From the IMG/VR virus record IMGVR_UViG_3300021400_003144: a DNA stretch of 64,000 nucleotides; one strand, given 5' to 3'. The position numbers were made by a program, and so were the translations under genes. Shown here piece after piece: positions 1 to 64,000 of this stretch (position 1 is the first letter of the stretch; each line of letters begins with the position of its first letter). The DNA is from a virus. Taxonomy: Duplodnaviria; Caudoviricetes. The notes beneath the pieces are model-generated. The model was not told the origin of the DNA. It ran no database searches and saw only the letters and a program-made list of their open reading frames with translations.

Positions 1-2
1 AG

Positions 3-221
3 CCTTTACATATTTCAGATGTTCTACATAAGACCTATGTAGAACTTGATGAAAATGGAACTGAAGCAGCTGCTGTGACAGCTATAACAATGGATTTGAA
101 TAGTGCAGCTATTGAGCAAACACCTGTTAAAGAGCTAGTATTTAATAGACCATTTATTTATATGATAGTATCCACTAATGATAAGTTGCCGGTCTTTGTA
201 GGAGTAGTAAATAAATTATAA
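3..221 (+). CDS. Serpin (serine protease inhibitor), C-terminal part, truncated by window edge
   Basis: Manual translation from position 3 gives ...VLHKTYVELDENGTEAAAVTA...LVFNRPFIYMI...PVFVGVV*. This contains the serpin hinge (E.GTEAAA) and the FNRPF signature. Not in the ORF track. Confidence 0.9.
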   Translation, partial: PLHISDVLHKTYVELDENGTEAAAVTAITMDLNSAAIEQTPVKELVFNRPFIYMIVSTNDKLPVFVGVVNKL

Positions 222-243
222 AAATAAATTAGAGGTTTAACAA

Positions 244-711
244 ATGGGAACAGATAAGAAAAAGACTACCAGTGAGAGAAATAGAGAGTACTATCAGAAG
301 CATAAGAAAGAGATTAATGAGAGACATAGAAAATACTACTTAGAGCATAAAGAAGAGATTCATAAGAAAAACAGAGAGTATAGAGAGGCTCATAAAGAGG
401 AAAAAGCAGCTTATCAGAGAGAATATTATGCTAAGAATAAAGATAGGGTAAAACAAATAGTTTATAAGAGCATAAAGAATAGACCTGATAAGATTAAAGA
501 AGCTAATAAGAAATATTATGAGAAGCATAAAGAAGAAATAAAAGAACATAATAAAAAGTATTATGAGCAGCATAGAGAAGAAATAATAGCTAAGAATACT
601 GAATACTATGAAAAACATAAAGAAGAGCTGAAAGAGAAGAGAAAGAGCAGAAGTGGAAGTGCTACAAGCAGAGAGAAGCTTAAGCTATTTGAAAAGTACA
701 TGGCTGGTTGA
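244..711 (+). CDS. Hypothetical protein built from YYxKHKEEI-type helical repeats
   Basis: About 7 imperfect YY(E/Q)KH(K/R)EEI units. No HNH motif seen. Confidence 0.7.
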   Translation: MGTDKKKTTSERNREYYQKHKKEINERHRKYYLEHKEEIHKKNREYREAHKEEKAAYQREYYAKNKDRVKQIVYKSIKNRPDKIKEANKKYYEKHKEEIKEHNKKYYEQHREEIIAKNTEYYEKHKEELKEKRKSRSGSATSREKLKLFEKYMAG

Positions 712-729
712 GTTTAAAGAGGTTCAGAT

Positions 730-1767
730 ATGAAGAAATATGTAAAAGCTTATGATTCAAAGACTAAGAGTTGGGTAACAGTAGAGGAAATTGCTAGGGC
801 TGATAGATATGATAAGCCTCGTTATTATTCAGATTGTAACTATGATAGTGACTCTGGAGAAATACTTACTTATGTAAAAGAAAGTAAAGAACTTTATGGA
901 AAAACAAGTGGCAAAGCTTATGTGAGATGTGCACACTTCAGAAAGTATTGTAGCAATAGTGCAAAAGAGAGGGCACAGATAAATAAATATGTTGCTACTC
1001 AGGAAGAGCATATTAATAAAATAGCTAAGAGCATAGGAAAGAAAATTAAGCAGATTAAAATTCCAGATATAAAGACAAGTGTTCTTGGGGAAGAGTTTGA
1101 TTTATTTAATAGTGGCTATGTTGATGTGACCTATGTAACTACAATAAAAGAAGGTGAGTCAAGTAGTGAAATACCAACACTTGTGTTTGCAACAAAGTAT
1201 CTTGGTGTTGTAGAAACAATCTATGTAAGATTGTTCTATAACAATGAGATGTCTGAGGATAGACATAAGTGGTTACTTGATAAAGGTATAAATTGTTTGG
1301 AAGTAGACATAAGTGAATTGAGAGCAGACATTAAGCAATCATATAAGACATTAAGTAATAAGATATTGAAAGAGATAGTATATAACAGCTATTGGATTTC
1401 AAATGCTTATAAAAAGTCATTTGAAGCTGAAAGAGATATGACAATACTTGATATAAATAATAAAAATATCTTAAAGAAGTCTGATTATGGCAAAGGAAAA
1501 GAGAATAGGTGCTACTTCTTTAAAGACAAGTACAATGAGTTAGCAGGAAGTGATTGTTTAAGTGTAGGAAAAAGACATTCAGTTGATATTTATGAATGTA
1601 AGGATTGTAAGAAGTGCATCTGTATTAAAGATATAGATAGTGATGATATTAATAATGTCCATGTGTATTGTTTTAAAGGTGATATACCTGAGACAAAGTT
1701 AAACATTATAAAGACTATAAATGAAATAAAGCAGACAGCTTTAAGATATTTAGAGCAGAAGTATTAA
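730..1767 (+). CDS. Hypothetical protein, weak resemblance to CoiA-like nuclease fold
   Basis: 345 aa ORF with AHFR, GINCLEVDIS and a C-terminal CxxCxxC. The function call is weak. Confidence 0.5.
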   Translation: MKKYVKAYDSKTKSWVTVEEIARADRYDKPRYYSDCNYDSDSGEILTYVKESKELYGKTSGKAYVRCAHFRKYCSNSAKERAQINKYVATQEEHINKIAKSIGKKIKQIKIPDIKTSVLGEEFDLFNSGYVDVTYVTTIKEGESSSEIPTLVFATKYLGVVETIYVRLFYNNEMSEDRHKWLLDKGINCLEVDISELRADIKQSYKTLSNKILKEIVYNSYWISNAYKKSFEAERDMTILDINNKNILKKSDYGKGKENRCYFFKDKYNELAGSDCLSVGKRHSVDIYECKDCKKCICIKDIDSDDINNVHVYCFKGDIPETKLNIIKTINEIKQTALRYLEQKY

Positions 1768-1774
1768 GGATGAG

Positions 1775-2302
1775 ATGTTTATTAGTATGGATAGGATAAA
1801 TAAATTGAATATATTAAACAAATTAAAGATTGCAGTAATGATTATTATGTTAATTATTCCATTCATGTTTCTTTCATTTTGTGTCAATAATATTAAAATT
1901 TATGACTTAAAATCAAATGAAATGGTCATTAATAGAAATTCTATTCTAGTTAGTATAGATGGAGAAAAATATACTTTTAATCCTGATAATAGATTAGAAT
2001 ACAAGTTGATGGAGAAAGATCATTCTGTAGAGTATATTGTAGCTGAAAAAGGTGCTGGTAATACTCATAAGTTTAAGTCACAGTCTAATTTCATTGATGA
2101 TAAAGGTGAAATTAAAGATTTTATCAATAAAGATGGAACAGATATAAGTGCTGATAGACTTAAGGAAATTGATAGAACAGCATTAAATAATTTTACAATA
2201 CAAATTACATTTGCTTGTGCTATAATGGTGATAGTGGTATTCATATTATTAAAGTTCATATCATTTTTAGATAAAATTCAACTTAAGGAAATATTGAAGT
2301 AA
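1775..2302 (+). CDS. Membrane protein, paralog of 2315-2869
   Basis: Two hydrophobic segments. Shares EKDHxVEYIV and KDGTDxSxxRLKEI with the next gene. Confidence 0.75.
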   Translation: MFISMDRINKLNILNKLKIAVMIIMLIIPFMFLSFCVNNIKIYDLKSNEMVINRNSILVSIDGEKYTFNPDNRLEYKLMEKDHSVEYIVAEKGAGNTHKFKSQSNFIDDKGEIKDFINKDGTDISADRLKEIDRTALNNFTIQITFACAIMVIVVFILLKFISFLDKIQLKEILK

Positions 2303-2314
2303 GGGGTAAGAACT

Positions 2315-2869
2315 ATGACTGAGCTAATAGAAGAGAAGGGCAGAGATGAATCAGAGAAATTTGGATTAGAAAGATGGTTAGACAGTTCTAGTCTTTTAGC
2401 ATATATAATAGCAATGATGTTCGTACTTACACCATTTTTTGTTATATTTCATGAAATGGTGAATGGGAACATATATAACTTAAATTCAAATGAGATATTG
2501 GTTTATGAACATGCAGTGGTTAATGTGGATGGAGTTGAGTCTCTTTTCCTAAAGTCTAATAGGTCTGAATACAAGGCATCTGAAAAAGACCATGATGTAG
2601 AATATATAGTAGGTAATAGACATGATGGCAAACTTTATAACTTCAATTCACAATGTTTTATAGATGAAAATGGTAGGTTTAAACAGTTTATCCATAAGGA
2701 CGGAACAGATTTAAGTGGTGAGAGACTTAAAGAAATTGAGTTTACATTTGTTAAAAACTCATTTGCAATAATGTTTAGAATATATACTATTGGAATTGTG
2801 TTAGTGCTAGTAATAGCAAAGGTTACAGAAATGATAGATAGAAAAAGACTTACAGGAAAGTGGTTATAA
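2315..2869 (+). CDS. Membrane protein, paralog of 1775-2302
   Basis: Same shared motifs and TM layout. Confidence 0.75.
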   Translation: MTELIEEKGRDESEKFGLERWLDSSSLLAYIIAMMFVLTPFFVIFHEMVNGNIYNLNSNEILVYEHAVVNVDGVESLFLKSNRSEYKASEKDHDVEYIVGNRHDGKLYNFNSQCFIDENGRFKQFIHKDGTDLSGERLKEIEFTFVKNSFAIMFRIYTIGIVLVLVIAKVTEMIDRKRLTGKWL

Positions 2870-2886
2870 CATAAATAAGGTTGATA

Positions 2887-3225
2887 GAACCCTTTTATAG
2901 GGATTAACTGATATTAGCTAAAGGTAAGCATTTGAATTTGCTCCTTTTAGCATTGGAACCCTGTTATAGGGATTGAAACATACAGCACTATACATTGCAG
3001 AAATTTTCACAGATAGAACCCTGTTATAGGGATTAAATGCTTCAGATAGATTTGTAGAAGTCTAGAATTGTATAGATAGAACCCTTGTAATAGGGATTGA
3101 GTGTTTATAGACAAGGTAGTACCTTTAGGAATATGTTTAAACCCTGTTATAGGGATTGACTTATGATTGTACAATCAACGTGTAAGTATTAAGTATTTAA
3201 ACTGAACCCTGTTATAGGGATTAGA
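2887..3225 (+). CRISPR. CRISPR mini-array 1 (6 degenerate repeats, 5 spacers)
   Basis: Repeat core (G/A)AACCCT-N5/6-AGGGATT starts at 2887, 2956, 3016, 3079, 3139 and 3204 (period 60-69). Spacers are unique. Lies next to cas10. Confidence 0.9.
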
Positions 3226-3264
3226 TACACCTTTAAATCAAATGGTTTAAAGGTGTAATTTTTT
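3226..3264 (+). terminator. Intrinsic terminator closing array 1
   Basis: TACACCTTTAAA...TTTAAAGGTGTA stem followed by a T tract. Confidence 0.8.
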
Positions 3265-3277
3265 GTGTAAAAATATG

Positions 3278-3306
3278 TTGACAAAATTATAAAAAAGTGA
3301 TATGAT
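3278..3306 (+). promoter_or_regulatory. SigmaA-type promoter for cas operon
   Basis: TTGACA-17bp-TATGAT. Confidence 0.8.
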
Positions 3307-3349
3307 ATATAAAGAAATTAAGAGTTATGTAACTCAGAAAGGATAATGA

Positions 3350-5227
3350 ATGGTAGACGAAAAATGTAAAGAGCTTTATATAGCAGGTCTACTCCATGAT
3401 GTAGGTAAGTATATACATAAGACTAATGGCAATAAGGCTTCTCATGAGATATTATCTCAGTTGTTTATTTTAGATAATCCTGAGATTTGTATTGGGGCTG
3501 ATGTTGAGAAAATAGCTAACATTGTAGCCAATCATCATGACAGAGGAAAGTATGATAAAAGCTTTGTAGGAAATTTAAAGATAACTCCTGATAAAGTGGT
3601 GTCTGCTGAACTTTGTAAGAAAGCTTATGATAACTATAAGTTGGACTGCTATAAGAGTGAGATAGACATTATTAAAAAGGCTGATAGCTTATCAGCTTCA
3701 TCAGACAGAGCATCTGAGACTGGAGAGTCAGGAAATGGAACAAGTGCTCCATATGCTCCACTAATATCTCCTATTGGAAAAGTATTCAATAAGAGATTAG
3801 CAGTAAGACATGGTAATTCTTACTGTGTTTACAACTTTAGTGGGGATACTGATACTAAAGAAGTTATCATGGAGCTTGATAAGAATTGTGATGAACATAT
3901 AGAGAGTTCCTTTGAGTCTTTCATGAATGACATAAAGGCTATAAAGAGTCTGAATGACCTTGATGATATTCTGAAAAAGCATTGGTCAACTGTCAATGCC
4001 AATACATGGAGACCTAAGGGAGAATCTTTAGGAAACACAACTACTTCCTTGTATGACCATAGTAAAACTACAGCGGCTTTGGCTGTAGGGGCATATCTAA
4101 ATAAATGTGCTGGTGTGGCTGTGGATGATATGTTTGTTTACAGAGTAGTATACAATGGAAATAACAGAAGTCTTGAGGATATTGTTGATAATCTTTTGAA
4201 TGAGATTGGACTATCTCAGTTACATGTAATAAGTTCTACTGATGATGAGGTTTATGCAATTATACCTTATATAAAGTCATTAGAATTTGTAGAAGGTCTG
4301 AGTAAAGAGAACATAATATCTTTTAAGGATTTTGGAGAGACAATAGACTACTTTGTAGCTAAGCATTGGAAATTTAAGGGTTGCAGAGATTCTTTTAGAG
4401 ATAGACTTGGAGAGTGTCAGTATGGTATAACTAAAGTCTTAGGTAAAGTAGATGCAGGCATTGGAGCTGATACTTATATAGCAGATAGACTTGATAGTAA
4501 GTTTATAGGTGGCTATGTAATAGATGGTTATGACTATATACTTGAACATGTACTAACTGAGAATGACTCCATTAGTAAGCTGAGTACTACCTTTAGAATA
4601 TTTGAAGCATTTAATAGAGAAGTAACTAAACTTCTTGACAACAAGGGTAAAATGGTACTCAAGTCTGAACTTGATAAGACTATTTATTCAGCTGATAACA
4701 TTGAGGAAGTGCATAGGATTGAAGTAGAGATACAGTCAATATTTGAGAAGTACTTCGGAGATGCTACAGGGTTGTACTTTACATACTCTAAGTATGACAG
4801 ATATAGCAATACAGTAGAAATGTTGGACAGAGAATTTAATACTAGAGGTGCTAGTCTGAATATTGAGAAGAAGCTTCAGAATGGAGGTCTGTACACTACA
4901 GTTCTTATAGATACTAAGAGATATAAGATAAATAGTTTAAAGATATATAATGAATATGTTGGGTATCTGAGTAAGTGTGATAAATCCTTCTTGTATAAAG
5001 CAAAGCAGATGTATGATGAGCTGTTTAAGTATAACATTGATAAAGACCCTATACATCTTGTAGCTAAGTCAAGACTGTACTATATGAAGTCAAAGGCAGA
5101 TGGAAATAAGGTAAATGTACTTAATGAGATATATAAGTGTGCATTTGATTCTGCAAAAGGTCAGATTAGTGATAATGCATACATAATATATGAAGCATTA
5201 AAAAATGTGTTAACCAATGTGAAGTAA
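3350..5227 (+). CDS. cas10: Cas10/Csm1-like large subunit, HD nuclease motifs intact, cyclase motif degenerate
   Basis: Has AGLLHDVGK, VANHH, IKKADSLSA and SLYDHSKTTAALA (Csm1 hallmark). SISKLSTTFRIF aligns to the Palm2 SR.ATLSR region. GGDD is absent (probably VLKSELDK). Confidence 0.88.
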   Translation: MVDEKCKELYIAGLLHDVGKYIHKTNGNKASHEILSQLFILDNPEICIGADVEKIANIVANHHDRGKYDKSFVGNLKITPDKVVSAELCKKAYDNYKLDCYKSEIDIIKKADSLSASSDRASETGESGNGTSAPYAPLISPIGKVFNKRLAVRHGNSYCVYNFSGDTDTKEVIMELDKNCDEHIESSFESFMNDIKAIKSLNDLDDILKKHWSTVNANTWRPKGESLGNTTTSLYDHSKTTAALAVGAYLNKCAGVAVDDMFVYRVVYNGNNRSLEDIVDNLLNEIGLSQLHVISSTDDEVYAIIPYIKSLEFVEGLSKENIISFKDFGETIDYFVAKHWKFKGCRDSFRDRLGECQYGITKVLGKVDAGIGADTYIADRLDSKFIGGYVIDGYDYILEHVLTENDSISKLSTTFRIFEAFNREVTKLLDNKGKMVLKSELDKTIYSADNIEEVHRIEVEIQSIFEKYFGDATGLYFTYSKYDRYSNTVEMLDREFNTRGASLNIEKKLQNGGLYTTVLIDTKRYKINSLKIYNEYVGYLSKCDKSFLYKAKQMYDELFKYNIDKDPIHLVAKSRLYYMKSKADGNKVNVLNEIYKCAFDSAKGQISDNAYIIYEALKNVLTNVK

Positions 5228-5236
5228 GGAGTATAC

Positions 5237-5719
5237 ATGGACGATAATTATTTAAAGGAAATCAAGTCTGGATATACAGACAATGGTGTAGCTAAGCTGA
5301 GTCTGATTGATGGATATCCTCAGAAGTTAGCTAAGGAGTTTAATGAAGCAACTCCAATGTTGTCAACAAAGCAATCAAGAAGTATCTTTGATACTGTGAA
5401 TGGACTTGAGGTTAAGCTTCGTAGAAAGTCAGTATCATTTGATGAAGTCAAGATTGAACTTGGACTACTTAAGTCTAGAATAAATGATAAGGTTAATAAG
5501 GGAAGTATCCCTAAGGTATTCTTTGAGTTCTTTGAGGAAAATATTAAAGCCATTAAGAATGAAAAGGATTTACAGGTGTTTAAGATTCATCTTGAGTCAA
5601 TTTGTAACTATCTCAAGGATGATAAGCAGACTGGAAATAACGGAAGCTACAATAAGGGTACAGGCTATAATGGAAATTATAGACCTAGAACAAATGGATA
5701 TAATAACAATAGAAGATGA
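5237..5719 (+). CDS. csm2: Csm2 (Cas11) small subunit
   Basis: STKQSRSIFD and FKIHLESICNY match the Csm2 TxQxRxF and FxxxxExxxxY motifs. Position after cas10. Confidence 0.8.
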   Translation: MDDNYLKEIKSGYTDNGVAKLSLIDGYPQKLAKEFNEATPMLSTKQSRSIFDTVNGLEVKLRRKSVSFDEVKIELGLLKSRINDKVNKGSIPKVFFEFFEENIKAIKNEKDLQVFKIHLESICNYLKDDKQTGNNGSYNKGTGYNGNYRPRTNGYNNNRR

Positions 5720-5736
5720 AAGTGAGGATATAAATT

Positions 5737-6375
5737 ATGATTAAGGAGCAGATTAAGATTACAGGTGTACTTACAACAGAGTCAGGTATACATATTGGTG
5801 GTACTAAGTCAGACTTAGGAATTGGTTCTATGGACAATCCGGTTGTTAGAGATGCTCTTACAAATAGACCTTATATTCCTGGTTCATCCATTAAGGGAAA
5901 GATGAGAAGTATGTTTGAGCTTAGTGGTTTTGCTAAGGGCAAGACATTACCTTGTGGCTGTGGTGATAAGGATTGTATCGTATGCAAGCTCTTTGGTGCT
6001 CATAGAAATACCAAGTCTGAAGCAGGTCAGACAAGAGTAATGTTCAGAGATGCTTATTTATCACCAGAGTTTGAGAATCTTGATAACACTATTGAAGTTA
6101 AGACTGAGACAGCTATTGATAGAAGGACTGGTACAGCTCAGAATGGTTCTCTGAGACAGAGTGAGAGAGTTGCAGCAGGTGTCAATTTCAACTATGAGAT
6201 TAGCATTCTTGTATGCGATGGAGACAATGCTGATGAGCTTAGGGCTATGGTTGAGAATGGTCTTAGAATGATTGAGGCTACAGGTCTTGGTGGTAAGGTA
6301 TCAGCTGGATATGGTAAGGTTAACTTCAATATTGGTGCTGATTCTTATAAGGTAGAAACTAGGAAGTTTAATTAA
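5737..6375 (+). CDS. csm3: Csm3 (Cas7) RAMP backbone RNase
   Basis: GIHIGG, DNPVVRD (catalytic Asp position retained), PYIPGSSIKGKMRS, CIVCKLFG, EVKTETAIDR and GLGGKVSAGYG. Confidence 0.95.
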   Translation: MIKEQIKITGVLTTESGIHIGGTKSDLGIGSMDNPVVRDALTNRPYIPGSSIKGKMRSMFELSGFAKGKTLPCGCGDKDCIVCKLFGAHRNTKSEAGQTRVMFRDAYLSPEFENLDNTIEVKTETAIDRRTGTAQNGSLRQSERVAAGVNFNYEISILVCDGDNADELRAMVENGLRMIEATGLGGKVSAGYGKVNFNIGADSYKVETRKFN

Positions 6376-6387
6376 AGAGGTGTACAG

Positions 6388-7089
6388 GTGTTATATAAAA
6401 TAGAACTTCAACAGAATACGGCTACAATAGGTAATGTTGTAGCCAATACATTATTTGGGGCTTTTCTAACAGCTTATTCAACTATATATACAGTTGATAA
6501 GGACATGATAGATGATATTGTATTATCTGATTTATTTTATAATAACATCTTACCTAAGGGTGTTATTAATAATAAAACAGTGTTCTCAAAGCCTTTTGAA
6601 CATACTCAGATAGAAATGTCAAGAGCTCTTATAGCAAGAGATAATGAATCAACTAATGTTGTAAATAATACTGTTGGTAATATTGATAAGAAATGTTCAT
6701 TCTTTATTAGTACTAAGTTACTTGATAAGAATGACATTGAGGAAATAGTCAAGCTTATGTGTGAGTTTGGTATAGGCAAGTGGAGAAATGTTGGTAAAGG
6801 TCAATTTGAATTTAAGAGCATAGAGGAATATGTACCAAAGACAGATGTAAAGAGATTTGTATGTTTAAGTAGTTTTATTCCGGACTGTGATATAAACGAT
6901 TATGACATCAGTTCTTTAGGTTATACAATTAGAGATGCCTATGCTACCAATGGTATTAAACAGAAGCAGACTATAATGCTTCTGACAGGAACAAGTTTCA
7001 GAACATTCAGAGAAGTTGTTGGAAAGCATGTATATGATGAGAATAGCAATACTTATATACATGGTAAATCAATAGTGATTGGAGTTTAA
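6388..7089 (+). CDS. csm4: Csm4 (Cas5 group) RAMP, shortened
   Basis: NTLFGAF, G-rich loop GIGKWRNVGKGQF and CLSSFIP. Confidence 0.8.
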   Translation: MLYKIELQQNTATIGNVVANTLFGAFLTAYSTIYTVDKDMIDDIVLSDLFYNNILPKGVINNKTVFSKPFEHTQIEMSRALIARDNESTNVVNNTVGNIDKKCSFFISTKLLDKNDIEEIVKLMCEFGIGKWRNVGKGQFEFKSIEEYVPKTDVKRFVCLSSFIPDCDINDYDISSLGYTIRDAYATNGIKQKQTIMLLTGTSFRTFREVVGKHVYDENSNTYIHGKSIVIGV

Positions 7090-7717
7090 GATGGTTTATA
7101 GATTAGAAAAACTTATTTCAAGTGGAGAAAAAGCAACTAAGGATTTAGGTATTCTTAGCAATATGATATCTAATGCAGAGAATGTGCATGGAATCCTTGG
7201 AGAGCTTTTTAACTTAGAGAATGAGCAGAACTGGAGAGCTAATCATCATATTTTATACAGAAGAGAGACAAATAAGACTTGTGAATTTATTGTTAGATCT
7301 GATGTAGAAATTGATATGAATAAGGCTAAAGAGCTTGGTTTCAGTGTAAAGACAGAAAAAGAAGTTCCAATGACTGGTGTTGTAAAAATCAGACTTGCAG
7401 CGGCTACCTTTAGAACAGAGAAAGGCTCATCAAGTCGTAATAGAAAAGCTATTAAGCTTCAGGATGATAGAATTAACTGGATTAAGTATAAGTTATCCAG
7501 TAAGGGTGAATGTGAAGTTTATGATGTAAATGAAGTAGGCAAGGTAATGAATTTCATGTCTCATAAGGATACAGCTAATGGGCAGGTAATGCTTGAGGGT
7601 TATGATTATGAGGTTAGTCTTAAGGTCAAGGATTCAGAAGGGTTTAAAAAGCTTGTAGAGAATGGTGTAGGACCCAATAAAAACTATGGGTTTGGAATGA
7701 TAGTCTGTAGTGAATAA
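7079..7717 (+). CDS. cas6: Cas6 family crRNA-processing endoribonuclease, Cas6e/Cse3-like
   Basis: C-terminal GVGPNKNYGFGM glycine loop, ILYR segment and INWIKYK resemble Cas6e. Last gene before array 2. Confidence 0.75.
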   Translation: MEFKMVYRLEKLISSGEKATKDLGILSNMISNAENVHGILGELFNLENEQNWRANHHILYRRETNKTCEFIVRSDVEIDMNKAKELGFSVKTEKEVPMTGVVKIRLAAATFRTEKGSSSRNRKAIKLQDDRINWIKYKLSSKGECEVYDVNEVGKVMNFMSHKDTANGQVMLEGYDYEVSLKVKDSEGFKKLVENGVGPNKNYGFGMIVCSE

Positions 7718-7763
7718 TGATAGTGATTGAACAGAATTAACCTAGACTTATGTAGTCTAGGTT

Positions 7764-8147
7764 AAACCCTTATAATGGGGATTGTATATTGAAAGCATAT
7801 AAGTTTATGAATGCTCTTCCAATTAGAACCCTTATACAGGGATTAAATGTTGATGAACTCTTCCATTTCGTTGAAGGGTTTGAGAGAACCCTTGTGACAT
7901 GGATTGATACATTTGATTCTCCTTTATTCTCTATGTAGAGAACCCTTGTGACAGGGATTGATACATTTGGTAGTGACTTTAATTCTTTAAGCAATGAATA
8001 TCTGAACCCTTGTAATAGGGATTGAATTACTTTGATTTTAGCAATAAACTCAATACTTAGATCTAGAACCCTTTAATAGGGATTGCATTAAAAGCTTTTC
8101 TGCTAGTTACATTACAATATAGGGAGAACCCTTTTATAGGGATTGTA
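7764..8147 (+). CRISPR. CRISPR mini-array 2 (7 repeats, 6 spacers)
   Basis: Repeat starts 7764, 7826, 7886, 7940, 8004, 8066 and 8126 (period 54-64). Confidence 0.9.
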
Positions 8148-8168
8148 TTAAGCATAGGAGGTGTATAT

Positions 8169-8876
8169 TTGAATAGAATTTTAAAAATAATAGTCATAAC
8201 TATCTTTAGTTTTATTGGAATATCAGTAATGAGCATAATTCTTTTAATAGGTGGAATACAGCTATTTGTACTCGGATACAACGGAAGTATTCCTGATGTT
8301 GAAGAGAGACCAAAGATTATTGCTCATGAACTAGGGAAGAAATACGGAGATAAGTTCGAAGTACTTAGTTGTGAGCAAGTAAATCTTGGTAGTTACAAGG
8401 TTGCTAAGCACGCAAATATTGGTGAGGCTAAGTGTTTGTCAGATGGAATTAAGTTTAATTATCAAGTAGATTTGAGATGTAGAAAAGATTTATGTGATAA
8501 TTACATTGGATTATTGAATGAACCAGTAATAATGGAGGATATAAAAGAGTTATTAAATGAGAATAACTTAGAAGAATATTTTTATAACTTAGAATTAGAT
8601 ATGAATTATTCATATGAAGCAAAGACATTAGCTGAGTATAAAGAAGATGAAAACATAGTAGTAAAAGTTGATACAGAGGTATATGATTCTGAGGATGCAG
8701 AAAACTATTATAGACTTTTTCATTTATTAAAGGACAATGGGTATGTATTTGATGCTAAGTTAAGAGACAGTGATAATAAAACATATCTAAGTGGTAGACC
8801 TTCAGATACAGATAAAGAAGCATATATAACTGAAGAAAGATTCAGGAATAAAATGGAAGATATAGGAATATACTAA
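8169..8876 (+). CDS. Membrane-anchored hypothetical protein located between arrays 2 and 3
   Basis: N-terminal TM, KKYGDKFEV motif. AGGAGG RBS lies about 10 nt after the last repeat. Confidence 0.75.
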   Translation: MNRILKIIVITIFSFIGISVMSIILLIGGIQLFVLGYNGSIPDVEERPKIIAHELGKKYGDKFEVLSCEQVNLGSYKVAKHANIGEAKCLSDGIKFNYQVDLRCRKDLCDNYIGLLNEPVIMEDIKELLNENNLEEYFYNLELDMNYSYEAKTLAEYKEDENIVVKVDTEVYDSEDAENYYRLFHLLKDNGYVFDAKLRDSDNKTYLSGRPSDTDKEAYITEERFRNKMEDIGIY

Positions 8877-8902
8877 TGGTGATTTAGTATGTTCTGTGAT
8901 AA

Positions 8903-9049
8903 GAACCCTTTTATAGGGATTGATACTTGTAAATTTTATTCAACATACACATTTTAGAAATATTCGTGCTGAACCCTTTTATAGGGATTGTATAATCATA
9001 ACTTCAGAGTTTTCAAGGGCACAGTTTGAACCCTTTTATAGGGATTGGT
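8903..9049 (+). CRISPR. CRISPR mini-array 3 (3 repeats, 2 spacers)
   Basis: GAACCCTTTTATAGGGATTG at 8903, 8971 and 9028. Confidence 0.88.
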
Positions 9050-9056
9050 GAGCTAT

Positions 9057-9111
9057 AAATAAGTTGGTATAGTACTAGGAAATTAATCTTAGGCTATACC
9101 AACTTATTTTT
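9057..9111 (+). terminator. Intrinsic terminator closing array 3
   Basis: AAATAAGTTGGTATAG...CTATACCAACTTATTTTT. Confidence 0.75.
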
Positions 9112-9133
9112 GTGTAAAAATTTTAAATTAGTA

Positions 9134-9162
9134 TTGATTTTTATAGATAAAGGTGTTATAAT
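9134..9162 (+). promoter_or_regulatory. SigmaA-type promoter
   Basis: TTGATT-17bp-TATAAT with an extended TG. Confidence 0.75.
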
Positions 9163-9193
9163 ATATTATATAAAATGTATTTGGAGGTAAAAG

Positions 9194-11431
9194 ATGAGAG
9201 TACTTTTATTACTTAGAGGAGCTCCTGGGTGTGGAAAATCAACATTTATTGATTATAATGGTCTTAGACCTTATGCATTATCTGCTGATGAAATTAGGTT
9301 ACTGTGTCAATCTCCTCAGCAAACACCTGATGGTTCTGTTCAGATTGGGGTAAATCATGAGGAAAAGACCTGGCGTATCTTATTTGATTTGCTTGAAGCT
9401 CGTATGGAGAGTGGAGAGTTTACTATTATAGATGCTACGAACTCTAAAACATCTGAAATGAACAGATATAAAGAGATGGCAGATACATACAGATATAGAA
9501 TGTACTGTGTAGATTTTACAGACTTGCCTATTGAAGAGTGTAAAAGACGTAATGCAGGCAGAGAGCCTCTTAAGAGAGTTCCTGATGAAGCAATAGACAA
9601 GATGTATGCTAGGTTTAAGACTCAGAAGATACCTAGTGGTATCAAGGTAATTAAGCCTAGTGAACTTAGTACAATCTGGATGAAGCCTATTGACTTCTCT
9701 AAGTATAATAAGATAGTTCATATTGGAGATATACATGGATGCTATACAGCTTTAAAGGAATACTTTGATAAGAATGATATAGCTGATGAAAATACCTTTT
9801 ATATCTTTACTGGAGATTATATAGACAGAGGTATTGAGAATGTGGAAGTTATGAATTTCCTCTTTGAAGCAGCTAAGAGAAAGAATGTATTTCTTCTTGA
9901 GGGAAATCATGACAGATCTATTCAGATTTATGGTCATGGTGGTGCTTCAAGAAACAAAGAGTTCGAGTTTGGAACTAGGAAGCAGTTCGAGGATGCTCAT
10001 ATAGATACCAAGGAGCTTAGAAATCTTTATAGAAGATTTGGACAGTGTGCTTATTATACATATGATGATAAGACAGTGCTGGTATGCCATGGTGGAGTAG
10101 CTACTGTTCCTGATAACATAACTAAGTTAGCTACATGTCAGTTAATTAATGGTGTAGGCAAGTTTAGTGATGCAGATACTGTTGAAGATACTTGGATGAA
10201 CACTACTGAGAATAATATGTATCAGATACATGGACATAGAAATACTAAAATGAGTCCTATACAGTCAAGAGATAGAGTGTTTAATCTTGATGGTGCTGTA
10301 GAACATGGTGGTGAGCTTAGAATAGTAGAGCTTACTCATGATGGGTTTAAGTGTATAGGTATTAAGAATACAGTCTTTGCAGAAGATGCAAGCTTAGAGA
10401 ATATGTCTGAGTCAAGTGAGGTTGGAGCAAATGATACTGTAGCTGACTTGATTCTTAAGCTGAGAGCTGATAAAAAGAACATTGAAGAAAAGAACTTTGG
10501 ACATATAAGTTCCTTTAACTTTACAAGAGATGCCTTTATAAACAAAGATAATTGGAATAGCAGAACTGTAAAAGCTAGAGGCTTATATATTGATGTAGAT
10601 AAGCAGAAGATTGCAGCTAGGTCATTTGATAAGTTCTTTAATGTAAATGAAATGCCATTTACTAAGTTTGATATGCTTAAGAACAAGCTTAAATTCCCAG
10701 TGAAAGCCTATGTAAAAGAAAATGGTTTCCTAGGTATTGTAGCATATGATGAATATGGTGACTATGAGGATAACCTGATTGTAACAAGTAAGTCAAGCAT
10801 AACTGGAGATTTTTCAGGCTGGTTAAGAGATATGCTGAACAGAAAGACAGAGTATGATACTCGTAAGAAGATGGCTGAGTTCTGTAAGGCTAATGATTGT
10901 AGCTTGGTATTTGAATGTGTAGACATGGGTAATGACCCTCATATCATTGAATATCCTGAGTCTGAGCTGTATCTGCTTGCTTGTGTAAATAATGAGATTG
11001 AGTTCAAGCAGATGAGCTATAATAAGCTTGAGAAGTTAGGAAGAGAGCTTGGACTTAAGGTTAAGACATTGGCTTATACTCTTAATAATTGGAGTGAGTT
11101 CTATGATTGGTATACAGAGGTCAATGCTGATGACTATAAGTTTAATGATAGAATCATTGAGGGTTTTGTAATTGAAGATGCTTCAGGATTTATGACAAAG
11201 ATTAAGCTTAGCTACTATCAGTTCTGGAAACACATGAGAGCTGTAGCTAGAGAAACATTACGCTATGGTTATATAAGAAAAACTGGTGCATTGACAGATG
11301 AAACATCTAATATGTTCTATGGATTCTGTAGAAATCTATATAATGAGGCAGGAAGTCCTGTTATGAGAGACCTTATACCTAGAGATATAGTCTATCTCAG
11401 AAAGAGATTCTATGATAGTTTAAAGAAGTAA
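9194..11431 (+). CDS. Polynucleotide kinase / metallophosphatase / RNA ligase fusion (Pnkp-like RNA repair)
   Basis: P-loop GAPGCGKS and DATN. Phosphoesterase motifs GDIHG, GDYIDRG, GNHD, HGG and HGH. Ligase motifs KENGFLG, EGFV and KIK. Confidence 0.9.
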   Translation: MRVLLLLRGAPGCGKSTFIDYNGLRPYALSADEIRLLCQSPQQTPDGSVQIGVNHEEKTWRILFDLLEARMESGEFTIIDATNSKTSEMNRYKEMADTYRYRMYCVDFTDLPIEECKRRNAGREPLKRVPDEAIDKMYARFKTQKIPSGIKVIKPSELSTIWMKPIDFSKYNKIVHIGDIHGCYTALKEYFDKNDIADENTFYIFTGDYIDRGIENVEVMNFLFEAAKRKNVFLLEGNHDRSIQIYGHGGASRNKEFEFGTRKQFEDAHIDTKELRNLYRRFGQCAYYTYDDKTVLVCHGGVATVPDNITKLATCQLINGVGKFSDADTVEDTWMNTTENNMYQIHGHRNTKMSPIQSRDRVFNLDGAVEHGGELRIVELTHDGFKCIGIKNTVFAEDASLENMSESSEVGANDTVADLILKLRADKKNIEEKNFGHISSFNFTRDAFINKDNWNSRTVKARGLYIDVDKQKIAARSFDKFFNVNEMPFTKFDMLKNKLKFPVKAYVKENGFLGIVAYDEYGDYEDNLIVTSKSSITGDFSGWLRDMLNRKTEYDTRKKMAEFCKANDCSLVFECVDMGNDPHIIEYPESELYLLACVNNEIEFKQMSYNKLEKLGRELGLKVKTLAYTLNNWSEFYDWYTEVNADDYKFNDRIIEGFVIEDASGFMTKIKLSYYQFWKHMRAVARETLRYGYIRKTGALTDETSNMFYGFCRNLYNEAGSPVMRDLIPRDIVYLRKRFYDSLKK

Positions 11432-11518
11432 GATGATGTAAAGATTGTGGTCTTGTTATGAAATTAAATTGAACATTGTTTCATAACAAGACCATTTTTA
11501 GATTTAGGGTAGGACATT

Positions 11519-11809
11519 ATGAATAAGGCATTGTTGAAAAAGAGAATAGTAATTGGAATGTTGATATTTGGACTATTGCCTTTTATGCTAATAGCAGGTT
11601 GCTTGATATATGATGCTTTTGATGGTGTAGCTGAGTTTAGTCTATTCATTCCACCTAATAAATGGTACTATGGGTTGGATGCAATAAGGTATGAGTTATT
11701 CTGGGTGTGGGTATTTATGTGTGCATATTGGTATATAAGTATTCCTTGGGTTGTTATATTTATAGCAATTCCTATTGGTTATATTCTATTTATAAGGAGT
11801 AAGGAATGA
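11519..11809 (+). CDS. Small membrane protein
   Basis: Hydrophobic 96 aa ORF in an operon. Confidence 0.65.
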   Translation: MNKALLKKRIVIGMLIFGLLPFMLIAGCLIYDAFDGVAEFSLFIPPNKWYYGLDAIRYELFWVWVFMCAYWYISIPWVVIFIAIPIGYILFIRSKE

Positions 11810-12270
11810 AAATAAAAGTAAGAGATATCATGGTTGGCTTAATAATGGGAGTTATGTTATTTTATATAGATATCGTAATGTATGATATTTATTCAAAGAG
11901 TGAGATAAGTGACCATTTAAGTGAAACAGAGTTTTTACTTAGGGAAAATAATGTTGGTTTAAGTGTAGTTACTAGAAATGAAGAAAAGAAAGCTGACCTT
12001 GATGATTTAAGTCTGTATGAAATATTGGAAGAAACAGGTAAGATAAAGTATAATCTTAAAGTTGGTGATAAAACATATGAATTACAGAGTATAGCTGATA
12101 AAGTTGTTAATGATGATGTAATAAGCCTAGAAGAAATTACTGATTCTAGAAGAAAAGAAATAAGTGACATGGTAGGTAAGTTTGATAGCATGTGGGGCAA
12201 TGTTACTATATTTTCAATACTGTTAGGATTAATAGTTGGTACATTTGCATCAGTACGAGGATTAATATAA
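11806..12270 (+). CDS. Membrane protein, paralog of 12306-12836
   Basis: Shares EFxLR, DLDxL, YELxSIxDK and ISLxExTDxRRKE. Confidence 0.75.
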   Translation: MKIKVRDIMVGLIMGVMLFYIDIVMYDIYSKSEISDHLSETEFLLRENNVGLSVVTRNEEKKADLDDLSLYEILEETGKIKYNLKVGDKTYELQSIADKVVNDDVISLEEITDSRRKEISDMVGKFDSMWGNVTIFSILLGLIVGTFASVRGLI

Positions 12271-12305
12271 AAGATAGCTTGAACATTTGATATGGGGGAT
12301 AAACA

Positions 12306-12836
12306 ATGAGTAAAGAGAATTTATCAGTAACTGGGCAAGACATATATATTGGGATTGTATTTGGAGGGTTATGTTCACTAATATTTATAATAGGTTTTGC
12401 ACTTGGAATGCCTATGGACATTAGCAATAAGCTAAATGCATCAGAGTTTTATCTTAGAGGAAATACAAATAAGTTAAACATAATTATGAATGGAGAAACA
12501 GAGGCTGTGGATCTTGATAATTTGACTGTGTATTATAAGTTAGATGAACAAGATGCAGAAAAAGATGCAATAAAGTATGAGCTTATGGCTGGAGAGAAAA
12601 GATATGAGCTGTCAAGTATAAAGGATAAGATTATTGATGGTAAAATAATAAGCTTAGATGAATTTACTGATGCTAGAAGGAAAGAATTAAGTGACTTTAT
12701 AAAAAATGAGTTTAAGAGTATGTATAAATACACATTCATTACGTGGGGATTGGGAGCTGTAGTTGGGGCTATAATAAACATTATACTTAGTTTAAAGGAT
12801 GAGTCAAAGGAAGAATCAAAAAATGGATCTGACTAA
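12306..12836 (+). CDS. Membrane protein, paralog of 11806-12270
   Basis: Same shared motifs. Confidence 0.75.
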   Translation: MSKENLSVTGQDIYIGIVFGGLCSLIFIIGFALGMPMDISNKLNASEFYLRGNTNKLNIIMNGETEAVDLDNLTVYYKLDEQDAEKDAIKYELMAGEKRYELSSIKDKIIDGKIISLDEFTDARRKELSDFIKNEFKSMYKYTFITWGLGAVVGAIINIILSLKDESKEESKNGSD

Positions 12837-13071
12837 ACTAATAACTGACTTTCATACAGGAAAGTGCTTCTGTGCAAAGGGTAAAGATAAGAACTTTAAT
12901 GAAGTATACCTAACCAGATTGAGTAATTTATTGCTTGTAGAAGTTAATAATAGCATAATAGATTTGAATGCAGACTTTGATATAGATAGAAAATCATTGA
13001 TAAGATTGAGAGATAAGCTTATTGAAAATAAAGTTGACATATTAACATTGAATTTTGATAAAGAGGTTTGA
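12799..13071 (+). CDS. Hypothetical protein
   Basis: ORF fills the gap in the operon. True start may be a little downstream. Confidence 0.55.
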   Translation: MSQRKNQKMDLTKLITDFHTGKCFCAKGKDKNFNEVYLTRLSNLLLVEVNNSIIDLNADFDIDRKSLIRLRDKLIENKVDILTLNFDKEV

Positions 13072-13080
13072 GAGGTTGAC

Positions 13081-13779
13081 ATGGGTTATACAGATGAGTG
13101 GACATTGGAAAAAATTAAATACTGTATAGATATGTCAAATATGTTTGGTAAGGTATATAAACTAAAAACTGGATGTACTTTAAATATTTTAAATGAAGAT
13201 GTTAGTATACTGAGTGTACCTGATGATGTATATGACATTGGTTATACTTCATTGGCTATTGGAGAATTTGATATACAGTGTAAAACTCTTATAGTAGTTG
13301 GAGGAGTCAATGTTTTTAGTATGAATTATGCTTTTGCTAATAATGTAAGTATAAAAAGAATTGACCTTAGATTCTTTGATATGCAGAAAATATGGAGTAT
13401 GAGTAGTGCATTTGCAGGGTGTATTAATCTAGAAGAGATATTATTTGGGCAGTATGAGTTACATAAATTAAGCTCAATGTCAAGAGCATTTAATGATTGT
13501 AGGTCTTTAAGAGAATTGGATTTGCAATGTGTTTATACAGATGATACTCCAGTAGCAATTGATGCAACATTTGGTAGATGTTATAGGCTAGAGAGATTGA
13601 ATTTAAAGAACATAAGTAATCTAAAATTAGACACTGGAGGTTATTATTATAACTTTTTACATGATTGTGTTAATCTAAAAGAAGTTATCAGTGACAATGA
13701 GATTATTAGTAATGTTTGGAAAAAGCATTTAAAATATATGAAAAACATTAAGGCTGAAAGAGATGCCCTAATGGGTTAA
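13081..13779 (+). CDS. DUF285/BspA-like leucine-rich repeat protein
   Basis: MxxAFxxCxxLxxLDL repeats. N-terminus MxYTDEWT shared with the next gene. Confidence 0.8.
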   Translation: MGYTDEWTLEKIKYCIDMSNMFGKVYKLKTGCTLNILNEDVSILSVPDDVYDIGYTSLAIGEFDIQCKTLIVVGGVNVFSMNYAFANNVSIKRIDLRFFDMQKIWSMSSAFAGCINLEEILFGQYELHKLSSMSRAFNDCRSLRELDLQCVYTDDTPVAIDATFGRCYRLERLNLKNISNLKLDTGGYYYNFLHDCVNLKEVISDNEIISNVWKKHLKYMKNIKAERDALMG

Positions 13780-13799
13780 AGAAGTTTAAGGGGATTGGC

Positions 13800-14561
13800 A
13801 TGAGTTATACAGATGAATGGACATGTGATAGAATTAAATACATAGCTGAAACATCAAGATGCATGAGTGATGGATACATTATTGATGATGGTGTTACTCT
13901 AAATATTATAAATAAATCTGTTGCTTTAATAGACGTGCATGATAATGTAGCTAAGCTAAAACAATTGTTTTTTGAGATAGAGAGACTTTATAACACTGAG
14001 TGTAAAGTTAGAGAGTTTATGAATAGCTCTGATACAACGATTATAGTGCATGGTGGTCATAATGTTACATCTATGAATAAGTCTTTTAGACTGCATAGAA
14101 TACATATTTCTAATGACAGAGTATACTGTCCTATAAGATTTGACCTCAGATGTTTTGATATGAGAAACGTTAGCCATATGATGAGTACATTTGAGAATTG
14201 TGGTGATACACAGGAGATTTTATTTGGTACTGATAAAGTAAGTAAAATACAAGATATGATGGACACTTTTAGAGATTGCTATTCATTACAAAAGTTAGAC
14301 TTACAGTGTATACATACAGATTGTATAGTACCAGAACTATGGAGAGTATTTGAAAGATGCTATAGTATAGAAGAAATAAACATGCCTAATTTTACTAATG
14401 CAATAATTAATCACTATGGTCAGATATTTGATAACTGCAGAAGTTTAAAGGTTTTGAATTGTCCTAATATAAGGATTAATAAGATTTGGAAAAAAGCTAT
14501 TGAGCATGTAAAAGAATTAGATGCATATTGTGAGTATTATGATTCTATAAATAGAAAATAA
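13800..14561 (+). CDS. DUF285/BspA-like LRR protein, tandem paralog
   Basis: MMxTFxxCxxLxxLDLQC repeats. Confidence 0.8.
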   Translation: MSYTDEWTCDRIKYIAETSRCMSDGYIIDDGVTLNIINKSVALIDVHDNVAKLKQLFFEIERLYNTECKVREFMNSSDTTIIVHGGHNVTSMNKSFRLHRIHISNDRVYCPIRFDLRCFDMRNVSHMMSTFENCGDTQEILFGTDKVSKIQDMMDTFRDCYSLQKLDLQCIHTDCIVPELWRVFERCYSIEEINMPNFTNAIINHYGQIFDNCRSLKVLNCPNIRINKIWKKAIEHVKELDAYCEYYDSINRK

Positions 14562-14588
14562 TCTTAAAGATAAATGGATTGGACTATA

Positions 14589-14895
14589 ATTAAAAATTGA
14601 TTGAGCAGTGGTAAATTTTTGAATGGGCATTGCAAAGAAGCATTGAGGTAAAAATTGATAGCAGTGAGGGTGTTTTCAAACAAATTTAAAAATAAAATTT
14701 TGTAGGATAAGTTGGAGGTAAGGTGTATTAATTATTTTGTCTTTTGAAAAAATTGGGGGCAGTGCAAAGATACAGTGACGAAAAATTGAGGTAGCAGTGG
14801 GTGCAAAAAATTGAGTTTTTGGTTGGTTGAAAATTTCCGAGTTTATTTATAAAAACAAATGTTCAAGAAAAATAAATAAAAACAAATGTTTTGAA
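14589..14895. repeat. Non-coding repeated element, copy A
   Basis: Iterated AAAAATTG...CAGTG units, GTTGAAAATTTCCGA and paired AAACAAATGTT. These are shared with 52990-53195 and 61896-62105. Confidence 0.7.
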
Positions 14896-14915
14896 ATAAA
14901 AGATGAAAAATAGTA

Positions 14916-14944
14916 TTGACGAAATAGGTTATGAGTGTTAATAT
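14916..14944 (+). promoter_or_regulatory. SigmaA-type promoter
   Basis: TTGACG-17bp-TAATAT with an extended TG. Confidence 0.6.
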
Positions 14945-14985
14945 ATAAAAGTAAGTTAAATAAAGATTTTGAGAGGGAAATAAAA

Positions 14986-15198
14986 ATGATAGCTATGATT
15001 AGCACTTTGATGCTCATGATATTTATAGGAATTAGCATAATGACTTTTGTTCTTAAGCTTGTATATAAAGCTTTCAGTCTGGCTATATCTGGAATGAGCT
15101 TTGGAGTTCAGGTTGTAGCTAAGATAGCATTTTTAGTACCTGTTATAATAGCAGCAATTTACTGCACTAAATTATTGGGAAATGGATTTATAGCTTAA
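14986..15198 (+). CDS. Small membrane protein
   Basis: Hydrophobic ORF. Start moved to the ATG after the GAGGG RBS because the track start overlaps the promoter. Confidence 0.6.
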   Translation: MIAMISTLMLMIFIGISIMTFVLKLVYKAFSLAISGMSFGVQVVAKIAFLVPVIIAAIYCTKLLGNGFIA

Positions 15199-15527
15199 TA
15201 GAATTGGAGTAATCAATGATTAAAATTAAGAAAATCAAGAAGAAGTCTGATGGAACCACATTATATAACTGTATGAACTGTTGTAATAAACAAGCTGATT
15301 ATGATATGTTCATTGGAACAATACATCTGACAGTCTGTAAGGATTGTATTAAGCAGGTAAAAGATAACATACTTGATGTTGTTGTAGAGTAAAGAGAAGG
15401 CGGTAGGCTGAGTTGATGTTTAAGGAGGCTTTTGGTCTCCTTTTTAATTTGTAAGTATAACTTTGATATAAATTTAGGCTGTAAAGTGTAAATAGTTATA
15501 AAATTAACAAATAGGAGGTAATTTTTT

Positions 15528-16274
15528 ATGAGTAAGAAACTTAAAAGAAGCATAGAGTCATTTTTTATAGCCCTTGTATTTCTCATAATGATAGCTCCTA
15601 TTGCTATGGTGTTCTCTGAGTGGAAAAATATTAGCATAGCTGAACTTGAAGCCATTAGTGGTTGGGCTCAGACAGTTATGATTATGTCAATAGCAATACC
15701 ATTTATATTAGTGATATATAGTAAGTTAACTAAGAGTTTATGTAGCTACTTCGGTATGCTAGTGCTGAGCATTGGTTTAATGATAGCTACTATACCCTCT
15801 GCTCTATCAAATATAGAAAAAATACCTATAGGATATAAGAATGTGCGTGCTAGGGGTGGAGTTATAACAGTTGATAGTGTTGATGAAGCTACCTATAATA
15901 ACTGGTTAGGCAATAGAGATATAGAGTTTTTCATTGGTAAGAATAAGGCTGAAGAATTTGTTATAGATAGTGTAGCAGAGTTAAATGAACTTGGAGCTGA
16001 ATGGATAGATGATAAGCTAGTAGTAAATTCAGAGAAGTTCAGTGATGAATATAGATTAACATGGTTAAAGAGAGGAATAAGCAGAAGTTTGTTAGCTTCA
16101 TACATATTGATTTTATTTGAACTTTTAGAATTTATAGCATGGAGGTATATAAATAAAAAGTTAGAAGCTGGAGATACAGTATTAGGCATTAAATCAGAGA
16201 GTGAAACAGATGATAATAATGTAAAAACTGTGAGAAAACAATTAGAAGCAATGAGTAAAATAGCAACTCGTTAA
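15528..16274 (+). CDS. Multi-pass membrane protein
   Basis: 4 hydrophobic segments, AGGAGG RBS. Confidence 0.75.
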   Translation: MSKKLKRSIESFFIALVFLIMIAPIAMVFSEWKNISIAELEAISGWAQTVMIMSIAIPFILVIYSKLTKSLCSYFGMLVLSIGLMIATIPSALSNIEKIPIGYKNVRARGGVITVDSVDEATYNNWLGNRDIEFFIGKNKAEEFVIDSVAELNELGAEWIDDKLVVNSEKFSDEYRLTWLKRGISRSLLASYILILFELLEFIAWRYINKKLEAGDTVLGIKSESETDDNNVKTVRKQLEAMSKIATR

Positions 16275-16287
16275 ATATAGAGTCTAA

Positions 16288-16322
16288 ATACACTAACCTG
16301 TTAAAAGGGTTAGTGTATTTTT
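16288..16322 (+). terminator. Intrinsic terminator
   Basis: ATACACTAACC...GGTTAGTGTAT followed by a T tract. Confidence 0.75.
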
Positions 16323-16420
16323 ATGTATAAACTAAATGTCTTGTTGAATAGCATTATAAGCTAGTAAATAGTAGTTATTAAATTTTAAAATAAAATTTTA
16401 AGTTTATTTATGGGGGCAAC

Positions 16421-18718
16421 ATGAGCAAGACATTAGACTTTAGTAAAGATAAGGAGCTTATAAGACAGGATAGTACTGGTGAATATATAGAAGTAACATT
16501 AAATGTTAAGAAAGCTTTTGGAAAAGGTCGGTTATATAGTGATGGTAGCATGCTGATAGAAGAAGGACACTATAAAGCATGTGTACCTAGTGCAAATGAA
16601 GTATTCAAAAAGGCATACAGAAGTGACTTAGGTTTAAATGCAGATTCTGATGGTGATATTAAAAATATAAGAGTTGGAAGTGCATCAGGAGCAGCTAATA
16701 TCTTAGTGGGTGGTTTAAGTTCAGGTTATATTGTTTGGAAAGACAAGAAAGATAGGATTGTAGACTTTTATAGAGATACACATAATGAAAAAAGTGAAAC
16801 ACCTAAGAAAAGAGTAATTGCAGAGGTATTAGACCAAAAACCTCGTAGAAAGAATATAGGAACAGAAGGAAAGCCTTTAGAGACACTTGTAAATCCTGAT
16901 GTAAAGCAGATATTAGGTGATAAAGTTCATCTTGAAGAAGGTGATGAACTTACATGGTATAGAGATGCAAATATAAATATAATATGGCATACAGATGGCT
17001 CCTGTGATTTATTTGAGAGGGAGCACATAGGGATTTGTGGGGCTGTCTTTAGGATAGTGTATGGACACTGGAGAGGTAAGGGTGAGCATGGTTCTGGAAT
17101 GGAGCCTCAGCATTGGATATATAAAGGTATCAAAGTTTCTGATATTTTAAATGTTTATCCTAATTTTTGGAAAGCATGCGAAAATAGCCTAGATTATGGA
17201 GATAACACAGAAGCTGAGGATAACAGGAGTTATGAAATGGGCAGAACAAGCAATAAAGAAGCAGTTGATAAAGAAGGTGTAACTAAAGAAGCTGTTAGGC
17301 AACCTAAGTATTACTATGAGTCAACTAGGCTAAAATATAGAACAACAAATTCTGATGTACAATGCAGTGCTGTTAGAGATATTAATAAGATAAAAAGTCA
17401 ACTGTTTTATGAAGGTAGCAATAGCAATCAAGACACACCTTGGAAAATAGCAGAAGATATGATAGACCTACTTCCAGAAAGTGTATGGAATCCTCATACA
17501 AAGTTCTTAGACATCTATTGTAAGAGTGGTATATTCTTAGAAGTTATAAAGAATACACTTAAAGATAAATGTTATGAACAGTATAGAGAAATGGGATTAG
17601 CAACAGATACAGAGATAAACAAGTATATATTTGAGAATCAATTATATGGATTATGTTGGTCAAAAAGAAATTATGAATATACAGCTGAGAGTTTATTCAT
17701 GGTTAGAAGTCCTATGAATAGCTATAATATAAAGAAGTTAAGTGAAGTACTTAAGGCAGAAGAAAATACAGAAATATTAAAAGATGAACATGACGGAAAT
17801 ACGGATGAATACATAAAGAGAGATTATGTAACATTGGGATTGATTAAGAAATACAGGAAAAAGAATGAATATACAGGAGAAGATGAAATGACAATAGATG
17901 TAGTAGTAGGAAATCCGCCATATAACAAAGATATATACATTGACTTTGTAGAGAATGGGCATAAGATTGCAAGACAATACTGCTGTTTCATAACACCTGC
18001 CAAGTGGCAAGCCAAAGGTGGAGAAAAGAACGAGTCATTTCGTAAGAATATAGTTCCTCACATGAGTAAGATCGTTTATTATCCTAACACACCAGATGTA
18101 TTCTTTATAGGGGAAGCTGCTGGAATATCAGCATACAGAATAGATAAAGAAATATATGAAAAGAAAAAATTAGTTGTTAAAAGTAGCATACCAATTCTTA
18201 GGGGTAGCTGTGAGTTAACACATGATATGCCATTAGATATATGTGGGTGGAATATTATTAACAAAGTAAAAGGAAAAAGGATGTCTCTCAAAAATTATAA
18301 CACTGATAAGAAGTATAAAGTTTGGGTTAATAATCTTGTTGGACTTAGTGGTGGAGGCGGAGATTGGCACACATGTCTGTTTTCCAGAGACGGAAAGACT
18401 AATTTTTTAGGGAAGGTATCTTTATCAACATGTCTAGAAGAAGAAAAGAAAATGACTTTTAATCAGAAATGCTGTTTTTCATCAGACACTAAGATAGCAT
18501 GTGAAGCATTTAAGGCATATATATATACAAGGCTAGTTAGATTCTTACTTTATATAGGAAGGTGTGGTAACTCTGTAACAAATGATGAGACATGGCGTTT
18601 CGTCCCCGATCCAGGTGCATTTGACCACATCTTCACCGACCAAGAGTTATACACTAAATATAAATTGACTCAAGAAGAAATCAATGTAATTGAGTCAGTT
18701 ATAAAGGAGCGTAAGTAA
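16421..18718 (+). CDS. Eco57I-like N6-adenine DNA methyltransferase with N-terminal DUF4357-like domain
   Basis: Motif I FLDIYCKSG, motif IV VVGNPPYN, ITPAKW and C-terminal WRFVPDP...FTDxELY. N-terminal SASGAA..GGLSSGYIVWKD resembles DUF4357. Confidence 0.82.
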   Translation: MSKTLDFSKDKELIRQDSTGEYIEVTLNVKKAFGKGRLYSDGSMLIEEGHYKACVPSANEVFKKAYRSDLGLNADSDGDIKNIRVGSASGAANILVGGLSSGYIVWKDKKDRIVDFYRDTHNEKSETPKKRVIAEVLDQKPRRKNIGTEGKPLETLVNPDVKQILGDKVHLEEGDELTWYRDANINIIWHTDGSCDLFEREHIGICGAVFRIVYGHWRGKGEHGSGMEPQHWIYKGIKVSDILNVYPNFWKACENSLDYGDNTEAEDNRSYEMGRTSNKEAVDKEGVTKEAVRQPKYYYESTRLKYRTTNSDVQCSAVRDINKIKSQLFYEGSNSNQDTPWKIAEDMIDLLPESVWNPHTKFLDIYCKSGIFLEVIKNTLKDKCYEQYREMGLATDTEINKYIFENQLYGLCWSKRNYEYTAESLFMVRSPMNSYNIKKLSEVLKAEENTEILKDEHDGNTDEYIKRDYVTLGLIKKYRKKNEYTGEDEMTIDVVVGNPPYNKDIYIDFVENGHKIARQYCCFITPAKWQAKGGEKNESFRKNIVPHMSKIVYYPNTPDVFFIGEAAGISAYRIDKEIYEKKKLVVKSSIPILRGSCELTHDMPLDICGWNIINKVKGKRMSLKNYNTDKKYKVWVNNLVGLSGGGGDWHTCLFSRDGKTNFLGKVSLSTCLEEEKKMTFNQKCCFSSDTKIACEAFKAYIYTRLVRFLLYIGRCGNSVTNDETWRFVPDPGAFDHIFTDQELYTKYKLTQEEINVIESVIKERK

Positions 18719-18756
18719 TATGTATTAATAATTAATTTATACATAGAATAAAAAGA

Positions 18757-18838
18757 GTACCCCTTATAATGGGGATTGAATATATTTTTTATACAGCTCT
18801 TCATCTGTGAAAATAGAACCCTCGTTGGGGATTGAATT
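18757..18838 (+). CRISPR. CRISPR mini-array 4 (2 repeats, 1 spacer)
   Basis: GTACCCCTTATAATGGGGATTGAA at 18757 and GAACCCTCGTTGGGGATTGAA at 18816, separated by a 35-nt spacer. Confidence 0.85.
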
Positions 18839-18880
18839 TATTATAGGTAATAACATTAAGTTTGGGAGGAAAGTTTAAGT

Positions 18881-19327
18881 TTGAGTCAAAATAGCATAGT
18901 GAGATTAAGTAAAGACAATATAAATGAGCTTCTTGATTTTTGTAAAGGAAAATATCCATTAACAAAAGAAGTTGCTCATAATATATGTATAGGAACACAT
19001 CCTGTTAATCCTTGTACTCAAGTTTATGGTGTATTTTATAATGAAAATGGAAAAAGTGAGCTTGTAGCAATAATGACTGCAACATATAGCATTGTATTTC
19101 CGCACGAAGATGGAACTAGAATAGTACATATTAGTGGGGCATATACAAAAGATAATTTCAGAAATAGGGGATATGCATCTGATTTGTTAAAGGCTATCGA
19201 AAGAGATGCAAGGGATTATTTTCATGCAGATTATATGTGTTGTGATTCAATAGCAAATGAACTATATAAGAAAAATGGATTTAAAGAACCAGATGTAGAG
19301 ACAAGATTGTGGAAACAATTATCTTAA
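18881..19327 (+). CDS. GNAT family acetyltransferase
   Basis: YTKDNFRNRGYAS acetyl-CoA motif and LYKKNGF. Confidence 0.85.
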   Translation: MSQNSIVRLSKDNINELLDFCKGKYPLTKEVAHNICIGTHPVNPCTQVYGVFYNENGKSELVAIMTATYSIVFPHEDGTRIVHISGAYTKDNFRNRGYASDLLKAIERDARDYFHADYMCCDSIANELYKKNGFKEPDVETRLWKQLS

Positions 19328-19402
19328 CTTAAAATATAGCATTGAACAGGGTTTAATCAGATAAACTACTGAGAAAGATAAAGAAGCATGATGTAAAAAC
19401 AA

Positions 19403-20086
19403 GTGTTTAAATGGAGGCTAGATAAAATGGATAATAGTGATAGGATTAAGCAGTTAGAGAGAATAGGAGTATCACCTGACAATACAACTAACTACACTGA
19501 TGGTATAGTTAACCCATATAGAAGTGTAGCATTAGCAATGATAGAGCGTGGTGAAGCAGTTCCAAATGACTTAGTAGAGCAGATAAATTACTTTGATGGC
19601 TGTAAGGTAAATACACAGGCTGAAGTTCAGGAGGATAATGTTTCAAGTGAGCTTGTAGAACAGGTAGATAACTTTGATAGTGAAAGTGATATACAGGCTA
19701 AAGTTCATGAGAACAGAGAACTTACCATTGGTTTAAATTTAATGCCAGTACTAATTATGCTTATGCTAATAACTGTACTTGGATGGTCTAGAAATACACT
19801 TAAGGAAAATACTCCGTATAATAGAATAACGGAGTTTGTATCAAGATATAACTTAAGTATACCAGAGGATAAGATTACAGAGACTATTGAAAGTATTGAT
19901 AGTAAGTTTAAAGATAACAAAATAGCTGTTGTAGAATTAATAGATGCCAATGGAAATATTAATACTTATGCACTAGATGGTACATATGTATATAGAGGAG
20001 CTGTACAATCTGAAAAATTCACTGGTATATTTAAAGTAAAAGATGATGGTTCATATGAGACAGTAGAGAGACAGGTAGAAAATTAA
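19403..20086 (+). CDS. Membrane-anchored hypothetical protein with internal duplication
   Basis: LVEQxxxFD..QAxVxE occurs twice. Central TM. Confidence 0.65.
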   Translation: MFKWRLDKMDNSDRIKQLERIGVSPDNTTNYTDGIVNPYRSVALAMIERGEAVPNDLVEQINYFDGCKVNTQAEVQEDNVSSELVEQVDNFDSESDIQAKVHENRELTIGLNLMPVLIMLMLITVLGWSRNTLKENTPYNRITEFVSRYNLSIPEDKITETIESIDSKFKDNKIAVVELIDANGNINTYALDGTYVYRGAVQSEKFTGIFKVKDDGSYETVERQVEN

Positions 20087-20134
20087 GAGTCAGCAAGTGC
20101 TAGACAATAAAAGCATGACAATAAAAGGCTGGGC

Positions 20135-21484
20135 TTGAATATGAGTATTATTAATTTTGAAAATAGGACAAGGTGGATACGTGATTATAACATAGCTAAG
20201 ACTTGTACGCCTATCAAAATAGCAAGAGATATGGTAAGTTTAATTGATGAAAAGTATTTCAATCCAGATTCAAAGTTTTTAGACATATATTGTAAGTCTG
20301 GAACAATACTTGAAGCCATAAAAGATAGATTAATGGATTCTAAAAGTATGATTGAAGCTTTTCCAAGTCAAAGAGATAGATATTATCATGTATTAGAACA
20401 TCAGATATATGGATTAGTATGGGAAGATGTAGGCATTAATTGTGAAGAAATGTCTAATATAAATGTATTTGGTACATATGTAAATAGTAACATAAAGATG
20501 TTTAAAATAGCTTCAAAGAATAAAAAAGACGCATATAAGATATTGGATAATATAACATTTTTTAAGGATGAGATACAGAAGATTTTTGGAGAAAAGGATA
20601 TGAAGTTTAACATAGTAGTTGGAAATCCACCATATAACAATGATGCATATCTTGACTTTGTTAAAGCAGGTTATCAACTTTCAACTCAGTATAGTACATT
20701 TATAACTCCTGCTAAATGGCAGGCTAAGGAGGGGTACAAGAATGAGCAGTTCAGAGAGACCATAGTTCCTCATATGAGCAAGATAGTTTATTATCCAGAT
20801 TGCGTTGATGTATTTGGAATATCAGAATTAGGTGGAATTTCTTATTACACAATTGATAAAAATAATATACACGATACTAAAGATATAATAAATAAATGCG
20901 AACTCCAACCTTTACTAAATAGCAGTATGAACAGGGAAATAAATAGTACCCTTTGGAATAGTGCACAAAGCATAATAGAAAAAATAAAAAGCAGTGATGA
21001 TTATAAATTATATGTATTACAGGACATAAAACAAAATAGAAAAACTTGTACAATAAACATAAATAAGCAAATTCCTACAGAGCGTAGTCATATATGGGAT
21101 TGGAATAATTCATGTATAGACCCAAAGTATGTAGGTCATGGTGGTTGCTTACTAAATAAAAATGATGGTAGTACACCATTACTTGGCAGAGCAAAATTTT
21201 TAAGGCATGCTGAAAATGGCTCAGGTACTTCAATAAATATATTTACATCAGATAGTGAACTTGAATGTAGGTCATTTACATCATGGGTTTACAGTAAGTT
21301 TATAAGATTTTTATTAATAATAGCATTATGCAGTAACTCAGTAATGAATGATATTACGTGGCGTTTTGTACCAGACCCTGGTAAATTTGACCACATATTT
21401 ACAGATAAAGAACTTTATGAAAAATACAATCTGACAGAAGATGAAATCAATATCATTGAGTCAATAATTAAGGAGCGTAAGTAA
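20135..21484 (+). CDS. Eco57I-like N6-adenine DNA methyltransferase, paralog of 16421-18718
   Basis: FLDIYCKSG, VVGNPPYN, ITPAKWQAK, IVPHMSKIVYYP and WRFVPDPGKFDHIFTD...IKERK. Confidence 0.85.
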   Translation: MNMSIINFENRTRWIRDYNIAKTCTPIKIARDMVSLIDEKYFNPDSKFLDIYCKSGTILEAIKDRLMDSKSMIEAFPSQRDRYYHVLEHQIYGLVWEDVGINCEEMSNINVFGTYVNSNIKMFKIASKNKKDAYKILDNITFFKDEIQKIFGEKDMKFNIVVGNPPYNNDAYLDFVKAGYQLSTQYSTFITPAKWQAKEGYKNEQFRETIVPHMSKIVYYPDCVDVFGISELGGISYYTIDKNNIHDTKDIINKCELQPLLNSSMNREINSTLWNSAQSIIEKIKSSDDYKLYVLQDIKQNRKTCTININKQIPTERSHIWDWNNSCIDPKYVGHGGCLLNKNDGSTPLLGRAKFLRHAENGSGTSINIFTSDSELECRSFTSWVYSKFIRFLLIIALCSNSVMNDITWRFVPDPGKFDHIFTDKELYEKYNLTEDEINIIESIIKERK

Positions 21485-22249
21485 ATGATATCACAATCAG
21501 TTATACTTGAAGAAATTGATAATGGGTGCTATGGTTGTTATGCTAAAGGCACTGATGGAAATAAGATTAAGAACAATGAAGGTGTTAAAAACCTATTAAT
21601 GAATGAGATAAAGACTCTAGAAGATTTAGAGTCTTTAAATAATATAAATGAATATGAAGTAGATAAGGCATTCTTAGACAAAATGAAGTATATCAAAGAG
21701 CATAAGAATGAAACTGATAATCTGATATATACAGGTGGGTTGGACTTCTTCAAAGGTTTAAAGAAAGCACTTGAAGATGGAGTTGCTGGTGACTTAGCAG
21801 ATTTGAAAGAGTGGCAGGCACTTAAAGAACAAACAGAGGCTGATATTAATGAAAAACTTAGCAAGGCTGATGCTAATGAAGCTGATGAAGAGATTGAGAA
21901 TCTTAGGAAGGAACTTGCTGATGCTCAGACTGAAATTAAGAAAATTGAAGATAAATTTAATGATGAACGTGACAACTTCATGGAGCACTATGTAGTTCCT
22001 GAGACTCAAGATACTACAGATGAATTACCTGCAAGTGTAGCTGAGGGTTTATGTTCTGATGATATTTACATTAAGAAAACAGCTAAGGCTATTGTTATTT
22101 TAGGGGTAAATAATATGTCTAGAGCATTTAGAGCTGATGATGGATATACTAATGTAAAGAAAAGACAAGATGAGAAAGCTTATAACACAATGTTTAAGTT
22201 AATGACACGAAAGAGATTTTCAGAGAAATATAATATATTCTTTATTTAA
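21485..22249 (+). CDS. Hypothetical coiled-coil protein
   Basis: Abuts the MTase stop codon. Acidic helical segment. Confidence 0.65.
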   Translation: MISQSVILEEIDNGCYGCYAKGTDGNKIKNNEGVKNLLMNEIKTLEDLESLNNINEYEVDKAFLDKMKYIKEHKNETDNLIYTGGLDFFKGLKKALEDGVAGDLADLKEWQALKEQTEADINEKLSKADANEADEEIENLRKELADAQTEIKKIEDKFNDERDNFMEHYVVPETQDTTDELPASVAEGLCSDDIYIKKTAKAIVILGVNNMSRAFRADDGYTNVKKRQDEKAYNTMFKLMTRKRFSEKYNIFFI

Positions 22250-22267
22250 TAATTAGGATGGGCAAAG

Positions 22268-23494
22268 TTGATTATGGATAACAACATTGATTATGAGAGT
22301 GAACTTGTTGACAAACTTATTGATGCAGTTTTCTTTGATGAGAATAAGACAAATACATCTGATAAGAATGATAAAGTATCTGAAGCAGAACACTCAGATA
22401 ATTCTGATAAAGCAAAAGAAGCTGATAAAGCAAAAGAAGCTGATAAAGCAAAAGAAGCTGATAAAGTAAAAGAGGCTGAGCATTCAGATAAATCAGATGA
22501 AGCAAGCAAGGCTGAAGAAACAAATGCATCTGACAAGGCTAAAGAAGCTGTTATAGCTGATGAAGTAAGACAGTTAACAGATGAGCAAACAGAACAAATA
22601 ATAAATGCTCTTGCAGATAAGATAGCTAATGGAGATAGAGCTGATATTCTAAAGCAGATAGCTAAGAAAGTGAATGAGATAAACCTTGAAAATCAGTGGG
22701 AATATACTCCTAATGAAAGTACAGGTGAGTTTAATACAAAAGATTTATATGAAGATTCTACTATAACAGCTGCTAGAGACATATTAAATAAATCTCATAG
22801 ACTCCTTATATTAGGAAGTACAGGTACTGGAAAGACAGAGTTAGCTTATCTGTTAGCTCATAAGTTTACTGGTGAAGCTGTTGCTAGTGGAGATATTAAG
22901 CTGTCAAAAGTATGTGTTATAAATGCTAGAGATGGTAAGAGCATATGGGTAGATGATGTTAACACTGAGAGATATGTAGGTGAACTAAATAGATTTAATG
23001 AGTATATAAAGAAAAATAATGAAACAGCAAGTGATGAGGCTGAGACTTGTAAATATGTGCTCATATGCAATGAAATACAGGCAAGTGATGCAGGGTATTT
23101 GTTAGGAAGTCTTTGGGAAGATGCAAATAACTCTGAAAAGAAGCTTAATAAACTTGAGGATAACCTTTATATAATCTTTACTGCTTGTACTGACCAGGAT
23201 TTTGGTATAGATGACCAGATTAAACAAAGAATAAACAGTGTTGATGTTGGTTATATAAGTAGTAAGTATCAAGATAAGCATAAAAAGATAGTTGAAGCTT
23301 ATAAAGATAAATGTAGTAACATTGAAGAAATACTTAATAACATTGAATATATAAATGATAAAGAAGAGTATTCAATTATAACTATGAGAAAGTTTATGGG
23401 TTTATTAAATGGTGAGGGTATAGAGTTCAGTGATTATATAAAAGAAACCTATAAAGATGAGGTTAGTAAAATAAAAATTAAGCAAGCAGGGTAG
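22268..23494 (+). CDS. McrB-like AAA+ NTPase with degenerate motifs
   Basis: LLILGSTGTGKT Walker A, YVLICNEIQ (cf. IIDEIN), NLYIIFTACTDQ (cf. NLYIIGTMNTAD) and IDDQIKQR. Confidence 0.7.
   Translation: MIMDNNIDYESELVDKLIDAVFFDENKTNTSDKNDKVSEAEHSDNSDKAKEADKAKEADKAKEADKVKEAEHSDKSDEASKAEETNASDKAKEAVIADEVRQLTDEQTEQIINALADKIANGDRADILKQIAKKVNEINLENQWEYTPNESTGEFNTKDLYEDSTITAARDILNKSHRLLILGSTGTGKTELAYLLAHKFTGEAVASGDIKLSKVCVINARDGKSIWVDDVNTERYVGELNRFNEYIKKNNETASDEAETCKYVLICNEIQASDAGYLLGSLWEDANNSEKKLNKLEDNLYIIFTACTDQDFGIDDQIKQRINSVDVGYISSKYQDKHKKIVEAYKDKCSNIEEILNNIEYINDKEEYSIITMRKFMGLLNGEGIEFSDYIKETYKDEVSKIKIKQAG
22404..22475 (+). repeat. 18-bp tandem repeat x4 (DKAKEA) in McrB-like linker
   Basis: CTGATAAAGCAAAAGAAG units; the fourth copy is diverged. 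Confidence 0.9.
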
Positions 23495-23503
23495 GTAAAG
23501 TTT

Positions 23504-24592
23504 ATGGGTCATGTTATAAGTGATGATACAGTTGTTGAAATGATAAGTTACCTATCTGGATTAAAGAAGAGCGATGTAAAGAGTGGCTCAAATCTTAAAG
23601 AATTGTTGAAAAAGACTATAACTGATTTAGCTAGAAAGTTATATTTGAGAAATGAGCTGTATCTTAAAAAAGCAGACATAAAGTATGATAGTGTAGAACA
23701 TATATTAAATAAGAACGGAATCTTTAGATTTAAGAGTAATGCAATAATATATAAGACTCTTAAAGAGATAGGTGGAACAGTATATTTTGATGATACTAAT
23801 GATAAAAGCAGCTCTTCTGAGGTGAATAAATCAGATGATAGCAGTAGTGAAGCAGACAAATCTAAAGAGTTTAAAGATGCTAATAACAGAAGAGTTATAG
23901 CTACAATAGCTGATAATCTTACTGAATCTGATTGGGATGTAACCTTTAGAGCTGGTTCTAAAGATAGATTGAGTTTATTGAGACTATGCAGGATGTATCA
24001 TAGGCAAGAACTGATATCAGATGTAAAGACAAAAAATCATGCAGAAGCAGTTAAGGTTGCATGGGAAAGAGAATGTGACTTATTCGAGGAAGTTATTAGA
24101 AAGCATACAGTTGATAAATTTAAGGGTAATGATATAAATGTTAGTGATACTAATAAAATAGTAAGTATTAACAGTAAAGAAAAACCATATGCTCTTAGTC
24201 TTGAGACAGATATAATTGTAAAGAGTCCTAATAAACTGATAATTATAGACTGTAAGGTTTATAAGAACATAAAGTCATGGTCACATGGTAAGCCTAAGTA
24301 CAGGTCTAATGGCAATAGATTCCAAGTCAATAGCTATATAGGAAGTGCATTACAGAAAGAAGAATATAAAAGAGACTTAGCTGAAGGCATTTTAGTTCAT
24401 TTAGTACCTACTGATGCTGATGAAGATACAATGAAGATGCATCAGGCTAACTTAACAATAGAAGATGAAAGACCTATAGAGTTATGGGTTATACAGGACA
24501 AAGGTTTAAATAGTATTTTTAAGGAGTATGATGAACTGCTAAGAACAAAGTTAGAAGCAGAGCAGGATGAAGATAAGGCTGAGATAAGCTAA
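23504..24592 (+). CDS. McrC-like PD-(D/E)XK nuclease subunit
   Basis: LFEEVIR, LETDIIV, IIIDCKVY and FQVNSY. Directly follows the McrB-like gene. Confidence 0.72.
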   Translation: MGHVISDDTVVEMISYLSGLKKSDVKSGSNLKELLKKTITDLARKLYLRNELYLKKADIKYDSVEHILNKNGIFRFKSNAIIYKTLKEIGGTVYFDDTNDKSSSSEVNKSDDSSSEADKSKEFKDANNRRVIATIADNLTESDWDVTFRAGSKDRLSLLRLCRMYHRQELISDVKTKNHAEAVKVAWERECDLFEEVIRKHTVDKFKGNDINVSDTNKIVSINSKEKPYALSLETDIIVKSPNKLIIIDCKVYKNIKSWSHGKPKYRSNGNRFQVNSYIGSALQKEEYKRDLAEGILVHLVPTDADEDTMKMHQANLTIEDERPIELWVIQDKGLNSIFKEYDELLRTKLEAEQDEDKAEIS

Positions 24593-24610
24593 GTTAGGAC
24601 AGGAGTTAAG

Positions 24611-24838
24611 ATGGTGGGCACTAATGTTATTATAATGATTGCCATATTAGTTATAGTGTTTATACTGCTTGCAATAGCTAATACTATAATATTAAAAATT
24701 CAGACTATTAAATATAAAAAGAAATACACATCAATAAATAGTGAATCTGAAACTGATACAGATGGACTGACATATGACAATATTATATACATTGGTGATT
24801 ATGTAGATAAGTCAAAGAAGTCTAAGAATAGCAAATAG
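24611..24838 (+). CDS. Small membrane protein
   Basis: N-terminal TM, AGGAG RBS. Confidence 0.6.
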   Translation: MVGTNVIIMIAILVIVFILLAIANTIILKIQTIKYKKKYTSINSESETDTDGLTYDNIIYIGDYVDKSKKSKNSK

Positions 24839-24854
24839 GTGGGGAAGTGAGTTT

Positions 24855-26867
24855 ATGGAGGCAACTTTCACAGCAACAGATATAGTATGGATGCTAGTGT
24901 TGACAGAGATACTTACAGCACTTATCATGTCATTTAAAAATAAAGCTATTAAGGGAACGAAAGAAACTAAAGAGTCAAAAGAGACAAAAGAGACTAAAGA
25001 TAAAAATGAAGAGCTTGTTTTAAAGTTGAAAGAAGCATCTGATACTGTTAAGAAGCAGAAGTTAGAGATAAATAGTTTAAAAGCAGGAAATGCAAGACTC
25101 AAGAGTTTAGTAGAGGGACTTGATAACGATAAGGGTAGTCTTAAGAGAGAAAATGAAGAGCTTAAGACAGAGAATAATAGGATTATAAAAGATAATAATA
25201 GGCTTGTAAAAGATAGTGAGATACTTATAAAAGAGAATAAGAGACTTAAGAGTTCAGTAAATAACTTAGATAAAGATTTTAATTCTCTTATACATAGAAA
25301 TACAGTGCTAAAATCAAATAATGATAAGCTTATAAAAGAGAATGATAATATTAAGGATTCATCAGGTAACTCAAGTAGATTAAATAAAGATACAAATAGA
25401 CTTAAGGCTGAAAATGAGAAACTTATAAAAGAGAATGAAAGACTTAAAAGTTCCTTAGCTAGCTTAGATAGATATGCTAATAATCTTAGAAGTTATGATA
25501 TAGGACTGCGAATGAGTAATGAGAAGCTTCAAAAATCATTAGATATCAATGTAGATGAACTTAAGGCTGAGAATACAAAGCTAAAAGCAAAGAATGAAAC
25601 TCTTTTAAAAGAGAATGAGAGTTTTATAAAAGAGAATAAACAGCTTAGAGATGCTAATAATCTTAGAAGCAAGAACATAGGGCTTAAGACTGAGAATGAA
25701 GGACCTAAGAGTTCATTAAATAAATCAGATATTGATATTACTTATCTTATGATTGCAAATGGAGAGCTAAAGGAATGTAATAAAAAACTTGTGAAAGAGA
25801 TAGAAGCTGTAAAGTCTGAATATAAAGACAAATTAAGTGAGGTGATAGCTGAAAGAGATAAGGCAAGTAACTATTTTGATTTATATAAGTTTAATTCAAG
25901 CAATGAGATAGACAATCTTACAAACGAAAATGCAGGGCTAAAGAGTGAAAATGAAAGGCTTCAGAATTTATCAAGTGGCTTAAATAAAGATGATAATTTC
26001 AAGTTTGAAAACATGGAGCTGAGAGCAGAGAATGAGAGGCTTCAAAGTGAGATAGAATCTATACAGGCTGAATGTAGAGAAAAGCTAAGTGCAGTAATAG
26101 GTGCAAGGAATAAGGAAAGTAACTATTCTGATATAGTTAAGTATAACCTAAGTGAAGAGATAGAAGATCTTAAAAATGAAAAAGATAAGCTTATAAGTGA
26201 AATAGAAACTGTAAAGTCTGAATATAAAGACAAATTAAGTAAGGTAATGGCTGAAAGAGATGAGGTAAGGAATTACCTTGATACAGTTAATAATGAGAAG
26301 TTTAAATTAAGTAAAGAAGTAGAAAGACTTAAAGATGGAAGAGATAAGACAAGTTATTACTTTGGTACACTTGATAAAGATAAGGTTAGACTATATAAAA
26401 CGATAGCAAGACTTAATGATGAGAAGGGTAGGCTAAGAACTAATTTAGAAAGTCTTAAAGTTGAAATGGATGGACTTAAAGCTGAAAATAATAAGCTGAC
26501 TAATTACTTTGGCCTAATAAGCTTCAATTCAAGCAGAGAGATAAATAGACTTAAAGCTGAAAAAGATGAGCTTATAAGTGAGTTAAAAGGTCTTAAAGAA
26601 GATGAGGATACTTTAAGATCTAATTTAGAATATACTAAAATTGAAAGAAATAAGGCAAGAGATTATATTAATATACTTAATAGGGAAAATGTTAGCTTAA
26701 GTAGGGAGCTAGAGAGTATTAAAAATGCTAAACAAAATGGAGTAAGGAATTATATTAATATAGTTAATTTTAATTTGAATGCAGAGATAGATAGTCTTAG
26801 AACTGAAAATGATAATCTTAGAGTTGAAAATGATAGTCTAGTAGAGGCAATAGAAAATCTATATTAG
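24855..26867 (+). CDS. Membrane-anchored long coiled-coil protein with internal repeats
   Basis: N-terminal TM, many LKxENxxL heptads and duplicated EIExVKSEYKDKLSxVxAERD. Confidence 0.8.
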   Translation: MEATFTATDIVWMLVLTEILTALIMSFKNKAIKGTKETKESKETKETKDKNEELVLKLKEASDTVKKQKLEINSLKAGNARLKSLVEGLDNDKGSLKRENEELKTENNRIIKDNNRLVKDSEILIKENKRLKSSVNNLDKDFNSLIHRNTVLKSNNDKLIKENDNIKDSSGNSSRLNKDTNRLKAENEKLIKENERLKSSLASLDRYANNLRSYDIGLRMSNEKLQKSLDINVDELKAENTKLKAKNETLLKENESFIKENKQLRDANNLRSKNIGLKTENEGPKSSLNKSDIDITYLMIANGELKECNKKLVKEIEAVKSEYKDKLSEVIAERDKASNYFDLYKFNSSNEIDNLTNENAGLKSENERLQNLSSGLNKDDNFKFENMELRAENERLQSEIESIQAECREKLSAVIGARNKESNYSDIVKYNLSEEIEDLKNEKDKLISEIETVKSEYKDKLSKVMAERDEVRNYLDTVNNEKFKLSKEVERLKDGRDKTSYYFGTLDKDKVRLYKTIARLNDEKGRLRTNLESLKVEMDGLKAENNKLTNYFGLISFNSSREINRLKAEKDELISELKGLKEDEDTLRSNLEYTKIERNKARDYINILNRENVSLSRELESIKNAKQNGVRNYINIVNFNLNAEIDSLRTENDNLRVENDSLVEAIENLY

Positions 26868-26897
26868 GATATATTGAAAAGTGTTTGAGGTATAGAT

Positions 26898-27293
26898 ATG
26901 AGTAGAAAGAATAGAGAAAAAGATAAGAAGCGTGAGCAGAGAATATATGAAGAGTACAAGAGGATAAAGAGAGTGAACAGTAAGCCTTATAGGATACTCA
27001 TTAAACTAGACACACTTTTATTGAACTATTGTGATTGTGTAAGTCGGTGTGGTCATAAAGATCCTTCTGGAACTTTTTTAGTTATAAACTTAATATTACT
27101 TAGTGAATATGCATTTTGTTATACTATAGTTGTGCCACAAGTTTTTGGTGAATATACAGTTCTAATAGGAACTTTAGCATTTATAGTCTTTGTAGGAACA
27201 CTAATAAAGTTATGCAGAATGTTTAAGGAGTGTAATAAGATAGACAATACATTTGTGTCTAAATCAGGTAAGGAGGATACAAAATCAGTATGA
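26898..27293 (+). CDS. Membrane protein
   Basis: Two hydrophobic segments. Confidence 0.6.
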   Translation: MSRKNREKDKKREQRIYEEYKRIKRVNSKPYRILIKLDTLLLNYCDCVSRCGHKDPSGTFLVINLILLSEYAFCYTIVVPQVFGEYTVLIGTLAFIVFVGTLIKLCRMFKECNKIDNTFVSKSGKEDTKSV

Positions 27294-27889
27294 ATTTAAA
27301 AGAAGCTGTATTACAAAGAGATAATGTACATTATGTTAATTTATATATTGATGAGATTCGTGACTATATTAGTTGCAACGTAGCTGATAGTAATGGTAAA
27401 TACATGTATGAAAATCCTGAACTCAGTATAGATGATTTGGAAGGCATAGAGTTTAATGATGTTACAGACTTTGATTTTTCTAAATGTGACTGTGCTTTTA
27501 ATGGATATCTCGTAACATTGAATGAGGAAACCATTAAAAAACATACAGATGAAAATAAAGCATATAAAGAGCTTAACAAGCTATTAATTAAAAAGTATAC
27601 TAAATATGTAGAAATGTATAAACGTAGTGAAAAATTCAGTCTAGAAGATTGGATACTATACCCATCAGCTATTATACCATTTGATGCATTTGTAGCATTT
27701 GAGGTACTTGATGCATTGCAGAATACACAATCAAATCAAAGAATACTTATACTGGGTGGATTAGCAGTTCTATGCATAGCATTTCATATATTTATAGTTG
27801 GATACTATTTAACAGATAGAGATGTACATAAAATATGTAAGGAATACAGGGAAGAATATGAAAATAAATTAAAACAAACTTTAGGATAA
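27290..27889 (+). CDS. Membrane protein, paralog of 48131-48817
   Basis: Shares GKYxxENPExxxxxLxxIxxxDVxxFxF and the TM pair. Confidence 0.7.
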   Translation: MNLKEAVLQRDNVHYVNLYIDEIRDYISCNVADSNGKYMYENPELSIDDLEGIEFNDVTDFDFSKCDCAFNGYLVTLNEETIKKHTDENKAYKELNKLLIKKYTKYVEMYKRSEKFSLEDWILYPSAIIPFDAFVAFEVLDALQNTQSNQRILILGGLAVLCIAFHIFIVGYYLTDRDVHKICKEYREEYENKLKQTLG

Positions 27890-27916
27890 AGCGAGGACAC
27901 TATGACTTTAAGTTGA

Positions 27917-28254
27917 AGTGAACCCTTGCAATAGGGATTGAATCTGTACCATACATTTCATTTACTTGCTCTATAGAGTGAACCCTTGCAATAGGGATTG
28001 AATTTTATAATAATGCTCTATGCATTCATTATAATTTAGTGAACCCTTACAATAGGGATTGAATTTATCACCGTTATCGTCGCTGTCGTAATCCTTGGAG
28101 TGAACCCTTGTAATAGGGATTGAATTGTTAGAAAACAAATTATTGACTGTTAATTATTAAAAGTGAACCCTTGTAAATAGGGATTGGATTTATTTTCTAA
28201 GTTTTTAAATATGCTATTAGGTCTATAAGCGAATCCTTGTGATAGGGATTGAAT
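27917..28254 (+). CRISPR. CRISPR array 5 (6 repeats, 5 spacers), best conserved
   Basis: AGTGAACCCTTGCAATAGGGATTGAAT (27 nt) at 27917 and 27977, with variants at 28038, 28099, 28162 and 28228. Spacers are 33-38 nt. Degeneracy increases toward the 3' end. Confidence 0.95.
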
Positions 28255-28313
28255 AGAAAAGAACTTGAGTCTAACAGGGTATTAAAAACAATTAGTGAGG
28301 TACAAATTTAATT

Positions 28314-29081
28314 ATGCATTATAATGAGGTAGATTCAGAGAATACAGACATTCCAGAGTCTGTCAGGCAAGAAAGAAGAATACGAAAAGCAAATGAAGAA
28401 AGACCATTAAGACCTGAGGAAGTATCAGAAGCTTATGAAACTGGTAATTTTAACAAGCTGGCTGATAGATATGAAGAGCTAGGGTATGCTAGTCTTGCAA
28501 AGCAATACAGGAACAAAAATAAAGAAGAAAGCAAAAAGAAAAGTAATAAGCTACTAAAATTCTGTATATTATTCATAATTACATTTATAATTGCACTATT
28601 TTCAATTTATATGTATTCAGAATACAAGGTAAGTATTATAGAAATTGCAATAAGTTCATTGCTTATATCATTTGTATTATATATGTCATTTTTTTCTGAG
28701 CATGTACATATACTAATTATAATCAAGCATTGTCTTGTGTTTATTGGTTCAATACTTATTATTGGTTGCATTTTTATATCTGTTATAGCATGCTTTGTGG
28801 ATATTAAAATACCTGTAAATAAGGTACAACAAGAATCAGTACAAGAGGTTACACAGGAGACAGAAGTAGAGACAGAGGCAGAACTATCAATATGGATAAC
28901 TACTACACGTGTAAAAGTAAGGACTGAACCCAATGTAAATTGTACTGTACTTGGTGTATTAGATGCAGGTGTACAAGTAGATTATAAAGGAGATGCTAAT
29001 GCAGATTGGATAATCATAAATTATAATGGACAAGAGGCTTATGTAGCTAAACAGTACATTGAAGTAGTAAAGGGTGATTAG
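28314..29081 (+). CDS. Membrane protein with C-terminal SH3b domain
   Basis: 3 TM segments, then TTTRVKVRTEPN..VLGVL..G...WIIINYNGQEAYVAKQYI. Confidence 0.85.
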   Translation: MHYNEVDSENTDIPESVRQERRIRKANEERPLRPEEVSEAYETGNFNKLADRYEELGYASLAKQYRNKNKEESKKKSNKLLKFCILFIITFIIALFSIYMYSEYKVSIIEIAISSLLISFVLYMSFFSEHVHILIIIKHCLVFIGSILIIGCIFISVIACFVDIKIPVNKVQQESVQEVTQETEVETEAELSIWITTTRVKVRTEPNVNCTVLGVLDAGVQVDYKGDANADWIIINYNGQEAYVAKQYIEVVKGD

Positions 29082-38246: not shown

Positions 38247-41200
38247 ATGACAGTGAAAGAATTAAGAGAGGAACTAGCTAAATTTCCAGATGGCATAGAG
38301 GTTATGCTTGAGGTTCCTATAAATGGAGTAGAGTTTAACAATTCTATTGAAGAAGTATACGAGAGCGGAAAGCTGTATCTTCATGGTAAAGGCTCGATAA
38401 TTGGTGCAGGGGATGTAAAAAGATTTTGGGGAGTAGACATAGCAGAGAAGTGAGGACTAAAGAATGGATGATATGATATGCCCTAAATGTGGAAGAGACA
38501 TATATCCTGAATATGAGGAACGTCTATCATGCGGTAAAAGTAAATATGTCAAGATTGAGAATTACCACTCTTTCTTTGATGGAGAATACTCTGGACATAG
38601 TTGGGATGTTGAGTGCATATGTCCTGAGTGTAATGAAGAGTTTAAGTTTAGTGACTCTGATATATAGGGGAGCATAGAATAATGAATATACATAGTATAT
38701 TAAATATACCTGTCATAGTAAATGACCAAACTATACATGTGATTTATAGTATAAGGCGTAAGTTATTGGCTGTATCAGAAATGCAAGCATGTTCAAAGAG
38801 TATTGAACAATGTGAAAGGAGAGGTAAGAATAATGTTAATTAGCATTTTAGAAATAATTGGAGTCATTATAGCTGTTATATGGGCAAGTGGAGTTGTATA
38901 CTTACTTTCAAAGGGCAGAGTATTTAAGTGGTTCTATCATAATATACTTGGGTGGCATTTACCAAGTGATAAACTACAGGAGTTTGATGGGTGTAGCTTT
39001 CATGCTCATTGTAAGATTTGTGGTAAGGAAATTATGCAGGACAGTCAAGGCAATTGGTTTTAAGGGATACTGGGAGAATGAATCGCAGGCAAGTAAAAAA
39101 GCGAGAAAAGAAGCTAGCTGAGAAGCAAGCATTGGAATATCAGAAGTATCTGGATGAAACTTTTGATGAGAATGAAAAGTGGTGTATAATGAACAATTGT
39201 CCCTATTATGACCATAGTGGTAGATATGGTGGAGGCTGTGCAGACCAATTAGCACCAAAGGGATTTAGATGTAAGAATCCATATTCTTAATAAGACAGAG
39301 AGTTGAAAAGCGAGGAGCAGATATGAAATATAAAGCCATTATTGATACAGATGAGTTTAAAGACTTTGAGTTCTTTGAAGATGGCATTGGAAAATACGTG
39401 GTTGGCAAAGATGCAGGTGCAACACAAGATGGATGGATACCCTTATATTTCACTGAAGTCAAGGAAGAGTCTGAGAATGAAAATGTTCTTAACAAAGTGA
39501 GAGCTGAGATAGACAACTTAGAAGAGGGTATATCAAGTTATTATAATGATAGACCATGGCTCTTCAAAGATGAAGTCTTAAAGATTGTAGATAAGTACAT
39601 TGGAGAAAGCAAGGGGCAATAAATGGTAATAACAGGATATAAAAGCATGTATCAGCAGGGTTATAATGATGCTATGTGTGATTTTAGAAAAAAGCCAAAG
39701 ACTGATGTACTAGACAAAGTAAGAGCTGAGATAGAGCAGTTGAGATTACATAAAGCTCAGTTTATTACAAGTGATAATAAGGTATGTATAGATAGTCAAG
39801 AGGTACTTAATATAATTGATAAATATACTGATAAGAGCAAGGAATAAGCAATGAAAGGTGAAAGAGCTAATTTTCTAGTAACATTAGTATTTGATGAAGA
39901 TTCAGGTATTAAAGAACAGGTAGACACTGAGTATTCATTTAAAAATAAAATTATAAAAGAACTGCAAGGACTCATTAAAGACAAGGTAATTAAGCATTTC
40001 ATTGTTGCTGATGATGAAGTAATAAATGATAAATTAAAAGAGCATCAAGAGCCTGTACTTGATAAAGTAAGGGCTGAAATTATCAAGGCGAAAAGCAAGA
40101 AAAACATAGGTGTTTGGGATTGTATAGACATTATTGATAAGTACAGAGCTGAGAATAAGGAGTAAGCAGTATGACATTATCTTTAACAGATGTAGAAGTA
40201 GAAAGATTGTTAGATGCATGTCATCAATATATAGAAATAATGGAGCAAGGTGAAGATACTCATGATTATACCTTGTACGAATTAGAGAATGGTCTAGGTT
40301 CTGCTTTGAGAAAAATAAGCAAAGGCAGAAATGGTGAGTATGTCTATGGAAAATATAAGACAGTGAGTAAATGTCCAACATTTGAAGAATGGAAAAAGCT
40401 AAGGCAGGAGAGTGAAGATACAGATGAAGTTGATGGTTGAAATATCAAAAGAGGATTATGAAGCTTTAAAGAGAAAAGATAAGTTTAATGATATGTATTT
40501 AAACCATTATGAAAAACTCATTGCAGCAGGTACACCACTTTCTGACCATATAATCACTATCCCAAAAGGAGCAACAAATGGAGAAGCAATAGAGACTGTA
40601 ACTGGAGAAGATTTTAGTAGAGGAACTAATATTTACAATCATAACCTCATGTTATGTGATGGAGAAGATTATATAGCATGTTCTGTAGATTGGTGGAACT
40701 CACCATTTAAGACAGGGAGTGAAGAAGATGAAGATTAAATTTACTAAAGACTTTGCAATGAATTGGAAGGCAGGAGAGGTTGTTGAAGCTGAACTGTTAC
40801 CTGATGGTGAGACTTTGGTTGATAATGTTGCATCTGTTGATACAGATATGCTGATGAAACATTGTGAAGTTATTAAAGAATGTGGGGAAAAGAAATGAGT
40901 GGAACACGTAATTTTAGTGGACTTATAGAACAGGTCTCAACATGTATTGAAGCAGCATATAATAAGGGATATAAAGCAGCAAAGCAGGATATAGTTGCTA
41001 TAGGTAATAAAAGTGAATATGCTAGAGGACTAAGTGATGCAGAAAGAGCAATGAGAAGATTGTGTTTAAATACAGATATGGGTGGACTATCATGTAGAGA
41101 ATTAGACATAATCTTTGGAAAAGGAACAACAGCTCAAATTATTAATTCATATTCAATGTCTGAAATTATTGAGAAAATCAGAGAGTATGATGAACATAAA

Positions 41201-41985
41201 GAAGAGTCTGTAAAAGATGAAAATGAAATCAATGTTGGTGATGAAGTTTACTATATTGACGAAAATAAGCAAAAGATAGTTACATGCATAGATGGAAAAA
41301 ATGTAACAGTGCTGTGTTCAAGTGGCAAATCTGAGGAATTTGATATATCAGAACTGCATAAAACAGGCAGACATTATGATATTGCTGATCTTTTGGGAAG
41401 ATTAGGTAAGGACTTAAGGAAGAGCATGAGCTATTAATTAGTAATAAAGGTAATTATATTAAAATGGGGGTAGACTATGAATGAAGGATTTAGATTAGAT
41501 GAGTTTTTGCAGGGTGCTATGATGAATTGTCCTATTACACTAGTGACAGGTGGTGTGAACAATCCTAAGAAGATAGAGACATGTGTGAATGAAATTGACA
41601 CAAAAGAATACGAAGGTAAGACATTCACATGTTGGGATATTCAGAATGGAAAACTTGTTATATACATTGATGATTAATAAATAGCAGATAATATATTGGA
41701 GGATAGTTAAGTATGGAAGATGTAAGGTCAGGATTAATAGGGTTAGCAATGGTATGTGGTGTTGCTCTATTTGCTTTAACACTGTTAAATAGTCCTGGTG
41801 TAAAAGCTGAGGCATTAGAATCAAATAGCTACTTTGTTACAATATCTGATGAAGAGTTTGGAGAAGTAGTATATGACTCTAGAACAGGTGTTGAGTATTG
41901 GAAGGCAGACACTACTTATAGTAGGGGTGTACTAACAATGTTATATGATACTGATGGAAAACCATTAATTTATGAGGGGAAGTAA
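38247..41985 (+). other. Cluster of small phage-type hypothetical genes
   Basis: Packed short ORFs. VL(D/N)KVRAEI...I(I/V)DKY module in 39323-39622, 39623-39847 and 39851-40165. 41713-41985 resembles DUF6440 (VVYDSRTGVEY). Confidence 0.7.
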
Positions 41986-41990
41986 GAAGC

Positions 41991-42452
41991 ATGAATATTG
42001 TTGAGAAGCAGATGAACTTATTTGCTGTATCTAAGGATAATTACTTAGTACATTGTATAAGTTCTGATTTTGCATTAGGAGCTGGAATAGCTAAGGAATT
42101 TAGAAACAGAGGCACTGCTAGACAACTTGAAATGAGATATAGTAAGAACTGGTGGATTGGACATGGGTACTGTCTAATGACAGACATACCTGGATTTAAA
42201 GGTGTTTATAACTTAGTGACAAAAGAAAGATATTTTAATAAGCCAACATATTTCACATTGGAAGAAGCATTAATGAACCTTAAAAGAGAGCTTGGTTATC
42301 CTGGAGTAGCAGATGAGAATGGTGCTATAAACATAGCAATGCCTTATATAGGCTGTGGACTTGATAGATTACAGTGGAATGAAGTAAAGGAAGTCATCTA
42401 TAAGGTGTTAGGTGACATTGAAAACTTAAATATAACAGTGTGTTATCTTTAA
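41991..42452 (+). CDS. Macrodomain protein (TARG1/DarG-like ADP-ribosylhydrolase)
   Basis: LVHCISSDFALGAGIAKEF, YNLVTK, KPTY and MPYIGCGLDRLQW. Confidence 0.88.
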   Translation: MNIVEKQMNLFAVSKDNYLVHCISSDFALGAGIAKEFRNRGTARQLEMRYSKNWWIGHGYCLMTDIPGFKGVYNLVTKERYFNKPTYFTLEEALMNLKRELGYPGVADENGAINIAMPYIGCGLDRLQWNEVKEVIYKVLGDIENLNITVCYL

Positions 42453-42870
42453 TAGTTTAAGGATTAGGCTTGAATGAGAATAAAGATTATAAAATTTAAT
42501 TCAGAAGAGATGGTTTATGATGCTATTTACTTTGAATTTAGAACAAATAATGTATCAAATTGGGTAAAGGTAGTAACTAAAGAGGGAACTAATGTTATAC
42601 ATGATATAGCAGTATTAAAGAGTATGAAAGAAGAGTAGTTAAGAGGATATAGGCATGATAGGATATGTAATAAAGTTTGATGATGGAACTTACTATGCAG
42701 GGTATAATAAGAAACCATCTAAAGATATTATAGGAGCTAAGATATACAGGTCATATAGAAAAGCTAATTTAACTATAAATGTAAGTGAAAGCTTTAAAAA
42801 TTATTGCAGTAAGTCTTATGTAATTATGAGAGTCAAGATAGAGGAAGTTGAAACTGTAGAAGTTTAAGAG

Positions 42871-43335
42871 GTGAAAATGTATAGAAGGTCAGGAAGGCAA
42901 CTTAATAGTAGAGATATTCTATTAGCAAGAGTGCTAATTACAGTAGTATGTGTAATATTGACATCAGTTGGTATTGCATGGGCTATTAAGACCAAGAGTA
43001 CAATGGATAGAGCATCTGAACCTGTTAAAGCTCAGATAGTAGAATTAGATAGAGTGACAGAAACTGAGAGAATAGATGGAAGATACAGAGAAAGAACTGT
43101 AGAGTATCCTATTGTTGAGTATGAGTTTAATGGTGAGACATATAGTAAGAGATTGAGTATAGGTAGAAATGTTGGTGCTTACTATAAAGGTGAAACACTT
43201 GACATTAATATAAATCCAGATGACCCTCGTGAAGTATATGAACCAGGAAGTGTAGTATTTGTAATTCTATTTATAGTTCTTCCTATATTTGTGTGGGCTT
43301 TTATAAATGGTATATTATCAGCTATGACTCATTAA
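42871..43335 (+). CDS. DUF3592-like membrane protein
   Basis: TM, YPIVEYEFNGETY, GETLDININPDDP, TM. Confidence 0.75.
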   Translation: MKMYRRSGRQLNSRDILLARVLITVVCVILTSVGIAWAIKTKSTMDRASEPVKAQIVELDRVTETERIDGRYRERTVEYPIVEYEFNGETYSKRLSIGRNVGAYYKGETLDININPDDPREVYEPGSVVFVILFIVLPIFVWAFINGILSAMTH

Positions 43336-43824
43336 GAGTTTAAGAGGTTAACAAGTGATGGAAATTAAAAATAAAGAGTTTATAGAGAGTTCAGTAATAA
43401 AATATAAGAATGACATAAAAGAGCATTTAATGACACTTAAAGATGATTATTGGATGCTGATAAAGTTGATAGATAAGTATGATGCAGCTGTTAATTATAT
43501 GAATATATACAATGCAGATGAATACTTGAACGAAATAAATAAGATTAGAAAATCCTTTGAACTTATAAAGGTTGACAAGCTAAGTGAGATTGAGTGTGAC
43601 AGTCTAAAGGAGAAGTAAAACATGGAAGTGTGTAACTGGATACACTACAAATATGATAGTTTATGGAGATTACCTTGTGGAAAGACTCAAGGGATTAATG
43701 TAAGACCTAAACAAAAAACATGTTTATGTCCTAGAGATGGAAAGAGACATCAGATAAACAGGATTGAGCTTGATGAGATGCATCCTAGTGAAAAAGAGTT
43801 TATTGAAATATGTAAGAGGTTCAG

Positions 43825-44649
43825 GTGATGAAGAAGAAAATCTATTTATCAATTATAGCTGGTCTTATGATAACAAGTTTAGTAGCTTGTGGAAAAGCTA
43901 ATAATACTTCAGAAAAGATAGAAGATATTAATGAGAAGATAATAGAGACTATTCAGAGTAATGGTACAGCATCTATTGGTTTCAAAGGTGATGTGATAAG
44001 TGGTAATAGTAGCATTAGTGCAGTTGCTGAGTTACCTATGAATGAGAATGAGACTCAGGCTTATACAAGTGATACACCAACTGACTCATTAAGCGAGACA
44101 AAAGTTGATAATGACTCTGATGTTATTCATTATTCATTTGCAGATTTAAAGTATAGTGATGATGGACAAACTGTTACACTTATACCGAACGGAGGTCTAA
44201 CTGATAATACAGTACTTCGTAATGGTAAGACATTTGGAGAGTATGTTGATTATGTAAATAATACAGTTCTTGAAGATGGTAGAACTGTTGATAAAGAGTT
44301 CCTTAGAGGGTTGTTAGCTTGTAATTCTATAGATGAATCATTCATATCTGAGGATAAAATGGAGTTTGATGATTTTGCAGCATTGCTAGTTCATTGTACT
44401 ACAATAGCTAATACTTTACATTCTATGAATGTAACATTACATGAACTTGTAACAGATAAATCTGATATTAATACTCAGAAACTTGTTGTAACAGCTGTTG
44501 GAGCAAATGATATATGGCATGTAGACACTGAAAATCAGAAGTTCTATTTTAATGATGGAAAGACAGAATACAATTCTACAATGTTTGATAAGGATACAAT
44601 GTTATTATGGGATTATGCAGCATATGACTTCTTTGGCGAGGAATATTAA
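43825..44649 (+). CDS. Lipoprotein
   Basis: Signal peptide with lipobox LVAC. Confidence 0.75.
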   Translation: MMKKKIYLSIIAGLMITSLVACGKANNTSEKIEDINEKIIETIQSNGTASIGFKGDVISGNSSISAVAELPMNENETQAYTSDTPTDSLSETKVDNDSDVIHYSFADLKYSDDGQTVTLIPNGGLTDNTVLRNGKTFGEYVDYVNNTVLEDGRTVDKEFLRGLLACNSIDESFISEDKMEFDDFAALLVHCTTIANTLHSMNVTLHELVTDKSDINTQKLVVTAVGANDIWHVDTENQKFYFNDGKTEYNSTMFDKDTMLLWDYAAYDFFGEEY

Positions 44650-44664
44650 AAAATATAAAAGGTA

Positions 44665-45285
44665 TTGAAAGAAGCTAAGATGGGTAAATGGGAAAGCAAT
44701 AAGAAATTAGTTACTGACAGTGATATTAGAGATAATGTAAGAGTTGTTCTATTTGTATCACGTAATAAAGATAACAAGTATTTGAATGGATTTAAACAAA
44801 GAAGAGAGTCTTTTATATCCACTAAGAGTACTGAAGAGTTATCTGAGAAATTTAAAGAGTTTGTACTTAGAGGCATTGAAGGAGAAAATAGTAGATTTTA
44901 TGTTTCAGTTAATTCAAGGGATATTGATAAAATCAGAGATGAATTATTAGTTGAGATTCTAAGGTCTAAGTCAGGCAGAGGGTTATTATTTATACAATCT
45001 TTAATAGCTTCAATAGCATCTAAAAAGGAATATGCTAAGACTAAGAAATGGTTGTTAGACATTGATACAAAAGATACAGAGACATTAGAAAGTATAAAGG
45101 AATACATTAAGAATAATGAAATAAACATAGAAAAGATTGTAGAGACTCCTAATGGATATCATATGGTACTAGAACATGGTTTTGATAGCAGAGAGTTTAA
45201 AGAGAAGTTTACTGATGTTGAGATTAAGAGAGATGATATGCTTTTGTTAGCAAGTAGTACAAAGTGTAATGGAAATGTTCAGTAA
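44665..45285 (+). CDS. AEP (prim-pol) superfamily-like phage protein
   Basis: WLLDIDT (DxD) and ETPNGYH motifs, RFYVSVN. Confidence 0.55.
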   Translation: MKEAKMGKWESNKKLVTDSDIRDNVRVVLFVSRNKDNKYLNGFKQRRESFISTKSTEELSEKFKEFVLRGIEGENSRFYVSVNSRDIDKIRDELLVEILRSKSGRGLLFIQSLIASIASKKEYAKTKKWLLDIDTKDTETLESIKEYIKNNEINIEKIVETPNGYHMVLEHGFDSREFKEKFTDVEIKRDDMLLLASSTKCNGNVQ

Positions 45286-45307
45286 ATATTATAAAATAGA
45301 ATATGTA

Positions 45308-45336
45308 TTGACAAAATAAAGAATGTATGATATAAT
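45308..45336 (+). promoter_or_regulatory. SigmaA-type promoter
   Basis: TTGACA-17bp-TATAAT with an extended TG. Confidence 0.85.
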
Positions 45337-45345
45337 ATAGAATAT

Positions 45346-45382
45346 AAAAAGAGAACTTATAGAAATATAGGTTCTCTTTTTT
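45346..45382 (+). terminator. GAAA-tetraloop terminator directly downstream of promoter
   Basis: GAGAACTTATA-GAAA-TATAGGTTCTC-TTTTTT. Confidence 0.75.
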
Positions 45383-45418
45383 GTTGTATAGAGAGTTTTA
45401 AAATTTAAGGAGAATTTA

Positions 45419-46021
45419 ATGAAATTAAAGAAATTAGCAATGATAGTTGGTATGATTAGCACAATGTTAAGTATGAGTAGCATGAAAACATTTGCTAATA
45501 CAGTATTTATTGGTGATAGTAGAACTGTTGGAATCTATGATACATTACATGGAACATCTACAGCAAATAAAACTAATGTGAACATTACAGACCCTGATGG
45601 AACAACTTGGTCATGTAAAGTGAGCATGGGTTTAAAGTGGATGCAGAGTACAGGTGTTCCTCAGGTAGAAGATAAGATAACTGATGGAACTGATGTAGTC
45701 ATTTTAATGGGAGTTAATGATGCAGCTGATGTAAATATGACAAGCAGATATGTAGAGTATTTGAACTCAAAGAGTATAGAATGGGCAGATAGAGGAGCAG
45801 AAGTACATTATGTAAGTGTAATGCCTTTGAGAAATGACACTAAGTATGAGACAAATGCAGGTATAAGTATTTGGAATGAGCTGATAAAAAATGGATTATC
45901 AGATAATGTAGATTATATAGACATGAGCAAGAGTGGAATTATTTATAATTTTAGAGATGCATGGCATTTTAAATCAAATACATCAAGAGAAATATATAAC
46001 TATTTAACTATGCATGTTTAA
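45419..46021 (+). CDS. Secreted SGNH/GDSL-like hydrolase
   Basis: Signal peptide, FIGDSRT, MGVND and DAWH. Confidence 0.8.
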   Translation: MKLKKLAMIVGMISTMLSMSSMKTFANTVFIGDSRTVGIYDTLHGTSTANKTNVNITDPDGTTWSCKVSMGLKWMQSTGVPQVEDKITDGTDVVILMGVNDAADVNMTSRYVEYLNSKSIEWADRGAEVHYVSVMPLRNDTKYETNAGISIWNELIKNGLSDNVDYIDMSKSGIIYNFRDAWHFKSNTSREIYNYLTMHV

Positions 46022-46040
46022 TAGGGAATAGGAGTTTACT

Positions 46041-46973
46041 ATGGTAAGGAGACCTGAGATATGGGCTAAAGCAGCCTTTAATAAAGAGCAGATGGATGCT
46101 AAGATAGCAGCTGGGTGTGATGGGATAGAGCTACAGCTTTTGAAAGAAAGCTTTGTAGATAGACCAGGTAACAGATGGAAAAGTTTCAAGAGCGTATACG
46201 ATATAGATGGTTTAAAGGACTATCCAGTTAAGGCTATACATGCACCTCTATTTAAGGGTTACGGGGATATTACCATAGAGTCTATGATGGACAATAATGA
46301 TATACTTGTATTACAGGAAATGTTCAGATTGGCTGAAATGTATGCTGAAAGACAGAATATTGACTATGTTACACTTGTTATACATTCTGAACAGATTATA
46401 AACACTATGTATGATGTTGGAGGCATATATAACAAGATTAGAAATACACTTGATTTGTTATTTGAACAGTATGACCGTGTAAGGGTGGGAATAGAGAATG
46501 TAACACCTATCAGAAATATGGATGATGGAATCATAAGTTTAAGTAATAATTACAGATTTGATAATGTGGTGATAGCTAAGAAGTTAAGAGAAGAACTCAA
46601 GACAGATAGAGTTGGAACTATATTAGATACCTGTCATGCTATGATTAGTAAGAGATACATAGATATGTTACATAGACTATTAGAGGATATTGAAGAAGAT
46701 GATCTGAGTTTAAAGAACTATTTTGAAGCTAATAAGGACACTATATATCATTTGCATTTCAGTGATATGAAAGGTTGTGGTTATGGAAAAGGAAAGCATG
46801 GCATTCCTTTTACTAATGAGACTAAAGATAAAGCTAAAGGAATACTTGAGTTATATAATAGATATAATTATAAATGCCCTTTATGCTTAGAAGTTGAGGA
46901 AACAGACTTTGTAAAGTGTACTGGATATAGAGAAACAAGGCAGATAATAAATGAGATATACAGTGAGATATAG
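46041..46973 (+). CDS. Xylose isomerase / AP endonuclease 2-like TIM barrel protein
   Basis: GIELQL, IHAP, IEN, LDTCH, HLHFSD and LEVEE. Confidence 0.75.
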   Translation: MVRRPEIWAKAAFNKEQMDAKIAAGCDGIELQLLKESFVDRPGNRWKSFKSVYDIDGLKDYPVKAIHAPLFKGYGDITIESMMDNNDILVLQEMFRLAEMYAERQNIDYVTLVIHSEQIINTMYDVGGIYNKIRNTLDLLFEQYDRVRVGIENVTPIRNMDDGIISLSNNYRFDNVVIAKKLREELKTDRVGTILDTCHAMISKRYIDMLHRLLEDIEEDDLSLKNYFEANKDTIYHLHFSDMKGCGYGKGKHGIPFTNETKDKAKGILELYNRYNYKCPLCLEVEETDFVKCTGYRETRQIINEIYSEI

Positions 46974-47001
46974 TTAGATGGTTTGAGTATAAAAGCTGAG
47001 G

Positions 47002-47367
47002 GTGGTGAGGTTTATGAGGAAGAGGCTAGTGTTGATAATGTTCATTGCATTAATAATTACTTCTTGCTCACTAAATAAAAAAGACAGTTTAAAGAGTACT
47101 GATAGTACAGATTATTCTGAAGATGAAGAAACAAATGCATTGAAAAGAGAATTTTGTATAGTAGATGAAGTTAATGAAACAGGGTTTGTTTTGAAGAATA
47201 CTTCAGATATATTATATAGTCTTGATAATTCATATTTAAAACAATTTAAGAAAGGTGATAAAGTTCTTTTATTATATAATGAGCGTGGAATGCTAAGTGA
47301 TGGAAAGTATCATGTTGATGTATATGCTATATATCCTGATGATGATACACTTGATACACCTAGGTAA
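47002..47367 (+). CDS. Lipoprotein
   Basis: Lipobox ITSC. Confidence 0.6.
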   Translation: MVRFMRKRLVLIMFIALIITSCSLNKKDSLKSTDSTDYSEDEETNALKREFCIVDEVNETGFVLKNTSDILYSLDNSYLKQFKKGDKVLLLYNERGMLSDGKYHVDVYAIYPDDDTLDTPR

Positions 47368-47789
47368 AAGAAATTGAAGCATAAAGGAAATATTAAGGAG
47401 GTTTAAGTTATGACAATCAGAGTAATACCTGACAAGATGCATACAAATATAACATATAGGCAGGCACTTGCATTAGGAATACAGCAAGGAACAGCTTATT
47501 GGTGTCCAGAGTTAAGGCATCATCTTATAATATGTACACCTTATGGTGGAGCTTTTGGCAATTTAACTAATGTTATTACTGAAGTAGAATGTAATATGTC
47601 TATAGTAAAGCAACGTATGTACTTAATGCAAGGAATGGTACCTCCAAAAGCTACTAAAATAAAAAATTTAAGAGTAAAGCCTATTGATGAAGTTGAGGCT
47701 ATGAGGTTAACTAACTTTGCAGTATATACGAGTATAAATTAATATAAAAGAAAAATAGAGCAGTATTTAAGATTTTTATAAAATAATTG

Positions 47790-47818
47790 TTGACAAAATT
47801 GAGATATAGTGATAATAT
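47790..47818 (+). promoter_or_regulatory. SigmaA-type promoter
   Basis: TTGACA-17bp-TAATAT. Confidence 0.65.
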
Positions 47819-47863
47819 ATTAATGTAAGGTTAATTAAAGTTACTTTTAAGGGAGTAAGTGTT

Positions 47864-48097
47864 GTGAGAAAGGTACTTTGTGTTTTAGCTTGTACATTAG
47901 GAATTATGACTGTAGGTTGTGGAAACAGACAGATGATAGATACATCTTTCACATTCAAATATGCTACTGTTGACGGTGTAGACTATGAAATAGCAAGTTG
48001 GAAAGACTTTGAAGGTTCTGATATGGTACAATTTAAGACTACTGATGGTACTGTATATATGACTCATAGCAGTAAGGTTGTCTTTAGAAGTAAGTAA
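47864..48097 (+). CDS. Small lipoprotein
   Basis: TVGC lipobox and GNRQMIDTSFTF. Confidence 0.7.
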   Translation: MRKVLCVLACTLGIMTVGCGNRQMIDTSFTFKYATVDGVDYEIASWKDFEGSDMVQFKTTDGTVYMTHSSKVVFRSK

Positions 48098-48130
48098 AAA
48101 GCAGTTAAAATGTAGCTGTAGTAAGGTTTA

Positions 48131-48817
48131 TTGGAGAACAATCTGATTAAATTACTGGAGAAAATTATGAGTCTAAAAGAGTTTATTGAGTCTAATAAAA
48201 ATATATTGTATGCAAGTATATGCGTTGCTGATTGCAGTTATATGCCTAAACCAAGTATTTCATGCAATGTAAATAAAATGTTAGATGGAAAATACCGTTT
48301 AGAAAATCCAGAGATTACATTAGAAGAATTAATTGACATAAATATTGAAGATGTTAAGGGCTTTAACTTTAAAAGTTTCTATGATTCAAAATATGGCAAA
48401 TGTGAATATATTGTAATAGAAATTTCAGAAGATACTATATCAAATAATTCTGATAAGGTGCTATATCAAAAACTTGGTAAAGCATTAAATAAAGACTATA
48501 AAGACCTAGCTAAGAAATATGAGACTCTTGAGAAGGAATATAAAAAGCCATTTTATTCTAATTATGGAGTATCATTTTTTAAAGAGATTTTTGTACCATT
48601 TACAATAGTTGTAACGATATTTGCTTGGAAGTTTGCTAATATATCAGAAAATAAAGAGGGAATCATTACAGCAGTAACTGCAATAACATTCCTTTTTATT
48701 GGAACAATCATATTATTTATAAAGTCATCTCTGGAAAATAAAAAAGAAGCTGAGTATTGTAAGGAAGTAAAAGAAGAATATACTAAAAAATTAAGTATTG
48801 TAGAGGGAGAGATATGA
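48131..48817 (+). CDS. Membrane protein, paralog of 27290-27889
   Basis: Shared ENPE motif and C-terminal CKExxEEYxxKL. Confidence 0.7.
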   Translation: MENNLIKLLEKIMSLKEFIESNKNILYASICVADCSYMPKPSISCNVNKMLDGKYRLENPEITLEELIDINIEDVKGFNFKSFYDSKYGKCEYIVIEISEDTISNNSDKVLYQKLGKALNKDYKDLAKKYETLEKEYKKPFYSNYGVSFFKEIFVPFTIVVTIFAWKFANISENKEGIITAVTAITFLFIGTIILFIKSSLENKKEAEYCKEVKEEYTKKLSIVEGEI

Positions 48818-49254
48818 TAAAGTTTAGTAAGACAGATAAGACTTATGGATGCTTTAGTAATTTCTATAAGTGTCCAGTGAATTACAAGGGTTTGACATAT
48901 AAGTCATCTGAAGCAGCTTGGCAGGCTCAGAAAGTACAGAATGAGTCAGAGAAAAAGCAGTTTACAGAGTTAAATCCTGGGGATGCTAAGAGATTAGGCA
49001 GAAGAGTTGAACTTAGACATGATTGGGAAGATGTTAAGTATGATTTGATGGTTGATGTGTGTCTTAAGAAGTTCGCTCAGAATCCTATGTTAGCAACTAC
49101 ATTACTATCAACTGGAGATGAGGAGCTTGTAGAAGATACAACAGGCTGGCATGATAATACATGGGGCAATTGTGATTGTCCTAAGTGTGCAGGAATAAAG
49201 GGTAAGAATCTGTTAGGAAAAGCTCTAATGGAAGTAAGAAAAATTCTTAAATAA
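48814..49254 (+). CDS. NADAR (YbiA-like) family protein
   Basis: FSNFY, SSEAAWQAQK, AKRLGR, KFAQNP, LLSTGDEELVE, WG and GKNLLGKALMEVR. Confidence 0.93.
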   Translation: MIKFSKTDKTYGCFSNFYKCPVNYKGLTYKSSEAAWQAQKVQNESEKKQFTELNPGDAKRLGRRVELRHDWEDVKYDLMVDVCLKKFAQNPMLATTLLSTGDEELVEDTTGWHDNTWGNCDCPKCAGIKGKNLLGKALMEVRKILK

Positions 49255-49334
49255 TAAATAAGGACTTTAAATTTACATAAAGCTATTTTATAGTAAGGTG
49301 TAAGTTTAAAGTTTTTTATTGGAGGTGATTTTGG

Positions 49335-49700
49335 GTGAACAGTATAAGAAGTTGGATAAGCGATATTAATGATGTTAAGAAGCATGAAAGAGCTGAGGCT
49401 GAGCATCTGATTGATTACTATGAGAAAACAGGAAAAAAGAGTGATGCAGCTCAGGCTGAAGAAGTTGCTGATTACAATGAAAAAACACTTAATGAGAGAA
49501 TTGAGTATCTCAATAAGTTAAATGAGGTGCTTGATGTAACTAAAATGTTAGACAACAATATGGTTGATATTGCAGCACCTAGTAAGGCTTTTGAAGCATA
49601 TGGTAAATGGGTGTATTCAGTTATGAATGAAGATGAGTTATCTTTCAAGACTGGTAGATTTAAGAAAGAGCTATTTGATACAATAGGTATTGTTGATTGA
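49335..49700 (+). CDS. Hypothetical protein, possible paralog of 57541-57891
   Basis: Similar length, IxSWI start and LxKLNxxxD segment. Confidence 0.55.
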   Translation: MNSIRSWISDINDVKKHERAEAEHLIDYYEKTGKKSDAAQAEEVADYNEKTLNERIEYLNKLNEVLDVTKMLDNNMVDIAAPSKAFEAYGKWVYSVMNEDELSFKTGRFKKELFDTIGIVD

Positions 49701-50008
49701 ACATAAAGTTTAAAGAATAAAGTATAAAGTTTTTAGGGATATAGCAGGCGATAAGGATATAGTGCCTATAAAAATTATTAAGTAAGGAGAAAGAAATTTG
49801 AGTATGCACTATAAAATTGCTAGTGGAGATATTCTTAAGGCAAATGAACCTAAGAAGGGCAAGTGTGTTAAATTAAATGTAGAACTTCCAGTTGATGTAT
49901 ATGCTTATATAAAGCGCATGCCTTTGGATGTGTAGTCTGGTGGCATAATGAATGAAGCCTTTAGTGGTATAAAGAAGGCTAAAGTTATAATGGGAGAGTA
50001 AGAATAAT

Positions 50009-50485
50009 ATGAGCTATAGAGTAAAAATAGATGGTCATCAGGTATTCGGAAATAATGAGAGTTATGCTCTTTGGGATGATTTTGTAGCATCACAAGGAAT
50101 TACTATTGATGAAGATGATAATTATGACGGATACACTACTGATGTGGAGGGTCTGTTTAAGGTTATTGATAAGATAACAAGGGAAAATATAGCAGACAGA
50201 CATAGAAAAGTACTAGCTGGTGAAAAGAAGATTGGTGACGAATGTAAGATTAGAGAGCTTGCTGATTTTACAGATAGCATCTTTCTTAAAGATGATACAC
50301 CACTTCTTGAGTTTGATGAATATATAGTGAAAAATGCTTATATCTTCTTGCCTCTTCAGGTTAAGAATATACTCAAGGATAAGTTGGTTAAGGCTGATGA
50401 TAGGTATAAAGACGACGTTGTAGATTGGTCTTTTACAAGTTATAAGCTTAAGGATGGAGAGAAGATACATCTTTCAGCAGGTTAA
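50009..50485 (+). CDS. Hypothetical protein
   Basis: 158 aa ORF with RBS. Confidence 0.65.
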   Translation: MSYRVKIDGHQVFGNNESYALWDDFVASQGITIDEDDNYDGYTTDVEGLFKVIDKITRENIADRHRKVLAGEKKIGDECKIRELADFTDSIFLKDDTPLLEFDEYIVKNAYIFLPLQVKNILKDKLVKADDRYKDDVVDWSFTSYKLKDGEKIHLSAG

Positions 50486-50610
50486 AGAGCAGAAAGAAAA
50501 AGATATAATAAAAAATTTGTAGGATAGTACAATGAAAATAAGCTGTATTTATAATTACTAGCTATTGTATAGTTATAGGTAATAAATATGATTTTTGGAG
50601 GATTCTAGAT

Positions 50611-51039
50611 ATGAAGATGGATGAGCTATTGATGGCTAATTTTGGTGAGTTTAATGAAACTCTTACAGTATCATTTAAGAAAACATTAATGACAGCTCCT
50701 TATGAGCCAGAGTCAGTACAGGCTGATGCTGAGGTTAAATTTACTGGTAACATGACAGCCATTGAAAGAGAGGTCATTACAAATGTACTTCTTAACACTA
50801 CTGAGTACACTGTAATCTGTCATCTTTTTAAGAAGAAGATGATTTCAGAGAGTGACTTTATTCATAGACGTTCTCTTCTTGAGGATTCTACAGAAGCTAT
50901 GATGAGGAAGTATGAGAAGCTTACTGGAAAAGATAGATATGAGATTATCAATAGAGTGAATACAGCTGAGAAAGATGTAAATCTATCTGAGGAAAAGTCA
51001 GATACAGCAAATAAGACTGAAGGTCAGGCTGAGGAATGA
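50611..51039 (+). CDS. Hypothetical protein
   Basis: GGAGG RBS. Confidence 0.7.
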   Translation: MKMDELLMANFGEFNETLTVSFKKTLMTAPYEPESVQADAEVKFTGNMTAIEREVITNVLLNTTEYTVICHLFKKKMISESDFIHRRSLLEDSTEAMMRKYEKLTGKDRYEIINRVNTAEKDVNLSEEKSDTANKTEGQAEE

Positions 51040-51377
51040 TAACATATATAATTCGTAAGATAGAAAACAATGACATAGTGGGTAAAATTATTAAGCACTC
51101 TGATGGTAGATATACCTCAGAGTGTTTAGTAGATGAAGATGATGGTGATTATCCAGTATTGCTATTTGGGTTAGATAAAGAGCTACCAAGAGATGATAGT
51201 GAGCATATAAGATATTGGCTTGAAGAAAGAGTAATACCTAAGACACGTCAAGGATTAGATTGGGTGCTTGCTTCAGTTGGATTAGATCATTGGGATTTGG
51301 AAAAGTTGCTTGAGCTAAATCATGGAAGATGTTCTATAGACAGATATTATTTGGAGATAATAAATGAAGAAGTTTAA
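51036..51377 (+). CDS. HipA N-terminal-like partner protein
   Basis: WLEERVIPKTRQ and NHGRCSIDRY. Overlaps the kinase gene. Confidence 0.65.
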   Translation: MITYIIRKIENNDIVGKIIKHSDGRYTSECLVDEDDGDYPVLLFGLDKELPRDDSEHIRYWLEERVIPKTRQGLDWVLASVGLDHWDLEKLLELNHGRCSIDRYYLEIINEEV

Positions 51378-52185
51378 AGTATCATCAAGTGAAGCAGTAT
51401 TAAGCACTTCATCTAATGGTAATCTTATGAAATGGGAAGTTGTTGAAAATAATAAGACAATTTTCATTAAAACATCATCTATAGATAGACAATCACTAGC
51501 ATTGAAGTGGATGTATGAAGCATATTCTGAAGTGATTTGTTCAAGGTTGTTTAAAGAACTTGGTGTTGAAAATGTAGTCCAGTATTATTTATGTGAGATA
51601 ATCATAGATAATAATATAAAGACAATAGGTTGTTATAGCTATTCATTTTTAAAAGATAATGAACAATTAGTAACATTAGCTCACTTAAATAAAATTGGAA
51701 AGCTTGCTAATTATGCTACATTAGGCTATGATGGATATGAGAGATGCATAAGAGATGTAACTAAGTTAACTGGTATAGATTATAAGACAGAGTTAGATAA
51801 GATACTAACACTTGATTTTATAGTATTAAATCAAGATAGACACTTAGGAAATATTGGATTAATATATAATAGGGCAAGTAAGAAAATCAAAAGTCAGTAT
51901 ATATTTGATAATGGAGATAGTCTATTTGCTACTAAGTATATTGATGATATGCAGTATGTTAGTGGACTTGACAGTTATTTAAGAGCTAAGCCTTTTAACA
52001 TTAGTCATTTAGAACAACTAAAATACACTAAGTTAGATGGATTAAAGCATATGAACTTAGATATAAGCAATACTTTAAAGTTCATAGATACACTTGAAGA
52101 TAAAGGATTACCTAAAGGAAGAATTAAATTCATTAAGAGTTTATTAATGACAAGAATTAATTATTTGAAGTCATTAAAGCTATAG
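51364..52185 (+). CDS. HipA/CtkA-like kinase
   Basis: SSNGNLMKW, YSEVICS, LDFIVLNQDRHLGNIG and IFDNGDSL. Confidence 0.85.
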   Translation: MKKFKVSSSEAVLSTSSNGNLMKWEVVENNKTIFIKTSSIDRQSLALKWMYEAYSEVICSRLFKELGVENVVQYYLCEIIIDNNIKTIGCYSYSFLKDNEQLVTLAHLNKIGKLANYATLGYDGYERCIRDVTKLTGIDYKTELDKILTLDFIVLNQDRHLGNIGLIYNRASKKIKSQYIFDNGDSLFATKYIDDMQYVSGLDSYLRAKPFNISHLEQLKYTKLDGLKHMNLDISNTLKFIDTLEDKGLPKGRIKFIKSLLMTRINYLKSLKL

Positions 52186-52193
52186 GAGTTACT

Positions 52194-52979
52194 GTGTTAG
52201 AAGAATTAAAGAAGCGTACTGAGTTTAGAAAAGAGCTAACAGATTATGTTGAAGTCTTAAGACAGAGGTCTGACCCAGCAATGATTGAAGAGTTCTCTAA
52301 GCTGAGAAATATAAGCATAGAAGCTGTTAAAGATGCAGGTATATTTTATATAGAAGATATGAGAAAAATGATGATACCTTCATATCTTGATAAGCTTGAG
52401 TTATTTGGGGTTATATCTCCTAACAATAATAAACCTATCTATCATGAAAGATGGGTAATTCCTATTAAGGATGTAGATGGTCTTGTACAAGGTCTTGTAG
52501 GCTATAGTAATAAAGCGGATGAAAGATATGTCTATGCTACTACTCAATACTATATGCGTGGAGATACATTGTGGGGGCTTGAGAGATTGGAAAAAGCATA
52601 TGAATTAGGATACGGTATACTACTTGAAGGTATTACTGATGCTATTCATGTTAGAAGTATAGGATATGTTCCAGTGTTTGCTAATTGTGGTACAAGACCT
52701 AGTGACATTAATATGGGTGAGTTAAACAGATGTAGGTTTGGAATAATCAGAGTACATGATAGAGATGCAGCTGGTTATAAGACTAGAAAGCATTGGGTAA
52801 CTAATAGGTACTGTACATTAGTTACACCAATAATGTATAAAGATAGTGATGAAACACTGAGAGAGTCTGAGGACAATGTGGTGTGGTTTAAGCAATATAT
52901 GGATGCTTGTATAAACTGGATTAAGGAAAAAGAGCATAAAGGTCAAATATGTGATACCGTGACGGCATGCATGTTATAA
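52194..52979 (+). CDS. DnaG-like DNA primase catalytic (TOPRIM) domain, lacking zinc finger
   Basis: RWVIPIKD..G, LLEGITDAI, HDRDAAG and KDSDE. Confidence 0.82.
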   Translation: MLEELKKRTEFRKELTDYVEVLRQRSDPAMIEEFSKLRNISIEAVKDAGIFYIEDMRKMMIPSYLDKLELFGVISPNNNKPIYHERWVIPIKDVDGLVQGLVGYSNKADERYVYATTQYYMRGDTLWGLERLEKAYELGYGILLEGITDAIHVRSIGYVPVFANCGTRPSDINMGELNRCRFGIIRVHDRDAAGYKTRKHWVTNRYCTLVTPIMYKDSDETLRESEDNVVWFKQYMDACINWIKEKEHKGQICDTVTACML

Positions 52980-52989
52980 AACGGATTGA

Positions 52990-53195
52990 GACTTAAAAGT
53001 TAAAAATTGACATACAGTGACTAAAAATTGAGTATCAGTAAAGCAATTCTAGCTTTTTTAAAAATTAGAAATGAATGTGATTAGTTTTAGGTAAAAGTGA
53101 GAATGGGATATACATTTGAAAAAATTTTGGGTTGCAGTGACGAAAAATTTTTGGTACAGTAGGGTCGAAAAAATTGGGTTGAAAATTTCCGAAAA
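52990..53195. repeat. Non-coding repeated element, copy B
   Basis: CAGTGAC(T/G)AAAAATT units and GTTGAAAATTTCCGA shared with copy A. GATTAGTTTTAGGTAA shared with copy C. Confidence 0.7.
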
Positions 53196-53880
53196 AATGA
53201 TAAGATGATATGGAATTTGAAATTGAAAGGTGGTGAGTTTAGATGTTTGAGAATGTGAATATTAATGAGTTAAGAGATGCCATTGGTTTCTATGAGGACC
53301 AGCTAAGAATTAACAATGAAACACTAGAAAAGCATGATGAATCTCTTAAGGAAATAGAGAAGCAGAGAATACAGGTTAATACCAATATTTATAGGTTATC
53401 TATTGGATATCTCAAGGAAATTGAGAAATATGTAGAGAATAAAAAATAAAGTGTTTAAGGCATAATAGTTGCTATATAAGCATTTGTATAGTAGTAGGTA
53501 TAATTTAAAAAATTAATTTTAACTTGATTTTTACAGTGATTGAGATTTTTAGATACTGTTAAATAGTTATAGTTATAAATTAAAAAATTATTAGATTAAA
53601 TCTGTAATTTGGCAGATATACAGGTTCATTACCTGTTAATCTAATTACAGTAGTAAGATACTGTAAAATAAAAATTATATGAATTAATTGAAAATGATTT
53701 AAGCATTTAGATATTAGTAAGTATAATTTAAAAAAATTATAATTTTGTTGTTTTATGCTTAGCAGATTAGAGTTTAATGCTAGGTATTTAACATAAATAA
53801 TGAGTATTCGGACATTGAAGGATATTCGGAACAATTAGGAAAAAATTAGGAAATCTAGGAAGAAAAAAGGAGAAAAAATT

Positions 53881-55095
53881 ATGGCAAACTCATTTTTACA
53901 GCTCGGAACTCGTGTTAACAACATCAAGTCTTATCTTGAGGGAATGTCCTCAGAGAACTCAATCAAGTACAGAGCAGAGAAGAACAAGTCTCATGTGATT
54001 TATTTCCCTACTATGCAGGTAGAGGATGAGAACGGTAATCTTGTAAATGGTATCATTTCAAGAGCAGCTAAGATTCATGAGTGGGAGTTCGATAAGAAGT
54101 TCTATTCATCTATTTGTACTGATGGTTTCGTAATCAAGAATGAAGATGGAACAATGTTAACAGATGGTTCTTGCCCATTCTGTGAAGCAGAGGAAAAGAG
54201 CTGGGATATTTTCAATTATAGAATTGACTATGAGAAAGCTCATTGTGGTAAGACAGGTGCTGATCTTGAGGCTCATATCAAGAAGTGTCGTTCAGATTAT
54301 GCTAAGGAGCTTAAGCTTAAGCAGTCAAGAACATGTATTTACATTCTTGCAGTTCAGTTTAACATTGATGATGCAAAGAATCCTGTTCTTGGTTCAGATG
54401 GTCTTCCGACATATGAACTTAAGATTATGAGACTTTCTACAAAGCAGCTTAGTGCAATTCAGACAATCATGGATAACAACAGAATCCCTCTTGCAGGTTC
54501 TGAGGTAATCTTCACTTATGGAAATCAGGACAATCCTATGAATCTTATTGGTGAGAGAACTGTAACAGCAGTATTTACTAATAACTACATTACAGTTCAG
54601 TATCCTGCTGTAGTTGACAAGATTAATGCTGATGTAGCTAAGTTTGACTGGAACGGAATTGAGAAGGCATATCCAGAGTGGAAGCCTCAGTCAACAGAAG
54701 TATCAAGAAATCAGATGGCAAAGCTCTTCTCTGCTTGGGATTATTATGTAGCTCATAAGGATGAAGGTGCTGAGTATCTTGAGTATATTGGTGCTGGTAA
54801 GGCTGTAACTAATCCATCTCTTACAGGTAATGTACAGGGTATTGGTGCAGGACTTCCTCCAATGGGAGCAATGCCTCAGATGGGTGCTATGCCAGCTCAG
54901 GCTCCTGCTCAGGGAACAGCTCCAGTTGGTGCTCTTCCTCAGATGGGTGCAGCTCCAGCTCAGGCTCCTGCTCAGGGAACAAATCAGATGGGAGCAATGC
55001 CTCAGATGGGTGCTATGCCTCAGATGGGAGCAATGCCTCAGATGGGTGCAGTTCCAACAACAGGTCTTAGTGGAAATGGTAATGTTGAAATCTAA
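53881..55095 (+). CDS. Probable single-stranded DNA-binding protein (gp32-like) with GAMPQM repeat tail
   Basis: H..C..CPFCE zinc-like motif, highly biased codon use and position near primase. The function is inferred. Confidence 0.55.
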   Translation: MANSFLQLGTRVNNIKSYLEGMSSENSIKYRAEKNKSHVIYFPTMQVEDENGNLVNGIISRAAKIHEWEFDKKFYSSICTDGFVIKNEDGTMLTDGSCPFCEAEEKSWDIFNYRIDYEKAHCGKTGADLEAHIKKCRSDYAKELKLKQSRTCIYILAVQFNIDDAKNPVLGSDGLPTYELKIMRLSTKQLSAIQTIMDNNRIPLAGSEVIFTYGNQDNPMNLIGERTVTAVFTNNYITVQYPAVVDKINADVAKFDWNGIEKAYPEWKPQSTEVSRNQMAKLFSAWDYYVAHKDEGAEYLEYIGAGKAVTNPSLTGNVQGIGAGLPPMGAMPQMGAMPAQAPAQGTAPVGALPQMGAAPAQAPAQGTNQMGAMPQMGAMPQMGAMPQMGAVPTTGLSGNGNVEI

Positions 55096-55133
55096 TGAAA
55101 TGAAATTAGACAGATAAAAGTAAGGTAGAGCTT

Positions 55134-55166
55134 AAATCACCTCGAGGTAACTCGGGGTGATTTTTT
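55134..55166 (+). terminator. Intrinsic terminator
   Basis: AAATCACCTCGAG-GTAA-CTCGGGGTGATTTTTT. Confidence 0.85.
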
Positions 55167-55306
55167 GTTGCATAAAATAAGATGTGGGTGTTTATGTAAG
55201 TGACATATAGGTTAAAAAATTAAGGCATTAGATTGTTTAATTGTTGTAAAAAAATTAAATTTTCAGAATATTTTGCAAATAAGATGTCGTTTTTTAAAAA
55301 TTTTTA

Positions 55307-55335
55307 TTGAAAAAACGAGAAATATATGTTAAAAT
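55307..55335 (+). promoter_or_regulatory. SigmaA-type promoter
   Basis: TTGAAA-17bp-TAAAAT with an extended TG. Confidence 0.6.
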
Positions 55336-55396
55336 ATATAATGAAATTTGATTTAAGGATATAATTTTTAAGTCCAAGGAAGGGAACAATCAAACA

Positions 55397-56356
55397 ATGA
55401 AGAAAAAAATCTATGACGTAATTAAGGTAACAGTATTAAGCACAGCTATTTTTTCACTAGCTTCAATTTCAACAGTATTTGCAGGAACATGGAGACAGAA
55501 CGAAAGTGGCTGGTGGTATGACAACGGAGATGGTACATTTCCTAATAACACTTGGCAGTGGATAGATGGAAACAATGATGGAGTTGCTGAGTGTTACTAT
55601 TTTTATGCTAATGGTTTAATGGCTGCTAACACAGTAACACCTGATGGTTACACAGTTAATACAGATGGAGCATGGACAGTAGACGGAAAGGTTCAGGCAA
55701 AGCATTTAAGTGGTCAGACACCAAGTTCAACAGGCTCAGCAAATGCAAATCATCAAAAGACATTGCAGGAACTCTATAATGAGAACTTTGCTAATGGAAC
55801 CTTTATTGATTATAGCAATGGTGCAAGCACTGGTATCACTGGCTTAGGTGACTCTGACTCAAGTTCAAGTTCAAGTGATGTAGAAGTTAAGTCTCTTGAA
55901 GAGTATTCAGAGTCAGAGCTTTATAAGATGATTACAGGCTCTTATGACTCTAAGACAGACCCTACAAAGGGATACAGTAATGATGAAGCTATAGACGCTG
56001 TAGTATATTTGGTAAACATTCTTAGAAGCAAGAAAGGTTTAAATGAAGTAGTAGCTGACAATACCCTCATGGAAGCAGCACAGGTGAGAGCAGAAGAGGC
56101 AACTGAGAAGTTTTCACATACAAGACCTGATGGAAGTGATTGCTTTACAGCTCTTGATGAGGCCGGATGGCCTCAGGATACACACGCTGCTGAGAACTTA
56201 GCACAGGGTCAGAAAACTGCAATGCAAGTAATGAATGCTTGGTATCACAGTAGTGGTCATAAGCATAACATGCTTCATGAAAAGAATGGTACAATAGGTG
56301 TTGGAATTACAGGAAGTGGCTATTCTACAACATGGTCACAGTTCTTCTCAGAATAA
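55397..56356 (+). CDS. Secreted cell-wall-binding repeat + CAP/SCP domain protein
   Basis: Signal peptide, GWWYDNGDG..WQWIDGNNDG..YYF, FSHTRPDG, AENLA and WYHSSGHKHNM. Confidence 0.88.
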   Translation: MKKKIYDVIKVTVLSTAIFSLASISTVFAGTWRQNESGWWYDNGDGTFPNNTWQWIDGNNDGVAECYYFYANGLMAANTVTPDGYTVNTDGAWTVDGKVQAKHLSGQTPSSTGSANANHQKTLQELYNENFANGTFIDYSNGASTGITGLGDSDSSSSSSDVEVKSLEEYSESELYKMITGSYDSKTDPTKGYSNDEAIDAVVYLVNILRSKKGLNEVVADNTLMEAAQVRAEEATEKFSHTRPDGSDCFTALDEAGWPQDTHAAENLAQGQKTAMQVMNAWYHSSGHKHNMLHEKNGTIGVGITGSGYSTTWSQFFSE

Positions 56357-56435
56357 CTTTTAAACTATAAGTTGGTTGACTGGTTCTGTTAATAGAACCA
56401 GTCATAATTTTTTTTTGAAAGGTAGTTTTAAGGTT

Positions 56436-57443
56436 ATGAGAAAATTAAGTTTAGCATTAAGTACAGTAATTCTTTCAGTAGTATCAATTTCAACAGCATT
56501 TGCAGGTTCTTGGAAACAGGACACATTAGGTTGGAAATACATTAATGATGATGGTTCAGACTTAAAGAGTCAGTGGGCTTGGATAGATGGAAACAATGAC
56601 GGTATAGCAGAGTCTTATTACTTCGATGAAAGAGGCTATATGGCTGCCAACAGGGATGTAGGTGGCTATTGGGTAAATGCAGATGGACAGTGGGTTGATA
56701 TGTACGGAACTGTACAGACAAAGGTTGTAAATAACAATATGCCTATTGCTCCTGTAACTCAGACAGGAAACACCAGTACAGGCAATATTTATGACAATAT
56801 GTCAATTGCGGAATTGTGTAATGTTCTTAACAATCTTCAAATGGGAACTCAGGAATGGTTTACAGTTAATGAAATATTAAACAATAAAATAAATACAGAA
56901 AAACAAAATAAAGCAACTGAATATGATAACATGGATTATGATGATTTAAAGCAGATAGTCACAGATTCATGCATGGCAGGCACTCCTAATCTTCAAGCTA
57001 TGGAAGCTTTGTCAAGAGCTGATGCAGCAGGAAAATGGAAAACAAGTAAAAAGGGTATGGCAATGAATTACAATACTGATATTAATGAAATGAGAGAATA
57101 CATTCTCGATAAAATCAATGAATATCGTGCAGAAAAGGGCAGAACCTTACTTGAGCTGGATGATGAGCTAACTGATTATGCTCAGACAAGAGCAGAAGAA
57201 GCTGATATAAAATTCAGTCATACAAGACCTGATGGCTCAAACTGTCTTGACGAACTTTGGGAGATGTATCCAAATCATATTATGAATGAAAACCTTGCAA
57301 CAGCATTTGCTTACAAAGATGTAGCAAAATCATGGTATAACAGCAAAGGTCATAAGAAAAATATGCTTGATAGCAGAATTGATAGATGCGGTATCGGTAT
57401 ATATAACGATACTTTCGCTTTTATTGGTTTACAGGATAAATAA
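56436..57443 (+). CDS. Secreted cell-wall-binding repeat + CAP/SCP domain protein, tandem paralog
   Basis: Same motifs. Start moved to ATG 56436 because the track start lies in a hairpin. Confidence 0.85.
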   Translation: MRKLSLALSTVILSVVSISTAFAGSWKQDTLGWKYINDDGSDLKSQWAWIDGNNDGIAESYYFDERGYMAANRDVGGYWVNADGQWVDMYGTVQTKVVNNNMPIAPVTQTGNTSTGNIYDNMSIAELCNVLNNLQMGTQEWFTVNEILNNKINTEKQNKATEYDNMDYDDLKQIVTDSCMAGTPNLQAMEALSRADAAGKWKTSKKGMAMNYNTDINEMREYILDKINEYRAEKGRTLLELDDELTDYAQTRAEEADIKFSHTRPDGSNCLDELWEMYPNHIMNENLATAFAYKDVAKSWYNSKGHKKNMLDSRIDRCGIGIYNDTFAFIGLQDK

Positions 57444-57540
57444 TCAAATATTTTAATAATAAAGACATATAAACTTAATTTGTGCTTATTGATAGTAAAT
57501 AAGTATAAATTAAGTTTATTTTTGTTTTGGAGGGAGAGTA

Positions 57541-57891
57541 ATGCTATACATTACTAGTTGGATTAAAGAGTTAGAAAATAAGCATAAAGAAAATTCAGAG
57601 ACATTTAAAAGACTTAAGAATAACTATAGGAGTAATGGACTGGACTCCTATAGGATTGACAAAGAATTTAAGGAAGAGGATGATGAGTTTACCACTAAGA
57701 AAGAGTTACTGACTAAGTTAAACAATATAGTAGACTTAGATAAAAAGTATTCTAATGCTGAAGAAAAGAAGCTAAGAGTAGGTGAAGATGTTAAGATGGC
57801 TTATTTTGAAGCAATTAGGGCTATCTTAAATAATGAAGATGCAGATGATAAAATAAATAAATTTGAAAGTTTAATTAAATTAGGGGAGTAA
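57541..57891 (+). CDS. Hypothetical protein
   Basis: GGAGG RBS. Confidence 0.65.
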   Translation: MLYITSWIKELENKHKENSETFKRLKNNYRSNGLDSYRIDKEFKEEDDEFTTKKELLTKLNNIVDLDKKYSNAEEKKLRVGEDVKMAYFEAIRAILNNEDADDKINKFESLIKLGE

Positions 57892-57896
57892 GATAA

Positions 57897-58679
57897 ATGA
57901 AGGACATTATGAAGAAGAGTTTTTATACTCTTGATAATGAAATGCGAGCATATGAGAGTGTTTTAGAACAGAAGATTTTACCTGAGATGTTCATGGTGGC
58001 TAGACTGGATGGCAGGGGATTTAGTAAGCTGACAGCTGAAACATTGAAGTTAGACAAGCCATTTGATGATAGATTCAGAGATTGGATGATAGAGGTCACA
58101 AAGAGTTTGGTAAATAACAGTGGATTTAATATAGTGTATGCATATACTCAGAGTGATGAGATTAGTTTACTCTTTAGACTTGATGAAAATGCTTTTAATA
58201 GGAGGATTAGGAAATATAATAGTTTACTGGCTGGACTTGCAAGTGCTGAAATGAGCATGTTAATTGGAAGAGTAGTAACTTTTGATTGTAACATGACAGC
58301 ATTTCCAAAGATGTCTCAAGTTACAGAGTATTTCAGATGGAGGCAGGAAGATTGTAACAGAAATACATTAAATGGATATTGCTATTGGACATTAAGAAAA
58401 GAGGGTAAGTCAGCAAGAGAAGTAACAAGGATTCTTACAGGTAAGGGTGTAGCATTTAAGAATGAGTTATTGTTTGAGCATGGTATCAACTATAATGATG
58501 TTGAAGCTTGGAAGAAACGTGGAGTAGGCATATATTTTAAGACTGAGCTAAAGGATGGATATAATCCAATCACTAAGGAAGAAGTTAAGACTCTAAGAAA
58601 TAAGATGATAGTTGATTATGAGCTTCCTTATGGTGATGATTACTTAAAATTTATAATGGAGATTACTCCTGATAGATAA
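57897..58679 (+). CDS. tRNA(His) guanylyltransferase Thg1-like 3'-5' polymerase
   Basis: RLDGRGFSKL, KPFD, YTQSDEISL, YFRWRQED and GINYN...KRG. Confidence 0.93.
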   Translation: MKDIMKKSFYTLDNEMRAYESVLEQKILPEMFMVARLDGRGFSKLTAETLKLDKPFDDRFRDWMIEVTKSLVNNSGFNIVYAYTQSDEISLLFRLDENAFNRRIRKYNSLLAGLASAEMSMLIGRVVTFDCNMTAFPKMSQVTEYFRWRQEDCNRNTLNGYCYWTLRKEGKSAREVTRILTGKGVAFKNELLFEHGINYNDVEAWKKRGVGIYFKTELKDGYNPITKEEVKTLRNKMIVDYELPYGDDYLKFIMEITPDR

Positions 58680-58941
58680 GAGGTGCAAGTAGTATGAATA
58701 AGAAGTATTATGTAGAAGTTTATGAGGACAATCAGAATATAGGGTTATTACAGCAGTCAAGTGTATATTATCATAAGATAACATGGACAAACAAATTAGA
58801 AGATGCTAGAGCATTTGATGATGAAAGTAGAGCTAAGAGTACAGCTAACTTGGTAGAAATGTTGAGCGGTAAGAAGTATAAAGGTAAAGTTGTTTATATG
58901 TGAGTACCTTGGATTTGGTTTGTTAGGACAGGAGGTTTAAT

Positions 58942-59763
58942 ATGGAAGGACGTGACATACTTAAAATTGCTTCTGGTGTTTTCTTAGGAGCAGTTATAGT
59001 TATAGGTTGTAAAGAGGGCATGCTTAAAGATGTTCAGGACACAAGATATGTGAAGATAGAAGATGCATCTGATAAAACTGATAACATTATATCAACTGAT
59101 GGTGAAGCAAGTATAAAGGTTGTTCCAGATATGTTTGACCTTGAGTTTGGAGTTAAGTACTTTGGTGAAGATGGTGCAATAGCTCAGGATAAAGTTAATA
59201 CAAATGTGAATACTATTATAGCATCTTTAAAAGAGCTTGGTGTTGATGAGAAGAGCATTAAGGTTGAGGATGTTATACTTAATCCTGAGTATTATAGTCC
59301 TAGATATGGAACTGATGAATACAAAGAGCCTGAGTTAAAAGGATATTGGGCTACAGTTAATGTTAGCTTAGACGGAGTTGATTTAGATAAGTCAAGTGAA
59401 GTTATTAGTAAGTGCGTTGAGAATGGTGCTGATAACTTAAATGGACTCAATTATAGATATAGTGAATATGATAAGGTGTATAATGAAGCTCTTAAAGAAG
59501 CATCTAAGCAGGCTAAGGATAAAGCAAGTGCTGTAGCTGAAGCTCTTGGTGTTAGTATTGATGATGTTAAGACAGTTAATACAGAATATGATGGTAATGA
59601 TAGAGTTTATGTAGATACATATTCTTTAAAGGCTATGAACAATACTAATGATGCTGGAGCAGTTACAGAATTGACAAATGAGCCTGGTGAGATTGAAGTA
59701 ACAGCTAGAGTTCATGCTGAGTTTACTACAAAACCTGAGAAAAGAATATATGAGCAGGGTTGA
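58942..59763 (+). CDS. SIMPL (DUF541) domain protein
   Basis: GEASIKVVPD, LNPEY, ALKEASKQAKDKA and PGEIEVTARV. Confidence 0.85.
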   Translation: MEGRDILKIASGVFLGAVIVIGCKEGMLKDVQDTRYVKIEDASDKTDNIISTDGEASIKVVPDMFDLEFGVKYFGEDGAIAQDKVNTNVNTIIASLKELGVDEKSIKVEDVILNPEYYSPRYGTDEYKEPELKGYWATVNVSLDGVDLDKSSEVISKCVENGADNLNGLNYRYSEYDKVYNEALKEASKQAKDKASAVAEALGVSIDDVKTVNTEYDGNDRVYVDTYSLKAMNNTNDAGAVTELTNEPGEIEVTARVHAEFTTKPEKRIYEQG

Positions 59764-60445
59764 TAGAATTGAGGGCAAAGGTATGTTTGAGAGTGACAGA
59801 TATAAAAACTATAGAAATCCTGCTTATAGAAATATAGCTGGTACGAGAAGAAATGGTCATGTAATAGATAACTTTCAGTTTAATGCTAATAATGTAGTAC
59901 ATTATGATGAAAGTGATATACATGGAGATTTACTTTATAATAGGAATTTAGACTGGGTTGGAAATTCAACTATACTAGGAGTTTATGATTACATAGGTAA
60001 GAAAGCACCTTATATGGTATTAGACATTAAGAGTGCAAGCAAGGAGTTACTTAATAGTTACTTTGATAGTAGATATAGAGCTATGAATAGTGTATGGTGT
60101 CATTCACCTGGTATCATTGCTGATTGTGAGAATAACAAAGTAATTAAGATTAAGGCTTTGATAGGATTTGTACCTATTGAAAATATTAATGATGAACTGT
60201 TAGGAGAGTACATATTTAATTATCTATCAGACATAAGAAATGTGTGTACTCATTTCAGATTAAATGTAAATTTTAAGTTGTATCTTAAGAAAACCGATGG
60301 TAAGAAGTATACAGAAGTTGGTGTGACAGAGTTTATATCAGAAGTACCATTGAAGTATAACGGAAAGTACAGTGAAGCTGAAGTGAGATACAAAGTTAAT
60401 GAAAATGAGAAACTATTAATGCACATAGGTTCTATTGAGAGCTAA
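59714..60445 (+). CDS. Hypothetical protein
   Basis: Long ORF. True start is probably the ATG near 59750. Confidence 0.6.
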   Translation: MLSLLQNLRKEYMSRVDRIEGKGMFESDRYKNYRNPAYRNIAGTRRNGHVIDNFQFNANNVVHYDESDIHGDLLYNRNLDWVGNSTILGVYDYIGKKAPYMVLDIKSASKELLNSYFDSRYRAMNSVWCHSPGIIADCENNKVIKIKALIGFVPIENINDELLGEYIFNYLSDIRNVCTHFRLNVNFKLYLKKTDGKKYTEVGVTEFISEVPLKYNGKYSEAEVRYKVNENEKLLMHIGSIES

Positions 60446-60504
60446 GATTAGAGAATAAAGAGCATCTGAAAAGGTGCTCTTTAATTTTTATTTATAAAAA
60501 TATA

Positions 60505-60533
60505 TTGACAAAACTAAAATTAAGTTATATAAT
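60505..60533 (+). promoter_or_regulatory. SigmaA-type promoter preceded by terminator (60457-60482)
   Basis: TTGACA-17bp-TATAAT. Confidence 0.85.
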
Positions 60534-60550
60534 ATAAAAAGTTAATAAGA

Positions 60551-61258
60551 TTGAGAGGAACAAATATAATGAATAAGTTTATGAGGTCAAGAAAAGTAAA
60601 GTCTTTTGTAATTATAGGAATGATACTTTGCATGGTTTTAACAGGCATCTGTAGTATGACAAGTTTAGCAGCTGAAAGAGTTAAGATTGCTTGTGTTGGT
60701 GATAGCAATACATATGGAAAAGGAGTAAGTAACAAAGGAGTTGACTCATATCCAGCTCAGTTACAGAGTATGCTTGGAGATATGTATGAGGTTAAAAACT
60801 TTGGTTTAAGTAATGCATCAGTTGAAACTGGTTCGACACTGTGTTATACAGAGAGTGACAAGTATATTGATGCTGTAGAATACAATGCCGATAAGTATAT
60901 ACTTATGTTTGGAACAAATGATGCAAAGCTTGTAAACTATAAGGGCAAAGATAAGTTTAAGAGTGACTATAAGAATATGATAGAGAAGTTTGGAAAAGAT
61001 AAGGTTATTCTTATGGAAATTGCTCCAGTCAATTATAGTAAAGATGTTGTCTTTGATAAAGAGTGGACTACTCCAGAGATGGTTGATGAAATTAATGGTT
61101 TAATTAGAGAGATTGCAGCTGAGGAAGGAGTTAAGCTCGTAAGAAATTATGATGAACTTAATAAGATTAAACCAGTAGTCATTGTCGAAGATGGAGTACA
61201 TATGAATAAAACTGGATTAGCAATGGTTGCAAATAATGTGTATGAAGAGTTAGTCTAA
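60551..61258 (+). CDS. Secreted SGNH/GDSL esterase
   Basis: IACVGDSNTYG, NFGLS, MFGTND and DGVH. Confidence 0.88.
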   Translation: MRGTNIMNKFMRSRKVKSFVIIGMILCMVLTGICSMTSLAAERVKIACVGDSNTYGKGVSNKGVDSYPAQLQSMLGDMYEVKNFGLSNASVETGSTLCYTESDKYIDAVEYNADKYILMFGTNDAKLVNYKGKDKFKSDYKNMIEKFGKDKVILMEIAPVNYSKDVVFDKEWTTPEMVDEINGLIREIAAEEGVKLVRNYDELNKIKPVVIVEDGVHMNKTGLAMVANNVYEELV

Positions 61259-61276
61259 GAGGATAGTGGGTTTGAT

Positions 61277-61885
61277 ATGTATACAGATAATGATATAAAT
61301 AAAGCTATAGAAATAATAGCTAAAAACAGTAATATTGATATGTATACATATCAAGGATTAAATAATCAAATAGATGATTTAGAGAAGCTTAAGAATTTAG
61401 AGATAAATCTTAAGCTTAATGAAGTATATGGCAGGAGTGAATTAAGAGAAGCTATAGAGATATATAAAAGTGCATATGGAGAGGATAAGTTAGTTCAGAT
61501 AATAAACAAATTAAACATAGATAAGATTAAAGATGGGCTAAAGATAATAAATAAGTTATATAAAGAGTACATTAAGGATAAAAATAGTGACTGTTGTAAA
61601 ATAGAGAGAAATGCTTTTACACCAGTTTTGAGCATATTGGATATAGATAATATACATGATATAGTTACCTATGTATCAGAAGATGATTTGTATAAGTCAT
61701 ATGGTTGTTTTGAGAATATCATTGCTGTTAGATATGTAGAAGGTAAGTTTAAGTTAGAACATCTGTATATAAATAAGGATAGGCAGATAGAAGAGATATA
61801 TAGTTCAGTAGATATAGATGGAGAGAGTTTATTTGAGATTAGAGCTTTTAAATTTTATGTAGATAGCTTTGTAGCAAATTATTAG
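61277..61885 (+). CDS. Hypothetical protein
   Basis: 202 aa ORF. Confidence 0.6.
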   Translation: MYTDNDINKAIEIIAKNSNIDMYTYQGLNNQIDDLEKLKNLEINLKLNEVYGRSELREAIEIYKSAYGEDKLVQIINKLNIDKIKDGLKIINKLYKEYIKDKNSDCCKIERNAFTPVLSILDIDNIHDIVTYVSEDDLYKSYGCFENIIAVRYVEGKFKLEHLYINKDRQIEEIYSSVDIDGESLFEIRAFKFYVDSFVANY

Positions 61886-61895
61886 GAGCAGTAGT

Positions 61896-62105
61896 AAAAC
61901 AAAACAAATGTTTGGGATTAGAAAAAATAAAACAAATGTTTTGGTATAAAAAAGTTGAGTAAAAAAGAAGTGCTTATGGACATATGGAAAATGATATACA
62001 GTGTAAATAGACATAAAAGTTAAAAATGAGGGGCAGTCACGGAGCAGTGAATTGATTTTAGCTATTTTAAAAAATAAATATGGTTGACGATTAGTTTTAG
62101 GTAAG
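61896..62105. repeat. Non-coding repeated element, copy C
   Basis: Paired AAACAAATGTTT shared with copy A. TAAAAGTTAAAAAT and GATTAGTTTTAGGTAA shared with copy B. Confidence 0.65.
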
Positions 62106-62427
62106 ATTGAATTATAAATTAATCATATGAATGAAATGGTATGCAGTTGGAATAGAATTAGAGAGTTTGAGAGAGTGACTTGGAAAATTAAAGGATGAGC
62201 ATGTTGAAATAGGCATAAAATTAAAGGTTTGGACATATAAGGTATAGGAAGTCAGTTGAGAAAACTAAGCTGACTTCCTATTTTTGTAAGTATCTAATAT
62301 TAGTAATTAGTGTAGGCTTTGAAATAGTATTTGGTATATTTAAGAATTAATTTTAATTGTTTGAATATAATGCAGTTGAAAGATTGATGTGCAGTAAGCA
62401 ATTAAAGTAAATACATAAGGAGATATT

Positions 62428-63720
62428 ATGTACAGCAAGATTAAAAATATCAGGATAAAGAATTTTAAGAACCTTGGTGAAGTGACTGTAGACTTCACAA
62501 AATCACCTATAGTAACATTATTAGGTGAGAATGAATCAGGTAAATCTTCTATTATCAAGGCTTTTGCAGTGCTTGGGGCAAATGCTTATAGTGCTAAGCA
62601 TAATAAGTATGTGAGAAATGGCACTAATGGTTTTGGAATTGCTTGTGAATTAGAGGATGGTACAGTAATAACAAGAATTAGAAAGCCAGGATATAATGGG
62701 TTTACTATAAGAGATAAAGACGGTAATTTATTGAGTGAGCCTGCTGATAAGATTGATAGAGGCTCTGGTATTCCAGTTGAGATAGAGAAGTATATGGGTA
62801 TTATACTTGAGCCAGAGACTAAGGAACTTCTTCAGATTAGGACTTATGCTGACCAGCTTCTGTTTGTACTTACTAAGGGTAGTGAAAACTATAAGGTTAT
62901 GTACAATGCACTTAAGGTTAAGAATATTACAAAGGCGATTAACATTGGTAATCAGAAAGCCAATGAGTGTAGAAGAGTAATAACTAATGATGAAGTTGCA
63001 GTTTCTACAATTAAAGGTGTAATCAATAATATTAAAATTATTGACATTGATAATGCTGTTAGGGTAAAGTCAATTATAAAGGATAAGCTGGCTATAATTG
63101 AAAAGCTTGAGAGAGTTAAGGAACTGATAGATAGAAATGAAGCAATAAAGCATAATATTGGGGTTTATGCTGAACTTAGTGAGGCATCTGAGATAAATGA
63201 GGGTATCTCCTATAAAATTAATAGAATAGGACAACTTCTTGAAGATGCAGCTAGGATTAGTGAGAAATCAAGTAGATTTACAGAATTACCAAGTATTAGT
63301 GAAATAGACTTGAGTGCAACTAGTAAGTTGAGTAGACTGGTATCTCTAACAGATGATGTAAAGACTAAGGAGATTACTGGTAAGTCCTATATTGATTTAG
63401 TAAATATAAGTGAAATACACTTTGATTCAGATAAGTTTGAGAATATTATAAATAGATTAAGGACAGTTGGGGATTTAACAAGTACATTAGGAAAATATTC
63501 GGAATTATTGGATAAGTTTGACGAAATTAATATTGGTAATGTTACAACAGAAGAGAGTATCATTACATATATAAATAAGAACACTGAGCTTCAGAATGAA
63601 TACAACAGATTTAATGAAGAGGCAGCAAATTATTACGAGGAGATTAAAAAGTCTGGGGCTATAGTTACAAACTGTCCTAATTGCGGTGAGACAGTTGTAG
63701 TAGACCCTAGTCTAAACTAA
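62428..63720 (+). CDS. Rad50/SbcC/gp46-like ATPase, N-terminal half ending at zinc hook
   Basis: IRIKNFKN, GENESGKSS Walker A, coiled coil and terminal CPNCG. No signature or Walker B motif. Confidence 0.8.
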   Translation: MYSKIKNIRIKNFKNLGEVTVDFTKSPIVTLLGENESGKSSIIKAFAVLGANAYSAKHNKYVRNGTNGFGIACELEDGTVITRIRKPGYNGFTIRDKDGNLLSEPADKIDRGSGIPVEIEKYMGIILEPETKELLQIRTYADQLLFVLTKGSENYKVMYNALKVKNITKAINIGNQKANECRRVITNDEVAVSTIKGVINNIKIIDIDNAVRVKSIIKDKLAIIEKLERVKELIDRNEAIKHNIGVYAELSEASEINEGISYKINRIGQLLEDAARISEKSSRFTELPSISEIDLSATSKLSRLVSLTDDVKTKEITGKSYIDLVNISEIHFDSDKFENIINRLRTVGDLTSTLGKYSELLDKFDEINIGNVTTEESIITYINKNTELQNEYNRFNEEAANYYEEIKKSGAIVTNCPNCGETVVVDPSLN

Positions 63721-63738
63721 AGTAGGTAGGGTAAATAT

Positions 63739-64000
63739 ATGAGTAAAGGTAAGTTAGAGATTACAAATGTTAGAGTACATATTCTTGAGAAGAGAGGCAG
63801 AGCTAAGACACTTGCTACAGCTAGTATAACAATTGATGATAGTTTTGTTATACATGGTATTAAAATAGTAGAAGGTAAGGGAGGTTTATTTGTAGCTATG
63901 CCTAGAAAGAAGTCAGCTACAAGAGAAGCTACAGACATTGTTCATCCAACTAAGACAGAAGTAAGAAGAGAAATATCAAAAGTTGTATTAGATGAGTACT
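63739..64000 (+). CDS. spoVG: SpoVG family protein, truncated by window edge
   Basis: Manual translation gives ITNVRV...ASITIDDSFVIHGIKIVEGKGGLFVAMPRKK...DIVHP. Not in the ORF track. Confidence 0.92.
   Translation, partial: MSKGKLEITNVRVHILEKRGRAKTLATASITIDDSFVIHGIKIVEGKGGLFVAMPRKKSATREATDIVHPTKTEVRREISKVVLDEY

What the first reader, a model, noticed from the sequence alone, without database searches (positions are those of the whole stretch)
3350..7717. Minimal hybrid type III effector: HD-positive and GGDD-negative Cas10, Csm2, one Csm3, Csm4, Cas6e-like; no Csm5, Csm6, Cas1 or Cas2
Seen: a five-gene operon behind a strong sigmaA promoter. Cas10 is 625 aa with HD motifs intact, and the cyclase region is eroded (YVIDGYD and VLKSELDK where MDVD and YxGGDD are expected). 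Csm3 keeps its catalytic Asp. Known: GGDD is needed for cyclic oligoadenylate synthesis. Subtype III-F also has one Cas7 and an inactive cyclase, but these subunits look III-A-like, and Cas6e normally belongs to type I-E/IV. Inference: a compact mobile-element effector that cuts target RNA (and perhaps ssDNA) without triggering cOA-dependent host dormancy.
Basis: partly seen in the sequence, partly recalled or inferred. Interest (0 to 1): 0.88.

Follow-up and report, generated by a model that had tools for sequence, protein, structure and literature searches.

The report
Signalling-dead type III CRISPR with Cas6e
A giant phage-like element from a gut or rumen metagenome carries a stripped-down type III CRISPR effector that keeps its RNA- and DNA-cutting sites, has lost the alarm-signal (cyclic oligoadenylate) site, and has swapped in a type I-E RNA-processing enzyme, fed by many small CRISPR arrays scattered between its genes.

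Summary
ORFs 3350-7717 encode Cas10 (625 aa), Csm2, Csm3, Csm4 and Cas6e behind a near-consensus promoter. The Cas10 HD residues are invariant. GGDD is absent in this copy and in every member of its family. Csm3 keeps the catalytic Asp33, and Cas6e keeps a conserved His and its G-rich loop.

The five-gene module is a small, sharply bounded family: 11 clusters at 50% identity among 1.84 billion proteins. It occurs on 110-430 kb metagenomic contigs, and one relative adds Cas2e-Cas1e. Its sister lineages have the same Csm5-less, GGDD-less core with an ordinary Cas6, so the processing and adaptation module was swapped.

One spacer is antisense to a methyltransferase allele, and 90 spacers show a strong antisense composition bias. 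The likely role is transcript-guided attack on competing elements without cOA signalling.

I rate it a new variant of a known kind (functionally like III-F/III-H), interest about 0.6. Other first-reader notes from this scan, on this same genome, had already recorded this locus and its arrays.

The parts
2883..3227 (+). Mini-array A: 6 repeats and 5 spacers, with degenerate repeats
3226..3264 (+). Intrinsic terminator-like hairpin (14 bp) plus T-run that ends array A
3278..3306 (+). Promoter TTGACA-17-TATGAT with an upstream TG (11/12)
3350..5227 (+). cas10 (625 aa). HD residues H16/D17, H62/H63 and D112 are invariant. Both Palm folds are present, but there is no GGDD and no conserved beta1 Asp
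5237..5719 (+). csm2 (Cas11 small subunit, 160 aa)
   Evidence: PF03750 43.8 bits (cutoff 24.8) and TIGR01870 31.7 (cutoff 30.6)
5737..6375 (+). csm3 (the only Cas7, 212 aa), with catalytic D33 and a 4-Cys knuckle at C73/C75/C80/C83
6388..7089 (+). csm4 (Cas5, 233 aa, shorter than usual)
   Evidence: TIGR01903 1.7e-12 (47.3 bits, below the cutoff of 55) and PADLOC Csm4 1.6e-15
7091..7717 (+). cas6e (208 aa from the ATG at 7091; an alternative TTG lies at 7079). Invariant His33 in NVHxxLGxLF and invariant G-loop GxGPxKxYGFG
7761..8149 (+). Mini-array B: 7 repeats and 6 spacers directly after cas6e, with no + strand terminator in between, so probably co-transcribed with the operon
8899..9051 (+). 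Mini-array C: 3 repeats and 2 spacers
18755..18815 (+). Solitary repeat plus one spacer. The spacer's reverse complement encodes IFTDEELYKKY and matches the 3' ends of both flanking methyltransferase genes at 25/35 and 27/35 nt
27917..28255 (+). Array E: 6 repeats and 5 spacers, with the best-conserved repeats (GTGAACCCTTGCAATAGGGATTGAATT)
29324..29413 (+). Mini-array F: 2 repeats and 1 spacer, ending just before the RBS of ORF 29437
31138..31165 (+). Solitary repeat G
31779..31806 (+). Solitary repeat H

Best explanation
This is a reduced, Csm-type (type III) CRISPR-Cas interference module carried by a giant phage-like extrachromosomal element.

**Proposed pathway (all steps inferred)**

1. 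Cas6e cuts the I-E-style hairpin repeats of the many mini-arrays at the 3' base of the stem. The arrays are transcribed together with the flanking genes.
2. Each cut gives a crRNA with an 8-nt 5' handle (AUUGAAUN) and a spacer of about 33-35 nt.
3. Cas10-Csm4 binds the handle. Copies of the single Cas7 (Csm3) and of Csm2 coat the guide.
4. When the guide pairs with a complementary transcript, most likely from a competing related element, Csm3 Asp33 cuts the RNA at 6-nt steps. The Cas10 HD domain is switched on to cut nearby single-stranded DNA.
5. Palm2 has no GGDD and no conserved beta1 Asp, and no CARF or Csm6 effector is nearby. I therefore expect no cyclic oligoadenylate, so targeting should not trigger the dormancy or suicide response that would also harm the element.

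**Shown by sequence:** gene identities, catalytic residues kept or lost, repeat hairpins, crRNA polarity for one spacer, family distribution.

**Inferred:** complex assembly, cleavage activities, lack of cOA, choice of targets.
For: - **Gene identities:**
- **Cas10 fold:** full-length Csm1 fold.
- **HD residues:** invariant in 27 homologues.
- **Cyclase site:** GGDD is absent in all 27, and the SeCas10 'IYAGGDDLF' aligns to 'essldkciy'.
- **Csm3:** D33 aligns with StCsm3 D33 and is invariant in 9 orthologues and outgroups. Csm3 is 68-72% identical across loci whose Cas10 is about 40% identical, which indicates purifying selection.
- **Cas6e:** His33 and the G-loop are invariant in 17 sequences.
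- **Repeats in the window:** 26 pattern matches on the + strand, plus a 27th repeat found by self-BLAST, against 0.05 expected by chance.
- **Hairpin:** 103 of 109 repeats from six loci form a 4-bp stem directly before AU..., against about 20 in shuffles.
- **Conserved module:** the five-gene order is the same in L002, L004, L005 and L089, each followed by an array. L002 adds Cas2e-Cas1e (PADLOC 9.4e-85).
- **Spacer polarity:** the reverse complement of spacer 18781-18815 matches both flanking MTase genes at 25-27/35 nt, where the best chance match is about 22/32.
- **Spacer composition:** 90 spacers have purine content 0.46 against a background of 0.58, p = 6e-26, as expected for guides antisense to purine-rich mRNAs.
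- **No other cas genes:** none in 70 kb.
- **Not chromosomal:** no relative in 185,579 species genomes. The neighbouring genes are phage-like.
Against: - No activity, RNA or complex data exist.
- No protospacer with a near-perfect match turned up in phage records, related loci or the metagenome scan.
- About 210 kb of the scaffold could not be searched, so a csm5, csm6 or cas1 elsewhere on the element, or supplied by the host, is not excluded.
- Csm4 and Cas10 fall below the curated III-A model cutoffs.
- The Palm2 motif SxSKxxTxxR stays invariant, so some nucleotide binding or non-canonical chemistry cannot be ruled out.
- Many repeats near the operon have variable 5'-handle bases, which could impair loading.
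- The composition bias suggests only about 70% of spacers are antisense.
Confidence: 0.68

Rival explanations
1. The repeats and Cas6e mainly serve as operon punctuation. Cas6e cleavage at hairpins wedged between genes would process polycistronic mRNAs and tune expression of the flanking cassettes. On this reading the 'spacers' are mostly incidental and the Csm-like complex is secondary.
For: All repeats lie on the coding strand in intergenic gaps. Several are solitary (18755, 31138, 31779). Some end just before an RBS (8140 before ORF 8169; 29404 before ORF 29437). Repeat sequences are heterogeneous and only the hairpin and AUU(G) are conserved.
Against: Relatives have ordinary arrays of 12 or more repeats directly after cas6e, and one has Cas1e/Cas2e. 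Spacer lengths are regular at about 33-35 nt. Spacers show an antisense composition bias, and one matches a homologous gene in antisense. The effector's catalytic residues are under strong conservation.
Confidence: 0.1
2. It is a counter-defence or host-takeover tool. The crRNAs would target host transcripts, such as defence or housekeeping genes, and not competing elements.
For: Huge phages are reported to carry spacers against host genes (PMC7162821). Most spacers here have no identified target.
Against: The only spacer with a recognisable relative points to an element-type methyltransferase. The purine bias of the spacers mirrors the element's own strand composition. No host genome is known, so this cannot be tested further.
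Confidence: 0.1
3. It is an incomplete system that works only with parts supplied in trans: Csm5, Csm6 or another CARF effector, or Cas1-Cas2, from the host or from elsewhere on the 283-kb element. On this reading it is not truly minimal or signalling-free.
For: About 210 kb of the scaffold was not searchable. Type III loci are known to share components in trans (PMC11229360).
Against: Without GGDD there is no signal for a CARF effector to sense. The csm5-less five-gene module is conserved across members whose Cas10 is as little as about 33% identical to the window's, and also in sister lineages. No Cas10 relatives were found in 185,579 species genomes.
Confidence: 0.08
4. It is a decaying remnant with no current function.
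For: Repeats flanking the operon are degenerate. Cas1 and Cas2 are absent. Csm4 is short.
Against: All five ORFs are intact behind a consensus promoter. Catalytic residues are invariant across the family and Csm3 is about 70% identical among distant members.
Confidence: 0.04

Closest known systems
[quoted passage not shown] S. epidermidis, S. thermophilus, L. lactis
   Same: The Cas10 model superposes on Csm1 structures. Csm3 passes the III-A equivalog model (182 bits against a cutoff of 90) and keeps catalytic D33. Csm2 passes its model. The gene order cas10-csm2-csm3-csm4 is the III-A order.
   Different: There is no Csm5 and no Csm6. There is no GGDD, so no cOA is expected. Cas10 is about 130 aa shorter and fails the Csm1 equivalog cutoff (68.8 against 170). 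Cas6e replaces Cas6, and repeats are I-E-like hairpins of about 27 nt and not 36-nt repeats. The adaptation genes in a relative are Cas1e/Cas2e.
Subtype III-F (prototype Thermotoga lettingae Tlet_0097-0100)
   Same: HD nuclease present, cyclase motifs absent, no cOA effectors, and a single Cas7 with separate Cas11 and Cas5 (definition from PMC11229360 and PMC8036902).
   Different: III-F loci usually lack arrays, cas6 and adaptation genes (PMC12669027). This family has Cas6e, arrays and sometimes Cas1e/Cas2e. III-F is listed as 'DNA?' targeting, whereas Csm3 here keeps the RNase Asp. Sequence relatedness to the III-F prototype could not be tested.
Subtypes III-H and III-G (PMC12669027; PMC10910872)
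   Same: Reductive evolution: inactivated Palm domain, active HD, loss of CARF effectors, few subunits.
   Different: III-H has Cas11 replacing the Cas10 C-terminal domain and lacks the Cas7 catalytic Asp. III-G has Csx26 and is specific to Sulfolobales. This system has a separate Csm2, a full Cas10 C-terminal domain in the model, and catalytic D33.
Type I-E processing and adaptation module (Cas6e, Cas1e, Cas2e)
   Same: Cas6e matches PF08798 above its threshold. The repeat layout is a 5-nt leader, a short GC stem-loop and an 8-nt tail. L002 carries Cas2e-Cas1e (PADLOC 9.4e-85).
   Different: There are no Cascade genes (cse1, cse2, cas7e, cas5e) and no cas3. Cas6e falls below the TIGR01907 equivalog cutoff (34.7 against 45.2). 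The Cas6e family forms its own tight clade of 15 orthologues.
CRISPR systems and mini-arrays of huge phages and other mobile elements (PMC7162821; PMC11656645)
   Same: The setting is a very large extrachromosomal contig. Adaptation genes are missing, arrays are compact, and there is evidence of targeting a related element.
   Different: In described viral mini-arrays the repeats match the host's system, whereas this element encodes its own effector and processing enzyme. I found no description of a type III/Cas6e module in the papers I could open. The 2022 Cell survey of virus-encoded CRISPR-Cas systems was not available.

Membership tests
Type III CRISPR-Cas | Cas10 signature protein with Palm/cyclase-like folds | tested here: met
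   AF2 model (pLDDT 88.8) matches Csm1 chains at E 9e-16 and TMq 0.64 over the full length. The N-terminal part hits TIGR02578 at 3.9e-19.
Type III-A (Csm) | Csm3 (Cas7) equivalog with the catalytic Asp | tested here: met
   TIGR02582 182 bits against a cutoff of 90. D33 aligns to StCsm3 D33.
Type III-A (Csm) | Csm1 equivalog with an active GGDD cyclase | tested here: not met
   TIGR02578 68.8 bits against a cutoff of 170. GGDD is replaced by S-E-L-D-K and is absent in all 27 homologues.
Type III-A (Csm) | Csm5 present as a second Cas7-like subunit | tested here: not met
   There is no Csm5 model hit in the operon or in 74 other ORFs. It is also absent from L002, L004, L005 and L089.
Type III-A (Csm) | Csm2 and Csm4 present | tested here: met
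   Csm2: TIGR01870 31.7 against 30.6. Csm4: TIGR01903 47.3 against 55, just below the cutoff, supported by PADLOC Csm4 1.6e-15 and by gene position.
Subtype III-F | HD nuclease present, cyclase motifs absent, no cOA effectors | tested here: met
   Definition taken from PMC11229360.
Subtype III-F | Single Cas7 with separate Cas5 and Cas11 | tested here: met
   There is one RAMP/Csm3 gene, one Csm4 and one Csm2.
Subtype III-F | Cas10 and Cas7 cluster with the III-F prototype (Tlet_0097-0100) | not testable with these tools
   The prototype sequences could not be fetched. No III-F-specific model hit appeared in NCBIfam or PADLOC.
Subtype III-H | Cas11 replaces the Cas10 C-terminal domain; Cas7 lacks the catalytic Asp | tested here: not met
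   A separate Csm2 gene is present, the model has a helical C-terminal domain at residues 488-622, and D33 is present. Definition from PMC12669027.
Type I-E | Cas6e endoribonuclease | tested here: met
   PF08798 56.1 bits against a cutoff of 25 and PADLOC Cas6e 1.5e-17. TIGR01907 at 34.7 is below its cutoff of 45.2.
Type I-E | Cascade (Cse1, Cse2, Cas7e, Cas5e) and Cas3 | tested here: not met
   None was found in the operon or in 74 other ORFs.

The most novel reading that the evidence does not exclude
Cas6e is more than a processing enzyme here. It may stay bound to the 3' repeat hairpin and cap the Csm3 filament in place of the lost Csm5. That would give a Cascade-like type III complex with fixed-length, untrimmed crRNAs of about 61 nt. 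Because the arrays are wedged inside operons, crRNA production would be coupled to cleavage of the element's own polycistronic mRNAs. If so, this would be a natural chimera of type I-E architecture with type III chemistry, evolved on giant phages to exclude rivals without abortive signalling.
Probability: 0.3. Interest if true: 0.75.

Novelty: new variant of a known kind. Interest (0 to 1): 0.6.

Why it matters
It shows a natural route by which a type III effector is pared down for life on a mobile element. The cOA alarm, which would kill or arrest the cell the element depends on, is lost, while RNA-guided RNA and DNA cutting is kept.

The whole crRNA-processing and adaptation module has been exchanged between CRISPR types: a conventional Cas6 with Cas1/Cas2 in the sister lineages, and Cas6e with Cas1e/Cas2e in this one. 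This gives a clean test case for two questions: how far class 1 modules are interchangeable, and whether Csm5 is dispensable when Cas6e is present.

At about 1,440 aa of protein in five small genes, it is also a compact, signalling-free type III effector that could be useful for RNA-guided targeting.

The dispersed in-operon mini-arrays, one of them aimed at an allele of the neighbouring methyltransferase genes, fit warfare between related giant elements in gut and rumen communities.

Tried and rejected
- **Whole-replicon search for csm5, csm6, cas1 and cas2:** not possible, because no genome or record is held.
- **DNA similarity to phage and plasmid records:** none.
- **Protospacer searches:** phage records gave only chance-level hits. 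The window showed no self-targets apart from the MTase near-match. All hits in the fetched related loci were repeat-to-repeat. The metagenome scan with the MTase spacer core found nothing, not even the element itself.
- **Repeat scans:** IMG/VR gave one chance hit inside a small-phage ORF. The JGI metagenome scan gave 92 single hits, roughly the number expected by chance, and none of the 80 loci screened has an array.
- **Cas10 relatives:** none in IMG/VR or in 185,579 species genomes.
- **Conserved sixth gene after the arrays (a possible Csm5 substitute):** rejected. The downstream ORFs in four loci are unrelated.
- **Complex prediction, Csm3 + Cas6e:** no verdict (score 0.07). This counts neither for nor against binding.
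- **Column-based covariation on the repeat alignment:** abandoned, because variable loop length put the 5' arms out of register. A per-repeat stem test replaced it. It shows strong hairpin conservation but few truly compensatory changes: swapped partners pair almost as often, 0.87 against 0.92.
- **Papers not held:** the 2022 Cell survey of virus-encoded CRISPR-Cas systems and the 2020 classification paper.
- **Word-based homologue search for Cas6e alone:** found only the query itself. An alignment query found 15 orthologues.


Full report
**1. The observation**

The window is AT-rich (about 31% GC), and all sizeable ORFs lie on the + strand with strong purine skew.

| Gene | Coordinates | Evidence |
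|---|---|---|
| Cas10 | 3350-5227 (625 aa) | Pfam HD 5.9e-8; TIGR02578 Csm1, N-terminal part only, 68.8 bits against a cutoff of 170 |
| Csm2 | 5237-5719 | PF03750 4.9e-11; TIGR01870 31.7 against 30.6 |
| Csm3 | 5737-6375 | TIGR02582 182 bits against 90 |
| Csm4 | 6388-7089 | TIGR01903 47.3 against 55; PADLOC Csm4 1.6e-15 |
| Cas6e | 7079/7091-7717 | PF08798 56 bits against 25; PADLOC Cas6e 1.5e-17 |

A promoter, TTGACA-17-TATGAT with an upstream TG (11/12), sits at 3278-3306. A 14-bp terminator hairpin lies directly before it.

**2. Catalytic sites**

I aligned 27 Cas10 homologues.

- The HD residues (H16, D17, H32, H62, H63, D112, D119) are invariant.
- A profile alignment to S. epidermidis Cas10 puts its 'SISRTATFSR...IYAGGDDLF' against the family's 'SiSklaTtlR...essldkciy'.
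- In every member the GGDD strand reads V-x-x-S-x-[LF]-[DS]-x-C-x-Y, with no conserved acidic pair. The Palm2 beta1 Asp position varies between D, N and T.

The AlphaFold2 model is confident (pLDDT 88.8, pTM 0.89). It matches III-A Csm1 chains over its full length (9ash_A, E 9e-16, TMq 0.64). Cas10 is therefore a compact Csm1 with an intact HD site and a dead cyclase site, and this is a trait of the lineage, not local decay.

Csm3 D33 aligns with the catalytic D33 of StCsm3 and is invariant in nine orthologues and outgroups, together with a four-Cys knuckle. Cas6e has an invariant His33 in 'NVHxxLGxLF'. As I recall the sequence, this resembles the H20 context of E. coli CasE. It also has an invariant glycine-rich loop that aligns to CasE.

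**3. What the finding left out: the arrays**

A hairpin repeat, consensus GTGAACCCTTGYAATAGGGATTGAAT, gives 26 pattern matches on the + strand where 0.05 would be expected by chance. Self-BLAST found a 27th copy at about 28164.

- The repeats form mini-arrays at 2883-3227, 7761-8149, 8899-9051, 27917-28255 and 29324-29413.
- Solitary units lie at 18755, 31138 and 31779, the first of them followed by a spacer.
- A further 16-repeat array lies 1.9-2.8 kb upstream of the window start (L001 3818-4747).

Spacing is about 60 nt. The layout matches a type I-E repeat: a 5-nt leader, a 4-bp CCCU/AGGG stem with a 4-7-nt loop, then AUUGAAUN. If Cas6e cuts at the 3' base of the stem, the handle is 8 nt and the spacers about 33-35 nt.

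Across six loci, 103 of 109 repeats form a fully paired stem in that position, against about 20 in shuffles. True compensatory changes are few.

No + strand terminator separates cas6e from array B, so that array is probably co-transcribed with the operon.

**4. The family and its relatives**

The Cas10 has 38 homologues of about 620 aa at 90% clustering, several of them on contigs of 230-430 kb. An exhaustive profile search of 1.84 billion representatives found the following:

- 11 clusters above 370 bits;
- two intermediates at about 160 bits;
- ordinary Cas10s below 80 bits.

The five-gene order cas10-csm2-csm3-csm4-cas6e recurs in four relatives: L002 (396 kb), L004 (a Hadza human-gut contig of 425 kb), L005 (112 kb) and L089, which is the deepest branch of the family. 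Each has an array of related repeats directly downstream. L002 also carries Cas2e-Cas1e (PADLOC 9.4e-85). The genes after the arrays are unrelated to one another, so there is no hidden sixth subunit.

The nearest outgroup Cas10s are also compact (660-720 aa), have HD and lack GGDD. Their loci read cas6 (conventional, PF10040)-cas10-csm2-one RAMP-csm4. One has an ordinary Cas1-Cas2 upstream, and none has csm5 (L007, L008, L091).

A quick IQ-TREE (SH-aLRT support only, midpoint root) gives three results:

- The Cas6e-linked family is one clade with support 100 and a long stem.
- It is sister, with support 98, to P0041/P0042, which are linked to a conventional Cas6 or Cas2.
- Other GGDD-less lineages branch between these and the canonical GGDD-bearing Csm1 clade.

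My reading is that the Csm5-less, signalling-dead core came first and the processing and adaptation module was later exchanged for a I-E-type one.

No relative was detected in 185,579 species genomes or in IMG/VR.

**5. What the spacers say**

The reverse complement of spacer 18781-18815 encodes IFTDEELYKKY. It matches the 3' ends of both flanking Eco57I-type methyltransferase genes at 25/35 and 27/35 nt. The best chance match for any other spacer is about 22/32. This confirms earlier notes e1-5759742 and e1-5759733.

Guides transcribed from the + strand are therefore antisense to the mRNA of a third allele of that gene. The resident copies carry 8-10 mismatches.

More generally, 90 spacers from five loci have purine content 0.46 against 0.58 for the surrounding + strand (Mann-Whitney p = 6e-26). 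That is the direction expected if most guides are antisense to purine-rich transcripts of similar elements. The size of the shift suggests roughly 70% of spacers, not all.

I found no near-perfect protospacers anywhere I could search.

**6. The replicon**

No genome is held for the window. The 70 kb I could read has no housekeeping or virion genes. It does have:

- a kinase-phosphatase-Rnl1 ligase fusion that matches a phage family end to end (phrog_8238, 1e-210);
- a Thg1-like enzyme and a primase;
- orphan methyltransferases and a STAND NTPase;
- an AriA/PtuA-like ATPase;
- CAP-domain proteins with choline-binding repeats.

A serpin gene lies upstream.

The content looks phage-like, but whether the element is a phage or a giant plasmid is not settled. 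Earlier notes on other windows of this scaffold reached the same uncertainty (e1-5759715). A separate follow-up agent called it a giant gut phage (e1-5759716).

**7. Mechanism**

The best-supported reading proceeds as follows.

1. Cas6e processes the hairpin repeats.
2. Cas10-Csm4 binds the 8-nt handle.
3. Csm3 and Csm2 coat the guide.
4. Pairing with a complementary transcript leads to Csm3-D33 RNA cleavage and activates the Cas10 HD ssDNase.
5. No cOA is made.

For an element that needs its host alive, losing the abortive-infection arm while keeping sequence-specific killing of rivals makes sense. All of these activities are inferred from conserved residues and from knowledge of III-A systems. 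None was measured.

One caveat is that the Palm2 motif SxSKxxTxxR remains invariant, so residual nucleotide binding cannot be excluded.

**8. Comparison with known systems**

- **III-A:** it works like III-A minus signalling, and its subunits are III-A-like. It fails III-A membership on Csm5, GGDD and the Csm1 model cutoff.
- **III-F:** it meets the descriptive features of III-F: HD present, cyclase absent, one Cas7, no effectors (PMC11229360). It differs in having Cas6e, arrays and sometimes adaptation genes, and in keeping the Cas7 Asp. Relatedness to the III-F prototype could not be tested.
- **III-H and III-G:** it does not fit either (PMC12669027).
- **Mobile-element CRISPR in general:** CRISPR on huge phages, loss of adaptation genes, compact arrays and targeting of rivals are all established themes (PMC7162821, PMC11656645).

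I found no description of a type III effector encoded together with Cas6e and I-E adaptation genes. The most relevant survey (Cell 2022) was not available to me.

**9. Verdict**

This is a real, intact and conserved system, and I rate it a new variant of a known kind. The functional profile (HD active, cyclase dead, one Cas7) is already known from III-F and III-H, and mobile-element CRISPR is well described.

Three things are new:

- the cross-type module swap;
- the very compact Cas10;
- the Csm5-less design paired with Cas6e and in-operon mini-arrays.

I score interest at 0.6.

The same scan had already noted this locus and its arrays in other first-reader notes on this genome.

Noticed in passing
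window 9194-11431; L002 3772-9610; L004 2601-8570: RNA-repair genes sit beside the type III module in distant relatives as well. The window has a kinase-phosphatase-Rnl1 ligase fusion (phrog_8238, 1e-210) just downstream. L002 and L004 have Tpt1 (PF01885), a metallophosphatase and RtcB just upstream of cas10. This may be shared synteny of an anti-defence region or a functional link. I could not tell which.
   Followed up: partly
window 16421-18718 and 20135-21484: Two orphan Eco57I-type methyltransferase genes flank the solitary spacer that is antisense to their shared C-terminal motif IFTD[QK]ELY. The resident copies differ from the spacer at 8-10 of 35 positions.
   Followed up: yes
window 5737-6375 (Csm3 residues 73-83): An invariant four-cysteine knuckle (C73, C75, C80, C83) occurs in Csm3 of the family and its outgroups. 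The best PDB match is M. jannaschii Csm3 (4qts), which has a similar Cys-rich insert. It is probably a zinc site.
   Followed up: partly
window 3350-5227 (Cas10 residues 406-416): The Palm2 motif D-S-I-S-K-x-x-T-x-x-R is invariant across the family even though GGDD is lost. It may be structural or may point to residual nucleotide binding.
   Followed up: no
L065 7350-14900 (374-kb contig of an uncultured Clostridia MAG): A full-size III-A locus (Csm1 449 bits, Csm2, Csm3, Csm4, Cas1, Cas2, Cas6 and 14 repeats of 36 nt) also lacks csm5, and a regex search of its Cas10 finds no GGDD string. Its close relative L009 does have GGDD. Loss of csm5 may be common on large elements linked to Clostridia.
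   Followed up: partly
window 62428-63720, 22268-23494, 55397-57443; L001 5595-6872: Other defence-like or host-interaction genes are present: an AriA/PtuA/GajA-type ATPase, a STAND NTPase, a DarG-like hit (ORF not pinpointed), two CAP-domain proteins with choline-binding repeats, and a serpin upstream. A serpin also lies beside the sister system in L007.
   Followed up: no
window 7737-7765: A 12-bp perfect hairpin lies directly after the cas6e stop codon and abuts the first repeat of array B. No T-run follows it on the + strand. It may be an RNA-stability or processing element.
   Followed up: no
window 8169-8876: A 235-aa ORF with no family match is sandwiched between arrays B and C, and its RBS starts right after the last repeat of array B. 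It is not conserved at this position in the relatives.
   Followed up: partly

What the first reader, a model, noticed from the sequence alone, without database searches (positions are those of the whole stretch)
8126..8925. A whole gene sits between repeats like a giant spacer (arrays 2 and 3)
Seen: gene 8169-8876 has its RBS about 10 nt after the repeat at 8126, and the next repeat is 27 nt after its stop. Both flanking repeats are the same variant, GAACCCTTTTATAGGGATTG, while earlier array 2 repeats differ. Inference: the gene was inserted into or captured by an array, possibly by repeat-mediated recombination. Cas6 would release it as a discrete mRNA carrying a crRNA-like 5' tag.
Basis: partly seen in the sequence, partly recalled or inferred. 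Interest (0 to 1): 0.78.

Follow-up and report, generated by a model that had tools for sequence, protein, structure and literature searches.

The report
Gene embedded in a phage CRISPR array
In a giant rumen phage-like element with its own CRISPR system, an ordinary membrane-protein gene without a recognisable promoter sits between two identical CRISPR repeats, so the enzyme that cuts out guide RNAs probably also cuts out this gene's messenger RNA.

Summary
Gene 8169-8876 (TTG start, AGGAGG RBS 8156-8161) lies between two identical 21-nt repeat copies (8125-8145 and 8902-8922). The downstream repeats 8971 and 9028 have the same core. The six earlier array-2 repeats all differ.

A promoter (3278-3306) and a terminator (~9057-9112) bracket the cas operon (HD-Cas10, Csm2, Csm3, Csm4, Cas6e-like), array 2, the gene and array 3. 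I found no promoter or terminator consensus next to the gene, so it probably shares the pre-crRNA transcript. Cas6 cutting is inferred; no RNA data were usable.

The product is a membrane-anchored protein of a small family, with a distant likeness to the DUF5037 lipoprotein 4gl6. Its codon usage matches the element, so it is not a recent foreign capture.

Indirect evidence points to an empty site. The closest Cas6 relative and the closest relative of the downstream Pnkp-ligase each sit on a single 3,716-bp ENA contig. That leaves at most 869 nt between the two genes, against 1,476 nt here. I could not fetch this DNA.

The scan has noted similar gene-in-array layouts before, both in this genome (27.9-31.8 kb) and on other DNA.

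The parts
3278..3306 (+). Sigma-70-like promoter (TTGACA-17-TATGAT, TG-extended, 11 of 12), directly after the array-1 terminator (3226-3262). Likely start of the transcription unit.
3350..7717 (+). cas operon: HD-Cas10 (625 aa, no GGDD seen), Csm2, Csm3, Csm4 and a Cas6e-like endoribonuclease (7091-7717).
7737..7765 (+). Perfect 12-bp hairpin between cas6 and the first repeat. No U-run follows, so it is not a canonical terminator.
7764..8145 (+). Array 2: seven repeats (7764, 7826, 7886, 7940, 8004, 8066, 8126), all with different cores; spacers 33-43 nt.
8125..8145 (+). Upstream flanking repeat, 21 nt identical to 8902-8922. Predicted Cas6 cut after G8141 would leave the 5' tag AUUGUAUU (8142-8149).
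   Evidence: cut site inferred by analogy with Cas6e
8156..8161 (+). Shine-Dalgarno AGGAGG, 7 nt before the TTG start.
8169..8876 (+). Embedded gene, 235 aa: N-terminal membrane helix plus a two-lobed alpha/beta domain. Small family; distant likeness to DUF5037 lipoprotein 4gl6.
8902..8922 (+). Downstream flanking repeat, 26 nt after the stop. Would give the mRNA a 3' repeat hairpin.
8903..9047 (+). Array 3: three identical repeats (8903, 8971, 9028) and two spacers.
9057..9112 (+). Strong intrinsic terminator (long stem, about -20 to -30 kcal/mol, then a U-run). First one after 3262 on this strand.
9134..11431 (+). Next unit: promoter 9134-9162 and the kinase-phosphatase-RNA ligase (Pnkp-ligase) gene 9194-11431. 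Used as the downstream landmark for the empty-site argument.

Best explanation
The gene is a promoterless, resident accessory cassette that occupies one spacer position of the CRISPR array behind the element's own cas operon. SHOWN: identical 21-nt repeats flank it, with 10 nt to the RBS and 26 nt after the stop. No promoter or terminator consensus lies between the promoter at 3278 and the terminator at about 9057-9112. A Cas6e-like gene sits 450 nt upstream. INFERRED: one long transcript carries the cas genes, array 2, the gene and array 3. Cas6 cuts at the 3' base of each repeat hairpin. That would release guides, and also a roughly 780-nt monocistronic mRNA. This mRNA would have a 5'-OH end, the 8-nt tag AUUGUAUU, a 27-nt leader holding the RBS, and a 3' repeat hairpin. 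Such ends would uncouple the mRNA's stability and translation from the long precursor. INFERRED from contig arithmetic: presence of the gene at this site varies between relatives. The likely cause is recombination between repeat copies; either gain or loss fits. The product is a membrane-anchored, outward-facing protein, probably acting at the host surface and not part of the CRISPR machinery. A role in excluding rival phages is a guess.
For: Anatomy and repeat identity. All 29 repeats are on the coding strand and between ORFs. Only two strong + strand terminators occur in 2500-12000 (about 3226-3262 and 9057-9112), and each is followed by a strong promoter (3278, 9134). The same terminator-then-promoter punctuation, with arrays inside an operon, is seen at 27.3-32.7 kb. 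Cas6e-like protein: PF08798 at 7.8e-15, PADLOC Cas6e at 1.5e-17, a profile match to CasE structures including the glycine-rich loop, and an invariant His33 in four relatives. The 28-nt repeat consensus has the type I-E layout, a hairpin followed by an 8-nt tail AUUGAAUU. Resident composition: GC 0.29, GC skew 0.41, codon-usage correlation 0.93 against a mean of 0.85. Empty-site inference: Cas6 relative P0012 (45% identity, lacks the first 16 residues) and the best Pnkp-ligase relative P0015 (69% identity) are each on one ENA contig of 3,716 bp. 3716-582-2265 leaves at most 869 nt, against 1,476 nt here, or 699 nt if the 777-nt repeat-plus-gene unit is removed. Relatives of the gene itself sit on contigs of other lengths (33,502; 30,809; 32,130; 5,521; 5,685 bp).
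Against: There is no RNA evidence. Two metatranscriptome runs from the source sample gave no contig on the stretch, which says nothing either way. The promoter scan covers sigma-70-type sites only, and its hits occur at chance frequency (47 found, 45.9 expected). A phage-specific or weak promoter in the last spacers cannot be excluded. That P0012 and P0015 share a contig is inferred from equal lengths, not read. A relative of the gene above 50% identity to P0004 or P0005 could be hidden inside a cluster. The upstream repeat can also fold into a competing hairpin with the end of the preceding spacer, nearly equal in energy (-36.8 against -36.7 kcal/mol). Cleavage there may therefore be less efficient. 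A tagged 5' end could instead be loaded into the Csm complex, which would cover the RBS. Processing could thus lower expression instead of raising it.
Confidence: 0.55

Rival explanations
1. These are two ordinary neighbouring arrays with an ancestral gene between them. The gene has its own unrecognised promoter. The repeats matter only for guide production, and the identity of the flanking repeats reflects local homogenisation between nearby arrays.
For: Phage CRISPR arrays are typically short and multiple (PMC7162821). The gene's composition is fully native. Promoter scans see sigma-70 consensus only, and their hits are at chance level. A second identity class of repeats also straddles a gene (27920/27980 and 29327/29389), which could reflect regional homogenisation.
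Against: Only 10 nt separate the repeat from the RBS, and the preceding 40-nt spacer shows no -35/-10 pair. No terminator separates array 2, the gene and array 3. Real unit boundaries in this element carry a clear terminator followed by a promoter. The closest relative seems to lack room for the gene.
Confidence: 0.2
2. It is a true giant spacer. A Cas1-Cas2 integrase in an ancestor inserted a roughly 757-bp DNA fragment carrying the gene and duplicated the repeat, as in normal spacer acquisition.
For: Exact duplication of the repeat core on both sides of a single insert is what integration would leave. Long inserts in spacer positions are on record in Sulfolobus, such as the 899-bp plasmid-like fragment in locus F (PMC4390879).
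Against: I found no cas1 or cas2 among the ten ORFs around the cas operon that I scanned (730-11431). The insert is compositionally native and sits in the right orientation with a well-placed RBS, which an arbitrary captured fragment would rarely have. It lies in the middle of the array, not next to a leader. Elsewhere in array 2, identity between neighbouring repeats runs 9 nt into the spacers (7886 and 7940). That indicates duplication or recombination, not integrase action.
Confidence: 0.07
3. The protein is a functional accessory of the type III system, such as a membrane effector or regulator, and lies in the locus for that reason.
For: It sits within the cas transcription unit. Membrane-bound ancillary proteins of type III systems are known (own knowledge, not checked here).
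Against: No CARF, SAVED or other sensor or effector domain was found, and there is no PADLOC, Pfam, NCBIfam or PHROG hit. Cas10 shows no GGDD cyclase motif, so there would be no signal to sense. Distant family members carry lipoprotein signal peptides, which places the domain outside the cell. The closest cas6 relative appears to lack the gene.
Confidence: 0.08
4. Processing represses the gene. After Cas6 cleavage, the 5'-tagged RNA is captured by the Csm complex like a guide. The complex covers the RBS and start codon, and the rest of the mRNA is trimmed away. The gene would then be expressed mainly when Csm complexes are saturated or absent.
For: The tag AUUGUAUU differs at one position from the consensus AUUGAAUU. 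The RBS and start codon lie within the first 30 nt after it, the stretch a Csm3 backbone would coat (type III guide loading is own knowledge).
Against: This is purely inferential. Nothing in the sequence separates it from the stabilising reading. A TTG start with a strong RBS is compatible with either.
Confidence: 0.1

Closest known systems
CRISPR-Cas systems and compact arrays of huge phages (Al-Shayeb et al. 2020, PMC7162821)
   Same: A large phage-like element carries its own effector genes. Arrays are short (median six repeats in that study), and in most such phages adaptation genes are absent.
   Different: That paper does not describe genes sitting in spacer positions, or arrays embedded in protein-coding operons. 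Here the effector is type III-like and is paired with a Cas6e-type nuclease.
Long inserts in spacer positions of archaeal arrays, e.g. the 899-bp pNOB8-like fragment between two repeats in Sulfolobus solfataricus locus F (reviewed in PMC4390879)
   Same: A DNA piece far longer than a spacer lies between two repeats of an otherwise regular array.
   Different: That case is a partial plasmid fragment in a host array, with no claim of expression. Here the insert is an intact, conserved, compositionally native gene. It has an RBS 10 nt after the repeat, runs in the direction of array transcription, and lies in a mobile element's own array.
Synthetic Csy4 (Cas6f) cleavage sites used to insulate genes in engineered operons (Qi et al. 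2012, 'RNA processing enables predictable programming of gene expression'; title retrieved, content from own knowledge)
   Same: A Cas6-family hairpin placed before and after a cistron, so that cleavage yields separate mRNAs with defined ends.
   Different: That is an engineered device. Here it would be a natural arrangement, with the cleavage sites doubling as guide-array repeats. Cleavage has not been shown.
Integron gene cassettes (own knowledge)
   Same: Promoterless genes lie in series behind a common promoter. They are separated by short structured repeats and vary in presence between relatives.
   Different: I saw no integrase and no attC-type sites. Exchange would have to go through general recombination between 20-28-nt repeats. 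The variability rests on one indirect comparison.
Solitary repeat units and RNA anti-CRISPRs of phages (Camara-Wilpert et al. 2023, PMC10651486)
   Same: CRISPR repeats lie outside classical arrays in viral genomes. This window also has solitary or paired repeats between genes (18756, 31782).
   Different: Racrs mimic the host's repeats to sabotage host complexes. Here the repeats match the element's own Cas6 and effector.

Membership tests
CRISPR array | Direct repeats of about 23-47 nt, often with a hairpin, conserved within a locus | tested here: met
   The consensus is 28 nt with a 4-bp GC-rich stem. There are 29 copies with covariance-model E-values from 6e-12 to 1.5e-6. The repeat ends are unusually degenerate: 20 distinct cores among 29.
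CRISPR array | Unique spacers of uniform length between repeats | tested here: not met
   This is met for the ordinary units (33-49 nt between 20-nt cores). It is not met for the interval 8146-8902, which is 757 nt and holds a gene.
CRISPR array | Adjacent cas genes, including a matching processing nuclease | tested here: met
   The cas operon at 3350-7717 includes a Cas6e-like protein.
Type III-A (Csm) effector | Cas10 with an HD domain, plus Csm2, Csm3 and Csm4 | tested here: met
   HD domain 5.9e-8; Cas10/Csm1 3.9e-19 (below the curated cut-off); Csm2 4.9e-11; Csm3 1.3e-53; Csm4 1.7e-12.
Type III-A (Csm) effector | Cas10 cyclase GGDD motif, Csm5, and a type III-style Cas6 | tested here: not met
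   No GGDD is visible in the translation. No Csm5 gene lies in the operon. The nuclease matches Cas6e models best.
Cas6e (CasE/Cse3) endoribonuclease | Two-lobed RAMP fold with a C-terminal glycine-rich loop and a catalytic histidine near the N-terminus | tested here: inconclusive
   The profile matches CasE structures over the C-terminal half, including GxGPxKxxGxG (E 2e-4). His33 is invariant in four relatives. Its equivalence to the catalytic His of CasE is my own alignment by eye.
DUF5037-like lipoproteins (PDB 4gl6) | Sequence match to the family model, or clear fold identity | tested here: inconclusive
   Foldseek probability 0.93, E 2.7e-3, but TM only 0.27. VIA Z 7.0 over 177 residues, rmsd 7.2. 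Family profile against the 4gl6 sequence gives E 0.0032. No Pfam hit.
DUF5037-like lipoproteins (PDB 4gl6) | Export signal (lipobox or signal anchor) | tested here: met
   P0001, P0004 and P0005 have an N-terminal hydrophobic helix. P0006-P0008 have a GCG lipobox-like motif.
Type III ancillary effectors (CARF/SAVED and similar) | A recognisable cyclic-oligoadenylate sensor or effector domain | tested here: not met
   No family hit in Pfam, NCBIfam, PADLOC or PHROGs.
Integron cassette | Tyrosine-recombinase integrase and attC recombination sites | not tested
   None was seen among the ten ORFs scanned around the locus (730-11431). The rest of the 283-kb element was not available to me.

The most novel reading that the evidence does not exclude
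In this lineage of giant rumen phages, CRISPR repeats would do double duty. First, they would be Cas6 cut sites that chop long operon transcripts into guides and individually stabilised mRNAs. Second, they would be short recombination sites at which promoterless accessory genes are gained, lost and shuffled. That would amount to an integron-like cassette system built from a CRISPR array. The gene at 8169-8876 would be one such cassette, present here and absent at the same site in the nearest relative.
Probability: 0.2. Interest if true: 0.8.

Novelty: new variant of a known kind. Interest (0 to 1): 0.55.

Why it matters
If Cas6 really excises this mRNA, the element would be a natural counterpart of the engineered Cas6/Csy4 operon insulators. 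It would show a CRISPR processing enzyme taking part in ordinary gene expression of a virus. If presence of the gene at this site varies through repeat-mediated exchange, CRISPR arrays would also be places where mobile elements swap accessory genes. Both ideas can be tested with a small cloned fragment (about 7.0-9.2 kb of the window). The case is weakened by the lack of RNA data and by the indirect nature of the comparative evidence. It is also one of several similar layouts in this element.

Tried and rejected
1. Relatives by DNA or protein gave no match or no relative. This covers blastn and tblastn against isolated phages. It also covers Cas6 and the gene product against IMG/VR and GTDB genomes, as single proteins and as alignments.

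2. A single-repeat pattern scan gave only chance hits and wasted two scans.

3. A two-repeat pattern gave nothing in IMG/VR and three metagenome loci. L241 is an array fragment. L243 is a 167-kb relative with a two-repeat mini-array behind a methyltransferase homologue, but not the cas locus. L242 is a chance hit. The L243 record is not held for wider reading.

The contigs of P0004, P0005, P0012 and P0015 could therefore not be read.

5. Eighty IMG/VR loci with Pnkp-ligase homologues (45-61% identity) share no other neighbour gene with the window and hold no repeat. They are too distant to inform on the site.

6. RNA: no RNA holder was listed. Two metatranscriptome runs of the source sample laid no contig on 2800-9300. 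This is not evidence on expression.

7. Spacers and the gene's flanks matched against the window gave only chance-level hits of 16 nt or less. No self-targeting or regulatory match was found.

8. No paralogue of the gene lies in the window.

9. Predicted RBS accessibility before and after cleavage (0.21-0.34 against 0.75 unpaired) depends on near-isoenergetic alternative folds. I do not rely on it.

10. No whole genome is held for this window.

11. The protein atlas gave only unnamed Bacillota clusters, some with YfjL-type domains in a minority of members. That is a lead only.

Full report
WHAT IS THERE. The window is AT-rich, and nearly all its genes lie on the + strand. By the protein database it comes from a 282,865-bp contig. 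Earlier notes of this scan describe it as a sheep-rumen phage-like element; I did not check the source.

Positions 3350-7717 encode a type III-like effector operon. It holds a Cas10 with an HD domain (625 aa; I saw no GGDD motif in its translation), Csm2, Csm3 and Csm4. The last gene is a nuclease that matches Cas6e/CasE models, not type III Cas6 models. A profile of that nuclease and its three relatives matches solved CasE structures, including the glycine-rich loop. His33 is invariant among them.

THE REPEATS. A 20-nt core, GAACCCT-loop-AGGGATTG, is repeated on the + strand. Aligned with flanks, the consensus is a 28-nt unit with a 4-bp stem and an 8-nt tail (consensus ATTGAATT). This is the layout of type I-E repeats. 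A covariance model built from the copies finds exactly 29 in 64 kb. All are on the + strand and all lie between ORFs. The repeats are unusually heterogeneous, with 20 distinct cores among 29.

The repeat at 8126-8145 is followed after 10 nt by AGGAGG (8156-8161) and after 7 more nt by a TTG start at 8169. The frame ends at 8876, and the next repeat starts at 8903. The two flanking copies are identical over 21 nt (8125-8145 and 8902-8922). The same core recurs at 8971 and 9028. The six preceding repeats of array 2 are all different.

The gene is real. An exhaustive HMMER search found five relatives (42, 38, 31, 28 and 26% identity). The two closest align from residues 4-7 onward, which supports the TTG start over the downstream ATG that a gene caller had used. 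The AlphaFold2 model has mean pLDDT 83.7.

TRANSCRIPTION UNITS. On the + strand between 2500 and 12000 there are only two strong intrinsic terminators. One follows array 1 (about 3226-3262) and one follows array 3 (about 9057-9112). Each is followed by a strong sigma-70-like promoter with an extended -10, at 3278-3306 and 9134-9162. Nothing of either kind lies between cas6, array 2, the gene and array 3. Only 10 nt separate the repeat from the RBS. A 12-bp hairpin at 7737-7765 abuts the first repeat, but no U-run follows it.

The same grammar holds further on. No terminator occurs from 27290 to 31278, a stretch with three repeat blocks and four genes. Then come a terminator (31278-31315), a promoter (31350-31378), a gene, a solitary repeat, a gene and a terminator. 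Arrays in this element are therefore parts of protein-coding operons, and the gene at 8169 is one of several blocks bracketed by repeats. I infer that its mRNA is made as part of the pre-crRNA transcript.

By analogy with Cas6e, which cuts at the 3' base of the stem (own knowledge), cleavage would give an mRNA starting at about 8142. It would carry the tag AUUGUAUU and a 27-nt leader, and would end in the repeat hairpin at about 8918. None of this could be tested. The only RNA runs from the source sample gave no contig on the stretch.

THE PRODUCT. It has a long N-terminal hydrophobic helix followed by an alpha/beta domain. The more distant relatives have a lipoprotein-type signal (GCG) instead, so the domain probably faces outward. 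No Pfam, NCBIfam, PADLOC or PHROG family matches.

The best structural match is 4gl6, a DUF5037 protein of Ruminococcus gnavus. Foldseek gives probability 0.93 but a low TM-score. VIA gives Z 7.0 over 177 residues. The family profile matches its sequence at E 0.0032. I read the product as a surface or membrane accessory protein of Bacillota type, not a CRISPR component. A role against rival phages is a guess.

CAPTURED OR RESIDENT? GC content, GC skew and codon usage are those of the element (codon correlation 0.93 against a mean of 0.85 for ORFs of similar size). A recent foreign capture is therefore unlikely.

Direct comparison with relatives failed. Nothing close exists in IMG/VR, GTDB genomes or isolated phages.

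An indirect comparison is possible. The Cas6 relative P0012 (45% identity) lacks its first 16 residues, as if cut by a contig end. The best relative of the downstream Pnkp-ligase, P0015 (69% identity, full length), is the second landmark. Each is recorded on a single ENA contig of 3,716 bp. If that is one contig, at most 3716-582-2265 = 869 nt separate cas6 from the ligase gene. Here the distance is 1,476 nt, or 699 nt once the 777-nt unit of repeat plus gene is taken out.

The gene's own relatives sit on contigs of other lengths, and two of them probably share one 33,502-bp contig. This fits a site that is occupied here and empty in the nearest relative. The flanking identical repeats are the obvious substrate for gain or loss. 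It remains arithmetic, not sequence.

OTHER SUPPORT FOR RECOMBINATION. Repeats 7886 and 7940 share 9 further bases of 'spacer'. The second-largest identity class of repeats also straddles a gene (27920/27980 and 29327/29389 around 28314-29081).

COMPARISON WITH WHAT IS KNOWN.
- Huge phages with their own CRISPR systems and short arrays are known (PMC7162821).
- Long inserts in spacer positions are known from Sulfolobus (PMC4390879).
- Cas6-family sites are used in synthetic biology to insulate cistrons (and own knowledge).

My paper searches turned up no description of a natural, intact, promoterless gene in a spacer position of a virus's own array. They were not exhaustive. Earlier notes of this scan report similar layouts in this genome (27.9-31.8 kb) and in other giant elements. 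I treat those as leads. Only the in-window anatomy was re-derived here.

VERDICT. This is a new variant of known kinds, of moderate interest, and it depends on RNA mapping and on reading one short contig.

Noticed in passing
window 27917-29413: The second-largest class of identical repeat cores (GAACCCTTGCAATAGGGATTG at 27920, 27980, 29327, 29389) also straddles a gene (28314-29081, a multi-pass membrane protein with an SH3-like tail). In this array the repeat is conserved over the full 28 nt (AGT...GAATT).
   Followed up: partly
window 29386-31165: A three-gene block (29437-31131, one product with a P-loop GTGKT) is bracketed even more tightly. It starts 28 nt after one repeat, and the next repeat begins 9 nt after its stop. 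No terminator occurs until 31278.
   Followed up: partly
window 7883-7969: Repeats 7886 and 7940 share 9 further bases (ATACATTTG) beyond the repeat, 97% identity over 33 nt. This points to local duplication or recombination, not integrase-made units.
   Followed up: no
window 8116-8142: The spacer before the flanking repeat ends in TATAGGGA, the same 8 nt as the 3' half of the repeat. It can form a competing hairpin with the repeat's CCC at almost equal energy (-36.8 against -36.7 kcal/mol). It may be a repeat remnant or chance.
   Followed up: partly
window 7737-7765: A perfect 12-bp hairpin lies directly between the cas6 stop and the first repeat of array 2, without a U-run. It could be a 3' stabiliser of the cas mRNA or a processing site.
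   Followed up: no
window 9194-11431; L244-L323: The kinase-phosphatase-RNA ligase fusion next to the locus belongs to a very large family. There are 3,789 proteins at E<=1e-20 and 426 IMG/VR stretches, many on contigs of 100-400 kb. Within 10 kb of it, none of the window's neighbouring genes or repeats is shared in 80 loci.
   Followed up: partly
L243:5855-6289: A 167-kb relative has a two-repeat mini-array 12 nt after a small ORF, behind a homologue of the window's methyltransferase (16421-18718). It mirrors the mini-array at 18756-18838, so placing arrays between co-directional genes is shared in the lineage.
   Followed up: partly
proteins P0004 and P0013: Two different relatives of the embedded gene (42% and 38% identity) are both recorded on a contig of 33,502 bp. 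A related element probably carries two paralogues.
   Followed up: no
window 1775-2869: Two adjacent paralogous genes (175 and 184 aa; 80% DNA identity over 84 nt) lie directly before array 1, whose first repeat begins 17 nt after the second stop. No family was found for them.
   Followed up: no

Follow-up and report, generated by a model that had tools for sequence, protein, structure and literature searches.

A candidate CRISPR mini-array antisense to its flanking methylase gene family in a giant rumen element that encodes a type III-like effector

We analyzed a 64,000-nt stretch of DNA (IMGVR_UViG_3300021400_003144), referred to here as the window, from a carrier element of ~283 kb that has its genes on one strand and a bacterial (rumen) host. 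No capsid or terminase gene was detected among the open reading frames (ORFs) of the window that were scanned, and we consider the carrier to be a giant rumen mobile element that may be a jumbo phage or similar. All features described below are located on the plus strand. The locus of interest is framed by two methylase genes. The first, methylase 1 (16421-18718), encodes an Eco57I-like N6-adenine DNA methyltransferase of 765 amino acids (PF07669, E value of 1.3e-16; MTase_II in PADLOC), and the second, methylase 2 (20135-21484; Pfam PF07669, E value of 7.6e-11), encodes a 449-amino-acid paralogue of the same family that shares 41% identity with methylase 1 across 95% of the methylase 2 length. 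Between them are found a mini-array composed of two repeats and one spacer (18755-18837) and an ORF for a GNAT acetyltransferase (18881-19327; Pfam PF13508 and PF00583). Since the latter gene begins 44 nt past the array, the array is located within an operon. No plus-strand terminator was found between the stop codon of methylase 1 and the array.

The mini-array contains an insert of 34-35 nt (18781-18815) between two hairpin repeats (18755-18781 and 18816-18837). An earlier note on this sequence had placed the array 39 nt past the stop of methylase 1, in agreement with a stop that ends at 18718 and a repeat 1 hairpin core that begins at 18758; the 27-nt repeat 1 starts at 18755 once its weakly conserved 5' flank is included. 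Repeat 1 is made up of a CCCC/GGGG stem, a 7-nt loop, and an ATTGAAT tail, and its fourth stem pair is C-G, a compensatory change from the T-A normally present there. Repeat 2 is a short-loop terminal variant (CCCT-CGTT-GGGG), and both repeats that flank the spacer have retained the family's 4-bp stem and ATTGAAT tail. The same short-loop variant also closes a second mini-array, at 31240-31261. The local RNA fold at the studied array was weakly better than that of shuffled sequences (z of -1.96). The reverse complement of the spacer translates as IFTDEELYKKY, a motif of the methylase family, and on re-reading both the 18781-18815 sequence and this translation proved to be as the earlier note had given them. 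That note had also raised the possibility of an inverted remnant. The similarity to the methylase genes ends exactly at both repeat borders of the 18755-18837 unit, which indicates that the insert is a spacer-sized unit bounded by repeats rather than a piece of a longer inverted duplication. With the unit read in the sense of the genes, as its presumed transcription implies, the predicted crRNA would be complementary to methylase mRNA. At the sequence level, the view that this is a genuine repeat-spacer unit of the element's own type III-like system is supported.

The components of this system are encoded by an intact cas10-csm2-csm3-csm4-cas6e operon. The Cas10-like large subunit (3350-5227; 625 amino acids) contains a Pfam HD domain and matched the Csm1 model TIGR02578 below its cut-off. 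Its HD nuclease residues were invariant in 27 homologues, and a PDB profile search with this subunit matched only Cas10/Csm1 chains. No GGDD-like cyclase motif was found in the Cas10 sequence, and in a weak profile alignment with the 6xn3 Cas10, the GGDD position was occupied by S.D.C/ELDK. The small subunit Csm2 (Cas11; 5237-5719) was recognized above the Pfam and NCBIfam cut-offs (PF03750, E value of 4.9e-11; TIGR01870), as was the backbone RNase Csm3 (Cas7; 5737-6375) by TIGR02582 (E value of 1.3e-53, 182 bits with respect to a cut-off of 90), whose translation contains the catalytic Asp in the context GSMDNPV. A Csm4 (Cas5)-like subunit (6388-7089; TIGR01903, E value of 1.7e-12, below the cut-off) is followed by a Cas6e/CasE-like repeat endoribonuclease (7079-7717; PF08798, E value of 7.8e-15; TIGR01907). 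The type III-A core of Cas10, Csm2, Csm3, and Csm4 is thus present, with Cas10 and Csm4 scoring below the NCBIfam cut-offs. CARF, Cas1, and Cas2 were not detected among 40 window ORFs scanned against Pfam, and Csm5 and Csm6 had no match among the window ORFs scanned. Considering that the Cas6 resembles CasE and that GGDD, CARF, Csm5, and Csm6 were not seen, the effector is type III-like and not canonical III-A. As predicted from its genes, the system of this element is signalling-dead and type III-A-like.

The repeats belong to a family of ~45 copies at nine loci, of which 29 copies are within the window and 16 upstream. Apart from the unit studied, the window contains arrays with six repeats upstream of cas10 (2887-3226), seven repeats directly past cas6e (7764-8148), three repeats (8903-9050), and six repeats (27920-28254), as well as two-repeat mini-arrays at 29327-29412 and 31141-31261, the latter with the same layout as that at 18755-18837, and a solitary repeat at 31782-31805. 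The 35 spacers measure ~30-46 nt, compared to 34 nt for the insert studied, and all differ from one another. The family is unusually heterogeneous and matched no Rfam family. Among 36 repeats sampled, some of them from the relative L034, 34 had a 4-bp stem directly 5' of an ATTG-type tail, and the fourth stem pair was T-A, T-G, or C-G. This structure is compatible with a cognate Cas6e-like nuclease, by which cleavage is predicted. A ribosome binding site followed by ATG occurred in 3 of the 35 spacer reverse complements and in none of the forward sequences (background of 4.7% versus 0.35%), and the mean AT skew of the set was reversed; overall, the spacers look antisense to phage-like coding strands. 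The spacer at 31164-31200 is complementary at 29 of 37 positions to 31335-31371, 135 nt downstream, whereas the best match in 300 shuffles was 27. This putative target precedes the start site of its promoter and follows a terminator, and RNA-guided regulation is thus unlikely there.

The reverse complement of the studied spacer resembles both flanking methylase genes. It is identical at 25 of 35 positions to a near-cognate site in methylase 1 (18628-18662, encoding IFTDQELYTKY) and at 27 of 35 positions to one in methylase 2 (21394-21428, encoding IFTDKELYEKY). We reproduced these match counts of the earlier note, and a codon-by-codon recount agreed with its synonymous mismatches (7 of 10 and 6 of 8, respectively). 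The two sites are the best matches of the spacer on both strands of the 64-kb window, followed by a third with 23 of 35. Chance was assessed with 300 shuffles of the spacer 35-mer, each scored by its best match across the window: this match was mostly 22-23, at least 25 in 17 shuffles, 26 once, and 27 never. When G:U pairs are included, the guide pairs with the methylase 1 RNA at 25 of 34 positions, with a longest paired run of 7 and 9 true mismatches, and with the methylase 2 RNA at 28 of 34 positions, with 6 true mismatches at guide positions +1, +13, +16, +21, +31, and +34. The window matches and shuffles, along with the motif in homologues, mark 18782-18815 as a spacer antisense to the IFTDEELYKKY coding sequence of this family.

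The 11-residue motif is located in the most conserved C-terminal block of the family. The exact IFTDEELYKKY sequence was present in 20 of ~120 retrieved homologues, indicating that the spacer is derived from a gene of this methylase family. The spacer thus encodes a common family variant and not either of the resident variants, of which that of methylase 1 was unique among the ~120 homologues; the two residues at which the resident genes differ occupy the two motif positions that vary naturally. Even in foreign genes that encode precisely IFTDEELYKKY, 4-9 of 35 positions do not match the spacer. The earlier note had pointed to the mostly synonymous differences and had proposed, as one of two options, that the element's own alleles escape, but such an excess is expected between any homologues at a conserved motif, and the pattern thus provides no evidence of escape.

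The nucleotide sequences of ~50 family genes were compared with the spacer, and the best foreign matches were 31 of 35. Contigs of ~100-450 kb from other gut samples (L002-L005 and L038) contained such matches, as did a metagenome contig of 2.4 kb (L009) and another contig, 2.2 kb long, from the bin of a rumen MAG (L041). Including G:U pairs, the guide pairs at 32 of 34 positions with L009 and at 31 of 34 with L002, compared to 28 and 25 for the resident methylases. A perfect target was absent from the ~50 genes, the exact spacer 33-mer was not in IMG/VR, the 22-mer core was not in the metagenome collection, and no perfect match was obtained from IMG/VR, the metagenome collection, species genomes, and the Logan/ENA contigs sampled. 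The perfect hit in a related phage that the earlier note had proposed to look for was therefore not encountered, the closest being 31 of 35. The best-match contigs had nothing in common with the carrier element beyond the methylase, and a sister competitor was thus not identified. The earlier note's proposal that a competitor's methylase is silenced is accordingly strengthened in one respect, since foreign genes fit the spacer better than the residents and the encoded motif is a common family variant, and weakened in another, as neither a perfect target nor a close competitor was found.

We favor, with evenly balanced confidence, an explanation in which the mini-array serves inter-element exclusion by attacking the methylase messages of rival elements. 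The source of the guide is a methylase gene of the neighbours' family, and the guide is complementary to the mRNA of the most conserved C-terminal motif of this family. The array would be co-transcribed in an operon that runs from methylase 1 through the array and the GNAT gene on to methylase 2. By analogy with CasE and with type III tags of the AUUGAAAG type, the Cas6e-like nuclease is predicted to cleave each repeat hairpin at its 3' base, so that crRNAs begin with a 5' tag of the AUUGAAU type. The guide would be loaded into the Cas10-Csm2-Csm3-Csm4 complex. It may then recognize the methylase transcripts of co-infecting elements that carry this widespread gut/rumen family. Csm3 would cut the rival mRNA, the attack on the transcribed DNA would fall to the HD nuclease of Cas10, and no cyclic-oligoadenylate alarm would be raised; the rival would lose its DNA protection or its genome, and the host cell of the carrier would be spared. 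The near-cognate resident paralogues, with 9 and 6 true mismatches, would presumably fall under the effector threshold. With the guide at most ~120 nt from a mismatched allele, recombination would be prevented from parting it from the spared copy. Mismatch tolerance of type III systems, as invoked by the earlier note, is documented (summarised in bioRxiv 10.1101/2023.09.03.556089), and mismatch loads of the 31/35 type are within the reported tolerance. On methylase 2, with 28 of 34 pairs and only three true mismatches in +2 to +26, published III-A systems might also act, and self-sparing is thus assumed. The heterogeneous repeats and the lack of adaptation genes in the window suggest that the spacer may be old. 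If exclusion is the correct explanation, the strategy itself would be familiar from viruses and only its setting new.

It is rather unlikely that the unit is a scar of self-acquisition and escape. The spacer would then stem from the element's own neighbouring methylase or its immediate ancestor, autoimmunity would have selected the many substitutions in the resident genes, and the unit would now be neutral or nearly so. Type I-E Cas1-Cas2 reportedly captures spacers especially often from array-adjacent regions (an observation ascribed to Levy et al. in 2015), and in the relative L034 a type I-E-type Cas2 adjoins cas6e. A scar would explain the 120-nt proximity without selection for linkage, and the 31141-31261 mini-array, of the same layout and with a spacer partly complementary to the element's own sequence 135 nt away (29/37), is in line with it. 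The uniqueness of the methylase 1 variant also fits, as does type III tolerance, which means that escape needs many mismatches. However, several foreign genes are closer to the spacer (31/35) than the residents (25/35 and 27/35), whose residue differences are at the naturally variable positions; furthermore, the intact state of the two repeats and of the entire cas operon speaks against decay, and adaptation genes were not seen in the window.

We regard as improbable a self-tuning role, in which the crRNA would direct Csm3 to cut the methylase mRNAs of the element itself, primarily that of methylase 2, and so limit or time methylase expression; the unit would then be equivalent, in a type III system, to regulatory mini-arrays like CreA or tracr-L. 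The 28 of 34 pairs with the methylase 2 mRNA are inside the reported III-A tolerance, the guide and both targets are in one operon, a cyclase-dead effector would render a self-hit non-lethal, and the combination of two repeats, the second divergent, with a partly complementary spacer is that of regulatory mini-arrays (bioRxiv 10.1101/2023.03.03.530964). A regulator should, however, fit its own target best, whereas foreign genes fit better, and the invariant HD nuclease would be activated on the element's own DNA. The apparent second case at 31141-31371 is of mixed value, as its target is upstream of the promoter start site and behind a terminator. In addition, type III mini-arrays had no targets in the study of Shmakov et al., who regarded them as degraded (bioRxiv 10.1101/2023.03.03.530964). 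Finally, it is very improbable that there is no functional guide and that the resemblance is due to chance or to an inverted methylase fragment left between regulatory hairpins: the repeat heterogeneity, the missing Rfam match, and the modest fold score would agree with this, but against it are the shuffle test and the window-wide ranking of the methylase sites, the exact 11-residue family motif, the end of similarity at the repeat borders of an insert of the family's spacer length, the ~45 repeats and 35 unrelated spacers beside a cas operon that includes Cas6e, and the stem kept in 34 of 36 sampled repeats.

Several known systems resemble this locus in part. Self-targeting spacers are said to reflect CRISPR autoimmunity with escape by target mutation (Stern et al. 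are credited with this in 2010), and here, too, a resident gene shares homology with a spacer but has ceased to match it. In contrast to such cases, the residents are paralogues at 25-27 of 35 with no traceable once-perfect copy, and the cas genes and repeats are intact. Regulatory mini-arrays (CreA of CreTA, scaRNA/tracr-L, and type I-F) likewise have two repeats, one of them divergent, and a spacer with partial complementarity to a gene next to it in the locus, but those known belong to DNA-binding type I, II, and V systems that act on promoters (bioRxiv 10.1101/2023.03.03.530964), whereas the rumen spacer best complements foreign genes and its site is within a coding region. With type III-A (Csm) systems the element shares a Cas10 with HD domain, Csm2, Csm3 with its catalytic Asp, Csm4, and, by prediction, RNA-guided transcript recognition. 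[quoted passage not shown] The element differs from all of these in its 625-amino-acid Cas10, the unrecognized Csm5, and a processing nuclease of the Cas6e (type I-E) kind. The earlier note knew of no comparable arrangement, but there is a direct precedent in the archaeal portogloboviruses SPV1 and SPV2 (Medvedeva et al. 2019, PMC6858448). Their genomes contain intergenic arrays of one or two spacers that match homologous loci of sister viruses; the targets are close to the arrays, a fact that the authors called unexplained, and the orthologous loci of the carrier are mutated against self-targeting. The SPV spacers match a sister virus at 100%, compared to 31/35 at best for the rumen spacer, and the SPV arrays have leaders and host repeats and depend on the Cas proteins of their Sulfolobales hosts (types I and III). 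The rumen element, of ~283 kb and in a bacterial host, instead brings its own effector and Cas6 and carries a leaderless array inside an operon.

Read as its reverse complement, the segment 18781-18815, which holds the spacer of the two-repeat mini-array between the two methylase genes, translates to IFTDEELYKKY. The upstream gene (methylase 1) encodes IFTDQELYTKY at 18628-18662 and matches this 35-mer at 25/35 nucleotides, the codon count placing 7 of the 10 differences at synonymous positions; at 21394-21428, where the downstream gene (methylase 2) encodes IFTDKELYEKY, the match is 27/35, with 6 of 8 differences synonymous. The quoted sequence and all of these counts agree with the earlier note. 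When both strands of the window were searched with the 35-mer, the two methylase sites ranked first and second, the next best site having 23 matches. In 300 shuffles of the 35-mer, the best match was usually 22-23, was 26 once, and was never 27. The similarity to the methylases stops at both repeat boundaries (repeats 18755-18781 and 18816-18837); the inverted remnant that the earlier note had named as fatal to its reading was checked, and a repeat-bounded spacer was found instead. The match between the mini-array and the methylase genes is real and statistically sound. Folding of 18610-18850 gave a sense motif-spacer contact of only 7 bp (z -1.96), and the idea that the unit serves mainly to form a sense-antisense duplex within one molecule was rejected.

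Both genes (16421-18718 and 20135-21484) code for Eco57I-like N6-adenine methyltransferases. A search with the 449-aa methylase 2 as query found 795 relatives, and the exact IFTDEELYKKY occurs in 20 of the best 120, from which the motif counts were taken. The peptide falls within the block that is best conserved across the family, approximately FDH-IFTDxELYxKY-NLTxEEINIIESVI, and the spacer is therefore an antisense fragment of a methylase-family gene. The residues changed in the resident genes are the two motif positions that vary throughout the family. Genes encoding the identical peptide differ from the spacer at 4-9 nucleotides, and the resident genes at 8 and 10. The synonymous pattern had been read as a sign that the resident alleles escape, an argument that falls because identical-motif genes also differ at 4-9 positions; judged from these sequences, the synonymous excess is what purifying selection ordinarily leaves behind in a conserved motif. 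The sole hint of escape is the methylase 1 variant IFTDQELYTKY, which is unique among the best 120 homologues. Orthologues of the N-terminal half of methylase 1 are almost absent. Tandem paralogue pairs recur on other large gut/rumen contigs (loci L016, L024, L028, and L030), with motif sites ~830-960 nt apart, so that paired methylases are a habit of the family and not special to this element. Directly 3' of methylase 2, which has a weak mad2 match, lie three genes (21485-24592) with products of 254, 408, and 362 aa; the 408-aa product is a P-loop NTPase with nSTAND3 and weak IetA and mad8 matches, and the 362-aa product weakly matches a NERD nuclease. Together with methylase 2, these three genes may make up a defence or exclusion island linked to methylation.

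The repeat family, GAACCCT-loop-AGGGATTGAAT, is present in 29 copies at eight loci in the window and in 16 copies just upstream, always on the + strand, as are all genes of the window. The design is that of a CasE substrate, in which the stem is directly followed by a 7-8 nt tail; the tail is similar to the 5' tag of the AUUGAAAG type that many type III crRNAs carry. The 4-bp stem is kept in 34 of 36 sampled repeats, including those of L034, a related locus whose Cas10 is 51% identical to that of the element, and the fourth stem pair alternates among T-A, T-G, and C-G in this sample. Both repeats of the methylase-linked unit conform to the pattern, for which Rfam holds no family model. Repeat 1 has its hairpin core 39 nt beyond the stop codon of methylase 1, no terminator intervenes, and a GNAT gene follows 44 nt after the array; given this spacing, the guide is most likely cut from a polycistronic mRNA. 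Since the repeats are co-oriented with the genes, the crRNA would be complementary to methylase mRNA, as a type III effector requires.

Taken together, the spacers lean antisense to coding strands. A ribosome-binding site followed by ATG was observed in 3/35 spacer reverse complements and in 0/35 forward sequences, the background being 4.7% in 40-mers of the sense strand and 0.35% in those of the antisense strand, and the mean AT skew was -0.08 in spacers versus +0.12 in coding strands. The open-frame count in spacers showed no strand difference, and their purine content showed no significant bias. The three spacers antisense to such starts lie at 7907-7939, at 2907-2955, and at about 4025-4062 of L007, which includes the sequence upstream of the window (e.g., AAGGAGAATCAAATG); their guides would cover translation initiation regions. 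A further spacer, at L007 4087-4118 (~2.5 kb before the window start), is identical at 31/32 positions to L034 9982-10013, and is thus common to the upstream 16-repeat array of the element and to that of a relative found in the same series of samples. The repeat loops around it differ between the two, the spacer being better conserved than its flanking repeats. Between two identical-variant repeats, within 8126-8925, a 235-aa gene without family match (8169-8876) spans from the last repeat of one array to the first of the next, like an oversized spacer.

The element, a 282,865-bp metagenomic contig, carries a five-protein cas operon (3350-7717, + strand) encoding Cas10-like, Csm2, Csm3, Csm4-like, and Cas6e/CasE-like proteins. 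The 625-aa Cas10-like protein has an HD domain whose HD residues are invariant in 27 homologues, and Csm3 (TIGR02582, 182 bits) keeps the context of the catalytic Asp. Neither the Cas10-like protein nor the consensus of its family has a GGDD-type cyclase motif; in a weak profile alignment with the 6xn3 Cas10, S.D.C/ELDK occupies the GGDD position. Among the 40 window ORFs scanned with Pfam, no CARF protein, Csm5, Csm6, Cas1, or Cas2 was seen. Nor did the scanned window ORFs contain a capsid, a terminase, or other hallmark phage genes, and many secreted or surface-type domains (BspA-like LRR, CAP, choline-binding, SH3b) are encoded in the window. No Cas10 relatives were found in IMG/VR; those recovered otherwise lie on contigs of up to 430 kb. 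In L034 (2246-3349, 8934-9194), a 367-aa GGDEF-domain protein is encoded two genes upstream of a cas10 without the cyclase motif, and a type I-E-type Cas2 gene directly follows cas6e; this locus has one array of ~22 repeats. Just downstream of the cas operon and arrays of the element, a 745-aa protein encoded at 9194-11431 joins polynucleotide kinase (AAA_33), metallophosphatase, and T4-type RNA ligase 1 in one RNA-repair enzyme of the Pnkp/Rnl kind.

The exact 33-nt spacer had no match in IMG/VR, and its 22-nt core had none in the metagenome collection. Degenerate 30- and 33-nt motif patterns retrieved 30 loci (1 from IMG/VR, 26 from metagenomes, and 3 from species genomes), whose best matches to the spacer were 27-31/35; further family genes were added as DNA from homologues with the identical motif. 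For the element itself, the comparison takes in the contig apart from roughly 210 kb. In this comparison, which leaves out P0040 and P0041, the closest relatives of methylase 2, all recovered family genes matched the spacer at 26-31/35 and none contained a perfect protospacer. The level of 31/35 was reached by a methylase whose contigs, present in many samples, measure up to 446 kb (L002-L005), by a related one on a contig of 106 kb (L038), by a metagenome contig of 2.4 kb (L009), and by a contig of 2.2 kb that was assigned to the bin of a rumen Erysipelotrichaceae MAG (L041). Predicted pairing including G:U amounts to 32/34 for L009, 31/34 for L002, 28/34 for methylase 2, and 25/34 for methylase 1. 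In the literature as summarised in bioRxiv 10.1101/2023.09.03.556089, several mismatches in each 10-nt segment are tolerated by III-A systems, for which ~25 nt of duplex can be enough; the 31/35 genes lie within this tolerance and are thus credible targets, methylase 2 is a borderline one, and methylase 1 is probably not targeted. By tblastx, the target-bearing loci had nothing in common with the window beyond the methylase, so that the plausible reach of the guide is a gene family across many large gut/rumen elements. No sister strain was identified as target; megablast of window positions 1-25000 against GenBank phages gave no match, and tblastn of the methylase C-terminus against these phages gave three weak records.

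A second two-repeat mini-array, at 31141-31261, has the same layout, in which the first repeat is normal and the last one, CCCT-NGTT-GGGG, has a short loop. Its spacer (31164-31200) is complementary at 29/37 positions, 14 of them consecutive, to 31335-31371; the best of 300 shuffles reached 27. This near-cognate site, ~135 nt from the array, is preceded by a strong terminator and shares bases with the -35 box in the promoter that serves gene 31424-31756. Of ~36 spacers, only 2 resemble sequence of the element itself more closely than expected by chance, and both sites are <200 nt from the array.

The reading we favour, at about even confidence, is exclusion between elements by a mini-array guide. 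In this view a real guide, which has the sequence of a foreign allele and is linked to resident alleles that mismatch it, would destroy the methylase transcripts of rivals, and the HD nuclease would extend the attack to rival DNA; with no cOA alarm, the host cell of the carrier would be left unharmed. The main rival reading, itself unlikely, is that the spacer is a scar, captured locally from the resident gene beside the array and followed by escape. Type I-E adaptation is known to favour the neighbourhood of an array, a type I-E-type Cas2 occurs in L034, and local capture accounts for the proximity of guide and resident gene; however, it leaves unexplained why foreign genes fit the guide better than resident ones. 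The same better fit speaks against self-tuning of the resident methylases, as do the invariant HD nuclease and the apparently untranscribed promoter region that the second array targets; the 28/34 pairing predicted with methylase 2 and the analogy with regulatory mini-arrays point the other way, and we regard self-tuning as quite improbable. More speculatively, and at a low probability, the mini-array and the mismatched methylase allele may form a linked homing or allelic-drive cassette that cuts the rival and spares the carrier. In a co-infection, the guide would recognise the methylase transcript of the rival, the Cas10 HD nuclease would break the transcribed locus, and recombinational repair from the carrier's locus would copy the resistant allele and the array into the rival genome. 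Homing would explain the closeness of the second array to its site, as well as the self-neighbourhood targeting of the archaeal portogloboviruses SPV1 and SPV2. That the resemblance is due to chance, or the structure has nothing to do with CRISPR, is highly improbable in view of the shuffles and the repeat-bounded similarity.

If inter-element exclusion is the correct reading, giant rumen/gut elements would disarm rivals with their own alarm-free type III machines, whose operon-embedded single guides would strike a widespread family of anti-restriction methylases where it is most conserved. Virus-borne mini-array warfare, documented so far for archaeal viruses using host Cas proteins, would extend to bacterial elements with a whole effector. 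The twofold adjacency of guide and near-cognate gene makes the proximity rule experimentally approachable, be it linkage selection, local capture, or homing. The type III effector is compact and cyclase-dead, its processing signal is of the Cas6e type, and natural graded targets at 25, 27, and 31 of 35, together with a perfect 35/35, make its mismatch threshold measurable.

The effector resembles the reductive, signalling-dead type III variants of Makarova et al. 2025 (PMC12669027), but keeps an apparently active Csm3 and uses a type I-E style Cas6. The mini-array would be a variant of the virus-borne mini-arrays in inter-virus conflict, and with no perfect target found, the synonymous argument void, and a clear precedent, the interpretation in the earlier note needs tempering. 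The arrangement, which that note did not recognise, has its precedent in the SPV mini-arrays, where the carrier's own orthologous loci are mutated (Medvedeva et al., PMC6858448). SPV1 and SPV2 mini-arrays target their own neighbourhood, and in this element, too, a guide stands, twice, beside a near-cognate resident gene; the bacterial, effector-carrying, operon-embedded version of this SPV-like arrangement is new to us.
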